Positions 1 through 64,000 of a stretch of 64,000 nt of DNA are shown piece after piece. The position numbers and the translations under genes were made by a program. The notes under the pieces are model-generated. The model did no database searches and was not told the origin of the DNA. It saw nothing but the letters and a program-made list of their open reading frames with translations. The DNA is from Narcine bancroftii (taxonomy: Eukaryota), in the NCBI RefSeq assembly GCF_036971445.1, contig NC_091476.1, positions 159,712,001 to 159,776,000 on the forward strand. The letters run 5' to 3'. The stretch's first letter is position 1. The number at the start of each line of letters is the position of its first letter.

Positions 1-750
1 TGTAACTCAACTCCTGAAGACCCAGCAACATCCTAGCAAATCTTCACTCTTTCAATCTTATTAATATCCTTCCTGTAGTTAGGCAACGAGAACTGGATTC
101 AATATTCCAAATTTGGCCTCACCAATTTTTTTTTTTAAATTTTTTTATTTTTTAAAAACAACTTCCACATTATATCCAATTCCTATACACCATACTTTGA
201 TTTATAAAGGCTAAGATGCCAAAAGCTTTCTTTACAATCCTGTCCACCTGTGACGGCCCTTTCAGTGAACAATGTATCTGTATTCCCAGATCTCTCTGCT
301 CTTCCACACTCCTCAGTGCCCTATCAATTACTGTGTAAGTACTACCTTGGTTTGCCCTTCCAAAATGCATTACCTCATACTTGCCTATATTGAACTCCAT
401 CTGCCATTTTTTGGCCCATTCTCCCAGTTAGTCCAGATCCCTCTGCAAGCTTTGAAAATTTTCCTTACTGTCCACAACGCCTCCTTTCTTTGCGTTATCA
501 TCAAATGTTCTGATCCAATTTACCAATTGTCATCCAGATATAGACAACAAACAACAATGATCTCAACACAAATCCCCAAGGCACACCACTAGTCACAAGC
601 CTCCAGTCTGAGAAGCAACCATCCACTACCACTCTGTTTTCTCCCACACAGCCAATTTCAGTTTGCAACCTCTCCATGGAAACTAGTGTCTTAATCTTTT
701 GAACTAACCTCCCATGTGGGACCGAGTCAAAGGCTTTACTAAAGTCCATG
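1..750 (-). mobile_element. CR1-type LINE, degraded RT region
   Basis: Minus-strand ORFs carry CR1 RT motifs (MDFSKAFDSVPHGRLVQK, SGVPWGFVL, EVMHFGR, EEQRDLG, VKKAFG), with frameshifts. Confidence 0.85.
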
Positions 751-780
751 AGGGTATGTATGTATATAATATCTACCTCC

Positions 781-1355
781 GTAGGTACCTACGGCTCCTA
801 GAACGCTTCCACCAGCGTTGTCTCCGCTCCATCCTCAACATCCATTGGAGCGCTTTCATCCCTAACGTCGAAGTACTCGAGATGGCAGAGGTCGACAGCA
901 TAGAGTCCACGCTGCTGAAGATCCAGCTGCGCTGGGTGGGTCACGTCTCCAGAAAGGAGGACCATCGCCTTCCCAAGATCGTGTTCTATGGTGAGCTCTC
1001 CACTGGCCACCGTGACAGAGGTGCACCAAAGAAAAGGTACAAGGACTGCCTAAAGAAATCTCTTGGTGCCTGCCCCATTGACCACCGGCAGTGGGCTGAT
1101 CTCGCCTCAAACCGTGCATCTTGGCGCCTCACAGTTTGGCGGGCAGCAACCTCCTTTGAAGAAGACCGCAGAGCCCACCTCACTGACAAAAGGCAAAGGA
1201 GGAAAAACCCAACACCCAACCCCAACCCACCAATTTTCCCCTGCAGCCGTGTCTGCCTGTCCCGTATCGGACTTGTCAGCCACAAACGAGCCTGCAGCTG
1301 ACGTGGACTTTTACCCCCTCCATAAATCTTCGTCCGCGAAGCCAAGCCAAAGAAG
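781..1355 (+). mobile_element. RTE-clade LINE, 5'-truncated 3' end
   Basis: Open frame RLLERFHQRCLRSILNIHW...QLRWVGHVSR...YGEL...PKKRYKD...SRIGLVSH. Flanked by a perfect 13-bp TSD aatatctacctcc at 768-780 and 1356-1368. Confidence 0.9.
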
Positions 1356-1620
1356 AATATCTACCTCCATCTCCACCCACCAGAACAATACTGCCAGAAT
1401 CATAGGAGAATCTCAATAACATTGCCCCTTAAATGAGAAATTCTATATACTTTGAGGAAAAAAACAAAAGCAGCTCAAAAATATGGATGAAAGTAAGGTA
1501 CAAAAACCCACAGTTGTTAATAAAACTAATGATTAATTCAATATGGGAAAAATAGCACTTATTTATAGTGAATGTTTTTTCAAGAATGTATCCTTAAAAT
1601 ATCAATGTAATTTTTCCCCT

Positions 1621-2582
1621 TGATACAAGCCAACAAGTCCCCAAAACCCAGCACCAATAGAAATTCACCAAGACAAATGGTTACTTAAACAAAAGTTGTT
1701 TTTAATTTTCTTTAAACATAAAGACAAAATCAAACTTTAACTTATTACTATTAACTTAACCCCTTTCTAATTCTAAGCGCATGTGTATGTAATGTGTACC
1801 TGTTCAGGAAAGTTCTTTGCTTTAATAATCCAGTCATTCACTTCTCCAAGTTCACCAGTATCCGGCAATTCTTATACTGTGCACAGAATTTAACATTTAT
1901 GAATTTTCACCAGGGTTTGGTGCTAAAAAGTAAATGGCTTCCGCTCAGGAAGGTTCTTGTTGCTCATTGGACACACAAACTGATTTCCTCTGATCAGCCA
2001 CTTGATCAGTGTCTTGCCGAAGAAAATTGCCATATCATGGGTTTTCCAAATTATAACCTCTTCTTCTAGATCACCACAGAGTTCCTAGTTTCCCTTATTT
2101 CAGAAGAAACACTCTAGCCACCCATTTCCTCTTGTAAGTACTACAAGGGTTTTCAACAGGCTGAACTCAGAACTCACAACCCATCTTCAAAATAGGGTTT
2201 TCAACAAGCCTCCCAGCTTGCAATGTTGCAGCCTCAAAAGCCACTGTAGAACTGACCCCCCCCCCCCCCCCCACCCCACCCTCTCTCTCTCTCCCCGAGA
2301 AGAATGCGGTTTTCTTTCCTCTCTCTGCTTGTAAAATTCAGAACCCTTCCCAAGGCTCCAAATCCAATCCTTGAAAGATCGTCATCATGACTTGAGCCTG
2401 GACTTTGTTCCATTTGCACCTACTTCTGAAGTTCATTCCAAAGCAGTTCCATTGCCCTTTGCAAAGCCCCTGATGCCTGCATGTCTTGCTTCAGCAAAGC
2501 TCTTGCATTTTAAATGAGACGTGAAGTGTAAGTATCTGTTTGTTAAATGACCTACACTAAACTTTTAAAAACATCTGTAACA
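1621..2582 (+). mobile_element. Solo-LTR-like element, copy 1
   Basis: TG...CA ends, flanks ccct/cccc. Homologous along its length to 12029-12978, 13627-14642 and 46965-47972. Confidence 0.7.
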
Positions 2583-3017
2583 CCCCAATCATACATTCAA
2601 CAGCTGGCATCTGATGATATATACAATAATACATGTGCCATAAAAGCAATTTATGACAGGCTGATATGCCCACAAAATCAAATGAAGATGCTGCACATCA
2701 AATAAATTAGAAACAGAAGAGACTGCTGGAGAAACTTGGTAGGTCATCCAGTGTCAGTGGAGGGAAATTGTCCGTTGATGTTTCAGGTCAAAACCTTGTT
2801 TGAGGATTTCAACCCAAAACAGAGTGTTAGTTCGAAACACTGACTGTCTATTCCCTCCTCAGATGCCACTTGACTCACCAAGTTTCTTCTAAAGTTTTTT
2901 TTTGAAAAATATATAGAAATTAGCGTTGAATTTGAATTGTATTAAATCAGGATTTCACTGTAAGGCTGCTTTCAATAAAATGAAGCATCAATAATTTCAT
3001 CAGATGGTGCAACTTAC

Positions 3018-3168
3018 TTGTAAATGAACTCAACATAGTCAGATAGAAGCAGATATACAACAGGTCCATAAGTCTTGAAACACACGCTCGCCTAAAGAAC
3101 ATCCAAACTTTTATCGAAGATGTCTCAGGATCAGGATAATTTTCTGGGCTTCTGTACTTAGTCATCAT
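3018..3168 (-). CDS. KIAA0319L: KIAA0319L (AAV receptor) first coding exon; exon spans 3018-3189
   Basis: Acceptor ttttttgcag, donor gtaagt, phase 1. MMTKYRSPENYPDPETSSIKVWMFFRRACVSRLMDLLYICFYLTMLSSFT resembles the KIAA0319L N-terminus (human ...LYLFYTCFCFSVLWLST). Head-to-head with NCDN as in human. Confidence 0.75.
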
Positions 3169-3824
3169 GTTACCAAAGACAACAATTACCTGCAAAAAAC
3201 AGAGATCACATTTTAGCAATGTCAAAAGACAGTAAACCATAAAATTTATGTTCAAACAACTCTTCCTGAATTGACCTTTACCATTAAAAAAATATCACTC
3301 TGACACTACAAGAAAACATGTTAAAGGACAGGCTATTTTCATCTATAAATAAAGTTTAAAAAAAACTAAAAGTATTATTATAATAATAGAGGGATACAAA
3401 TAAAGAATGCTTGCTTCAGTCTTTATAATTGTGCAAATTATTAAAATTGCATTTGGAGCAATATTCTGTTGATTGTGAAATTGGTAACAAATCTAAGAAT
3501 ACATTATTCTGGATTCAATGCACAAACAAGGGAACAATGGGATATTGCACATTTTTCAGCCCACATTCTTTCTTTACAAATCACACATAAACCTGTAATG
3601 TTAGATGATTACGTAAACTAATGAAAGTGATAAGATTTTAAACTGCAACCTAATTATGGAGAATAGCACAATACTTAGTGACTTAATAGGATTTACTACC
3701 CATTAAACTGCCTGTATAAAGTAACTTGACTTGTAACACTGGTTATTTATACAGCAAAACCTACAACACAATTCCAATAATTCACAAAGTATATAAAAAA
3801 ATAAACTATGATTTCTGAAGAAAA

Positions 3825-4290
3825 ACACCAAAGTCTGCAGACTTCTGATTGAAGCAAAAACAATGCTGGAGAAACTCAGTAGGCCACCTTTTCTACATTG
3901 GAGAGACTGAACGCAGACAAGGAGATCACTTTGCTGAGTACTTTTGTTCTATCCACATCAAAGACAGGGATCTCACAGTGGCCAACTATTTCAATTCTGT
4001 GCCCCACACTGAGTTGACTTGTCTGCTATGGACTCGTATACTGTCAAAGCAAGGGCACCTGCAAAATGGAGGAGCAACATCTAATATTCCATCTGGGCAC
4101 TCTCCAAGCAGATGGTATTAACATCAACTTCTCTGGTTTCTGCTAGCCTACTCCCTGTTCATCCTCTCTTCCCTTTCCCTGTTTTCTTTCATCCAGCTCT
4201 CTAATCCTTTCCTCTCCATTCACAGAGCCACCCCTCCTCCCCCTATTTACTGGTGTGCCCTTCCCTCCCCTATCCACCCAATTTAAACAC
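3825..4290 (+). mobile_element. Penelope-like element remnant (GIY-YIG endonuclease)
   Basis: Translates to FYIGETERRQGDHFAEY...DLTVANYFNS, followed by a pyrimidine-rich tail. Confidence 0.7.
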
Positions 4291-6633
4291 ACTCAAGGAA
4301 GTTTCATACATTGACAATTCTCTGGATCTCTGCCTTTTAATTAATTTAACCTGAGCTTACATTCACAGTTAGGATTACAACAAAGCTTCCATTTCTACAT
4401 AAGAATTGCAAATTTTTTTTAAAACATCATCCTTAATAGTGCAAGGTCAGGATTCGGAAAGACAACAAGGCTGGAGAAGAATACAGAGTGAAGAGTGTGG
4501 CCAAAGCACCGAAGGATTTGAAAACAAGATTTTTTTTAAAAATTAAATCGTACTTCACCAAACAGAAGAGTCTTGAATAAAAATGTCACTCTCATTTTTC
4601 TTGGTAATTGTTATCACAAATCCATCAGTACCAAGGAATCACAGGGAAATTAATATTCTTGACAAGGGCTCAGCCTGGAAAAACTTTGAAAACTTCATGC
4701 TTCATCTAACATCTATGACTGGGTATAGATCAAAATTGCCACATCAAAATTCAATACATGGATGCAGCTCTGGCAAATGTACAAATTGAACTGGAAATTA
4801 ACATTGATTTTTTATGGTTATCATTTTTATTTACTGAGAAATAAAATGGCAATTAACAGTTTTGAAAAGAGGGTAAGATTTTTAAAACTGGTAAAGGATT
4901 AGCTTCCTTGCTCATAAAATTTGCCACTGCCTATTAAAACAAATGAAAGCGCAATGAAAAAATCTCTGCTAGTTAAAGAGCAAGTAATACATTTTTAGTT
5001 TTGCTACTAATTTGAGCTCTATTTATTAACATTACACAATTCTAAGAACCCTTCACTCTTGAAATGCAGCCAAAACTAATGTTAATTTGAACAACATGCA
5101 AGCTTCATGTATTGACTATTAAATATTGTTTTTGGTCAAGGTTATTTTGCCAACAGCTAGGATCACGAAGGAGAACAATGCCTGACTGGTTCTGTCAAGA
5201 AAATTACATGATTTGAATTTGCTTTATTTGACTTCACCAGGTCATGATTCATAGTTATCCAGATAGCACAGCGCTTGCACACAGGATTTGATTACCATCT
5301 TTTCATACTTATTGATAACTGATTAACCACCAGCAATAAATTGCATTTTAATGGTAACTCATCTTGAGCAACACAATAAAAGGTCACTATGCACATCTTA
5401 AACCATATTGAGAAATAAAATCTTGGTATCCCGATCTTTAAAACAAGGATTTTTATTAAAAAAAAACCCTGGGGATTTGACTTGCAATATTTGTTCTTTT
5501 CGCTTGATGTCATCTGAACTACAGTAGACCATATTTATTGTTTACAAATCTAAACAAACCACGAATGTTCCAACAACAGGGAGAAAATAATGAAATGACC
5601 AGGATGACAAACAAATTCTTGTAGAGCAGGGCAATAAACATTTAACTAGTCCTTTCTTTCAAACAAGTTTTAATTTCACAATTCTAGAAAACATTACGCC
5701 TTCCAGTTTCACACTAGAATTTGCTGTAAAGTCTTCTATGATGTTCCATCTGTAATCCTAATTTTACTTAAACTGGTCATCAAGAGAATGTTTATTTGCC
5801 TTATATTTTCCAATAAATATGAAGGAAGCAACCAATGCTCATTCTTCAGGTATGAGGAAATAGCACAATTAAAATTGCAACAGCAAAATATATTCAAAAC
5901 TGCCCCACAAAATAGCGCTGTTTCTATTGTCCTCACTGTAAGTCATACTAAATATGGCGGAGGGGGTCCCACTGTTAAAAACAAACAAGTTCTCAATCTC
6001 CTTTGGACACTGCGAGTCCTCCAGCATTTCTGAGTTTTTATTAAAAACAATGATCATCTGCGTTAGCCATAAGGAAGCAAAATTACTTATCTCAGAATTG
6101 CAAATATTTGGAATTCCCTACCTCAGAGGACAATGGAGGCAAGTCCTTTTCAAGCAGGGCTGAGTGAAGTGATGAATGTTTCTAAAAGGAAAATGCAAAG
6201 TTGAGTTTTTAAAAAAAATCATGTCACCCACAATCTTAATTGAGCAGCAGAACAGGCTTCAGGGTTTGAGTAGCCAACACCTACCCCTAATTCGCACATT
6301 CATGCAACTACAATGAATAAAGTTTCAACTGTTTTGTTGTCATTGTATTTTTCTTCGCTGAAAAAAACCCTGAAATTTTACCCATGAACAGACAAGATTC
6401 CCCCTCTAGAAGGTCAGAATCAAGTTCCTAAACATTAAATACTCAAGAAATTGTTCTTCCATTTTTTTTTCTCACGACAGCTAAGTAACCCTAGTTATGA
6501 GTGAAACACAAGAAATTCACAATAATACAAAAAAAAGCTCAACTCTGACTTATTTTACAACTTGGACCTGCATCATTCACATCCTACAACCATATATGTA
6601 TGTAGAACAAGAGGTCAGGAGTCATGTTAACCA

Positions 6634-6803
6634 ATGTGGTCCATATCCTGGATCTCCAGCCAACGTAGGCTACCCTCGAGGTACTCAATAGCTTCAGACA
6701 TTTTTGGGGGTAGGGGTGGAAGCTCCTCATTGTCACCCTCCTGTGGTTCAGAAACCAGAACTATAGTAACATGACAGACGATCTCGCAGTCCGTCAGATG
6801 CTC
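6634..6803 (-). repeat. Isolated Tigger fragment, near copy of 7596-7765
   Basis: About 170 bp nearly identical to part of the neighbouring Tigger element. Confidence 0.8.
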
Positions 6804-6849
6804 TATTAATTAACTCTTCTTAAATTATATTGGTGGAATATTTATTTAT

Positions 6850-7070
6850 TTTAGACAGACCCTTCCAGCCCTCAAACCCGTGCCGCCCAAATACCCAAAT
6901 TGACCAACAACCCAAATACATTTTGATCAGTGGGAGGAAACCAGAGTACTCGTAAGAAAAACACGCAGACAAGGGGAGAATGCACAAACTCCTTTTGATA
7001 GTGCCAGATTTGAACTCAAATCATTGGTGCTGTGATAATGGTAACCGCTAGGCAGTGTCGCCCAAATGTC
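6850..7070 (-). mobile_element. SINE remnant
   Basis: Reverse complement resembles the SINE copies at 13335-13575 and 39310-39495 (B-box-like gagttcaaat, gagtttgtgcattctcccc). Confidence 0.55.
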
Positions 7071-7348
7071 AATATCAAAAATATCCTTCTTAAAATTGCA
7101 TTGCAGACTAATAATAAATGTTACTAATAAATCTTGACCATGCAATATTATTCTCTCAAAAAAAAACAAATTGAAATTATTCTATTCAAAATTACACTGG
7201 ATGATGTACTTTTAGAAAACTTCGTAAAAGTGCATCACACGTTACACACAGTAAAAGCAAAGTTTAAGAAAAATCTTATCAAGGAAAGTTTTTTTTATCT
7301 TACAGAATGGTCTAGCCTATTGAATAACCTGAATAGAATTGTTAGTTA

Positions 7349-8973
7349 TAGTGGAACCCTGTTATAACGTGATAGTTCAAAAAAAAAGGATCACGATTAC
7401 AAAGAGGGGTCATGCTAAATCGGGGTCACAAGAAACAGCATTTTCAAAAAAGAACACATGTACAATTCCTGTATTTGCAATCCACTTTATTTCATACAAT
7501 CAATTTTTTTAAAAAAAGCAATCGAGTGTTCATTGCCTGAACACAGTATATTGTGATGAGTGAAATCCAAAATGCTTCTGAGCTGGAGGACTTTTATGTG
7601 GTCCATATCCTGGATCTCCAGCCAATGCAGGCTAGCCTCGAGGTACTCAATAGCTTCAGACACTGTTTGGGGTAGGGGTGGAAGCTCCTCACTGTCACCC
7701 TCCTGTGGTTCAGAAACCAGTACTATAGTAACATTACAGACGATCTTGCAGTCCGTCAGATGCTCATATAATCAGGCTTTCATCGTCAGTAGTGTAGCAT
7801 TGGTGAAAATCCTCTTTGCTAATTTGAAACAGCCTCTGTGCCTCATCTGTGAAGCCATAGAATCCTTGCTCAACATCATCTTCCTTTGTGGACTTTTGTG
7901 ATGAAAAGGCTGGATCCAGACCCTTCTCCCTGCATTTTCCCCCACACACGAGGAGCTGACATCTGCCTAGCTCTTCCCACCTAAGTGGCAAATTTCCTTA
8001 ACATTCATGCTTTTCAGATGGTCTTCCACCGTTATTGATTCGTCTACAATTCTATGAATTAATTCAGGTCTGTGATTCTGCTTGAACACGGAGATGATCC
8101 CCTGATCTCGGGGATGGATCTCAGATGTAGTGTTCTTTGGGAGGTAAGAAACTTGGATCTTTCTGTGGCTTAAGAGGTTGTCAGCTGGCAGGAGAGCAGG
8201 ACAGTTGTCAACCAAATGAAGAGCTTTGTATTCTAGCTTTTGCTTGCGCAAATGAGCACTGACAGCAGGGACAAAAGTTATGAAAAACAAAACATTAAAG
8301 ATGACACTGGTCATCCAAGCATTGCTGCTATGTATGTACTTCAACAGTAATGACTTCATGTTGACATGGTGGAAACAGCGGAGTGAGCGAAATTTGCTAA
8401 TTATGTGTCCCAGTCTTGTTAACACAAAACAACAATATCACGCGATCTTTGTTCCGTTTGAACCATTCACGTCGATGAGTGTAATCTTTGAAATCCCATG
8501 GCGTTTAAACTGGTCGAGCCATCCATTGCTAGCTTTGAACTGTGAGGTTTCTCCGTTGATCAACTGGTCAAATATTTCAGCTTGACTTTTGAGAATAGGC
8601 CTGGAAATTGGTAGGCCTTCTGAGTGTGCTTGAATGAACCACTCATAAAGGGGGTCAATGAAGCCGACATCCTTGGCCGTCTTCGTGTGTTTAGCCTTTA
8701 GTCCCTCCTCTTGCTCAACTTTCCAAAGCAATGCATGTAACTTATTTTCCTGAGATTTCTAGCTCGATTCAGGTATGCCGAGGTCACGTGCAACTTGGGT
8801 TTGACTTTTATTCTTATTTTTCCACTGAAAAAGATTTTTGACTTCTAATAATGCATTCCATTTTGATCTGAAAACAATTTCAATTCCGGAAAGAGAGAAA
8901 AAAAGGGTCCACTGGGTGATCATATTACATCAGTGTTTGCGTTAAATCAGGTTGCATTAAATTGCATCCACTG
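7349..8973 (-). mobile_element. Tigger/pogo DNA transposon, decayed
   Basis: CENP-B HTH (LYEWF...FKASNGWLDQFK) and DDE motifs (NAWMT, LVDNCPA, LPKNTTS..DQGII). TIRs (c/t)agtgga...tccactg flanked by TA. Confidence 0.9.
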
Positions 8974-11239
8974 TACTCCAAATAGGGACTGGTTATTTAT
9001 ATTGATTAACTGATGAAATGCAGAAGTATATTGTGTCAGTGTAAAAATATTTCCTTTAGATTTTGCATGCATCAAATAATTCAATTTAAAACTCAGTCTT
9101 AGCTAAAATCAAATTTAGCAATCAACTTTTAAATACAATTTGACAGATCATTAACTCTTCTTCAATAAATACAAACCAAGTCAGATTTAGTGGAAAAGCT
9201 CAATATGACTAATTATTTACCATTTGCACCTCAATCACAATAACATGGATTTAAATCTCACTCCAAAATATCAGTGATTAGAAAACAGTGATAGAAATAT
9301 TCCAACAAGAAAGCATCAACAAAGAGGAAAGATTGTCCAAGATTGTCCAGGGTAACAACTTTTCATCAAAACTAGCTAGTTCTAATGCTGATTGGCTAGA
9401 AATGGTTAAATTTAACAATTTCAGGTAGGTCTTTTGTGTTATAATACACCAAGTCAGAAGATGAGATGCTGTTCCTCAAGTTTGCAAGAGGTTTAGCTGC
9501 AACAATGTGGGAGACAAAAGATAAAAATGAAATGGAGAATTAAAGAAACTGGAAGCTGCGTCAGCCATGTTCACTTTGACGTCAACATTTGTCTCTTACC
9601 TAACAAAACCTAATACAAGGTGGAAAGTGATCATCCAACTTTCCAGTGTACACAAATCATGAATGCAGTGCACTAAAATCTACGCAGCATCCAATCAGTA
9701 CTTCCCTCTGAAACAATGTTTGCAACTGCAGATGATAGGAAGAGGAAAAAAATACATTTCCTCCAAACTACACTAGTGCAATCAACATATATTGTTGGAT
9801 GTGAAAGAGTTAACCAGACTTCAGATTTTCAACATTACCAGCAGTTTGTATTTTAATGTTCCAGATCTTTTCCCAAAACCCACACTTTTCTTCCCACTCC
9901 TTCCCTCACCACCCTTTCGAAGCCAAGACCAATATCATTTGTGTCAGTCAACCACCCTTGGGTTTTCACATCACAGATATTTGTTCTCCATACCTCTTCC
10001 CTTCTCAAGAAATTTAAAAACATTCAACTTTTAGCTATTTAATTCTGATAGAAAATCTTTGACCTGAAGTCTTAACTTGGTTTTATCGCCGCTGAAGGTT
10101 CCTCACGTGTTCAATTTTATTTTAGATTTCCAGCTTTTTGGTTTCATCTGGGAAACACCACATTAGTTATCTTGATACTTCAGCTTCGTGTTGACTGAAA
10201 GCTGTGTGTCAGGCATCTTTTATCTGTGAGCCATTAAACCAAGCACCCTCTACCAAGGTTTCAAAGGCAGGAGTCAAAAAGGTTCAGAGCACTCCATTCA
10301 TACCCAAGCCAATGCAATCAAGTTCCCCAATTATTTGCTGCCTTCTCTTCCAAAATGTAATTTTGTTGACTGAAGCATTGGGGGGGGGGGGGGGGGGGGG
10401 GAATCGAAAAGAATACAAATCAAGATGAAGATGTAAAATTACACAACACTGCAGGTATTAAAATACATTTCCTCAATCTCACAAGACAACTGGCGCATTC
10501 ACCCACTCAGAGCTTAAAACTAAATCCATTAAAAAAAACACTCAACAATAGAGCAAGATAAATGAGTGGATTTGGATCTGCCCGTTGATAACTCACAATA
10601 CCAGGAAATGAAACCAATTCCAATGAGCTCAGGACTGCAGCGACTAAGAGACTCGTCAATATGAAAACGCATTTGATCAACGAATTTGATTCACAACACT
10701 GTGGGCCGACACTATGTGGGAGATTAGAAACGGAGTCGCACTTTGTGCAACCGATACCTGGCTTCCACAAACCCGGATCCGATGGAGACTGCTCCCGGCG
10801 AGGTTGGTCTGCATCCTGGCAGACTCCTCCTTATTTTGCACCAGCTGCTGTTCTGGGACCGGACCCGGATCTCCGGGTGTCTCACGCTCCTCTTCTCTCC
10901 ATCGCACTGTGCAAAATTAAACTGCTGGTGGGGGGAAATCGAGCAGTTTTCGTGGAAGAGGAAGAATGATCGCCCTCCAGTAAAAACACTGAAATGCTGG
11001 AGCAACTTCAGCCGGTCTCGCAAGCGTCCATGGAGATATTCCCGAGGCCCGAGGCATTGTTGGGTGCTTTTACTACAATGACAATGTCTGCAGACTTCCG
11101 CGTTTTACATCTATCCAGGCCAGCTCGCATTTTCTCAACCCCCTGCTGCCTTATTCGTGGTCCCCCCCCTTCCCTCCTTCCTTCCTTCCCTCCCTCCCTC
11201 CCCTCGCCCACCCGCTTCAGAAAACTGAGAGGAGCTTAC

Positions 11240-11450
11240 CTGCCCGCGCCTCCTCCTTCTTCCCGCTTACTCCCCCTCCGTTTCTCCCCTCCCTCTGGGG
11301 CTTCCCCAGTCCACCGACCCCGATTCGCTCCGGATATAATACGCGCCCAGCCCCGTGTCGGTGCATCTGCCCGACTTTCTCCTCCCGCCCCCTCCGATCA
11401 CGGGAGAGCCACCAGGGCATCGCAAACGCTGCGGCGCGTCACTTCCGCCA
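11240..11450 (-). other. KIAA0319L: Putative non-coding exon 1 of KIAA0319L (5' end approximate)
   Basis: Strong minus-strand donor CAG|gtaagc at 11240/11239, inside the CpG island. Confidence 0.55.
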
Positions 11451-11769
11451 ATGACATCCGCCGCGCGCGCGGCGGCGGCGGCGAAGACGGACGGGGGTTC
11501 GTCACCTTCGGCGACGCTGACCGTCTGCCCCAGCCACACGGGAGGGGTGGAGGGGTGGGGGGGGAGCCAGCTGGCCGCACGCGACTGCGTCCCGTGACAC
11601 GGTTCGCCCCTGCGGCGGATCAACGGCCGGCGCGTGCCGACTGTGGCTTGGGGATGAGTCGCGTTCTGATTCGTCAGGCCCGAAGAGGTGGTTCACGTTG
11701 GACGGCCCAAGCGCGAGGAATCACCCGTACTCCGATTGGCCGAGGTGGTGGCAGCAGGAGCTGCTGATT

Positions 11770-11825
11770 GGTTGACGTTGTCCGAGGTGAGAGGTTGCTG
11801 TTGCCCGGGCGGTGTGGCGGTCGTG
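11770..11825 (+). other. NCDN: Putative non-coding exon 1 of NCDN (start approximate)
   Basis: Donor GTG|gtgagt at the island edge; the next exon starts 10 nt before the ATG. Confidence 0.55.
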
Positions 11826-12028
11826 GTGAGTTTTGAGCTCCGTGTGGTTTGCTGATTTTGTGTCTTTTTAAACCTGAGGAGCCCGTTAATCAGAAACAGG
11901 ATAGAATTCAGGGACCGTTTTGAAGGCTAATTTGGTTCTTCAGTAGAACTAGATGAATGCACTGGTCAGACCAGCAGGGATTTGTTGAAACACGGGGGCA
12001 TTTTTAAACTAAAAGTTGGTGTGTCTGT

Positions 12029-12978
12029 TGTTACGAGCCCAGAGGACCCCAAAACCCAGAGGCAATAGATATTCACTATGACAAATGGTAACTTAAACAA
12101 AAGTTGTTTTTAATTATCTTTAAACATGAAAATAGAATCAAACTTATCACTAGCTTATTCTAAGCACACGTGTATGTAATGTGTGTGTCAGTTCAGGAAA
12201 GTTCTTTGGTTCACGGTCATTTCTCATTCCTCCCAAGTTCACTGGTTGAAGGCCATTCTTATACTGTGCACAGAATTTAGCATTTATAAAGTTCACCAGG
12301 CTCCGGTGCTTGAAAGATGAATGGTTACTGCTCAGGAAGGTACTTGTCGGTTTTCAGAGAGAGATTTGTTGTTCCAAGTCATCCACAACTGATGTACTTC
12401 CATCAGCCACTCTAGTGTCTTGCTGATGAAACTTGCCCCTTCAAGGTTCTCCAGATGACAACCTCTTTCTTTCAGGTCACCACAGAGTGCTTTTTTGTTT
12501 CTCTTATTCCAAGTGAAACATTAGACAGCCAGTCCTCTCCTCTTGCATGAACCACAGGGCTTTGACCAGGCCATCTTCCAAATAGATTTGCCAGTTTGTC
12601 CTGTTCCAGTCCCAGCTACTTCTGCTGGCTGTAACACTGTCAAGTGATCTCTCTGTATCTCTCTCTCTCAGAGAGAAAGCCTGTTTGACTCTCTCTGCTT
12701 GCAAAACCACATGATCCTTTTACAACAGCAAGCTCTCTTCCAGATAGCAGTGACTGACATGCTCTTTTATTTGTTGTCTTTTGTAAACAAAAATCCATCA
12801 GTGAAGTCTCTTGAGCACTCTTCAAAGCTCTTGCAAAAGCTGGGTAGCCAATATGTCTAGCATGGGGCAGAGGTCCAGTATTTCAAATAAGATCTGTTTT
12901 AAAGTGTTTGTATATGACCTACTCTAACAAACCTTTCCCAATTTATCTCCCAAAAACACATCTATATACTCTGTCACA
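12029..12978 (+). mobile_element. Solo-LTR-like element, copy 2
   Basis: TGTTACG...TGTCACA ends; 4-bp flanks ctgt/ctat. Confidence 0.75.
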
Positions 12979-13334
12979 CTATTATATTGATGATCTTGAT
13001 AACCTTTCTTCCATGCAGCTTTAAATTATTTAATAATTTTTCAATTAACATTAGTTTATTAAAGGTATTCTGGAATGTTGATTTTATTGATGTTGATATC
13101 TAGCTATTTCTTACTAATCATTAAATTTTCCCACTGTTGCACAAAGAAGAATATCAATTTTCAAACAATCCAGGGCAATTGAATTTTCTCTTCAATCAAT
13201 TTATCGTGATCTTTGGAATTAATATTAATTATTTTAAAATGATTCATTATTCACTGATTTGTTAAATGCTTTAATATATTTATCCACAGCATAGTAAGTC
13301 TTGCAAATTAGATAATCAAATAGAATATTTAAGA

Positions 13335-13575
13335 AACATTTAGTGTAGTGGTTAGTGCAACTCTGTTACAGCACCAGCGATTGGAACTTGGGTTCGAATC
13401 CCACGCTGTCTAAGTAGTTTGTACACTCTCCCCGTGGCTATGTGGATTTACCTCAGGGGCGCCGGTTTCCTACCTCCGTCCAAAGCATACCAGGGGTTGT
13501 GCGTTAATTGGGTGGCCCTGGCTCGTGGTCTGAAATGGCACATTATCATGCTGTATATCTAAATTTTTTTTTTAA
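13335..13575 (+). mobile_element. tRNA-derived SINE
   Basis: A box tagtgtagtgg, B box ggttcgaatcc, A/T-rich tail. Confidence 0.7.
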
Positions 13576-13626
13576 ATATAAGAATTGGAAATGGTTATTG
13601 TGCTGGAGAGAGTAATAAGGGATGTG

Positions 13627-14642
13627 TGTGACAAGTGATGTTATATTTTATATTGTATATAGAAATGTTTTAAAGGAGATAAATTGTGACAGGTTTTTTA
13701 GTGTAGGTCACATACAAACACTTCAAAACAGATCTCATTTAAAATGCCAGAGCTCTGCTCAAGCCATACAGTTCAGGCTCTGAGTGCCTTTGAAAAATTT
13801 CGAAGAATGCCTACAATGACTTCACAAGTATGTGTTAATTGGACATGCTGTGAAGTAATGGATTATTGTTGGAAATCAAAAGATGAACGAACTCAGAAGA
13901 TTAGGCCCGGAGCCGCGGTCTGTCTCCGAGAAGTTGGCTATTCTAAGAGTGTCATATGGTTTTCTCTGAATGAAAGGGAGAGAGAAATCAGTTCTATAGC
14001 AACAGTTGGGACTGGAAGATGACAAGCTGGCAAGCTTGTGGAAAAACACCATTTTGAAGACGGGTTGTGAGTTCTTAGTTCAACCTGGTCAAAGCCCTTG
14101 TGGTCCATACAAGAGCTGCATAATGTTTCACATGAAATAAGGGAAACAAAAAGGAACTCTGGTGACCTGAAAGAAAGAGGTTATCATCCAGAAAACTCTG
14201 ATACGGCAAGTTTTTTCGGCAAGACACTGAAGTGGCTGATCTAAAGGAATCAGTTGTGGGTGTCCAAAGAGCAACAAATCTCTTTATGAAAACCGACAAG
14301 AACCTTCCTGAGCGGTAGCCATTTATCTTTCAAGCACCGAAGCCTGGTGAAATTCATAAATGTTAAATTCTGTGCACAGTATAAAAGTTGCCTGCAACCA
14401 GTGAACTTGGAGGAGTGAGAAGTGAGATTGGAGTGTGAATTAAAGAACTTTTCTGAACTTGTACACACATTACATACAAGTGTTCTTGGAATTAGAGGGG
14501 AGTTAAGTTAAATAGTAATGAGTTAAAGTTTGATCCTGGTTTCATGTTTAAAGATAATTAAAAGTGGCTTTTGTTTAAGTAACCATTTGTCTTGGTGAAT
14601 TTCTATTGCTGCAGGGTTTTGGGGTCCTCTGGGCTTATAACA
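13627..14642 (-). mobile_element. Solo-LTR-like element, copy 3 (inverted)
   Basis: Reverse-complement homology to copy 2; TG...CA ends; no clear TSD. Confidence 0.75.
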
Positions 14643-15418
14643 AGAGACACAAATCCCTTTCCCTAACCAACTTAATAGTCAGTATTTTTGTATAGTTCAT
14701 GCATATTGTATTTTGAAAATTATTCCAGAAAATAGTATTGGGTAAAAATCTATAACCCCCTTGTTTTAGAATTTTCAATCTAAAACAGAAAATACAGGTT
14801 GGGCTACATCTGTAGCTGTAAGAAACCCTTTCTCAGGACTGAAAAGGAGATGAAAGAAGCTTGTAAAGTTGCAGGAAGAGTGGGGATGTCCCTGATGGGA
14901 TGAAACTCTGATGAGGAAAAGATATAAATGGATTTTCTGGGTCAATAATTGTGTGGTAACAATTAGAGAGTGAAATTATAGGCAGAAAAATATGGAGGTG
15001 GCAAAATGCATAAGAAGAGGCCTAGAAGGTCATGTTGGGCATGGCTCCACCCCCAGAGAGAAAATGAGAGAAAACAAAACAAGCTGAGCTCTTGTCACAG
15101 ATGGATAAATGATAGAGACTGGAAAAATTAAGTTGCCTAAAGTGGTAGGCTTTCAGATTGAGTCCAGGCGACAACAACATAACCTAAAAGAAATTGAGGT
15201 CTTGCTTCTCAAGCATGCATTTGAGCCTCACTATTGACAGTGCAGGACGCAAAAGACCAATGGACATTAACGTGCAGGCCGCAGGATCATTTTTTTGTTC
15301 ACCCATCCATATCCTTTCATCTGATTGTTGTCTCTATTTCTACACATTACTTGTCATTTTCTTGCAATAACATTCTTTGATATTTGTTAACATTTTATTT
15401 CTATTCAGATAGTTTTAA

Positions 15419-15544
15419 ATGGCTTCAAGTTTGGAGAAAACACCTGGGACTGAAGATGAGGCAAGTAATAAGACACTTGAACGATGTCTTGAGGTTCTAC
15501 GGAATGCAAAAAATGATAATGAACAGTTTGCTGCACTTTTACTG
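15419..15544 (+). CDS. NCDN: NCDN coding exon 1
   Basis: MASSLEK...NAKNDNEQFAALLL|gtaag. Confidence 0.93.
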
Positions 15545-18500
15545 GTAAGAATGTTTCAGTGATTTATTTTTTTAATGGATATTCTGTGTAATTAACCTTA
15601 AAAGCCAAATGAGAATCCACCTGAGTTCCTCACTGTATGTGATGAGTTTCTGTTTCAATTTATCAATCTCAATGCATTATTTTGCTTTGTTTGAATTGTG
15701 ACTCCGTTAGGCAAGTCATTTATTTTTCCCTTTCACGTTCTTTGATGTGTTAATCTCAGTGCTCAATGTTGATTCACCAAAATGATGCAGGCGTTTTTTT
15801 TTTTAAAAATCAGACTATTTGATGCATTTCTTTATCTTTTAATTATAATTGAAATGTCTGAACTAGTAATCTGGAAATGGTGAACTCAAATCTTAGAATT
15901 AGAACTAGAAAATCTCTACTATTGAACCAAACAGGTAGTTACAAAGCACTGCTGACACTTCTGTTTACTGACGTTTGACAATAAATTGATTTTATTTTCT
16001 ATAGGTGACCAAAGTGGTGAGGGCAGGTGAAACTGATGCAGAAACCCGAAGGCGGATATTTGATGCTATTGGATTCTCTTTCCTAAACCGACTTCTTATC
16101 ACCAAGGAATCACCCAGTGGTTGTCCCAATCAAATTTTCCGAGCTCTGGGCCTGACCCTGTTTGCATGTTTTTCCACAAATCCAGAAATGGTTACTCACC
16201 CGCAAATGTTGAACAAAATTCCCATTTTCAATGAAATTGTCAGTTCATTTGTAGAATCTGGAGCAGATATTACTACCTTTACATCAATGATTGATGATTC
16301 TTACCAATGTCTGCAGGCACTTTCAGCCTGTCCGGAAGGCCAAAGGCATTTGGTATCGCAAGGAACCGTGTCTGCATTATGTCTGGCTTATCTCAACCAA
16401 TGCCATGGTTGTGAGAAGGCTTTGTGGCTTCTTGTCCATCTGTTGAATGCAATGGAAAATGTATGTTGGAACACTTGTAAGCCAGACCTCCTGAAGGTAT
16501 GCAACATGCTTAGTGAACAGTTTGCTGCAGAAGAAGGTCATCGGAAATTTGAATTGTGCCATATTATGCAGCATTTCATACCCACCACATCTCTCCTAAA
16601 GGAGAACCCAACTTTCAACACGTGCTTGAAGAACTGTTATACTGCTCTCTTTAATATCCTGAGCAGTAAATTGACCATCTCACAAAGGGACCCAGCACTA
16701 AAACTTGCTGGACTATTGTTGTCTGTTTACGGCTCAGACTGGATTCTGGCAGTAAATGCTGAAACAGGAAGTAAATTCTTGTCATTAATAGTGAACCTGG
16801 CTTGTGTGGAAGTTCGGATTTGCTTGGAAGATCCTAGTCTAGAGGCAACTTGGTCTAAACCAGATGTTATCACCTCATGTTACAGTATAATTGAGTTTGG
16901 GATGATGGTTTGTGTGCTTGGCGATAAAATCCATCTAACAGAAGCTGGAAGTAGACAATTGGTCAAAATAATGGTGGAGGCCTTTGCAGCAATCATTGGT
17001 TACTTTAAGCAGGTGAGCAAACAAAGGAAAACAAATTTTGTGTACATGACCATAAAGGAACCTTGATTATTGCATTGAAGAGTTTGTAGAGGATATTTGT
17101 TGCAGGGTGGGAAAATTGTCAAAATCAGATAAGGTGAGATCACCTAGCATTCTTTATTTGGAATAGAAGTTTAATGGAAGTATTCAAACTTATGTGTATT
17201 ATCTAGGAAACATCTATTTCCCTCAACAGAATGGTTTTAAAAACAGAAGATAAAGATTTAATGTAATTAATTAAAGGATTGGATGAGAGATGAGGAAAAT
17301 TATTTCTACAAAGTGTCTGTAATTTGCGGCCTTGAAGGATAATGAAGCAAAAACACTCAACAGAATTTAAAAAGCATATGGATATATGCATAAAGAACCA
17401 TTACCCATGTGGTTTCAGACTGGAACTGGAAGATGGAATTAGGCTGAAAGCTCCCTTACAACCAGCACTGAATACAATGGGCTGAATGGCCTCCATGTGT
17501 GTCTTACTCCTATAGCTGGGCTATGACTAAGAACTGCTGAGAGTCAGATTCATTGTAATGCTGCAGTTCATTATTTGTTTGGCTTCAATGTAACTCTTTT
17601 AATCTTAGAGCATCATACAGATCTTTCATTGCAGCAACCAATTATGCATTTTGGCATGTTTGATTAAATGTCTATTCTAGTTAAAATTAAATATTAAATG
17701 GATGCTCTCTAAGTGAATGCATTTTGTACAGGAAGACATGATTGTTATTTGGGGATCCAATATTATGTAGTGTGAATGGCAACATTTGTTTGGCTGTAAA
17801 CTTTTAATCACAATTGGATAAGGAGGCATCCGTTATGGGGAATAATTTGTTATTGTTAATGTTTTAAATCTGTTTTTGATGTTTGAAAGACCAGAAACCT
17901 CAGATTGATCTTGGACAGCTCAGTTGGCCATGTAGATAAACATCTAAATTGGTCCAAGGTTTTAATCTAAATCAATAGGCAACAAATATAACCAGGAATC
18001 TGAGCTGCTCTCAGTTGTATATTGAGTTCCACATAGCATGGGGTATAGGGCATAATTTTGTAAAATACTCAGGTAGATTTGGGACTTTGTTATGCTATTT
18101 CTTCGGACAGAAGTTTCTCTATAGGGTGAAGCAATGCTGACTTTCTTTTTATCTTGTATATTCTTTTCATAACTTCCTGTGTTGCACCAAGCAAGAATCA
18201 AGGCACCATTACCCAACATGTATGAACAAGAATGTAACCAGCCAGAGTTTCCAATCAAGTGCTTGTGGGTTGGAAGCTGTCCTCTGAAGTGCCTCACAGC
18301 AGCATACTTTAGATATTCCCAATATTTCCCTTTCATGGGAATTTCTTTCTTCTGTTTTACTTTCTCAAATATGACTGTGTATATGTTTAATTTTCTCTTT
18401 AAATTCCTCCTCATTACATAGGTGAAAGAAGAACAGCTGCGAGACCCATTTCTCTTTGCCTCAGTCCGAGTCTTTGGTGCATGGATGGCTGAAGAGACCT

Positions 18501-21500
18501 TTGCACTAAAGCAAGAAATCTGTGATGTTCTGCCTTTTCTGATTCATTGTGCCCAAGTGCTCTTTGAATGTCCAGATAGATCGGATAACATGGACAGTGC
18601 AATGAAAGGGCTCTCTTCAACTGATGGTTCTGAGGCAAAAACCTGCTCGAAAGATGCTTTGAGGTAGGAAAAAAAATACAATGCAGTATTTTGGCATCTA
18701 ATTAATGATAATTGTAGTCAGATATTACATCATTTCAACCAAGTGGATGAATCTATGACTGCTGTTCATATTGCAATATAACTTTTACAGTCTCAGCAAT
18801 ACCAAATTTACATGGAGGTTTTTAATATGTATATATATATAGACATGCTAAATCCAAGTATTTACAAAAGAAAGGATGGTCAATGGTAAAACATTAAAAT
18901 TAGCAAAGTGCAGAAGGACAGATGGGAGGAGTATGCATCTCACTGTTAGAGTGGAAAATAATAACAAGATAGAAGATTGAAGTCCTGGTTGAATGTGAAC
19001 ATTTAAAAATGGACACCCAGTTGAAGTTAACAAGGACATGGGTGATGGATGAATAGGATTTTGCTATTCTCTTCTCAAATGGCATAAACCTTGTGATCTT
19101 GGTAGAATGTGTGAGAGCAGCTCGAAGTATTTTTGGAATAATTGGATCTAAAGGACAATGAAGTACTCCCATGAGTTAAGATCTGGGTTCAATCCTGACC
19201 TTGAATTTTGTGTGTGTAAGTCAGTGGTTCTCAACCTTTTTCTTTCCACTTTAAGTAATCCCTATGCCATCAGTGCTTTGTGATTAGTAAGGGATTTCTT
19301 AAGTTGGTATGTGAATCCTCATAACAGGTGAAAGAAGATTGAGAACCACTGCTCTAGACCCAATTGTTAACTGAAATATTTTGCTTGAGAAAAATGGTCA
19401 TTGGCCCATTTGCTATGGAGTTATGACACCGTGCACATAACAAGTCAATTAGGTACGATTAAATCGGTGGTTTTCAAACTTTTTCTTTCCATCCCTTACT
19501 AATCACAGAGCACCTATGGCATAGGGAATACTTAGTGATATGTGAGTGGAAAGAAAAAGTTTGAAAACCATGGTTTTAATCGTACCTGATTGATTCTTTA
19601 TGTGTACGGTCTCATAACTCCAAAGGAAATGGGCCATTGACCATTTTTCTCAAGCAAAATATTTCAGTAACAATTAAGTTTAGAGCAGTGATTCTCAACC
19701 TTCCCTTTCCACTCACACAGCATCTTAAGCAATCCCTTACTAATCACAGAGTACCAATGGCATAGGGATTACTTAGTGGTATATGACTGGAAAGAAAAAG
19801 GTTGAGAGCCATTGGTGTAGAGTTTGCATGTTCTGTGTCCATGTTTGTTTCCTCGAAGTTCCCCTTTTTTTTGCCACATCCCAAAGTTGTGCCGGTTGAT
19901 ATCTTATTAAATGTGAGTTTACACATGTTTGTAATTTTGTATGGAAGAGTTTTATTTGATCAGTTTTAAAAATATTTAAAGGAACAATAAAGGCAGAAAG
20001 AGAAACTATTCCTGCTTGTTGTAATATCTCAAACTATAATAATTGCTTAAAATTTAAAGCCAGCTTCTCAGCAGTGAACAAGAGAAAACACTTTTAAATG
20101 CAAAGAATGGTAAAATTCGGCCGTGTCTTCCACAAAGTGAACTTAATGTTTGGCTAGTTGTTCATTTGATTCAGTGATTGTAATTAATGGTTTTCAGGGA
20201 TGAGGGACAAAGGCATGCATGTTGTTGCATATCAGCTATGGGCATATTGAATCGCCATTTAGATCAAGGAGCTGAGTGCCCAACTGTGTGAATTTTTAAA
20301 ATTTTCCATATTGAAAAATGCAAAATAAATTTGTGATGTATTATCATGAACATTTCAATTAGTTTGCATTGAATTCCCATTTCACAGTCATCCCACAAAG
20401 GTTATTTGGAAAAATTGAGCATTATTGGTAAAAGCTGTTTCTTAAAATGTGGGTCCACTTAAAATATTTAGCTAATTGTGTGTCTCCACTTGCAGGTTCT
20501 TATTACCTGGATTTTGTCACCTTTCAGCTGAGGATGCTCCACGGAAAATCTTAATTTCACATGGGTTTCATGTTTTGCTTCTCCGTTATTTTACACAACA
20601 GTGGGAAGTCTTCAATTCTTGCCAAAATGCATCGCTTTTGCCAGATGATTCAGAGATGAATCTTAGAACGGCTTGTGGAATTTTCCTAAATCTTGTAGTG
20701 ACTGAACCTGCACTAATCAGGTACAAAGCACTGCTCTCAGCTAAATATTCAAAATATAATGTAATGGTGAAAATTGGCTAAATCAGTGGAGATATTAAAA
20801 AAAATTGAAAAGTGTAATCTGGATTGTGAAGAGTTTGCAAGAGCATCAAAATGGGTTTATTTTTGTCTCTAACATTTAAATAATGCATATGGGGAGGGAA
20901 AGAGTGAATCTTCGATAATTAAATTGGCAAGAAATTTACTTGAAAGGAGTTCCAATGTAAAAAAAAAACCCACTGGCTTTCAATTGCAGCTCAAGCACAT
21001 ATACATGGAAGCTTAAACTTTGATCTCAAGCAACGGCCAGAAAATCTCACCCATTGATTTCAGCAGTATTCAAATTTGTTGCCATTTTTACTACAAAATG
21101 TCTAGCATCAGGATTGTGATTGTGTATTAATATTTTTGGATATGGGTGCAGCCAATCCTTTAGAAAGTAAGCTGTCTTCCAGGAGCAAAAATAATCTGCT
21201 AGAGGAACTCGGGTTGAGCAGCATCAGTAGGCGGAATAAGGTTGATGTATTGGAAAAGCTGAAAAGTTGACCATTCGTTTTTCTCCTGTTGATGCTGCTC
21301 AACCCACTAAGTTCCTTCACAGATTTATTTTTTGCTCCAGATTCCAGCATCTGCAGTCTCATGTGTGTAAACAACCTTCCTGTATAATTTCAGTCCTTGT
21401 AATGAGAGTAACACACAGTGCTGCTGGGTAAAGATGTAAAGGATTTAGGCCTATGTCAGGAAGGGAACTTGCAGTTGGTGGCATTTCTGTGCAACGGAAA

Positions 21501-24500
21501 ACCTTGTCCTTGGTGATACAACAATTTGGAAGGAACTTTCTGTAACCTAGAATCCAAATTGGGTTTATTGTCATGAACGTGTCATGAAATTTATTGTTTT
21601 GCAGTATTGTGTAGAACAAGGTGTAAAATTACTATAGATTAGAATTCTGTGACTACGTGTTTATATTAAAAAAAACTAATGCAAAAAAGAGAAAAAGTGA
21701 GGTAGTGTCTGTTCAGAAATCTGATGGAGGTGGGGAAGATGGTGTTTTTGTAATGTTCAGTTTGTGTCTTCAGGCTTCTGCACCACCTCCCTGATGGTAG
21801 CAATAAGAGAAGGGCGTGGATTGAGTGGTGAGGGTCCTTGATCATGCTGCTTTCTTGAAGCATTGCCTCTTAAAGATGTCAATGGATTGAAGACTAATGG
21901 TCAAGATGGCACTGGCTGAGTTTACAACCCACCGTACTTACCCTATTCCTGTCCTATGCATTGACCGTTCCATACCTGATAGTAATGCAACCAGTCAGAA
22001 TGCTCTCCACTATACACCTATAGAAATTTGCAAGATCTACCAAATCTCCTCAAACTCCTAACAAAATGTAGTCTTTGGCATGCCTTCTTCACAATTGCAT
22101 CAACGTGATGGGCCCAGGATAGATCGTCAGAGACGTTGACATCTGAGAATCTGAGGTTTCTGTCTTTTCCACTGCTGACTCTTTGATGAGAACTGGTTTG
22201 TGTTCTGGCTTCCCCCTTCCTGAAGTTTTACTGATGTTGAGTGCATGGTTGTTGTTGGACACCACTCAACGAGCTGATCTACCCATCCTGTACACTTCCT
22301 CAGTGGCATCTGTGATTCTGCCAACCACAGTGGTTTCATTGGCTTGTTTGTAGATGGCACTTGAATTGTGCCCTGCCACCCAGTCTTAGGTGGAGAGTGG
22401 TTGGCTAAGCATGGATTCTTGAAGTGCTCCTGTGTTGATTGTCAAAGGAGGGGATGAGTAACTCCAGTACACACTGGTGAAGGAGAAAATTTTCCTTTAG
22501 CAGCTGGAATATTAATGAAGATCAGTGCCTGTCTTGGATTGGACCAAGCTTCTGGAATATTACTGAAGATGGCAGAAAGGCTTTAGGGCATCACGAGATG
22601 AGTTACATGGCAGAAGAATATTAAGCTTGAACGAAAAAAAAAGGATTGACCACAATTTATTATTTTTCTTCATTGATGCTGTTTGACCTGAGTTCCTCCA
22701 ACTTCTCATTTTTTTTGAATTGAACTTCTGAGACTGTTTCAAATGCGTTTCTGGTTAATTTTGACCCCAGATTGACGTTGCTGAGCGACTTGGTGATAAT
22801 ACCATTAAACATGGCTGGGTGGCTTGATGGTTAAATGTTTGCTACATTTTGTGTTGCTGCCTGCAAATGAGGGTTGCTCAATTTACACAGGAGCTGTAAG
22901 ATGAACAGTGTGTAATCATTGGTGAGTATCCCTACTTCTGACCTTTAAAAAGGAAGAGCATTGAAGAAGTTGTTAAAATGATTGGTGGTAAAGCCTGTTG
23001 CAGTGAAATTCTGCAGCTGGCATGATTGAGTTCTAATAACTGTACTATCTTTGCACAAGGAATGAGGGTAACTGCTTGATTTTTTTTTCCCCTTAATATC
23101 CATTGACTTGATTTTTACCAGAATTACTTGTGCCATGTTCAATTCATGCTGTCTCAATGTTGAGAGAAGTCACTCTGGCCTTGACTATAGGTCCTTTCAA
23201 CCTGCCGTGTAAAATGAGGTTAACTGGGCAATTTGTCTGGTTAGCGACAGTTAGAAGGGGTCCAACCCACTCAGTGTGGACCTAATCCAACTGGGTCCCT
23301 GACCTACCTCAGAGGTAGTCAGGGAACCCAGTAAAACTTAACTAGGCCGCATCCACCGGCGTCTTGAACAGAAAAATGGCTGACCCAGTTACACCTTGCA
23401 TCACAGTGAACCCCCTGGCTGAAGTGCCTGCTGTGATTTGTGGAGGTGGGGAAGGAGAGAGGTTGCAGCCGGCGGGGCCTGGGGTGGATGGGGGAGAGGG
23501 TGGGTGGTGGTGGGGGGAAAGAGAAGGGTCACCACAATCTGGGAGAAGTGAGGTCACTGCCATGGGGGTGAGAGGTCGCTGCTGCGGGGGGGGGGGGTGG
23601 TGGAGTGCCATGATCAGTGGGAGAGGGCTTGTTGCCATACGGGGGGGGGGGGGGGGGGTGGGGGGGTGCTGCGAATTTCAGCTGTTGTGAACGCCACTCC
23701 AGTTCGCAGTGACAATTCAATGTTTGTAGCAGTGGGTCGTTGCTGGAGAGGTGCAATTGATGGGGTAGGTGTTGATTGATTGATGGTGGGGTGGGGGGGA
23801 CACTTACTGATAGTTTCTGTGAGTGCGTGACGCGTCACTTACCGCATCATCACGGGGTGGGATCCCCTTTAAATCGCAGGTTTGGCGACTTAATGGATCA
23901 TTAAGTTTCTAAGATGCTTCCAGCACCTTTGCCCCAGTAATCACATCTGGATCTCAGGAGGGCTACTCAGGTGCCTAATGTTTGACACAGTCTGTAATGA
24001 GGGCTGGAGCCAAGTGATCCAGGCAATGGCTAAACTGAGGATCTATGAGCAATATTTAATCATGCTTGTGAATCGGTGATAAATTCTAGCTCTTGACAAA
24101 TGACTTAGAGTGGATAGACTGGCAATATTAGCCATTTTTCTACATCATTCAGAAAATGCCAACTTGGATCAACTCAGCTTGACCTGACATGATTAGTCAT
24201 GAAGCACTTCAGCCTGGAGGTTTTCTGAACATTTGTTCAGTGTTGTTTCTCTAACAGGACAGAGCCCAAATAGTACTTCTGACCTTTTTTTTTTTTGCAT
24301 AGTTCATTTTGCCGGATGTATTTATTTTCTGGACTGCGCCACCACTCAGTCAATCCATATGAGCATGTATTATCACAAATAGTTTGCTGATTGCGATTGT
24401 GGTAGTTCATTGGCTTTTCTTGCAATTACATTACAAGAACTGATATACTGTAAAATCTATTTTAATCTTCTGTAATAAGTTTATAAAAGTAAAATATTGG

Positions 24501-26758
24501 GCATTTTAAATAAATTCAGAAAATAATTACTAGCAGTTTGTTTATATTTTGCCTTTATAAAATATTGCATACCCTGATCCTTTTAAAATCTGTTCTTGCA
24601 GGCACGAAGAGTGTTTCTCATCTCTACTTAATTTGATAATGGATTCCTTGCAGCTATTGCTTTGTACTCCGCATCGCCTGATTCTTGCTGCAAATTTCAC
24701 CACTTTGGGCTTGATGATGAGCCGCACACTGGCTGACACTCCAGGTACAAAATAGTAAAGATACATTTCCTTGGATCATTGTCCCAGTTATTGTTGTTGA
24801 TGTTTTTAATTCAAATTTTGTATCTAATAATTTTAATAATAAATTATCTGTTCTTTTGGAAGGAAAGATTTTAGGAAATTATATAGCAATGCCCATGTGT
24901 GTTTGTTCAGTACCAATCCAAGTGAGTTAAAAACAGTTTGTATGATCAATCTGAATTATAAAAATCAGATAGTTTTCTGCTTCAAATGGGAAGCCAATGA
25001 AAGTTCACAATATTATGAAACATCAGTTTAAGTCTACAAAGAATGTACCCAATTATGTCACTAACATTCCACAGCAATTCTGTAGGGGAATTGCAGAGTT
25101 GGGAGTGAAAATGCTGAACAAGACTTGGGAGTTATTGAAGGTAAAATTAAAGAAGCTAATTTTGAGAATGTCTCTGAACATAAGGAATGAAATAAGATTG
25201 ATTAGGAAAACTGTGGCTGCAGGCCAAAATTGGTAAAAGCTCCATCATCAGGGTGGAGTTGTGATGGGGTAATCCTAAATAGCCAGTTTGAAAGATGAGA
25301 TGATTTAAATTGAGGCAGAACTGCAGATTTGAGAGTTGGTGAAATTTTCAAAGGAATCAAAGTTGAGAGATATTGAAATTGGTTGGATGGTTGTGGGTTA
25401 AGGTATTGAAGGTTGGTGAAGACAGGGTGTGGTTAGTCTGGTGTGATTTGGGCAGAAATCTTAAGAATAGATGAAACTTGGAAAATTAATACAGAGAATG
25501 CTGGTAAAGTTTAAAATGAATGTGATTACATTTGGAATGACCTTGAAATGAAGATGAGTTTTTAATGAAGGTTCGAGATGGCGGTCTTGGAGGATAGGAC
25601 AGGCGGTGTGAAGTACATCTTGTGAAAAATAGCCCACTATTGAGTGTAACTCCAATTACTTTAGAAGATGAGAGGAAATCACAAAAATTTATTTCTTCAA
25701 TGTTCATAAGGAATATCTTAAGATTGAAGATAATAAAACATGTGTAAAATTATATGAAATTCACTTTAGTCAGGCAAACAACTTCACCATCAGCAGAAAT
25801 TGCCAGGTGCCTCTAACAGTCGGAAGATGTTCTTTGGGAGAAAATTCAGCCTAAAACACACCAGGCAGATAAATTGTCATACCAAAAAGATGGAAATTAG
25901 ATTCCTGCTCATAAAATTGTCAATTGTATATGTATTAAATGAGAAGAGGTCAAACATGAAGCTTTTTGGAAAAATGGAGCTCACTGTACAAGAATTTTAG
26001 GAAAAGCTTTTCCAGAAATAATGCTGGGACAGAGAGCAGGGTGGTGAAAAAATGGTCAGCTTGGAAGACATTGGAATTTATGGAGCACATATATATTCAG
26101 AGACGTAATTGGGTATTTTTTTTTTAATTAGCAGGATTATGGAAAGTGCTGAAAAGATTAGTAAAATTATGGATAGTTGGAAGAGGATTTGAAAAAGTCA
26201 AAATCACTTCTACTTTGGAGCAGAGGTTGATGACCTCTTCATAATTGACATCAAATAAGAGTTTTAGTGCTTGGGATTGTTTTATAATTTATACATTGAC
26301 ATTTTTAAATTTTATTTTCAGTGCTTCAGGGAAATTCTGTGTCCTGGAAATTTTTCACAGAAGCAATTCGGTTTCTTTCAAAAGCACATGAAACTCAAAA
26401 GGAAATGTCAAATCAAGGAACACTGATTGTTCTGACTGAGAGTTACCAGGAAATTTGGGATCAAATCTCTGAGCTTTGGCTTTTGGGAATGCAAGCTTTT
26501 GGTAGCTGCATACCATTGTTACCATGGTTATCACAAAGCATAATTGAATCCGATTGGTTGAATAACATTTTTGATTTGCTTACTCAAACTTCCCCCAGGA
26601 CTGTAGATTTTGACATTATCGCAGCCTTTCAAAGCATTTTATCTGAGTTGGCAAAGAATAATAAATCTTGCAAAGACTTTATGTTACTGAAGAATGGTGT
26701 GGAGAAAGCAAAACTGTATGGAATGTCTACTTTGGAACAAGTTCTCAGTGAAGATTAG
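15419..26758 (+). CDS. NCDN: Neurochondrin, complete spliced CDS (726 aa)
   Basis: join(15419-15544,16005-17012,18422-18663,20496-20720,24602-24744,26322-26758) = 2181 nt. All introns GT-AG with consistent phases. Motifs AKNDNEQFAALLLVTK, RRRIFDAIGF, QRDPALKLA, LACVEVR, AWMAEET. Confidence 0.96.
16005..17012 (+). CDS. NCDN: NCDN coding exon 2
   Basis: ag|VTKVVRAGE...YFKQ|gtgag. Confidence 0.96.
18422..18663 (+). CDS. NCDN: NCDN coding exon 3
   Basis: ag|VKEEQLRDPFLFASVRVFGAWMAEET...DALR|gtagg. Confidence 0.95.
19222..19814. mobile_element. Composite palindromic hAT-type MITE inserted in a SINE
   Basis: TIRs cagtggttctcaacc...ggttgagagccattg. Three mini-units are separated by two mutually inverted spacers. 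Confidence 0.8.
20496..20720 (+). CDS. NCDN: NCDN coding exon 4
   Basis: ag|FLLPGFCHLSAED...FLNLVVTEPALI|gt. Confidence 0.95.
21550..22470 (-). mobile_element. Rex1/Babar-type LINE 3' remnant
   Basis: Decayed RT-end motifs (DQLVEWC, DPHHS..LLPSGR..RSL, FPTSIRFLN). Confidence 0.75.
23190..24000. repeat. GC/G-run-rich interspersed element, class uncertain
   Basis: Abrupt GC-rich block with long G tracts inside an AT-rich intron; no coding signal. Confidence 0.4.
24602..24744 (+). CDS. NCDN: NCDN coding exon 5
   Basis: ag|HEECFSSLLNL...LILAANFTTLGLMMSR...|gt. Not in the ORF track. Confidence 0.93.
26322..26758 (+). CDS. NCDN: NCDN last coding exon
   Basis: ag|LQGNSVSWKFF...ELWLLGMQAF...LEQVLSED*. 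Confidence 0.95.
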
Positions 26759-27464
26759 AGAAAGCCAGTATTGCTTTCCTAAATTATTCATCTACCAGCA
26801 TAATGATCTGAATCTGTGCTTAAGAGCACAAAAAGTCTTCTTGTGAACTTTTGCCAATTCAAGTGTTGCACTGTTTTTTTGTAAACGTTAAAATTTTGGA
26901 GATGGAGTAGAGCTTTTTCTCTGCACATTTTGCAGCAGAAATTTCAGGAATGTTTTCATAAACTTTTACTTTTGCAAATTTCAGTTAATTTTTAAAAAAG
27001 AAATTAATACCTCATTCTGGAATGTATCTGGTCACCTACAGGATACAATTAAAGTGAATCTGTTGCAAAAGAATTGTGAATCAAAGTCTTATTGCACAAT
27101 ATTTAAAAAAAAATGTTTGTTATGTCAACCACCAAAGTGATCGGCATGTAAATCATCCTAACCCTGTTTTGGAATAATCAAAGCTGGTTCGATACCCTTA
27201 AATCTGTTCATAATGAAAATTAATGCACAGCACAAAGGTGCTGGTAAATGATCCAACTTGCCTGTCTGACCTGCTGAGTTTCTCCATTTGTGTGTTTTTT
27301 CACTTAACCACGATGTCAACAGAATCCCGTGTTTTACCCCTGGATTAAACATTTGCGAGTTAGTACCCAAAATTTAAAAGCATGGATATGCACTTCTGAA
27401 CAAATGTTAATCTGTTGCTGGGTCAGAGAGCAGAAATCTCGTCTCCAGAGTATATTCCACATTG

Positions 27465-27470
27465 AATAAA
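27465..27470 (+). terminator. Candidate NCDN polyadenylation signal
   Basis: AATAAA about 700 nt after the stop codon; usage unverified. Confidence 0.35.
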
Positions 27471-28329
27471 AATTATATGCTTTCAATGCTTTGACTTTAA
27501 TAAGCAAAGAAATATCCACAAAGTTACAAAGAAGTACTTATTAGCAACTCAAAATTCATTCAGATCTAATCGATCTGTTGATGTGTCACTTCTGTACAAT
27601 AACTAACCACTGTTAAAATCATTATATTCCTCTAATGCAAAATTTTCCAACCTTTTTGTAGAGAAAATATTGCTGATGTTTTCTTTTGGATGATTGTGGC
27701 TGAAGCATCACCTTCTGTGTACAGTAATATGTTGCCAACCATAAAGTTAGAGGACTTGATAGGAAATATATAATGTGAATTGTGTGGTGGTTTCTTGACA
27801 CACGAGATATTTTAACTCTCCCAGAAAATGTATATCTAAAGACAATGCAGTAAAGACTAGACCTATTCAGTGAAGCAAAGTTTTTTTTTTCTAAATTGTA
27901 TCAGCCTGAGGTTTCATACCCTCCATTGTTTTGCCATCATGTGAAATTTGCTATTCCAGTTATGCGAGAGCCTTTGATAGGAAATGATACTGTAATTAAA
28001 TTCTTTAACTATTCAGAATTCTTCATATGGCATCATTCTTTTGAATCCATTTTTGTTTTGTGGATGAAGAAATGAAAAGGTAGCTAGTTGATGTTTGCCA
28101 TGACTTTCAACCCCTGTCCTTCTGCCTCACTCCCTCCCCAGCTTCAATATTCAAGAGGCTGAAATGAGCAAGGATGGCACTACATTTCCTCCCTGTTTGC
28201 TAGGTTGCAGTCTCCTTACTAGCAGCATTCTTCCTTTATCTCGCAATGTCCACCTTACGTGCAAGTCCTGGTTCAAAGAGCTCTACAGCCCTGTGCTCAG
28301 ACCCTCTGCAGCTCATTGGAACACCTTAG

Positions 28330-29590
28330 AGACATAGAGATATACAGCCACAAAAACTGACTCTTTGGCCCGACGTGTCCACCCTGACCCAAGATGTCAA
28401 GCTGAGCTTGTCACATTCACATATTGGCCCATATCCTCAACCTTTTTCTATCTGTGTACCTATCTATGTAAATGCCTTTTAAACATGGAAATTGTACCCA
28501 TCATATATCCCCAGCCCTTGTATGACAAAATTGCCACTCAGATTCCTGTAAAACTTTTCCTCTCTCACTTAAACTGATCCAAATGATCCTACCCTCAGAA
28601 AAAGACTGTCTCTTCACTTCATCAATGTTCCTCCTGATTTGTATACCTCTAATAAGGTCAATGCTCAGTCTCTAAGTCTCCAGGGAAAAACATCCCATCA
28701 TCTCCAGCCGTTCCTTTATAACTGAAGCCCTTCAGTTCCAGTAATATTCTCATGAATTTCTTCTGCATCCTTTCCAGCTTAATGACATACTTGTAGAATT
28801 GTACACAATATTCCAAGTGTTGTCTGACCAACTTCTTGTGCACCTTTAACGTGACATCCCACCCCCTGGACTCAATCCCCTGACTGATTTAAAGCAAATG
28901 CCTTTTTCATTAATCTGTTGCTATTCTCGTGTACCTGTACCCCGAGGTCTCTTCTGTTGCAATCTTCAGGGGCATACCATTTATGGAGAAATTCCTCTCT
29001 TGATTCTCCAAAATGCAACAGCTCTGAGATGGTTATGATTATGGTATTTCTGATTTTCCTAACCTCTCTCCCTGTTTCCAGTTCAGGGAGATAAGGCTGC
29101 AAGCTAGTGACAGAAATTCTTCTCCTCCCAGGTTTTAGAATTTCAGTCAGTATGCTGTCTGGAGGCCAAGTTGTTTTTAATTGACATGTGGCTCTCTCAT
29201 CTTCAGACCACAATGGCAGCAAAGGTAAGCGGGGCAATGTGCTACTGGATGGAGACCAGGACATAGTATCAATGACCAATTCTTGGTTGAGCTCTTGTTA
29301 CTATAGATATTCTACAGCACAGTACAGGCCCTTCAGCCCATGATGTGCTGAACTTCATAAACTTAATTGGCAAAACTTTCTTACCTCAATTGTCACCCTC
29401 TTTTTTTTCATCCATGTGCCTAAGGTTCTTTTAAATGTTCCTATTGTATTCCAGGTACCCTCTACTTTTTAAAAAAAAAACATTCCTCCCCTTACCTTGT
29501 AGAGATATCCTCAGGTGTTATCAAGCCTTGCCCTGGGAAAAAGGTACTGGATATCTACCCTATCTCTGCCTCTCATAATCTTGTAGACAA
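28330..29590 (-). mobile_element. CR1 3' remnants with an intervening RT fragment
   Basis: LVRQHLEYCVQF...KLERMQKKFMR; PPDSILTEILK; CR1-type 3' tails. Confidence 0.7.
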
Positions 29591-29869
29591 TGTTGCAGTA
29601 TTGTTTGGGATCATCAAACCTCGATGACATCCGACAGCTTTATTTTAGGGGCCCTTGAAACCATTTGATACTGATTTTCCTTTGTCAAGATTTCCTGTTG
29701 TTTAAGGACCATGCTGATGGAAAACGGTTGTTAGCCTGAAAGTCAAGAGCACCAATCAGAATACAAGTCCATGTACTTACTTGTATTATTACCTTATTTA
29801 ATATGTGCCCGTGCTTGAAATGGTATTGCCATGAGCTGCAAATATTTGTAACAAAGTGATGCTGTGATT

Positions 29870-31070
29870 GTGATCAACACACAAATGCTCGAGGAACTCG
29901 GCCTGTTTCAGCATCCATGGGAGGTTAAGAACATTACTGATGTTTTGGGCCTGATCCCTTCCTCAAGGCGTGAGTGAAAATGGACAAGCGTCTGAATTAA
30001 AGATAATGGAGGGGTGGGGGTGGGTAGAGATAGTTAACTGGAGAAGTCGATGCTATTGCAGAGGACAGAGCGGAGGTGACCAATGGAAATGACCACCACT
30101 ATCAATGCAGCCCTTAACTGTATACCGTCCACAATCCGCACATCTGCCCTGGACCCCTCCACCACCCCCCCCCCCCCCCACCAACGCGTAATGAGGACAG
30201 GATTCCCCTTTTTTTCACCTACCAGCCTGCACATCCAACATATTCTTCTTCACCATTTCTGCCACCTACTACATGATCCCACCACCAGACACATTTCCCC
30301 TCTGTAGGGTCCGCTCCTTCTGAGACACCATTGTCCACTCCTCCATCCCCTTCTTTAGCTCCCTTGGCACCTACCCCTCTAGTGCTGCACCTCCCTCATT
30401 ACCATTTGGGGACACAAACAGTTCTACCAAGTGAAGAAATAAGTGTGAATCTGCAGGGATAATTTATTGCATCCAGTGGTGGTCTTTACATCAGAGAGAG
30501 TGGACACACTGGGATTTTTGCTTCACTGAACACTTCCTTTCTGTCCATGCAATTGCGTGGATCTTGCAGTGGCCATCCTTTTCAATTCCCCGCCCCATTA
30601 CCTTGCTGACATGTTCGTCCATGGTCTCAGGCACTGCCAGACTGAGACCACCTGCAGATTGGAGAAACAGTACCTAATCTTCCATCTGGACAACCTCCAA
30701 TTGACTTACCTGGTTTCTGTTTAAACCCCACCCCCAATTTTCCTCTTTCTCCCAATCTCCCTCTGTCTCCTTTCCCGTAGCTCTGTTTCTCCCTTTTCCT
30801 TTTGTCTCCTTTCGCAGGGCCAAAATCGATTCTCATCTTTCCTCATATCCATTTAACACCTTCTGTCTTCGTACTCTTCACACCACCACCCCCCCTCCCC
30901 CCACCAATCCCCAGATTCTTCCCTGTTCTTTTGCCAAGCCTTTAATTCAGATGCTTGTGTATTATCACACACCTCAAAGAAGGGTTCAGGCCTGAAATGT
31001 CAGTAATATATCTATCTCCTTTGGATGTTTTGAGACCAGCTGAGTTCTTACAGCATTTCTGTGTATTGAC
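29870..31070 (+). mobile_element. Penelope-like element remnant with inverted terminal repeats
   Basis: Decayed GIY-YIG region similar to 3825-4290. 29880-29970 and 30970-31065 are mutually inverted. Confidence 0.65.
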
Positions 31071-31362
31071 AAAATGACGCTGGTCATGATCGGGCATTTT
31101 GTCAAGTGAAGGACAATTGGAGCAGAAGCTAAATTGCTGGAGAGACTCAGCAGGCCCGAAAGCATCCATGAGTGGAAATGGTCTGCACTTTTCGGGTATG
31201 TACTCTTTAGCTAAAACATTGCCTGATCGTTCCCTTGGATGTAGTCTGGCCTGCTGTGGTCTTCCAGCAATTTTCAAGATTCCAGCATCTGCTGCTTTCG
31301 CCCCTTGCCAGAAGTCTGCATCCTTAATGACTGTGGCACCTGAAGACACCCAAGAGGTTCAC

Positions 31363-31537
31363 AAAAATGCTGAAGAAACAGCAGGTTATGCAGCATCCAG
31401 TGTTTCGGGCTTGACCCCGTTTGTCAAGAAGGATAGGCTCAGGCCCAAAAGGTTGGGTACCTTTCACTTCCCATGGATGCTGCTTGACTTCTGTGTATTG
31501 CACTCAACTCCAGCATCTGCAAATTTTCTCGTTTAAC
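31363..31537. mobile_element. Penelope-derived mini-hairpin insertion
   Basis: Flanked by the 14-bp direct repeat cccaagaggttcac (31349-31362, 31538-31551); internally self-complementary. Confidence 0.6.
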
Positions 31538-31639
31538 CCCAAGAGGTTCACTTTTGTTTAGGATTCAAATTATAGTTGGCACTCTATTGATACAAACAGG
31601 TGAGTTCCTGGAAAGAGTTTGCATAACTTTATTCTTTGG

Positions 31640-32437
31640 CATTACTGGGTTACTCAGCTCCGGATTAAGTGGAAAACTGTAACTCGTACATACGGCTGCT
31701 CTTCATCGACTACAGCTCAGAATTGAACACCATTATTCCCTCAGTGCTGGTCCCTGGGTGTCTGCATCCCCCACTGCAGCTGGATTCTTGACTTTCTCTT
31801 CACAGTCAGTATGAATTGGAAACAATATCTCCTGACTGACAATCCACATGGGCATCTCAAGGTGGTAGTCTTGGCCAACTGCTCTACTCTACACCCATGA
31901 CTGTGGGAAGGTACAATTTAAATGGTATCTACAAATTTGCTGGATAACTCATCACTTGTCAGCAGATTCACAGACAGCATCGAGGAAGCATACAGGAGCG
32001 AGATGGATCAGCTAGTTGAGTAGTGACACAACTACAACATTGCACTCAATGTTAGCAAAACTAAGGAATTGATTGTGGACTACAGGAAAGGGAAATCAGG
32101 AGAATATGAACCAGTCCTTATCAAGGGGTTGGTAGTGGATTCAAGAATTTCAAATTCCTGATTGTCCTGGAGCCTCCATGCCAATGAAGAGGGCTCTCTG
32201 GCTGTGATATTTTGAGGAGATTCAGATATGTCAGCAAAGACTCAAACTTCTGCAGGTGCACTATGGAGAGTGTTCTGTCTGGTTGCTTCACTGTGGCATG
32301 CCAACATTCAGGACAGGAAAAAAAAACCCCCAGGGGGTTGTTGACTCGGCCTGCAACTTCACTGGCAACAGCATTCACTCCATGGAGGACATTTATAAGA
32401 AGTGATGTTTTAACAAAGCAGCCTCTATCCTCTAGGA
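31640..32437 (+). mobile_element. Rex1/Babar-type LINE remnant, resuming at 33293
   Basis: Decayed RLLFIDYSS, THDC, YKFA and LNVSKTKELIVDYRK motifs. Confidence 0.75.
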
Positions 32438-33284
32438 CAGGGGTCTCAAACTCAATTTACCCGGGGGCCGCTGGAGGTAGAGTCTGGGTGAGGCTGGGCT
32501 GCATCAGATTTTCCACAAGAAAAGCTCTTACAAATACATTCCAATGTTATCAAATGTCTTTATTTTTATTTTTTAAAACAAAATAAGATGAAAAAATAAA
32601 TAAATTAACAATTCATAGGAAAAAAAATTAAATCAATCAGTAATAAATAAATAAAATGAAAATAATAAAAATACAGCAGATAGAGAAGTCTGAAGAAACC
32701 ACATATAGTTGCTGACTGGAGAAATGTAATTATTATGATTCAGATTCAAATGTCTGTATTAACAGTTCTTTAACCTTTAACTTTCTGAACATGAATGGAA
32801 CATTGAACATAAACTGTTATGAACATGTCTTCTTCTGCCTACTTCTTACTGCTAGAGATCTGGCAGCGCTTCCTCTCGCATAGCCGAGCCACGTTTGGCT
32901 TAAGGGAGGAGGCAGTTGAGACCCTCAGTAGGGTTTGAAGATGCTCGTCGGTAAGTCTGGACTTGGACTTATTGAGGTTCATGCGCCGAAGCGCGTGAAG
33001 CGGGAAATTGCGCATGTACCGCGTACATATAATGACAAATAGAAAATGCACTCAAATCTGCTTATATTCGCAATAAGCCCAGCCGATGTCCCGCCCCCCC
33101 CCCGAGAGCAATATACCCCACCGTGATTGGTAGGTTCGTTCAGCTCCGCACACAACACTGAGAAGTGCCAATCGTATCAAACTCGCGGGCCGCACTAACA
33201 TTAAACTTTCATATTAAGGCGGGGCCACAAACTATGGTCCCGAGGGCCGCAGTTGGCCCGCGGGCCGCAAGCTTGAGACCCCTG
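32438..33284 (-). mobile_element. Non-autonomous hAT (Charlie/SPIN-like) deletion derivative, young
   Basis: TIRs caggggtctcaa...ttgagacccctg; perfect 8-bp TSD ctctagga (32430-32437, 33285-33292). Retains the transposase C-terminus MNLNKSKSRLTDEHLQTLLRVST. Confidence 0.92.
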
Positions 33285-33699
33285 CTCTAGGACCACTCAG
33301 CCCAGGTCATGCTCCCCTCTAAAGGTAGAGGGGCCTGTCAAGGACAGCTTCCCCTCTGCACTGTAAGGTGGTTGATCGAAAGGTTGGCCACAAAACAATG
33401 AACTTGGTGACTTGTTCATGCCAATAAATTGCTGGGTTTCATCCTTTTCCCGGGAGGAGGAGGCGGGCGCTCGGATGCCGTTTATGGCAGGGGAGAGGGT
33501 GGGGCCCTTGTCCGAGCGGGCCAATCAAAAAGCGGCGGAGGGAGGGGGCGGGGCCTGTCCCAGGCGCCTGCGCCCTCGGGCTACGCGGGAAGTCGATTTG
33601 AATCGCCGACTGGGTCGCCGGCCTCTCTTGTTTTTTCCCGCTGTTGGACCCGGGACGAGGCTTCGGACCTGAGGCGCGGCTCGAGGGACTTCGCCCGAA

Positions 33700-33714
33700 A
33701 TGTCCGCGGTGGAG
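33700..33714 (+). CDS. CLSPN: CLSPN exon 1 coding part
   Basis: ATG TCC GCG GTG GAG|gtgagc (MSAVE), phase 0. Confidence 0.75.
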
Positions 33715-36700
33715 GTGAGCGGGCAGCCAGATGGAGCCGGGCGGCAGCGAGTGGGCCCGCTCCCGGCCTCCCGCCGCCGGGCCAGGTCCTGTTCTCCGCT
33801 CCCTGACTTTAGACGGAAACTTTTTCGACTTTAGCGGAAACTTTTTCGACTTTAGCGGAAACTTTTTTGAAGTGAACTGCGACCCTGCACAGACCTGCCC
33901 TGGACCGGCGGGGGTTTCCACTGCGTTGAGATGGGCTGCAGTCCTATTTTAAACCCAGTGACTACATACAGATTGGCTGCTTTCCCGTATGGCAAAGCTT
34001 TGTAGGATTAATGCTAAATCCGAGTTTTTAAAAAAAATTGGCGGCAGATTCGATTATCCGTGGCGGGATTGGGCGGGTTTTTGTGAACAATAGAGCGCCG
34101 CAGACGCCTTTTTTTTGTCTAACCCCCGGTGACGAGATGTTGAGAACATTTAATTTTCAAAGGTCCTCAAGTCAAGTGCTTCGTCTTCAAAGGTCCCAAG
34201 ATAAAATGGGACTCGGGAGACCTTTAAGTCAGTGGCAAGAAAGGATTTGAGGAAGGATACACTGGCTTTGGAGACGGTCCATTGATCCGGGGATGAAGGG
34301 GTTGACTTGTGATGAAAGATTAAATCGTCGAGGATTGTATTCGCTCGAGTTCAGAAGAATGACAGGAGATCTTATAGAAACATATAGGATTATGAAGGGT
34401 ATGGATAGGATAGATGTAGGATTTTGTGTTGGCCGGGGGAACTAAAACAAGAGGACACAGTCTCAAGATTCGAGGGAGTAGATTTAGGACAGAGATGAGG
34501 AAAAATAGTTTTTCCCAGAGAGTAGTGAATGTTTGGAATTCTCTAACCAGGGAAGTGGTTGAGGCTGCCTCATTAAACATATTTAAAATTCGGTTAGATC
34601 AATTTCTACATGATAAGAGGAATTAGGGGATATGGGGAGAAGGCAGGTAGGTGGAGTTAGGTCATAAATTAGATCAGCCATGATCGTATTGAATGGCGGA
34701 GCAGGCTCGATGGGCCATTTTTGGCCTTCTCCTGTTCCTATTGCATGTTCCAACCCACGTTGCTTGTTCAACAGATGATTACTTCACCCTTTTAGTTTTG
34801 CTTATTTATATCAGCACATTGCAAACAACTGGCGTGGTCCCAAGTGCTGGAGAGGTCATAAATTACATCTTGAGCAATGATTTGGGGGGCGGTATATAAC
34901 GGGTACCCGAGGTTTAGAATTGTACGTGCAACGTGGTAGCAATCACTTCATGCGGAGTGGGGGGGGTCATTCTTCTCTAAACCGCGAGCGGGTGTGGACC
35001 AGGTGCTGGTCAGTGGGACGAGGAGGGTGGGGATTTGTTCCAGCATGGACTAGTAGGGCTATACTGGCCTGTTCTGTGCTGTATACGGTTCTATGGGTGT
35101 GGAATCGAGGAGGAATCATATTTAAACCAGTTACGTCTCCACCTGATCTCCAAATCAATACGAGGATTTCTCTCTCATTGTTGCTACTTCTAATCTAGTC
35201 AATCCTTGTGATTGCACAGAGATTCAAATGATTTTTAACCATTGAAATGTCAAGAAAGCTCAATGTTTTTAATTTTGTCCTTATTGTATCTCATCGAACA
35301 AAAATAATTTGTGTAATATCCATAGTCAGGTTTGTGATATCCCAGATTTATAACCATATACAGCACAGAACAGGCCAGTTTGGCCCTACTAGTCCATGCC
35401 AGAACAAATCCCCACCCTCTTAGTCCCACTGAATATAACCAAGTCCCACTGAACCAAGTACCCTGCCTTGTAGTATTTGGCTGAAAACATAACTGTGGCT
35501 CTTTCTGCAGCTATTCCATGATTGGTTGAGAGTTCATGATTTGCTCTGTTTTTGATTTTCAGCGACTTTATTAATTTTTAATTTAGACTGATGTATTTTA
35601 CTTGCAGTTGGGGAAATGAAATCTGTCCTTGTAAAGTCAACATCTAGTGGATGTGATAAGTTCTGTTGGCTTTTTAAATCATTTTCTTTGACATTCAGCT
35701 TTCTAGTAAAATTTTGCAAAACTTCAAGTAATCATTGTGCACAACAAACCTCAAAGCAATTCCATCTCCAGTTAAAATATTAAAACTTTTACAGTTTAAT
35801 AATTAACTTTAAGCGAGGTACAACCCCATACATGGTGGTCAAATTTCCTGGATTTGTATGTCAAAAGCTGTGTTCATTTAAATTTGGAATAAAAGCACCT
35901 AGGATTAATGGTGATACTTCTGATGACACTCATTTTTCCATGAAGGAAATATGACAATCCTGATTAGAATGTGCAATTCACTCACAAAGCAGCAAAAAGC
36001 TCTGTAACATCTGGAAAGCCAGACTGTTTTCGAGGCAATTGGGCATGGAGTGAAAATGCATTGTAACTACCAATGATGTCCACATCTTGTGAATGAGTAC
36101 AAAAAATATTTTGATGGTATGTTTGCAACTTTAGTGGAATACTGTTATTCAAGATTCAATTTATTGTCATTATAATAAAGCAGTGTCAAATATCAAATTA
36201 CTTATGTCTGCCATAAGGCAGACAGATTCACCATTGGCAGAAATTGTCTGAAGCTCTTCTTACAGTCAGAAAAAGAGAAGCAAAGGAGAGTCTCTCCCCC
36301 CCCCCCCCCCCCCGGAATCACGGTGTCCATAGATTTGCCTCCAGTGCCTCTGCTACCATCCAGTCCAGTCCAAACCATTAGCAACCTGACCTCCAGATCC
36401 AAACCTCCAACAGAGTCAGGAACCCTTCAGTGCCTTCGACACCCCCCTTGCATCCCAGTTCTGATACCTGGTATCCCTTCAGCCAGTTTCGAGCCAGTCT
36501 CCGGCAAGTCCACAACCCAGCGCGAATCTCCTGACAGCAGTCTCCAGCAACCCCCAGCCTCCTTAGGTTCCTCGCCTCGAGTCACCAGCATGCGTGGGTC
36601 CTTCAGCCACAGAGCCTCCTCACTGGTCCGCTGCTGCAGTCACCAGACTGTGGGTCATCTCTGCTTCTCCTTCTCAGATGGGGGGTGGTTTCTCCATTTT

Positions 36701-39700
36701 CTGGTGCTCTGGGGCAGTCCTCTCCTCCCTGGAGTCTGCAATCCCTCATGGCTGTTGCTGATCCTGTGGTCGCAGGATTTTAAATAAAACCATGTTGTTC
36801 GAAGCCTGTGCGGGGCTGATGGCATTTGACTGGGTGGTTGGACCTCGTGGGAGTGCTGTATCGCTCCCTGCAGGTCTGCGCCAGCGGCTGCACTGCCTTT
36901 CCAGCAGCTCTGGCAGCATCGCCATTTTTTGCTTTTTAATCATTATAAATCCCACACAATTTCACAAATCAGGTGCTGTTTTTCACGTGATTAATGCATG
37001 AATAACTGTCCTGAATTTGTATTTCATTCCAGCTGAATCTTGGAGATGAGGAGAAATCAAATGACAGTGATTTTGGCAGTGGCAAAGAAAGTTGTGGAAT
37101 GGACTCCCTGCATTGCAACAAAGAATTGAGTCACTTTAATGAAGGTTTGTGGTTGTTTTTCTACAATATGAGTTAAGTATCAGTATTTTTATCTAATCCT
37201 ATAGTTCTCAGCCTTTTTTCTACTCTTGTAGCACCTTAGGTAATCCTGATGGCACAGGATGCCATCTTTGCTGTGGTTAGTGAGGGATTACTTGAAGTGG
37301 TATGTGAGTGGAAAGAAAATGGTTGAGAACCATTGATCAAATCTAATATTGATTTTTCTTTTAAAAGAAGATGTTATCCATTATCTATAGATTTGAATGG
37401 CTGCTGTACAGGAGGTAGCCATTTGGTTCATTTGGCTCTTTGTAGGCTAACTTAGTCAGCCCCGTAGTCCTACTCTTTCCATGTAGCCCTGCAAGCTATT
37501 TTTCATCTCGTGGTTATCTCATTACCATTTGTAGTCCTGATGGACTTTTCCTGTCACCTCTGCAATCAGAAGTGGGATTGACTTCTCTTTAACATGTTTC
37601 AGAAGGCTGTCATAATTGTATGCACTTTATCAAATTACTTCAGTGCATTTTGCTTCAGGAAGAATCAACTCCAGCTTATCCTTCAAACCAAAATTCATTT
37701 TTCCTAGAACCAGTGTGATAATTTTTTCCTGTAGTTTCTCTTGCACCATCATGTCCTTCCTAAATGAAGATGATGGCGCTGCCAGAGCCATGGTAGCGGC
37801 AGAGCTACTGCAGGTGCAGACCCACAGAGAGTGAGAGAGAGGAGTAGCAGCTCTTCCGCAGGGTCCAGCCACCTAGTCGACTGCCTTTGGCAGTTGTCTG
37901 CTTTGGATGGCCCGTTGAGGGAGCTGACAGTGGTTTTAGTTGAAATGCTGTGACTGCAGGTCTGCATCCAAGATGGCGGCCCCTATTAATCAGCAACGTC
38001 CACTAGGCACTGCAGATTCTGGGGAAGCGGATGACTGGAGCAGGATACCAGAGGACAGGAAAATCACGCACCGTCTGAGAGGGAGAAACAGAAGAGATGA
38101 CTCGCGGGGATGGTGACCAAGGTGGTGATCTAGTGAGTGGGCTCTGCAGCTGAGGGACCAATGTACGTGGCAGGCTACTGGTGACACGAGGCGAAGAAGC
38201 TGTGGGCTGTTGGGAGACTCCGACTGGGCAGCGGACTGCTGGAGACCGGCTCGAACTGGTTGGAGGGGATACCAGGTATCTGAACCGGGATGCAAGGAGG
38301 TGCCGAGGGTGCAGGAGGGTCCATGACCATGGTTCTAATCTGGAGTTCGCGTTGCCAATAATTTGGACTGAACTCTGTGGTTGCGAAAGTGCTGGAGGCA
38401 AATTTGCATCTCTCTCAATAACTAAGTCTGACTTTAAGAGGCACTGAGGCAATTCCTGCCAGTGGCGAATCTGTCTACCTTGCAGCAGGCAGAAAGAAAT
38501 TTCATGTGACGTGACACTGTTTTATTACTGTGATAATAAATTGAATCTTGAATCTTAAATTGCAGTGACCAGAATTTGATGAAAGTTTCCAGTTGTGATT
38601 TTTCAGCTATTGTAAACAGCCTCCTTTTGTATTCTGTGATCTGTTTTTGAAGCCCTCAATCCCATGTGCTTGGCTAATTGCTTTGTCAATGTTTGGAGGA
38701 ACATTCATGATGTACTGTTGCTCAAGGAGAGAGGAAGGGATAAACCAAGTAATTACAAGTCAGTTTAATATTGGTAATGGGAAAATTATTGTAATCTTTT
38801 CTAAGGGTCAAGATAAACCTTCATTGAGGAAGGCATGGAGTCATCAGAATTAGTCAAATTACCAGTATGGAATTGGAAATGTGTCTGATGTAATTTTCTT
38901 TCATTGAATTTTTTTAAGGTGGCAACAATGAGCGAGGGCAATGCATTTGGTGTATTCTTCGGGGACTTTATTGTGTCTTGTGTAGCTGGGTCAAAAATTA
39001 AAATAATTTGAAATCTAAATAAGAATAGATCTGAATAAGTAGTCTCCAGAATTGTCTTGGTATTAGGAACAAAGAGTAGTGGTTGACAGGAGGTTTTGTG
39101 ATTGGGAAATAAATGGGTTTCACAGAACTCTTTACTCAGAAACCTGCTTTCTGGGATAATTGGTGTCTAAGATTTGGGTTTAGAAGACATAAGGAATTTG
39201 TAAAAGATTCAAAAATATGAGTGTGACTGTCAGTATGGATGAAGGCTTTAGAGTGAATATGCAGATGATCTGTACAAATAGACAGCAGAAGTCTGAAGTA
39301 ATGTATAAGGGGTTTGAATCTGGCACAGTCTCAGGAATTTGTATGTTCTCCCATGTCTGTATGGGTTTCCTCTGGGTGTTTTGGTTTCCACCCACCCTTC
39401 AAAACATACAGGGTTGTAGGTTAATTGGGTGTAATTAGACGGCATGGGTTCGTGGGCCAAAAAGGCCCGTACCACGCTGTGCATCAAAAAAAAATTACAT
39501 TTAATTTATATGAGAAGCTCTGATGCTTGAAGGAAACAACTGTAAAATAATTAAAATTAATCGAGAATTTGTTCGTACAAGTTAAGGCTTGGAATGCATT
39601 ACTTTCATTGAAGGGTAGACACAATGGATTTAATACAACTTTCAATAAGCAACATTAATTAGTTTGTGTGTTCACATTGCTCTTTAATGTGCTCAAATTG

Positions 39701-52300: not shown

Positions 52301-55300
52301 ATTTGTGGTTAAAGATTATTCCTGGATTTGTGGCTGAACAATGCACAATTTTCTTTCAGATCAGCTAAGTATCAACCTTGCTTACAGCTGGAAACCTCTG
52401 ATTACACAACAGATGTTGAATCGTTAAAAGACATCCCTCAAGATGATGGGGCAAGCAAAATCTCTGCTTCAGCACTGATTCCGGAAATGGAAGAATCCCT
52501 TTTAAACAATTTGCATAATAAAGAAAATATTTACCCTGACTGCTCCGGGAGTGAAATTCACATTGAAAAGAATGAAGAACGACAACAAGAAATGGTTAAA
52601 CATTTGAATATTTCCACTGACATGGAAAGCAGAACAAAAGATTACCTGAATCTCGAGCATCACACAGAATCTGACCATCATTCTTTCTCTTTGAAGCCAA
52701 TTGAGGAAACTGGGTCAAGTGAAAATCTTACAATTATGCCCAAGGATTCTCACACAGATAAAATAGTTCTTGAGAGTGTGGTTGGGCTCTCCAGTGATGT
52801 CTCGAGAGTTGCACAAGAAGAGAAGCAGCAGTTGGAGGCTGCTTCAATGAACAAGCAAAGAAAATCAAAATTGGAAAAATTACGGGTGCTGGGAGTGGAT
52901 CTAACATTCAAACCTCGCCTTTGTGCTAATGATGGTGCATTTGTTAACCTGGAGGAGCCAAAAGTAAACAAAGGTTATCTTTTTCATCCGTTGTATTTAG
53001 AAATTAAGTGACATTTTTCTTGAGGGTCATTTATGAGAAATTAACTTCTGGTCTGCTGAATTTATCACAATGCCACATCAGGTTGGAGCATCTAAAAAAA
53101 TGATAAGGTACAAAGTGCCACTTCAGATGAATTTCTGTAGGGCCAAATAGTGAAAGGTGACCGTTTATTTACCTTCAGAAAGAAGATATTTCATAAAAGT
53201 GCACCTCTGGTCACCCTTAAGCATTATTTAACTTCATTGTTGGAGGGTGGATCCAGTAGGCAAACTATATTAGAACATGTATCATGATTTTTATTTAAGA
53301 CAGAATCATTGAATTTTTAGAAAGTTTTTTGGCATTGTTTGATCCTGAAGTTCAGTCAAATTATTCAGCTTGCCAATTCTATGATTACAATAATTGTGAA
53401 TATCAAAGAATGATACTGTGCAAGCCTTTGAAAAAAAAATCCATACCAATTTAATGAGCCCCTTACTTTAGATACTCGTTCTTCATTTAGTTATCTAATT
53501 CCCAGTTATTTAATGTTTCCATGGTCCTTTTAGGTATTGCATTTGAGAGATAAATAAACTCCACCTCTTTTTGGAGTAAACTGAACTCTGGCTTGGTTGT
53601 ATTTTTGAGGAAGCTTTCAATTTCATTAAAGTTTGTATGTTTCCATGCATGTTATGGGTGTAATTGTACTTTTTAATGAATCAAGTAAATTTCAATTGAA
53701 CAGAATTGAATTCAATAGAGATTTCTTTCTATTCATCACACAATCTTTGACAAGCATTTTCATGAATTTGTTTTGTACTCAGAGCTTCAAGCATTAAAGG
53801 AGCGTTTCCTCAAGCATGGCATCAAATCTGTTAAGCAGAGTCAAGAGCACCATGTTGAACTTAACATTATTCGTAAAACTACCACTGCTGAGGGGAAGGA
53901 GGAGCTCAAAGCAGATTCTGTAACTGTGATCTTGGGCAAGAACGAAATGGAAGAATATGTGCCAACAAAACCAGGCAAGTAATAAATACAGATTGTTGAT
54001 CAAATTGATCTTTAGTTTTCAGCTTAAGGTTGAATGTAGATCCTGCACCATAATCAATCCCTTCTCTGGCCAAAGGTCTATGCATATATTCAGTACAGCT
54101 TTTAAAATGAATGGGGTTCAGTGACTGCTTTGGCACTATTTACAGTATGGGATTTGCCTTTAGTTCTGACATTCACGTGCAATCTGTTCCCACTAAACCA
54201 TATTTGCTTGTTTGTTATTGTAGATTTATTCTAAATTTATGTTGATCACACTTTTCAACCAATTTTCAAATCTATTTGTTTAGAAAATGGAAAGGAGTTG
54301 AAAACAATCAATCACCTTGTCAAATCTGTTTACTGTGTTATGAAGTAGTTTGAGAAATGGAAAGTGAATGAAGTAGAATAAATGAAGGTCGAAAGCAAAA
54401 CATATTGCCAATCTCATAAAGCTGATAACATTTCAAAGTTGGTTTCATTGTGCATGAAACAATATATTGTACTCCTCTTTCATTGCCAATATTTTGGCTT
54501 TGTTCTTTTTTCCCCAGGTAAATCTGTAAATGTAAATGCAATCAGAATATATATATATTTTTTAAACTTTATTTAAAATTTTATGACATGAATAAAATAA
54601 AAATTACGTTTAAAGAAATAATAAAAAATAAGATGATAAAAATTAGAATACTACATCATTAAACTACACAAATTAACCCCCCCCATAATTATAACACAAC
54701 ATTAATCATCTAATTTAAAATTAATCCAACCCTCCCCCCAAAATAAAGAGTGAAGAATTAATTAACAATGTTGTAAATAAAATAGAAAAAAACCCGCTTA
54801 CAAAAAAAGGATAAAACTTAACAAAAAAATTACTAACAACAAAAAAATATCAATACTAAAATAATACCCTTAAACATATATTTAAATCAAACATAATTCA
54901 TGTATTTAACAAATGAAATCCACTTTAAAACTAAATTCAAATATTAAAATCATATATCAACCACATATCTGTTATACAAAAAATCATAATTAATAATACG
55001 TAAATACAGAATTTCCATTAATACCGTTTCCTTTATAATTCATCGAGAGAACAAAAACATCCCTTAGAAAAACAATCAGATAAACTTTTTATTCCCTTCC
55101 CCTCCCCTTATATAAAAAAGAAAAAAAAGTTCAAACTCTTATAAAATTCTCCATATTCTTCATTTATAACATCTTCAAAATTCTCTATCGAAATTAACTT
55201 AATTTTATTAAACTCTTCTCCCTCAATGTATTTGTACTTAATTTTCTTCTTCTTCTTATCACCTTTCCCCTCATCTTCCTCTTCATCTAATTCAACATCC

Positions 55301-58300
55301 TCAATTTTTGACTTATTATCTTCTGTGACATCATCCTCTTAAAAAAGAAAGAGAAAAAACCACCCCCCCCAAAAAAAGAGAAAAAAAAGGAGAGAAAAAA
55401 ACCTCCTAATTCCAATCAGAAAACAAAAAGAGTTAAAAAATATATATATATTTATTTTAAAATAATAATTTAAAAAAAACCTTCACTTCTTAACCCAAAA
55501 ATTAAAAAGAAAAAAATCAGGTCGGAGGTCACAACTACCTCCTCCTGTTTAAACCACACAAAGCGGTAACTCCCCCAAAATATTGGGTGTGAGATAACTC
55601 ACAGGTAGCTGATGACTTCTGGAAACTAGTGCCCACCCAGTTCCCTCTCCCAACTCCCATTTCATTAAACTATCATCATTATTTAAACTCTTCTCAAAAA
55701 AAAGATAAAAGATTTATTTTTTAAAATCAACATTACCACTTCGGTCACCATTGCTTCCATTTCTTTTAAAAATCTGGATCCCACCTTACATCTCTACTCT
55801 CTTTGGAGACCTTGAAGGACTACATCGTTCCTGAAACTGCATGATTGGTAGAGACTGAGCAAAGTCCATAACCTCTTTAGGATTGTCAAAGAACTTTGGC
55901 TAATTTCCATCCTAAAAAATCTTCAGTACCGTAGAATGCCTGAATGTTGCCTTATGTCTTTTTTTCCACAACCGTTCTTTTACAGAATTAAATTTGCGTC
56001 GTTGAAACATAATTTCTTGACTCAAATCTTGATAGAAGAAAACAGGATTATTCTGAACCATCAAAGGAGATCTATTTTGCTGGGCATTTCTAGTAACTGT
56101 ACGTAAAATTGTCTCTCTGTCACAATAGTTTAAACAACGGATCAAAACAGATCTTGGATTCTGTCCTGAAAAAAATTTTCTTCTTAAAACTCTATAAGCA
56201 CGTTCCAGTATTAAACCTTCAGGGAATTTATCCTGTCCTAACACTCGTGGAATCCATTCAGTAAAAAATTTTCTTGGATCTGGTCCTTCTATGCCTTCTG
56301 GCAAACCAACAATTTTCACGTTGTTCCGTCTAGATTGATTCTCCAAATAATCAACCTTTTTTGCTAAATTTTTATTTTGGATCTGCAATGTTTCAATTAT
56401 TCTATTTTCATCTTGCAGTTGATCCTGTGCATCGACTAAACCTTGATCACACATTTCAAATCTTTCAATGGTTTCAAGCTTAAAAGCTCCATTAATGACT
56501 TCCGCCATCGCATTAATCTTGGAAATAAACAGGTTCACAAAATTAGCGAAGTGACTCGATACAGAATATATCTTATCTTCAAGATCCTTAACAGACATTT
56601 CAACAGAAGTAGATTCAGGCATAATGGGGTCTTGCTGTTCCTTGGAGACCACGGGATCTTCTGTCCCTTCCCTTAATTTAGTATCTTTTCTAGCAGTTTG
56701 ACTTCGTATAAAAATCCCTCTCAAAGTCGCAATGCCAGGAGACTGAAGATCAGGGTTATCTTTAAGCCAAATCTCTTTAATCATCTTCACTGAATCGATG
56801 TCTGGAAAAACCGTTGTAATTGAAGATGCATTTTGCAGCGCCACCACTGTAGCAGTCGAATGACAACTCTTTAACTCTCCAGCTGGTGGCGCCCCAGCTG
56901 ATTCAACTGTCAAAGCCTCAGCAACAGCACCCACAGTGGCCGTTGTGTGAAATACTGGCACCCGTCCAGCTCCTTGGTCCGAAAGCTGTTGAATGCGACC
57001 TTCAAAGAGCCTCACCGGCTTAAAACGGAGCTTCAATGCCGAATTCTGCACGTCCTCCTCTGGATCCATTCTACGCTGAGTCCTGGCTTCTTGTAAACAA
57101 TTTCGGAAAATGTAGTTTTTTACATCTGTTGATGTTTTCTTTTACCTCTTTTTTTGCATATAAACCATCAGGCACTAATCCAACACCACTTATTATTTAT
57201 AAACTTTTAAAAGAACTTTAATGGGCACTTAAAGACAAAACAATAAATCATAGTCAGGAGAGGTCTGGAAGGCACGTCTGTTCCCTACGCCATCTTGCCA
57301 CACCCCCCGAATCAGAATATTCTTAATGCAGCTCCTATATATCTCATTTCTTTGACTGAAGGCCATTGAATTAAAAGCTTTGACAAGTACTCTGTAAATT
57401 AGTTTTGCAGGAAATGGCAGAAGGGTTTTTCTGGTTATATATTTTGGAGCTTTAATTAATGCCTTGTTCTTTGTTGCGCGATGCAGGGGAGAAACTTCAA
57501 GTTTTGAAAGCCAAACTTCAGGAAGCCATGAAAGTACGGCGGTTAGAAGAACGCCAGAAACGACAAGAACTGTACAAACTTGATAATGAGCAGGGTTTTG
57601 AGGATGAAGAGGATGAAGAAGAAGAGCTGACAGAATCTGAAGCAGAGGAATCTGAGGTACATTCAATCTTAGATTTTTTAAAAACTTGACAACAGAAAAA
57701 AAGGCCAAGAAAACAATTATTATACAAGTATTCCCAATCTATGCTAAAAATTATTTTCTCCACTTCGACCATTCTGTTGATGTATACTGTGATGATGTGC
57801 AGAGGAAAGGGAGGGACAGGTGGCAGACAGGTTCACATTCATTCTATAACCTGCTCTATCCTTTGTATTGCTGGTTCAGATAAAAATATAAATCTTGATT
57901 ACTTGAACTCAGTTAATCAAAATACATTTATGAAGATGAAGGAAATTTATTTTAGTATGGAAACTAGAAATGCTCAAAAATATTTCTATATTTAAAATAT
58001 TTTCCCTGAATATTGGCATCAAAATCATGAAACATACTAACATTTGGCAGTTTAGTTCATGAGAAAGAAAGCTTTAGGCTGTGGTGTTCTTTGTGGTTTA
58101 AGTTGGTAAGCACACAAGTGGCCAATAATATTTGTTCCAATATAATATGATACTGGTTTATGGGAGGATAAAATAGACCATTGATTGCTTAATAAATGGT
58201 GGGATACTGAAAATAGTAGAAGAATGGAGAAACCTTGGTGCAGGTTGACAGATCCCTGAAGATGGCAAGACCAGTAGATAAGAAAATTATTGTAACATTG

Positions 58301-61300
58301 TAACTTAAGTAGGGAGGTCATGCTGGATCTGTGTAAAACTAGTTAAGAAAAATGTATATACACTATACCCCAATTTACAAATACTCACTTTACGCAGAAA
58401 CCTGTGTTCGCTATCCAATAGTAGTGAATGGGTCTTCACTTTACATCATTTCCGCTTATGAAAAGTTTCATAGGAACGCTCTACTTTCGTAAAGCGGGAT
58501 ATACCTGGGTCAACACTTCGGTGTGTTGCAGTACAAGAATTTTATGAAAACATTGCTCGGGCTCCAGTTCCAGTTATGTGGCGAAATTGGAATTGTTTTC
58601 TTTGGGACAAAGAATGGGCAGAGGCATTTAAGTGGGATCTATAAAATTGGGAGTCCGCACAAGAAGATCCCAGTTCCCTTAAGAGATCAAAAACTGGGGA
58701 GCATGCATTTAAGGTAATTTTAGAAGGATAAAAATTAACTAAATGTTTTTGTTCATTGACTAGGAATTGTTCACTCAATCTGAAATATTGGTGAGGATAA
58801 CACTGTACATTGAAGTATTCTGATTGAACATTTGGAGTTCTATAACCTGCTATTGTTTTGCATAAGGATAGGATGTTCTAAGAGCCTGATTTTATTATTT
58901 TTACTTTTGGTTCAGTTTTGGCATATTCAAACAAACACCCTTCTCGCGTATTTTGATATCCAAGTACTTGTGGCAGCGATCTTTGAATTTGTCAATTAAT
59001 TTTTTTTCTTGCATTAATAGCAGTGAATATGTATTTGTTTTAGACTGCAGAATTACTTGGTGATGGAGAGGACCCAGTGGTGGAAGCAGGTTATGACTCC
59101 CAGTCTACTGATGCAGCACAGAGTAGGTGAAACCCAATTAAAAGTCACTTCCCCATTTGACTCAATCTCCCTTTCTCTTTCCTCTTTTCTGTGTGATGTA
59201 CAACAAATCATTTGACATTTAAGAAGTTTTCTTGTATGTCGAAAAATTTTCATATTCTACATTAAATGTGGAATTTTCCTAATTTCTCTGTGGTTGAATA
59301 TACCATAGTAAGATTTTGTTTGGCCTGTTTATTTAGTTCAGTATTTTGATTTGGAAATGTTCACAAAATGACCTTTTCTCAAAGTCACTGAAGCCACATT
59401 TACTGAGGGAAATTTTTTAGTGCAATCTCTGTTATCAACGTTTCTAATTATCTGACAGACTTTACAAGTGGTCAAAGTTTGTGAACAGCTGGCTTAAACC
59501 AATTTCTCAAAAATAATTGTCAAGCCTAGTTTATTTTGTGAATTTACATGTCGAAATATACATTTCCTGTGATGACTTGGAACAAACTGAAGATTTGTAT
59601 TCTGGTAAGTGGATGTCCCTCAATGTTTGATGTGTACTTTTTTTAAAGGGCTGTTAAACTTGCTCAGCTTGATTGTGTGTTTAGGCAACAGTTCAGTTAT
59701 AGGCCTCTATTTTTGCATGGAACAACACATGGCACTAATTTTATTTAATGTATTATTTCAGATCAAGACCCAGTCACCCAGAAGGAATCTACACCAATAC
59801 CTATCAAGTCAGATTTTTTACAGTCCTTAAATTCTGGTACAGATTCGTCTTCTAAAACTAGGTAATTTTTAGATATTTGTACCATTTTGTGCAGTTTGTT
59901 TGTTTTCAATGGGCAGTTAATTGTAACTTGATTTCCTTCCTTTTTATTTTTCTTGCCTGTCTGTATTATTTTTTTTTAATTTTTTATTTTTCACACTATA
60001 AACCACATTGATCAAGATACATACATTTTCCTTTTCAAATATATACAGTGTCGTTTTATCCCCCCCTCCCTCTTCCCATCCCACCCTCCCTACCTCCCCT
60101 CCCATTCATTTAAAGTTCAGAATCTAAGATACATTAAACCCATCAAACAATGTTGTCACTCAATAAAAATAAACAAGAAATTCCACTGAGTCAATTCTTT
60201 TCATTTTCTTCTCCTTCTGTCATTTTAGGTGGTAGATGTCCCCAGTAGGTTTTCTCTATTGTGTTTCATGTATGGCTCCCATATTTGTTCAAATATTGTA
60301 ATATTATTTCTTAAATTATATGTTATTTTTTTCTAATGGAATACATTTATTCATTTCTATATACCATTGTTGTATTCTTAAGTTATCTTCTAATTTCCAG
60401 GCTGACATAATACATTTTTTTGCTACAGCTAGGGCTATCCTAACAAATCTTTTTTGTGCACCGCCTGTCTGTATTATTTAATGTTTTTCTAGTACCTAGG
60501 TATTTAAAATTGGAACTTCATTATTCAATCTAATCTCATCAGAAGTATTTTTCCAGTTGTGTGGAAAGGTTTTGGTTCATGATGAGATGTACAGGTATTA
60601 GATTTGTTGGTCAAATTTGCTGAAGAAAAATATTTTCTGGATGAAATAATTATGGTTGTGTGTGTGTATCCTTGATGACTGGACTCGCATGAGGTGCCAA
60701 TCTTTCCACACACTTTAAAATTGCCACAGACATTTGTGATATACAAAAAAAAAATCTACCCTTTCTATGCCTGTATTATTTGGTGATGAAGTAGTGCCAC
60801 ATTTGTGGCACAAAATTTTCAATTGATTCATTGTTGAAGATCTTGCTTTTTTTTTTTTGGAGAGCATTATTAAATGGTATGCATAACATATAATGTTGAC
60901 AATTGTATGTTTTCTTTTCCAGTGAGCAGACTCCTGGCAATAGATTAAGACTGCAACTTCAACAAACCCCACCCAAAGGGGACAGCAAACTTGGTAAAAG
61001 ATGTTGTTTTTTTTGTCTTGCATCTCATTATTTGCTAAAAAGAAATACAATGTTAAATTTAAGAGATTCAATATTCTCATATTTCTTATCTTCATATCTT
61101 CCTTTTGATTAATCAAAAAGCAAGGTATGAAATGCAAAGCAAGAAAGGCAGCCTTTTGATTCTTGGTGCCTGACCTGGTAAATTCAATTTGATTTCTTTA
61201 TTTCTGTTGAATCTTATGTAAGTAGTGATTACCCAGATTGCAGTTTCTGGGAGAACCTAATACAGCAGCATCTAATCCTTCCCTCTTTTCACTTTTATAC

Positions 61301-63920
61301 AATTTGCTAAATTGTAATTAGGACATTTTTTACATAAATACGTTTTGCTTCCTTGCATATTCTGCCTCAGTCCCAATATCTTAATTGCCAAATTGATTTA
61401 TTTGAATTTATTAATTTTGTAAATCTGTATTCTCATCATAAATTGAAGTATTTCAAAAAGTACCATCTATTTCCTAAATGTGCTTTGGTCAGAAATGTTC
61501 TTTTTGAAACTTGAGAAAGCAGACTCAAAGCTATCTCAAATCCATACTTCTGAATAAGACAGATTTCTAATGTGACACAGAGAGTCTTAAATCAGTATTG
61601 ATAACTTTTTTTGAATAAAATGTTTTTTTTTTAAATGTATATTAATACATTCAGATGAGGATGATTCCACCTCACAGACATCCACAACAAAGGACAATAG
61701 CCACAACAGCAGCTTTGAGCTAATTGGTTCAATGATTCCTTCATATCAACCAATTAGCAAGCATCCTGGCAGATTTGGAATTGCTATGCATGGAGGATTC
61801 CGATCACCATCACCTAACCTCTTTAACCCAAACAGTCAGTTTAAAACAAGCTTCATTAGTTCAGCATCTAAGGTAAGCTTAAGATGTTAAATTTAAAATT
61901 TATATGGATTTCAGTTATTGGTGTCTTGGATTGCAGGATTGTGGCATAACCCCAGCATTAGCTATTCCACAGATGAATAAGTAATACAGTACATTTTTTT
62001 TGGAAGGCCAACTAAAATATTGCCAATAAAATTGTTACTTTGGGAAAAACATGTTGCAATTATTCTTTTGTCTTGGCATTGTATCAAACTAAATTTTAAT
62101 GAGCAAGTACAAAAAAAAGAAAAATTAATGTTTTGTCATGGGGTAAAGAATACATGATGAGAGAGAAAATACTGTACAAACCACAAAATAAAAATATTAA
62201 TGCATTTTAATGTCATCAGAGTTCTGGGAAGCTATCCGAACCCTCCATGCCAGTAGAAGATTCACAGGATTTGTACAATGCATCTCCAGAACCCAAAAAC
62301 TCAACTGGTGAATCTCAGTTTAGGTTCTCTCTCGAAGATGACACACAAAGTCAGTTACTTGATGCGGATGGGTAAGTTGATGTATGCTTTAAAATGGCCA
62401 GATTTGTGCAAATAAGATCTTTTACCAAGTTAACAATTTATTTTTGTTTGGGGCTTAGAATTGTGTCCAAGATTATTAAGATGTAGATTTATTGATTAAA
62501 GCCACTTAATCAACAATCTTTAATTTGGAGGATTTTATTACTTACCACTTGCATTGTTTTCTAAAATACTGGAATTGTACAACCTCTGAAATTAATTTTT
62601 TGGACTAGGTTTCTGAATGTGGGTCATCGCAGCAACAAGTGGCAGCCATTAAAGCGCCAGCTAATCTTGGATAGCATGGATGAAAATGCAATGGATGCTA
62701 ACATGGGGGAGTTGTTGGGCCTTTGTACAGGAGATTTCAAATCTCAAAATATCGACCCACTAAAGGAGAGAAAAGAAAATGTCGATGAGCTGCTGGGTCT
62801 CTGCTCTGGGAAATTCATTTCTCCAGGTACACTCTTTCAGTTTAACTTAATTCCAAATGCTTTGAGAAGGGATTGGTGAATGTACTATGGATGTGTTATC
62901 TGCTTGTTGTTGCAGAACTTATTTGGGCAGGTGTGAATTTGAAATAAAAATAATCTAGTGCCATTATTCCTTGAGGGGTAGGAGATTTTGAGGAAGAAGA
63001 TTTTCATCCAGTAGGGGTTTGTAATATTGGGACTGCACTGCCTGAGAGCATCAAGGAGGTAGGATAACAAGTATTTAATGATCAGTTGATGTACTGTGAC
63101 AAGTAAGGGCACGGATCAAGTACTAGCAGATGGGATTAGTATATATAGGTAATTGACAGCAGGTGTAGGCACAGTGGGACAATTGGCCTATTTCCATGCA
63201 ATTTGACTGAATTCATAGAAGGGATATATTCTTGGAAAAAGTTTTGAGGTTAAATGTAAATCAAAATGCTGAGATATGTTTCTTGGAAAAAGTTTTGAGG
63301 TAAAATGTAAATCAAAATGCTGAGATATGTTTCTTGGAAAAAGTTTTGAGGTAAAATGTAAATCAAAATGCTGAGATATGTTTCTTGGAAAAAGTTTTGA
63401 GGTAAAATGTAAATCAAAATGCTGAGATATGTCATGGACATTTTAATATTTACTGCTGTGTGGAGAGGTGATGGATTATTTGTAAAATGAAAAAAATAGC
63501 TTTATAAATTGAAAGTTCAGAAACTCAATAACGTTCCAGCAGAAATGTTTAAAGCGAGGAATTGCATCACTGGAATTTATTTGCAGCAGTGTTTCTTTCT
63601 CCTTGCAGTCGATTCATTGTCATCCATCACTTCTGCTGCAAAGCAGCAAAAAGTAACGACCACAGCAAGTGATGATCCTATGGCTGAAGTTCTTGCACTT
63701 TGCTCAGGCTCTTTTCCAACAGACAGGTAATATTTTCAATTCTGCATAGTGTTGTGTGGATGAGTTTACATTTTACTGTTGCAATATACATTTTGAAATG
63801 TTTTAAGAGTGAAAAGTACTTTTTGTAATCTGTTATCATTTCTATCCTTCCAGGGAAGATGATGAAAATGAAGACGACCAATTTCAGTTGCTAACTGATG
63901 ATGAGGTTTTTGAGAATGAG
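33700..63920 (+). CDS. CLSPN: Claspin, coding exons 1-18 (about 1000 codons, 3' incomplete)
   Basis: Phase-consistent exon chain with claspin motifs: [29 protein letters not shown] box [40 protein letters not shown], and three Chk1-binding repeats ExxxLC(S/T)GxF. Confidence 0.96.
33805..33868. repeat. 21-bp tandem repeat, 3 copies
   Basis: Unit gactttagcggaaactttttc. Confidence 0.9.
34248..34750 (+). mobile_element. CR1 LINE 3' end
   Basis: [33 protein letters not shown] followed by a CR1 3' UTR. Confidence 0.9.
36147..36928 (-). mobile_element. Non-coding retroposon with (TTGAATC)n tail, copy A
   Basis: Reverse-complement homolog of 37768-38556; 5' ATGGCG motif; aataaattgaatcttgaat tail. 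Confidence 0.7.
37033..37144 (+). CDS. CLSPN: CLSPN exon 2
   Basis: ag|[22 protein letters not shown]...FNE G|gt. Phases 0 and 1 fit the neighbouring exons. Confidence 0.8.
37200..37336. mobile_element. Single mini-MITE unit of the 19222-19814 family
   Basis: gttctcagccttttt...gaaagaaaatggttgagaaccattg. Confidence 0.7.
37768..38556 (+). mobile_element. Non-coding retroposon with (TTGAATC)n tail, copy B
   Basis: Ends aataaattgaatcttgaatctt; homologous to copy A. Confidence 0.7.
39880..40790 (-). mobile_element. Rex1/Babar-type LINE 3' remnant
   Basis: [38 protein letters not shown]. Confidence 0.85.
40790..41240 (-). mobile_element. L1 ORF2 C-terminal (zinc knuckle) remnant
   Basis: YLTTQKL...SDTCFRCG...HFW...PQDPMLFLL. 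Confidence 0.75.
41271..43000 (-). mobile_element. hAT (Buster/Charlie) transposon, decayed
   Basis: [23 protein letters not shown] and the dimerisation domain [12 protein letters not shown]...DLRLKLT, with frameshifts. Confidence 0.9.
43490..43620. repeat. 14-bp minisatellite
   Basis: (aatta[a/g]cacagcaa)n. Confidence 0.85.
43836..44284 (+). CDS. CLSPN: CLSPN exon 3
   Basis: ag|[23 protein letters not shown]...KKQ|gt. Confidence 0.92.
44423..44587 (+). CDS. CLSPN: CLSPN exon 4
   Basis: [14 protein letters not shown]...[13 protein letters not shown]. Confidence 0.95.
45548..45622 (+). CDS. CLSPN: CLSPN exon 5
   Basis: tag|[25 protein letters not shown]|gtgag, phase 0/0. Confidence 0.8.
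45713..46120. mobile_element. pogo/Tigger-like MITE
   Basis: tacaggtcaactccg...cggataatcagagttgtatggta termini; internal atccgaa repeats. Confidence 0.55.
46150..46793 (-). mobile_element. Rex1/Babar-type LINE 3' end
   Basis: [19 protein letters not shown]...[13 protein letters not shown]. Confidence 0.85.
46965..47972 (+). mobile_element. Solo-LTR-like element, copy 4 (plus a short 5' fragment at 46792-46880)
   Basis: TGTTATG...CATCACA ends; homologous to copies 1-3. Confidence 0.75.
49080..49164 (+). CDS. CLSPN: CLSPN exon 6
   Basis: [28 protein letters not shown]. Confidence 0.95.
49259..49439 (+). repeat. Local copy of 47484-47654
   Basis: Identical apart from (CT)n length. Confidence 0.9.
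49608..50750 (-). mobile_element. Rex1/Babar-type LINE remnant
   Basis: [54 protein letters not shown]. Confidence 0.88.
51004..51112 (+). CDS. CLSPN: CLSPN exon 7 (PIP box)
   Basis: [30 protein letters not shown]. Confidence 0.95.
51500..52030 (-). mobile_element. Rex1/Babar-type LINE RT fragment
   Basis: [21 protein letters not shown]...[11 protein letters not shown]. Confidence 0.88.
52360..52973 (+). CDS. CLSPN: CLSPN exon 8
   Basis: SAKYQPC...[20 protein letters not shown]. Confidence 0.93.
53783..53974 (+). CDS. CLSPN: CLSPN exon 9 (GC donor)
   Basis: [12 protein letters not shown]...PTKP G|gcaagt. Confidence 0.92.
55132..55338 (-). pseudogene. Captured cytosolic HSP90 coding fragment (charged linker to start of middle domain)
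   Basis: Translates without stops to [69 protein letters not shown]. Collinear with HSP90 KP(K/E)IEDVGSDEE...[42 protein letters not shown]. Confidence 0.88.
55912..57069 (-). CDS. L1 ORF1 protein (coiled coil, RRM, CTD), prematurely terminated
   Basis: [39 protein letters not shown]1-like sequence continues past two TAGs ([17 protein letters not shown]). Confidence 0.88.
   Translation of the reverse strand: MDPEEDVQNSALKLRFKPVRLFEGRIQQLSDQGAGRVPVFHTTATVGAVAEALTVESAGAPPAGELKSCHSTATVVALQNASSITTVFPDIDSVKMIKEIWLKDNPDLQSPGIATLRGIFIRSQTARKDTKLREGTEDPVVSKEQQDPIMPESTSVEMSVKDLEDKIYSVSSHFANFVNLFISKINAMAEVINGAFKLETIERFEMCDQGLVDAQDQLQDENRIIETLQIQNKNLAKKVDYLENQSRRNNVKIVGLPEGIEGPDPRKFFTEWIPRVLGQDKFPEGLILERAYRVLRRKFFSGQNPRSVLIRCLNYCDRETILRTVTRNAQQNRSPLMVQNNPVFFYQDLSQEIMFQRRKFNSVKERLWKKRHKATFRHSTVLKIF
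57487..57656 (+). CDS. CLSPN: CLSPN exon 10
   Basis: [35 protein letters not shown]... Confidence 0.95.
58090..58850 (+). mobile_element. Old CR1 remnant with a nested Tigger-like MITE (about 58360-58507)
   Basis: Decayed CR1 3' motifs, interrupted by an inverted-repeat element (tttacg/cgtaaa). Confidence 0.5.
59044..59122 (+). CDS. CLSPN: CLSPN exon 11 (donor at 59089 or 59122)
   Basis: tag|[10 protein letters not shown]...; two phase-1 donor candidates. Confidence 0.7.
59762..59861 (+). CDS. CLSPN: CLSPN exon 12
   Basis: cag|..QDPVTQK...TDSSSKT|gtaat. Confidence 0.8.
59972..60462 (-). mobile_element. 5'-truncated young L1 (ORF2 C-terminus, 3' UTR, polyA)
   Basis: [15 protein letters not shown]...QWYIEM..PLEK...IWEPY. 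17-bp TSD gcctgtctgtattattt (59955-59971, 60463-60479). Confidence 0.92.
60923..60993 (+). CDS. CLSPN: CLSPN exon 13
   Basis: cag|EQTPGNR...DSKL G|gtaa, phases 2/1. Confidence 0.82.
61655..61872 (+). CDS. CLSPN: CLSPN exon 14
   Basis: DEDDS...[18 protein letters not shown]...GGFRSPSP...SSASK. Confidence 0.95.
62220..62371 (+). CDS. CLSPN: CLSPN exon 15
   Basis: [26 protein letters not shown]...[13 protein letters not shown]. Confidence 0.96.
62609..62826 (+). CDS. CLSPN: CLSPN exon 16 (Chk1-binding repeats 1-2)
   Basis: [21 protein letters not shown]...[10 protein letters not shown]. Confidence 0.96.
63225..63431. repeat. 51-bp tandem repeat, about 4 copies
   Basis: Unit atatgtttcttggaaaaagttttgaggtaaaatgtaaatcaaaatgctgag. 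Confidence 0.92.
63609..63726 (+). CDS. CLSPN: CLSPN exon 17 (Chk1-binding repeat 3)
   Basis: [17 protein letters not shown]. Confidence 0.95.
63854..63920 (+). CDS. CLSPN: CLSPN exon 18
   Basis: cag|[22 protein letters not shown]|gtgag. Confidence 0.88.
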
Positions 63921-64000
63921 GTGAGAGAATGTATGAAACTAGAAGCAATAATGTTGGATAGAAATATTTAATGTGTCGAGTTCAAATGCTTTTGAAATGT

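Follow-up and report, generated by a model that had tools for sequence, protein, structure and literature searches.

A 210-nt piece of the host gene HSP90AA1 (positions 55131–55340, minus strand; 213 nt in the gene) lies inside an L1-derived element in the window, that is, the whole 64,000-nt stretch of Narcine bancroftii contig NC_091476.1 analysed here. We read this piece as non-coding filler at the junction where the greater part of the element's ORF2 was lost, probably laid down as reverse transcriptase jumped from L1 RNA to HSP90AA1 RNA and back, and since then likely a functionless hitchhiker (probability roughly 0.78). It would thus be the preserved footprint of the birth of a half-L1, with the loss of ORF2 bridged by a cellular transcript. 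The piece is heavily C>T-converted, it is present throughout a family of more than 1,000 copies and it has a single origin within that family.

The element, its family and the HSP90AA1 piece

The host element is a 2.76-kb ORF1-only L1 derivative lying antisense within a claspin intron, upstream of the claspin exon at 57489–57656 (plus strand, E 2.8e-16; neighbouring claspin exons were also seen). It is flanked by an 11-nt target site duplication (TSD; 54540–54550 on its 3′ side and 57310–57320 on its 5′ side), and the initial annotation had correctly placed the HSP90 piece on the sense strand within this pair. Along the minus strand the order is 5′ UTR (57150–57309, colinear with autonomous L1 relatives), ORF1 (55750–57141), inter-ORF spacer (55341–55749, with a conserved structured core at about 55510–55700 and a T-rich end), HSP90AA1 piece, a remnant of the 3′ third of ORF2 (54927–55130, about 80% identical to autonomous copies and no longer coding) and the L1 3′ end with its A-rich tail (54551–54925), which a second deletion, of about 640 nt, has brought up against the remnant.

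The element derives from the L1 clade and encodes an L1 ORF1p homologue. The window ORF1 is orthologous to ORF1 of copies bearing endonuclease (EN) as well as reverse transcriptase (RT) domains and nests among them in the tree; Pfam and PDB searches of ORF1 gave no direct match, and the ORF1 of subfamily B, 76% identical to that of the window at the DNA level, obtained Atlas scores of 0.93–0.94 to Transposase_22 / L1 RRM clusters (6 of 30 subfamily-B loci lacked a full ORF1 and were left out). The open frame in the window (57141–55912, 409 aa between stops) is closed by a CAG>TAG change, with the rest of the C-terminal domain beyond it. A branch test for purifying selection on ORF1 after the loss of ORF2 gave divided results: N9/S10 on the branch of the old copy (p 0.004) fits such selection, whereas N18/S7 on that of the young subfamily A (p 0.31) does not; over the last 29 codons, A-derived pieces of B copies were part of the outgroup set. 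In the young subfamily the premature ORF1 stop is fixed (81 of 90 copies) and constraint on ORF1 is not detectable.

The HSP90 match in the initial annotation was borne out. The minus-strand frame 55338–55132, 69 codons without a stop, matches HSP90 in PDB (E 1.2e-12) and scores 33.7 bits against the Pfam HSP90 model (cut-off 24.4), and an identity of 80.75% to the host HSP90AA1 exon across 213 nt (E 1.5e-52) disposes of a low-complexity artefact. Either HSP90AA1 or HSP90AB1 had been expected as donor; the HSP90AB1 paralogue of the same genome matches with an E of 0.16 at best and is ruled out. The donor span comprises positions 59–271 of the 303 in a single HSP90AA1 exon, so that both ends are internal to it. 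The spacer, tail and ORF1 gave no support for further HSP90AA1 sequence obscured by C>T changes: in a C/T-collapsed local alignment to the 10-kb HSP90AA1 locus only the known piece stood clearly above shuffled sequence (325 vs 43), and one spacer score of 90 (highest shuffled score, 75) is accounted for by the L1 origin of the spacer.

The piece is shared by all 90 copies picked by ORF1, and a 25-mer from it has 1,014 exact matches in the genome (reversed-pattern control, 0), as foreseen in the suggestion that the family had propagated it; a secondary insertion confined to the window copy is thereby ruled out. Among the contig pieces listed for two sequencing runs (organisms D and E), none fell within the HSP90 segment, an outcome that argues neither way. 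Uninterrupted 2.8-kb units make up 71 of the 90 copies, 67 of these 71 having TSDs of 7–19 nt. Family elements were thus retrotransposed as a unit with an A-rich tail and variable TSDs, and they carry no ORF2 EN or RT; RT-like matches (68–71%) occurred at 3 of 57 loci and were located beyond the element 3′ ends. Because RT is missing while the L1 3′ end and TSDs are present, the element would have been mobilized in trans by autonomous L1 ORF2p, as is thought for HAL1. In a tree of the ORF2 remnant built without L297, the closest ORF1 relative of the element, subfamily A, subfamily B and the old copy form one clade (100/100), lineage B having acquired the entire 3′ module of 1.4 kb, L1 3′ end included.

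Loss of ORF2 and the capture of HSP90AA1 sequence

The element is colinear at 73–80% identity with 6-kb elements that encode EN and RT (Exo_endo_phos, E 1.1e-8; RVT_1, E 2.4e-33). None of 41 related 6-kb autonomous L1s contains the HSP90 piece. It was found in 0 of 21 EN-bearing L1s of a first set, which at about 68% identity was too distant for junction mapping, and in 0 of 20 of a closer set, 17 of which have the ORF2 remnant region. Comparison with the autonomous copies indicates that the piece stands in place of about 2.85 kb of ORF2 (EN and RT; 2,861 and 2,833 nt in two copies), from the ORF2 start codon to beyond RT; it was therefore likely the filler in a double template switch from which the element arose. 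The left junction lies 1–2 nt from the ORF2 start codon with a microhomology of 4 nt, and the right junction shares about 2 nt. The piece differs from the HSP90AA1 gene at 38 of 210 positions and the neighbouring ORF2 remnant from autonomous copies at 36 of 190, which points to a similar age of the two. A direct autonomous parent was not found among the L1s compared, L297 being cut off before the right junction.

Under this scheme RT would have copied the L1 3′ end into ORF2, then switched to an HSP90AA1 transcript and finally returned to L1 RNA just before the ORF2 ATG. Capture of a host mRNA segment by template switching had been proposed from the outset; host origin and single capture hold, and a template switch is likely. 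The piece belongs to one exon and crosses no splice junction, and only its orientation and context speak for a template of RNA.

A break in an L1, repaired with deletion and with an insert templated by HSP90AA1 cDNA or DNA, could also have given a product mobile in trans. The piece contains no intron and spans no exon–exon junction, as such a DNA-level event allows, and at least 11 other short HSP90AA1 fragments occur elsewhere in the genome among the 41 matches listed, several of them within other repeats. We nevertheless consider repair unlikely, since the sense orientation of the piece within the ORF2 deletion, the two flanks, which belong to one L1 and keep its order, and the position of the left junction fit a single cDNA, although the orientation argument alone amounts to a coin toss and is thus weak.

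Two further observations concern the junctions. The microhomologies are short and could be due to chance. The T-rich tract on the left adjoined the ORF2 start codon in the autonomous parent; it is the native end of the L1 spacer, and neither an inverted HSP90 piece nor a selected splice acceptor.

The element is a HAL1-type (half-L1) variant with its own mutation reporter. The original HAL1 paper is reportedly that of Bao and Jurka in 2010. ORF1-present bipartite non-autonomous LINEs include HAL1, HeT-A and Ag-Sponge (PMC5753468, PMC5786205). As far as the available descriptions go, HAL1 and the window family are both L1-derived, both keep the 5′ UTR and ORF1 and have lost EN and RT, and both combine an A-rich tail and TSDs with an origin by internal deletion and the use of ORF2p in trans (here inferred). 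HAL1 is, however, described in mammals, whereas the window family arose independently, from a local L1 whose inter-ORF spacer is long, has its deletion filled by a cellular gene fragment and, in its young subfamily, has lost detectable constraint on ORF1.

Human mRNA/LINE-1 chimeric insertions (17 chimeras, RAP1GDS1-L1PA2 being present in four copies; PMC13174262) likewise hold a cellular RNA fragment and L1 within one TSD pair. As reported there, the fragment lies 5′ of L1 and the chimeras reach one to four copies, whereas here it is internal, has L1 on both sides and has been multiplied more than 1,000-fold, so that an internal host protein-coding fragment can reach such numbers on a non-LTR family; the main text of that paper mentions neither HSP90 nor HAL1. 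A further parallel is found in LTR-mediated retrocopies, which are described as arising by a microsimilarity-dependent double template switch that sets an internal mRNA fragment between discontinuous parts of a retroelement, with short shared words at the joints (PMC5131818). Those described involve LTR elements and are young, whereas here a non-LTR chimera founded a high-copy family and coding constraint was lost.

Sense-strand C>T decay

Relative to the gene, the HSP90 piece has changed at 20 of 23 C on the sense strand and at 4 of 51 G (C>T vs G>A, p 2.6e-11), and the ORF2 remnant shows the same asymmetry (10/14 vs 6/40, p 2e-4). HSP90AA1 fragments outside the family have C>T at 6/330 and G>A at 15/350. 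The decay has built up progressively and is restricted to sequence downstream of the inter-ORF spacer: in the weakly constrained N-terminus of ORF1, C/T differences (19/101) are similar to G/A differences (27/123), as against 15/22 for C/T in the piece and remnant together (p 1e-5). Nine gene C remained at the split between old and young copies and six of them changed afterwards, which rules out one burst of hyper-editing at capture as the sole cause. The piece had been converted before the main expansion (97 of 100 listed pattern matches are fully converted), and among singletons of the 90 copies, with CpG and homopolymer columns left out, C>T and G>A are symmetric (0.0035 vs 0.0036). C>T conversion of the sense strand 3′ of the spacer hence occurs in the replicating lineage and not in inserted copies. 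The C>T excess among singletons of the 3′ part is not significant (p 0.16), so that a mutator acting at each cycle is not seen directly.

The bias could stem from RT misincorporation or from selection for U-rich, C-poor RNA past ORF1, to which together we give a little under even odds. The ORF2 of autonomous relatives is also C-poor at pyrimidine-ending codons (T:C 330:18 vs 47:14 in ORF1), fish L1 spacers and 3′ UTRs are reported as T-rich in the available part of PMC5381506, and it is argued in that of PMC7140322 that base composition is maintained by selection. Plain RT error should, however, also affect the ORF1 N-terminus, where no such excess of C/T differences is seen, and selection would have had to act site by site on 20 scattered C, which is demanding. 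Tentatively, the element RNA may instead be deaminated from C to U in its poorly translated 3′ part, each reverse transcription fixing the changes. Still more tentatively, this L1 clade might undergo C-to-U deamination of its own RNA, specifically past ORF1, where translation is poor, with the changes fixed at every round. If so, RNA deamination would account for ORF2 and 3′ ends being C-poor and T-rich in these L1s, and the HSP90AA1 piece would be a natural reporter of a mutator differing from APOBEC3 G>A editing in strand and region.

A-bias and APOBEC3-type G>A editing of L1 are discussed in PMC5381506 and PMC7140322, where, in the text available, strand-asymmetric L1 composition is likewise described, its cause is debated and sharks go unmentioned. 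APOBEC3 editing of cDNA gives G>A, whereas the change here is the opposite, C>T on the sense strand and found only 3′ of the spacer, and unlike in those studies the bias is measured against a known ancestral sequence. With an intact donor gene to compare it with, the piece preserves a polarized mutation record of a replicating L1 lineage, and the driver of L1 base composition is therefore directly testable through it.

RNA-level and coding readings of the piece

A role at the RNA level had been suggested in the initial annotation, as a decoy or as a source of piRNAs cross-targeting HSP90. In such a scheme antisense piRNAs from the family would cross-target HSP90AA1 mRNA, weaken piRNA loading and help the element. 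The donor is indeed the alpha paralogue, and HSP90-alpha is, according to the available part of PMC4231750, required in mouse both to produce fetal piRNAs and to keep L1 protein low. In 124 of 138 copies an exact 21-nt match to HSP90AA1 is still present, and the window copy has 15 guide-like windows under a pairing rule specific to this analysis. The two surviving exact runs, however, hold 0 and 1 C and thus survive trivially, while every sense-strand C>T creates an A–C mismatch for an antisense guide. The main expansion postdates the conversion, and a comparison of old with young copies shows the piece changing faster than any other part of the element (24/213 vs 19/398 in the spacer). Its RNA has no stable fold (z +1.87), and lineage B, whose acquisition of the module might speak for such a role, took the L1 3′ end with it and not the HSP90 piece alone. 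We regard functional RNA cargo as improbable.

The 69 codons had also been taken as stop-free and unshifted. The open frame is there, with one Lys codon missing relative to the gene, and it is uninformative, since a neutral simulation keeps it stop-free 60% of the time. Among 83 complete copies the frame is open in 52 and broken in 31 (22 frameshifts and 9 stops). It has no in-frame start codon, Met occurs in 4 of 61 in-frame copies, a TAA lies directly upstream in 135 of 138 copies, and in 126 of 138 the ATG that comes first past the junction starts 15 codons in another frame. The lineage moreover passed through an in-frame TAG that is still present in the old copy and a few others. The nonsynonymous share from gene to family is 0.61 vs 0.66 under neutrality (p 0.15). 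An uncorrected pN/pS of 0.26, vs 0.44–0.54 for ORF1 (24 copies, 6 interrupted copies out of 30 being left out), had suggested purifying selection; this signal vanishes in a spectrum-aware test on 90 copies, in which N75/S19 against an expected fraction of 0.80 is neutral. With no start, no conserved frame and no dN/dS below neutral, the piece is not functional gene cargo or a retrogene. Its translation as an acidic/basic linker peptide or as a fusion to ORF1, for which the open copies and the likeness of the T-rich tract plus AG to a splice acceptor might be cited, is accordingly given almost no credence, that tract being native spacer.

In practice, annotation of these species will wrongly list the more than 1,000 family copies as HSP90 pseudogenes, and the copies will confound the mapping of HSP90 reads.

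All copies keep the HSP90 piece despite the deletion of the nearby 640-nt stretch, an observation that counts against reading it as a passenger.

Identity, donor gene and spread of the HSP90 segment

The HSP90 segment is real and family-wide. The 69 open codons of the initial annotation (minus-strand frame 55338–55132, stop-free) match HSP90 in PDB (E = 1.2e-12) and Pfam PF00183 (33.7 bits; cut-off 24.4). A family search found cytosolic HSP90 genes in the animal's own genome. The gene on contig C5 contains one 303-nt exon with 80.75% identity to the segment over 213 nt; the paralogue on contig C15 gave no useful match. HSP90-alpha was the top-scoring match of the C5 exon, by a small margin (140 vs 136.5 bits), and HSP90 beta that of the C15 exon (151.4 vs 132.3 bits), and hence the donor is HSP90AA1, one of the two candidates originally expected (HSP90AA1/AB1).

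As first annotated, the segment lies inside TSDs: the element carrying it (54551–57309, minus strand) is flanked by 11-nt TSDs and sits antisense within an intron of a claspin gene, whose exons surround it (52313–59120, plus strand; other exons were seen as ORFs). Propagation by the family, also proposed there, was borne out by copy counts. Among 90 of 150 listed copies, chosen by ORF1 similarity alone, the segment was present in all and nearly whole in 86; 71 were uninterrupted full-length units, 67 of them with TSDs of 7–19 nt. A 25-letter pattern from the segment occurred 1,014 times in the genome (reversed control, 0) and was exact in 66 of the 90 sampled copies, which extrapolates to ~1,380 copies. 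Loci picked by the segment itself (57) had ORF1 sequence upstream in 48 cases, within the fetched flank, and the L1 3′ end in 55. Across the 4 of 16 sequencing runs compared, contigs from two other organisms (runs X5 and X6) carried the segment in the same state, each with one differing letter (55124–55331, and 55209–55341 at depth 381, respectively). Several family copies have landed within, or next to, more distant L1s (flanks of loci L063, L102, L107 and L124).

Anatomy of the element and proposed origin of the junction

A pattern at the L1 endonuclease end occurred at 370 places in the genome, the 20 fetched being roughly 6-kb L1s with EN and RT; the HSP90 segment was absent from all 20 and from 21 of 21 more distant L1s. 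The element aligned to the ~6-kb L1s (20 copies compared) in three blocks, i.e. 5′ UTR, ORF1 and spacer (~75% identity), 190 nt from the 3′ third of ORF2 (~80%; found in 17 of the 20) and the 3′ end (~73%), with the segment separating the first from the second. Its left edge lies 1–2 nt ahead of the ORF2 ATG position, at the shared word AAGA, and ~2 nt are shared at its right edge; two autonomous copies put the replaced span at 2,861 and 2,833 nt, and a second deletion (~640 nt) lies further 3′. Divergence is 38/210 sites between the segment and its gene and 36/190 between the ORF2 remnant and autonomous copies, as would follow from capture and deletion in a single event.

The capture has a single origin. 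A second lineage, subfamily B (12 of the 57 segment-picked loci; also seen at L063:2170–5846, minus strand, and L137–L166), carries a different ORF1 that looks intact and a fragment of EN; it then crosses into the ORF1 end of subfamily A, that of the window copy, and keeps A's whole 3′ module. The ORF1 tree placed B apart from A, whereas in the remnant tree it was mixed with young A and every carrier fell in one clade (100/100).

Of the proposal that a host mRNA was captured by template switching, a single host-gene capture at the ORF2 deletion stands; an mRNA template is not proven, since the segment (exon positions 59–271 of HSP90AA1) contains no splice junction or intron. We infer that target-primed reverse transcription switched template twice, passing from the L1 3′ end to an HSP90AA1 transcript and on to the L1 spacer; the element would be mobilised in trans, with the segment hitchhiking. 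Reverse transcriptases here evidently have access to HSP90AA1 transcripts, as at least 11 separate short fragments exist elsewhere in the genome (65–560 nt, 89–99% identical, almost all derived from a single late exon; fetched loci L126–L135 and two more), one of them spliced and extending into the 3′ UTR. They lie at C8:287695158, C17:35047196, C9:206052091, C1:429602572, C9:75724688, C5:34808269, C8:83221847, C15:65926395, C15:61956566, C16:196604459 and C5:374752435 (contigs of this genome, G000). Seven share one transcript end position within 1 nt, and the five single-exon fragments read among these had no poly(A), like tailless retropseudogenes.

Judged from its sequence, the element appears to work like a HAL1, with the corresponding structure. 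After ORF2 loss, ORF1 was still constrained on the old branch (p = 0.004), but constraint was undetectable on the young branch, where 81 of 90 copies have ORF1 cut short by a premature stop (CAG>TAG; 55912–55914, minus strand); the young subfamily may have expanded in the absence of full ORF1p. Neither an HSP90-bearing LINE nor an ORF1-only element with a host-gene fragment as internal filler appeared in titles and abstract openings of the literature searched, mostly outside subscription journals, and the family may already be present in Repbase/Dfam or in repeat libraries of paper supplements.

Coding status and possible RNA roles

The segment is non-coding. Of 138 distinct copies, 135 have a TAA ahead of the HSP90 frame. 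Met was seen in 4 of 61 in-frame copies, and 31 of 83 complete ORF1-picked copies are broken (52 open, 22 frameshifted, 9 with stops; 7 more incomplete). In the older, divergent copy L064 (full-length, 86.6% identical), this frame is shifted and broken by stops; a few other copies share its in-frame TAG, which means that the lineage went through a stage with a stop. Past the junction, the first ATG lies close to where ORF2 used to start and, in 126/138 copies, opens a non-HSP90 frame of 15 codons. Gene-to-family changes (23 nonsynonymous, 15 synonymous) give a nonsynonymous share of 0.61, against 0.66 ± 0.05 expected under the observed base-change rates (p = 0.15), which kept the frame stop-free in 60% of simulations. 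An uncorrected pN/pS of 0.26 on 24 copies counts against the non-coding reading. With the measured spectrum and 90 copies, singletons (N75/S19) match neutrality exactly, and so do those of the two other frames; this comparison speaks only for inserted copies. The suggested acidic/basic peptide module is refuted by the upstream TAA, the broken copies, the rarity of Met and the N/S ratios, the proposed check of frame conservation and dN/dS having returned neutrality.

The decoy and piRNA roles also suggested are unsupported. Antisense piRNAs from family copies could possibly cross-target HSP90AA1, because a 21-nt exact match persists in 124/138 copies, and HSP90-alpha matters in mouse piRNA biogenesis (PMC4231750); however, the exact runs that survive contain hardly any C, and the family expansion postdates the C>T conversion. 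Against any functional-RNA reading, no stable fold of the segment was found (z = +1.87), and it diverges fastest between old and young copies (24/213, vs 19/398 in the spacer and 134/1,395 in ORF1). Despite the loss of ORF2, no part of the element is better conserved than the spacer core (55510–55700, minus strand), which also folds stably (z = −3.44), a hint of a role in cis.

Strand-biased C-to-T decay

The value of the segment is as a scar of the element's origin and as a mutation reporter. In the commonest state of the 138 copies, 20 of the 23 C in the gene have become T and 4 of the 51 G have become A (p = 2.6e-11); A>G stands at 9/104 and T>C at 1/35. The change was progressive, since six of the nine C that were gene-like until the old/young split changed later on the young branch. 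The ORF2 remnant has the same bias (C>T 10/14 vs G>A 6/40). The bias is regional: old and young copies differ by C/T at 0.04–0.22 of C sites in the 5′ UTR, ORF1 and spacer, vs 0.54–0.82 in the segment, remnant and 3′ end (slippage may inflate the T-rich 3′ end figure; segment and remnant align cleanly), where G/A differences reach 0.00–0.10; the contrast holds against the weakly constrained ORF1 N-terminus (p = 1e-5). In one autonomous copy, pyrimidine-ending codons have T:C of 47:14 in ORF1 and 330:18 in ORF2.

Our tentatively preferred cause (probability roughly 0.4) is deamination of C to U in the RNA, in its poorly translated 3′ part. Singletons there had no significant C>T excess (p = 0.16), so the per-cycle rate would be low or the surviving C resistant. 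Rival explanations of the C>T bias are a bias of the reverse transcriptase and selection for U-rich RNA. APOBEC3 editing of cDNA yields G>A on the sense strand. Such editing is touched on in PMC5381506. A post-insertion process was ruled out by symmetric private mutations (C>T 0.0035, G>A 0.0036), and a general trait of HSP90 fragments by nine other HSP90AA1 fragments (C>T 6/330, G>A 15/350).

The window also holds tandem arrays at 63178–63483 and 43512–43637 (periods 51 and 14 nt), and long inverted-repeat pairs at 12020–14659 and 36147–38553 (~2.3–2.6 kb across; related copies near 1600–2500 and 46750–47900) that are possibly non-autonomous DNA transposons.

Follow-up and report, generated by a model that had tools for sequence, protein, structure and literature searches.

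When an L1-like retrotransposon carries ORF1 and no recognisable endonuclease (EN) or reverse transcriptase (RT), is it a one-off damaged copy or a member of a family that multiplies in this form? The question arises for an element in 64,000 nucleotides of the electric ray Narcine bancroftii (the window, by which we mean the whole stretch analysed), for which an earlier note had proposed a multi-copy ORF1-only L1 family. An L1-type 5' end and ORF1 are followed by a spacer, by part of the host Hsp90-alpha coding sequence and by a U-rich 3' end, and a target site duplication (TSD) encloses the whole; there are many copies, and no EN or RT. We consider it quite likely that the element belongs to a non-autonomous, L1-derived family of Narcine with a high copy number, carries a captured Hsp90 piece, is mobilised in trans and meets C-to-T pressure at each replication.

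Layout, copy number and the missing ORF2

The element still carries the marks of its insertion. The 11-bp TSD of the earlier note stands: AATCAGAATAT occurs exactly twice within the window, once on each side of the element (Table 1), and its chance level was taken from random pairs of 40-nt windows at the same spacing. The L1-style 5' end with its YY1-type motif and the AATAAA with a tail were likewise recovered, on the minus strand. TSD, polyadenylation signal and A tail are marks of target-primed reverse transcription (TPRT); of these, the tail is short here, while the target site agrees poorly with TTTT/AA, the endonuclease target consensus. The element lies antisense in a host intron, which is spliced out. 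Run X7 holds the spliced host transcript together with element contigs, from which independent transcription of the element is not demonstrable.

Table 1. Features of the element, with positions in the window
Feature	Coordinates	Strand	Evidence or remark
TSD, 5' side of element	57310..57320		exact 11-mer repeat; chance 1/2000
5' UTR, 240 nt, G run, YY1-type CAAGATGGCG at 57297-57288	57070..57309	-	motif as in the available text of PMC5381506
ORF1, 385 aa: disordered N-terminus of ~155 aa, long coiled coil, RRM, CTD shortened by TAG at 55914-55912	55912..57069	-	
Former ORF1 end (last CTD strand, helix, tail), second TAG at 55902	55786..55911	-	sibling P0014 still translates the region
Non-coding spacer, ~445 nt, T tracts	55342..55785	-	
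Captured host Hsp90-alpha coding piece (aa 242-311), sense orientation, C-to-T eroded	55131..55338	-	Pfam, PDB, host protein alignment
Distal 3' region, 50% T, 5% C, AATAAA at 54573-54568	54564..55130	-	
Tail: A6, then (TA) run	54551..54563	-	joined at 54558 by a contig of a different locus
TSD, 3' side of element	54540..54550		exact 11-mer repeat

The spacer is probably the old inter-ORF region, judging from its length and composition; in fish L1, according to the available text of PMC5381506, this region spans 311-730 bp and contains T repeats. The 3' end of the spacer, a pyrimidine tract followed by AG, serves as splice acceptor in another copy (REXO4 models). The distal 3' region showed no match to Hsp90, to the local L1 fragment or to Rfam, and the Rfam search returned 0 matches.

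That the structure is not unique is evident from read depth and sibling ORF1s. In each of the 13 element bins, depth is 1,306- to 10,564-fold that of the flanks, taken as their median (7,417-fold for the Hsp90-piece bin in run X1); one 115-nt contig alone reaches 494-fold. Summed contig depth does not equal copy number. Six ORF1 models, at 89-95% identity, lie on five N. bancroftii contigs, and both element ends recur elsewhere in the genome, with joints at 57307 and 54558; none of the 15 joints listed (of 21) is an empty-site joint. Insertions of the element in the electric ray genome number in the hundreds or thousands. As a large family that is ORF1-only, it operates like HAL1, in a cartilaginous fish.

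It is next to impossible that the element is an assembly artefact, or an L1 that suffered a one-off internal deletion and locally received an Hsp90 pseudogene. The window does lack a second copy. However, the depth ratios, sibling proteins and REXO4 copy contradict a one-off event, and X1 contigs cross both element junctions with 0 differences (53730-54579, 57284-58443); read depth and these contigs refute it.

Could ORF1 instead come from an autonomous L1, with the Hsp90 and U-rich 3' module a separate repeat joined to it here by chance? No contig spans an entire second copy; the evidence that ORF1 and tail are linked elsewhere consists of depth parity, the joints and the REXO4 junction, where a 97%-identical copy of the Hsp90 piece and the same downstream sequence end two REXO4 models on a different contig. 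The 3' and 5' bins are deeper than mid-ORF1, and X9 has loose ends at 55371, where four contigs depart from the element (agreement 0.58), indicating that some relatives have a different 3' part. Yet cover is unbroken from ORF1 across the spacer as far as the tail, single-contig depths in X9 agree among ORF1, spacer and Hsp90 piece (361, 397 and 381), a single TSD encloses all parts, and 0 of the 24 loose-end rows listed (there are 1,111 more) fall at the ORF1 end or within the 90 nt that follow. A chance joining is thus very unlikely.

The 3' region had been described as U-rich, with no recognisable EN or RT. On EN and RT this is right (0 matches in 6/6 frames against Pfam and in 3/3 sense frames against PDB, and no RT match in the element by tblastn with a fish protein bearing the RT domain), but 55338-55131 is Hsp90. 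No ORF2 remnant was found in the element, by a test that is blind to the ORF2 C-terminus and from which erosion would mask old remnants; Pfam, PDB and the homologue search also returned nothing for 60219-60462, the positive control for that C-terminus. Because the element bears TPRT marks but lacks an RT, we infer that L1 ORF2p mobilises it in trans. The element would be transcribed from its internal promoter, make its own ORF1p and borrow the ORF2p of an autonomous L1 for TPRT, as proposed for HAL1.

A young L1 at 59972-60462 had been put forward as a potential helper family. This L1-like 3' fragment, presumably L1 ORF2, an identity that no library confirmed, does have a 17-bp TSD and, by read depth, belongs to a very abundant family, but its 3' end and that of the element align no better than shuffles. 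Against this only young L1 in the window, 9-185 of 200 shuffles scored as high as the element's 3' end in all eight 3' comparisons, and none of 12 comparisons for shared 3' or 5' sequence rose above shuffles at the strict level (best 9/200). No match emerged between the element and the two local L1-like fragments. In the ESM Atlas, the L1 fragment scores 0.94 with unnamed clusters from chordates, at low recognition, which is a lead only.

The Hsp90 piece and its loss of C

The 208-bp Hsp90 piece matches Pfam HSP90 (E 9.6e-9) and PDB (E 4e-13), and its best true Hsp90 match is N. bancroftii Hsp90-alpha, with 51 of 69 residues identical. These two have in common a one-residue gap that is absent in four other chondrichthyan proteins aligned. 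The host piece is carried family-wide. An erosion-tolerant search of the spacer, distal region and 5' UTR found no more Hsp90 sequence (17.6-18.8, against shuffle maxima of 20.6-24.3 and a control of 173). Most likely, the piece was gained by template switching onto abundant Hsp90-alpha mRNA during reverse transcription; the capture would postdate the split of Narcine from other rays, and the piece would have been a passenger afterwards.

Since the host fragment has a known ancestral sequence and has been through many rounds of replication, mutation in the replication cycle can be told apart from later decay in the genome and from selection on protein. Of the 11 obligatory C of the piece, 9 are now T, with the host protein, not host DNA, as the reference; other obligatory bases changed at 9 of 121 sites (p 9e-8), and G became A at 3 of 36 obligatory G (p 8e-6 against C to T). 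In ORF1, compared with the 65% family, the counts are 12/90 for C to T and 10/144 for G to A. Where the window copy departs from the family majority, the 33 differences within the element (among the best-supported 40 of 252, the other 7 lying outside it) comprise 8 T>C, 7 C>T, 6 G>A, 4 A>G and 8 others. Later changes specific to this copy are balanced; almost all sense-strand C are gone from the passenger, but not from ORF1. Taken together, the eroded piece, the balanced changes and the retained C of ORF1 date a strand-specific C-to-T pressure to the replicating lineage. Such pressure may act on the sense strand in every replication round, with ORF1 shielded by purifying selection for the greater part of the lineage's history. 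At third positions, ORF1 shows just a moderate shortage of C (T in 59/76 NNY codons, against 49/79, 30/48 and 22/32 in three host exons); a strong uniform pressure predicts more.

It is unlikely, in our judgement, that the piece lost its C through selection for C-poor, unstructured U/G-rich RNA, or in one hypermutation event at capture. C/(C+T) does vary by region (0.34 in the 5' UTR, 0.20 in the spacer, 0.10 in both the Hsp90 piece and the distal region; 0.16 in the L1 3' UTR and 0.31-0.38 in introns), silent ORF1 sites have retained more C than the piece, and LINE base composition is argued to be under selection in the available text of PMC7140322. However, both ORF1 stops are C-to-T changes outside CpG, at codons that are Q in siblings, which such selection would not favour, and a loss at 9 of 11 sites is far more complete than weak selection would suggest.

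What, then, would drive a replication-linked pressure? C-to-U deamination of element RNA, fixed by reverse transcription, is the leading candidate, if somewhat short of probable. G:T mispairing in second-strand synthesis and deamination of the exposed plus strand, taken together, can be entertained tentatively; selection on RNA composition is quite doubtful as the source. The AID-type context WRC surrounds roughly half of the sites that lost C and neither of the two that kept it, with 11 sites being too few for judgement. More speculatively, and on the improbable side, L1-dependent RNAs of the electric ray might undergo strong sense-strand mutation of C to U (T) at every replication, at a rate at least 10 times that of G to A, the agent being an RNA deaminase or an ORF2p error that has not been described in LINEs. 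Such a mutator would account for the U-rich, C-poor untranslated regions of fish L1 and would now be eroding ORF1, moving a HAL1-type element toward a protein-free, SINE-like state. If so, the captured piece is a polarised neutral reference that makes the mutator measurable.

ORF1 and its broken end

The earlier note called the 385-aa ORF1 complete. The reading frame at 57069-55912 is there, but the protein is cut short: the frame continues past two TAG stops to 55786, and L1 ORF1p homology spans both. ORF1 is an L1-clade ORF1p with the coiled coil-RRM-CTD fold; it is homologous to human ORF1p (profile E 2e-12), and in Foldseek a structure model of sibling P0014 matches 2ykp, human ORF1p, at E 5e-11. 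Pfam gave no family for the window protein, with or without read-through, and Transposase_22 was matched by 1 of the 11 members of alignment A4. ORF1p is 385-470 aa long here, whereas most of the 150 best relatives have 280-300 aa, and the coiled coil begins at residue 159. The stretch 57168-57070 is a frameshifted relic of a longer N-terminus that older families still translate; tblastn of P0004 against the element begins at 57168. In the ORF1 tree, three Narcine families form a ladder on a long branch, and the window copy, P0002, P0003 and P0015 group with support 99/93, apart from the read-through P0014. Among named sequences, the nearest are L1 ORF1s of rays and teleosts.

ORF1 coding capacity appears to be kept across the three families, yet the CTD is cut in four of the five young copies that reach the site (the window copy, P0002, P0005 and P0015, but not P0014), the shared stop removing a predicted CTD strand and helix. 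It is tempting to conclude that the youngest subfamily no longer depends on its own ORF1p and has become a long SINE-like passenger that uses both proteins in trans, its 385-aa frame a decaying relic. The common stop, what it deletes and the loss of the older N-terminus by frameshift all fit this. However, the frame is open over 384-387 codons in the window copy, P0002 and P0015 (358 in P0003), an argument that is weak because annotated models favour open frames, and ORF1 retained its C while those of the Hsp90 passenger vanished. We regard such independence as rather unlikely. In the reading we favour, the youngest subfamily lost its CTD end to a C-to-T stop and continued to multiply.

CTD-truncated ORF1p in successful copies fits poorly with a strict cis requirement for ORF1p, and the intact and CTD-stop subfamilies form a natural test of that need. 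There are also consequences for annotation: element copies give alternative last exons to REXO4 and GALNT6-like gene models, and copies will be miscalled as Hsp90 pseudogenes.

Comparison with known systems

HAL1 (half-L1) elements are reportedly the subject of work by Bao and Jurka in 2010. Like mammalian HAL1 in the available texts of PMC5753468, PMC5786205, PMC3627910 and PMC4161310, the Narcine element is L1-derived, ORF1-only and multi-copy, has a TSD and an A tail, keeps ORF1 open through several successive families and presumably receives ORF2p in trans. Unlike HAL1, it lives in a cartilaginous fish, has a host gene fragment on board and a truncated CTD in its youngest subfamily, and shows no 3' end in common with the one local L1. 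Because its ORF1 groups with ray L1 ORF1s, the tree, which contains no mammalian HAL1 sequences, points to an origin independent of mammalian HAL1, which would extend ORF1-only L1s to cartilaginous fish.

Other LINE clades offer parallels. HeT-A (Jockey clade) and Ag-Sponge (CR1 clade) appear in the available text of PMC5786205 as bipartite non-autonomous LINEs with ORF1 present; they too encode ORF1p only and borrow RT, but belong to other clades and hosts, whereas the fold here is that of L1 ORF1p. Fish and frog L1, as far as covered by the available text of PMC5381506, share the short 5' UTR, G-rich start, long T-rich inter-ORF region, T-rich low-GC 3' UTR and AATAAA. The Narcine element differs from them in lacking ORF2 and in a coiled coil that starts at residue 159, compared with 2-123 in that text. 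APOBEC3 editing of retroelements, in the available text of PMC9099904, is likewise a strand-specific transition bias fixed in replication, but it gives G to A on the positive strand, whereas the element shows C to T, the opposite direction, in a fish. APOBEC3 is stated to be absent from fish in the available text of PMC5381506, a statement on frog and fish rather than rays.

Our literature search found no ORF1-only L1 from sharks or rays and no Hsp90 capture; Repbase, Dfam, Bao and Jurka, and supplements may contain such entries. U6-L1 and SVA are L1-made chimeric retrocopies and composite elements, in which template switching or splicing attached pieces of host RNA to a retroelement, with amplification afterwards. 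Unlike these, the Narcine family carries a protein-coding fragment inside an ORF1-coding element, at the position where ORF2 would start.

Family structure and insertion site

As the earlier note had proposed, the element belongs to a multicopy family: depth is high in all 13 of its bins, and both of its ends occur at other loci. In run X1, the 13 bins lie at 1,306-10,564 times the median of the low bins (8.73; n = 13); summed contig depth is not copy number, and a safer floor is the 494 times flank of a single 115-nt ORF1 contig. Two single-copy contigs link the 5' end (57307) and the tail (54558) to L1-like sequence, and such joints with other sequence indicate further insertions sharing the same ends. 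Runs X9 and X10, from two other organisms, contain near-identical pieces; in the runs searched, no single contig held a whole copy. Four X9 contigs diverge at 55371, just upstream of a captured Hsp90 piece (agreement, 0.58), perhaps marking a sister family that lacks the piece.

The target site duplication (TSD), 5' motif, 385-amino-acid frame, AATAAA, and short tail all lie where they had been placed from sequence reading. The 11-mer TSD occurs twice in 64 kb, once per element end, and 1 of 2000 random window pairs shared an 11-mer at that spacing. X1 contigs cross both junctions with no differences, which rules out an assembly artefact, but X1 may itself come from the sample that yielded the window and does not count as independent evidence. 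The element sits within an intron of a plus-strand gene, which Pfam did not name and which we take to be claspin-like. A contig from run X7 joins 53971 to 57484, so that the host intron is spliced out together with the element; this contig and the sequence place the intron at 53975-57486, with a GC donor (GC-AG), allowing a 4-letter ambiguity.

Among the other window features (see table), a different LINE fragment, itself with several relatives in the window, adjoins the old ORF2-like one; the clades of these fragments are our presumption. We likewise assume that the 197-codon frame resembles the end of an RTE-type ORF and that the two minus-strand frames resemble DDE transposase remnants, pogo-like and hAT-like.

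Features of the window, with the basis for each
Feature	Position	Strand	Basis or detail
Element	54551-57309	-	between TSDs
L1-like 3' end, 5'-truncated	59972-60462	-	17-bp TSD, frameshift at A run
Large neurochondrin exon	16005-17063	+	Pfam E 1.2e-103
Old ORF2-like fragment, decayed cysteine motif	about 40700-41400	-	next to a different LINE fragment
197-codon open frame	708-1298	+	resemblance to RTE-type ORF end
Two open frames	7970-8437 and 42261-42671	-	resemblance to DDE transposase remnants
Very short repeat-family stretch	about 58410-58466		bin depth 232 times flank
Pairs of long inverted repeats (MITE-like, or copies of a repeat in opposite orientation), with tandem arrays of 14 bp and 51 bp	12020-14659, 19252-19775, 36147-38553, 43512-43637, 63178-63483

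ORF1 and its shared stop

Gene models of Narcine bancroftii make up 8 of the 12 ORF1 homologues (from 3120 candidates), which identifies the host as an electric ray, in all likelihood N. bancroftii itself. A profile built from 11 relatives matches human L1 ORF1p (E 2e-12). In the AlphaFold model of P0014, a read-through sibling, a disordered N-terminus (1-158) is followed by a helix (159-249), an RRM, and a CTD. Every one of the 11 Foldseek matches to this model at E <= 0.001 is human ORF1p. Among the best 150 of 8536 profile hits, relatives are mostly 280-300 aa long, and those aligning from the first profile positions are the Narcine proteins. Three Narcine families (~93%, 66%, and 45% identical to the window ORF1) share the long N-terminus, which is real but old. 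A 30-row tree, its rows drawn from 131 aligned sequences together with the window ORF1 and the record P0146, shows the three families as a ladder that sits on a branch of 0.61 (100/100) among L1 ORF1s of rays. A GALNT6-like model terminates in ORF1, a GPR139 model begins with it, and named proteins of other rays include comparable chimeras.

ORF1 had been called complete, but the reading frame runs beyond TAG codons at 55914 and 55902 to 55786, and ORF1p homology spans both. The siblings P0002, P0005, and P0015 terminate at the same residue as the window ORF1, P0003 terminates upstream of that site, and P0014 and the older family have Q at both stop positions. The stop is thus common to 4 of 5 young copies reaching the site, on different contigs, and a stop-bearing source element therefore went on producing copies. 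The window ORF1, P0002, P0003, and P0015 cluster at 99/93 in a tree without P0005. On the P0014 model, the stop follows a predicted strand (383-387), and strand 393-396 and helix 399-408 are lost.

A captured Hsp90-alpha piece and strand-specific erosion

The 3' region, described in the earlier note as U-rich with no recognisable endonuclease or RT, contains an Hsp90 coding piece at 55338-55131, corresponding to residues 242-311 in sense orientation. Among 120 listed matches of 512, an N. bancroftii REXO4 model that ends in a 97%-identical copy ranks first and N. bancroftii Hsp90-alpha second; the rest are mostly Hsp90-alpha of other sharks and rays. The piece shares with Narcine Hsp90-alpha a one-residue gap absent from four other aligned chondrichthyan proteins, so capture postdates the gap. 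Depth over the piece matches that of ORF1 (X1 bin ratio, 7,417; X9 single-contig depths, 381 versus 361 and 397 at ORF1 and the spacer before the piece). Hsp90 mRNA is abundant; this, together with orientation and position, suggests capture by a template switch, from donor mRNA or DNA. Similar T-rich tracts border the piece (55342-55352 and 55110-55130), a likeness that may reflect microhomology or, in sequence of such low complexity, chance. Of the four REXO4 models, two (REXO4 X1 and X2) end in the piece, with the same downstream sequence, and two have a normal end; host gene models thus incorporate the element lineage as exons (chimeric models P0019, P0139, P0005, and P0010).

We counted erosion solely at codon positions fixed by the host Hsp90-alpha residue. 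C is now T at 9 of 11 such positions, versus changes at 4/71 A, 5/36 G (3 to A), and 0/14 T (Fisher p 9e-8 for C versus remaining bases; p 8e-6 for C>T versus G>A). CpG decay would affect both strands equally. In ORF1, compared with the 65% family as a control, C>T is 12/90 and G>A 10/144 (p 0.11; polarized subset, 3/38 and 2/66), as expected were selection protecting ORF1. Changes in the window copy relative to the family majority (33 element rows among the best 40 of 252) show a balance between the strands, with T>C 8, C>T 7, G>A 6, A>G 4, and others 8; this agrees with PMC7140322, where singleton mutations follow a C>T plus G>A pattern. Given these balanced later changes and the lack of strong bias in ORF1, the C-to-T bias is a property of the replicating lineage.

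Both the piece and the distal region 3' of it have a C/(C+T) of 0.10; the ratio is 0.20 in the spacer and 0.34 in the element 5' UTR. It is 0.16 in the neighbouring L1 3' UTR versus 0.31-0.38 in introns, so the bias may be common to L1 as well. Two observations speak against a uniform pressure: silent sites in ORF1 are only moderately C-poor, and the 5' UTR is not C-poor. This regional loss would fit editing limited to untranslated 3' RNA, which mammalian APOBEC1 edits; selection would account for it equally well, as would erosion of the 3' module before it became joined to the present ORF1.

Candidate helper and comparison with HAL1

The reported absence of a recognisable endonuclease or RT was borne out in Pfam (six frames), in PDB (three sense frames), and by tblastn, for which the query was a fish protein carrying an RT. 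These libraries also returned nothing for an ORF2-like control (60219-60462), so an ORF2 C-terminal remnant could be overlooked. The control lies in the neighbouring L1 fragment, the suggested helper family, which we presume to be ORF2 without a library match. That family reaches 27,580-104,946 times flank depth, above the element's, and a direct comparison of element and fragment scored no better than shuffles. Narcine also has a separate ORF1 of 320 aa (P0147).

The element would be transcribed from an internal promoter, with ORF1p acting in cis and ORF2p supplied in trans; RNA deamination would be the likeliest mutator. The literature searched lists no report of this family, with Repbase, Dfam, and Bao and Jurka 2010 lying outside that search. 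The family's main value is a polarized, strand-specific mutation record. The comparison with known elements drew on PMC5753468, PMC5786205, PMC9099904, PMC7140322, PMC5381506, PMC3183009, PMC4161310, and PMC3627910. Three features could each go either way: ORF1 integrity, in view of the shared stop; freedom from ORF2 C-terminal remnants, in view of the blank control; and a partner-derived 3' end, in view of a match to the neighbouring L1 fragment no better than that of shuffles. The element works like HAL1 and has the other defining features tested; the family probably does not descend from mammalian HAL1.
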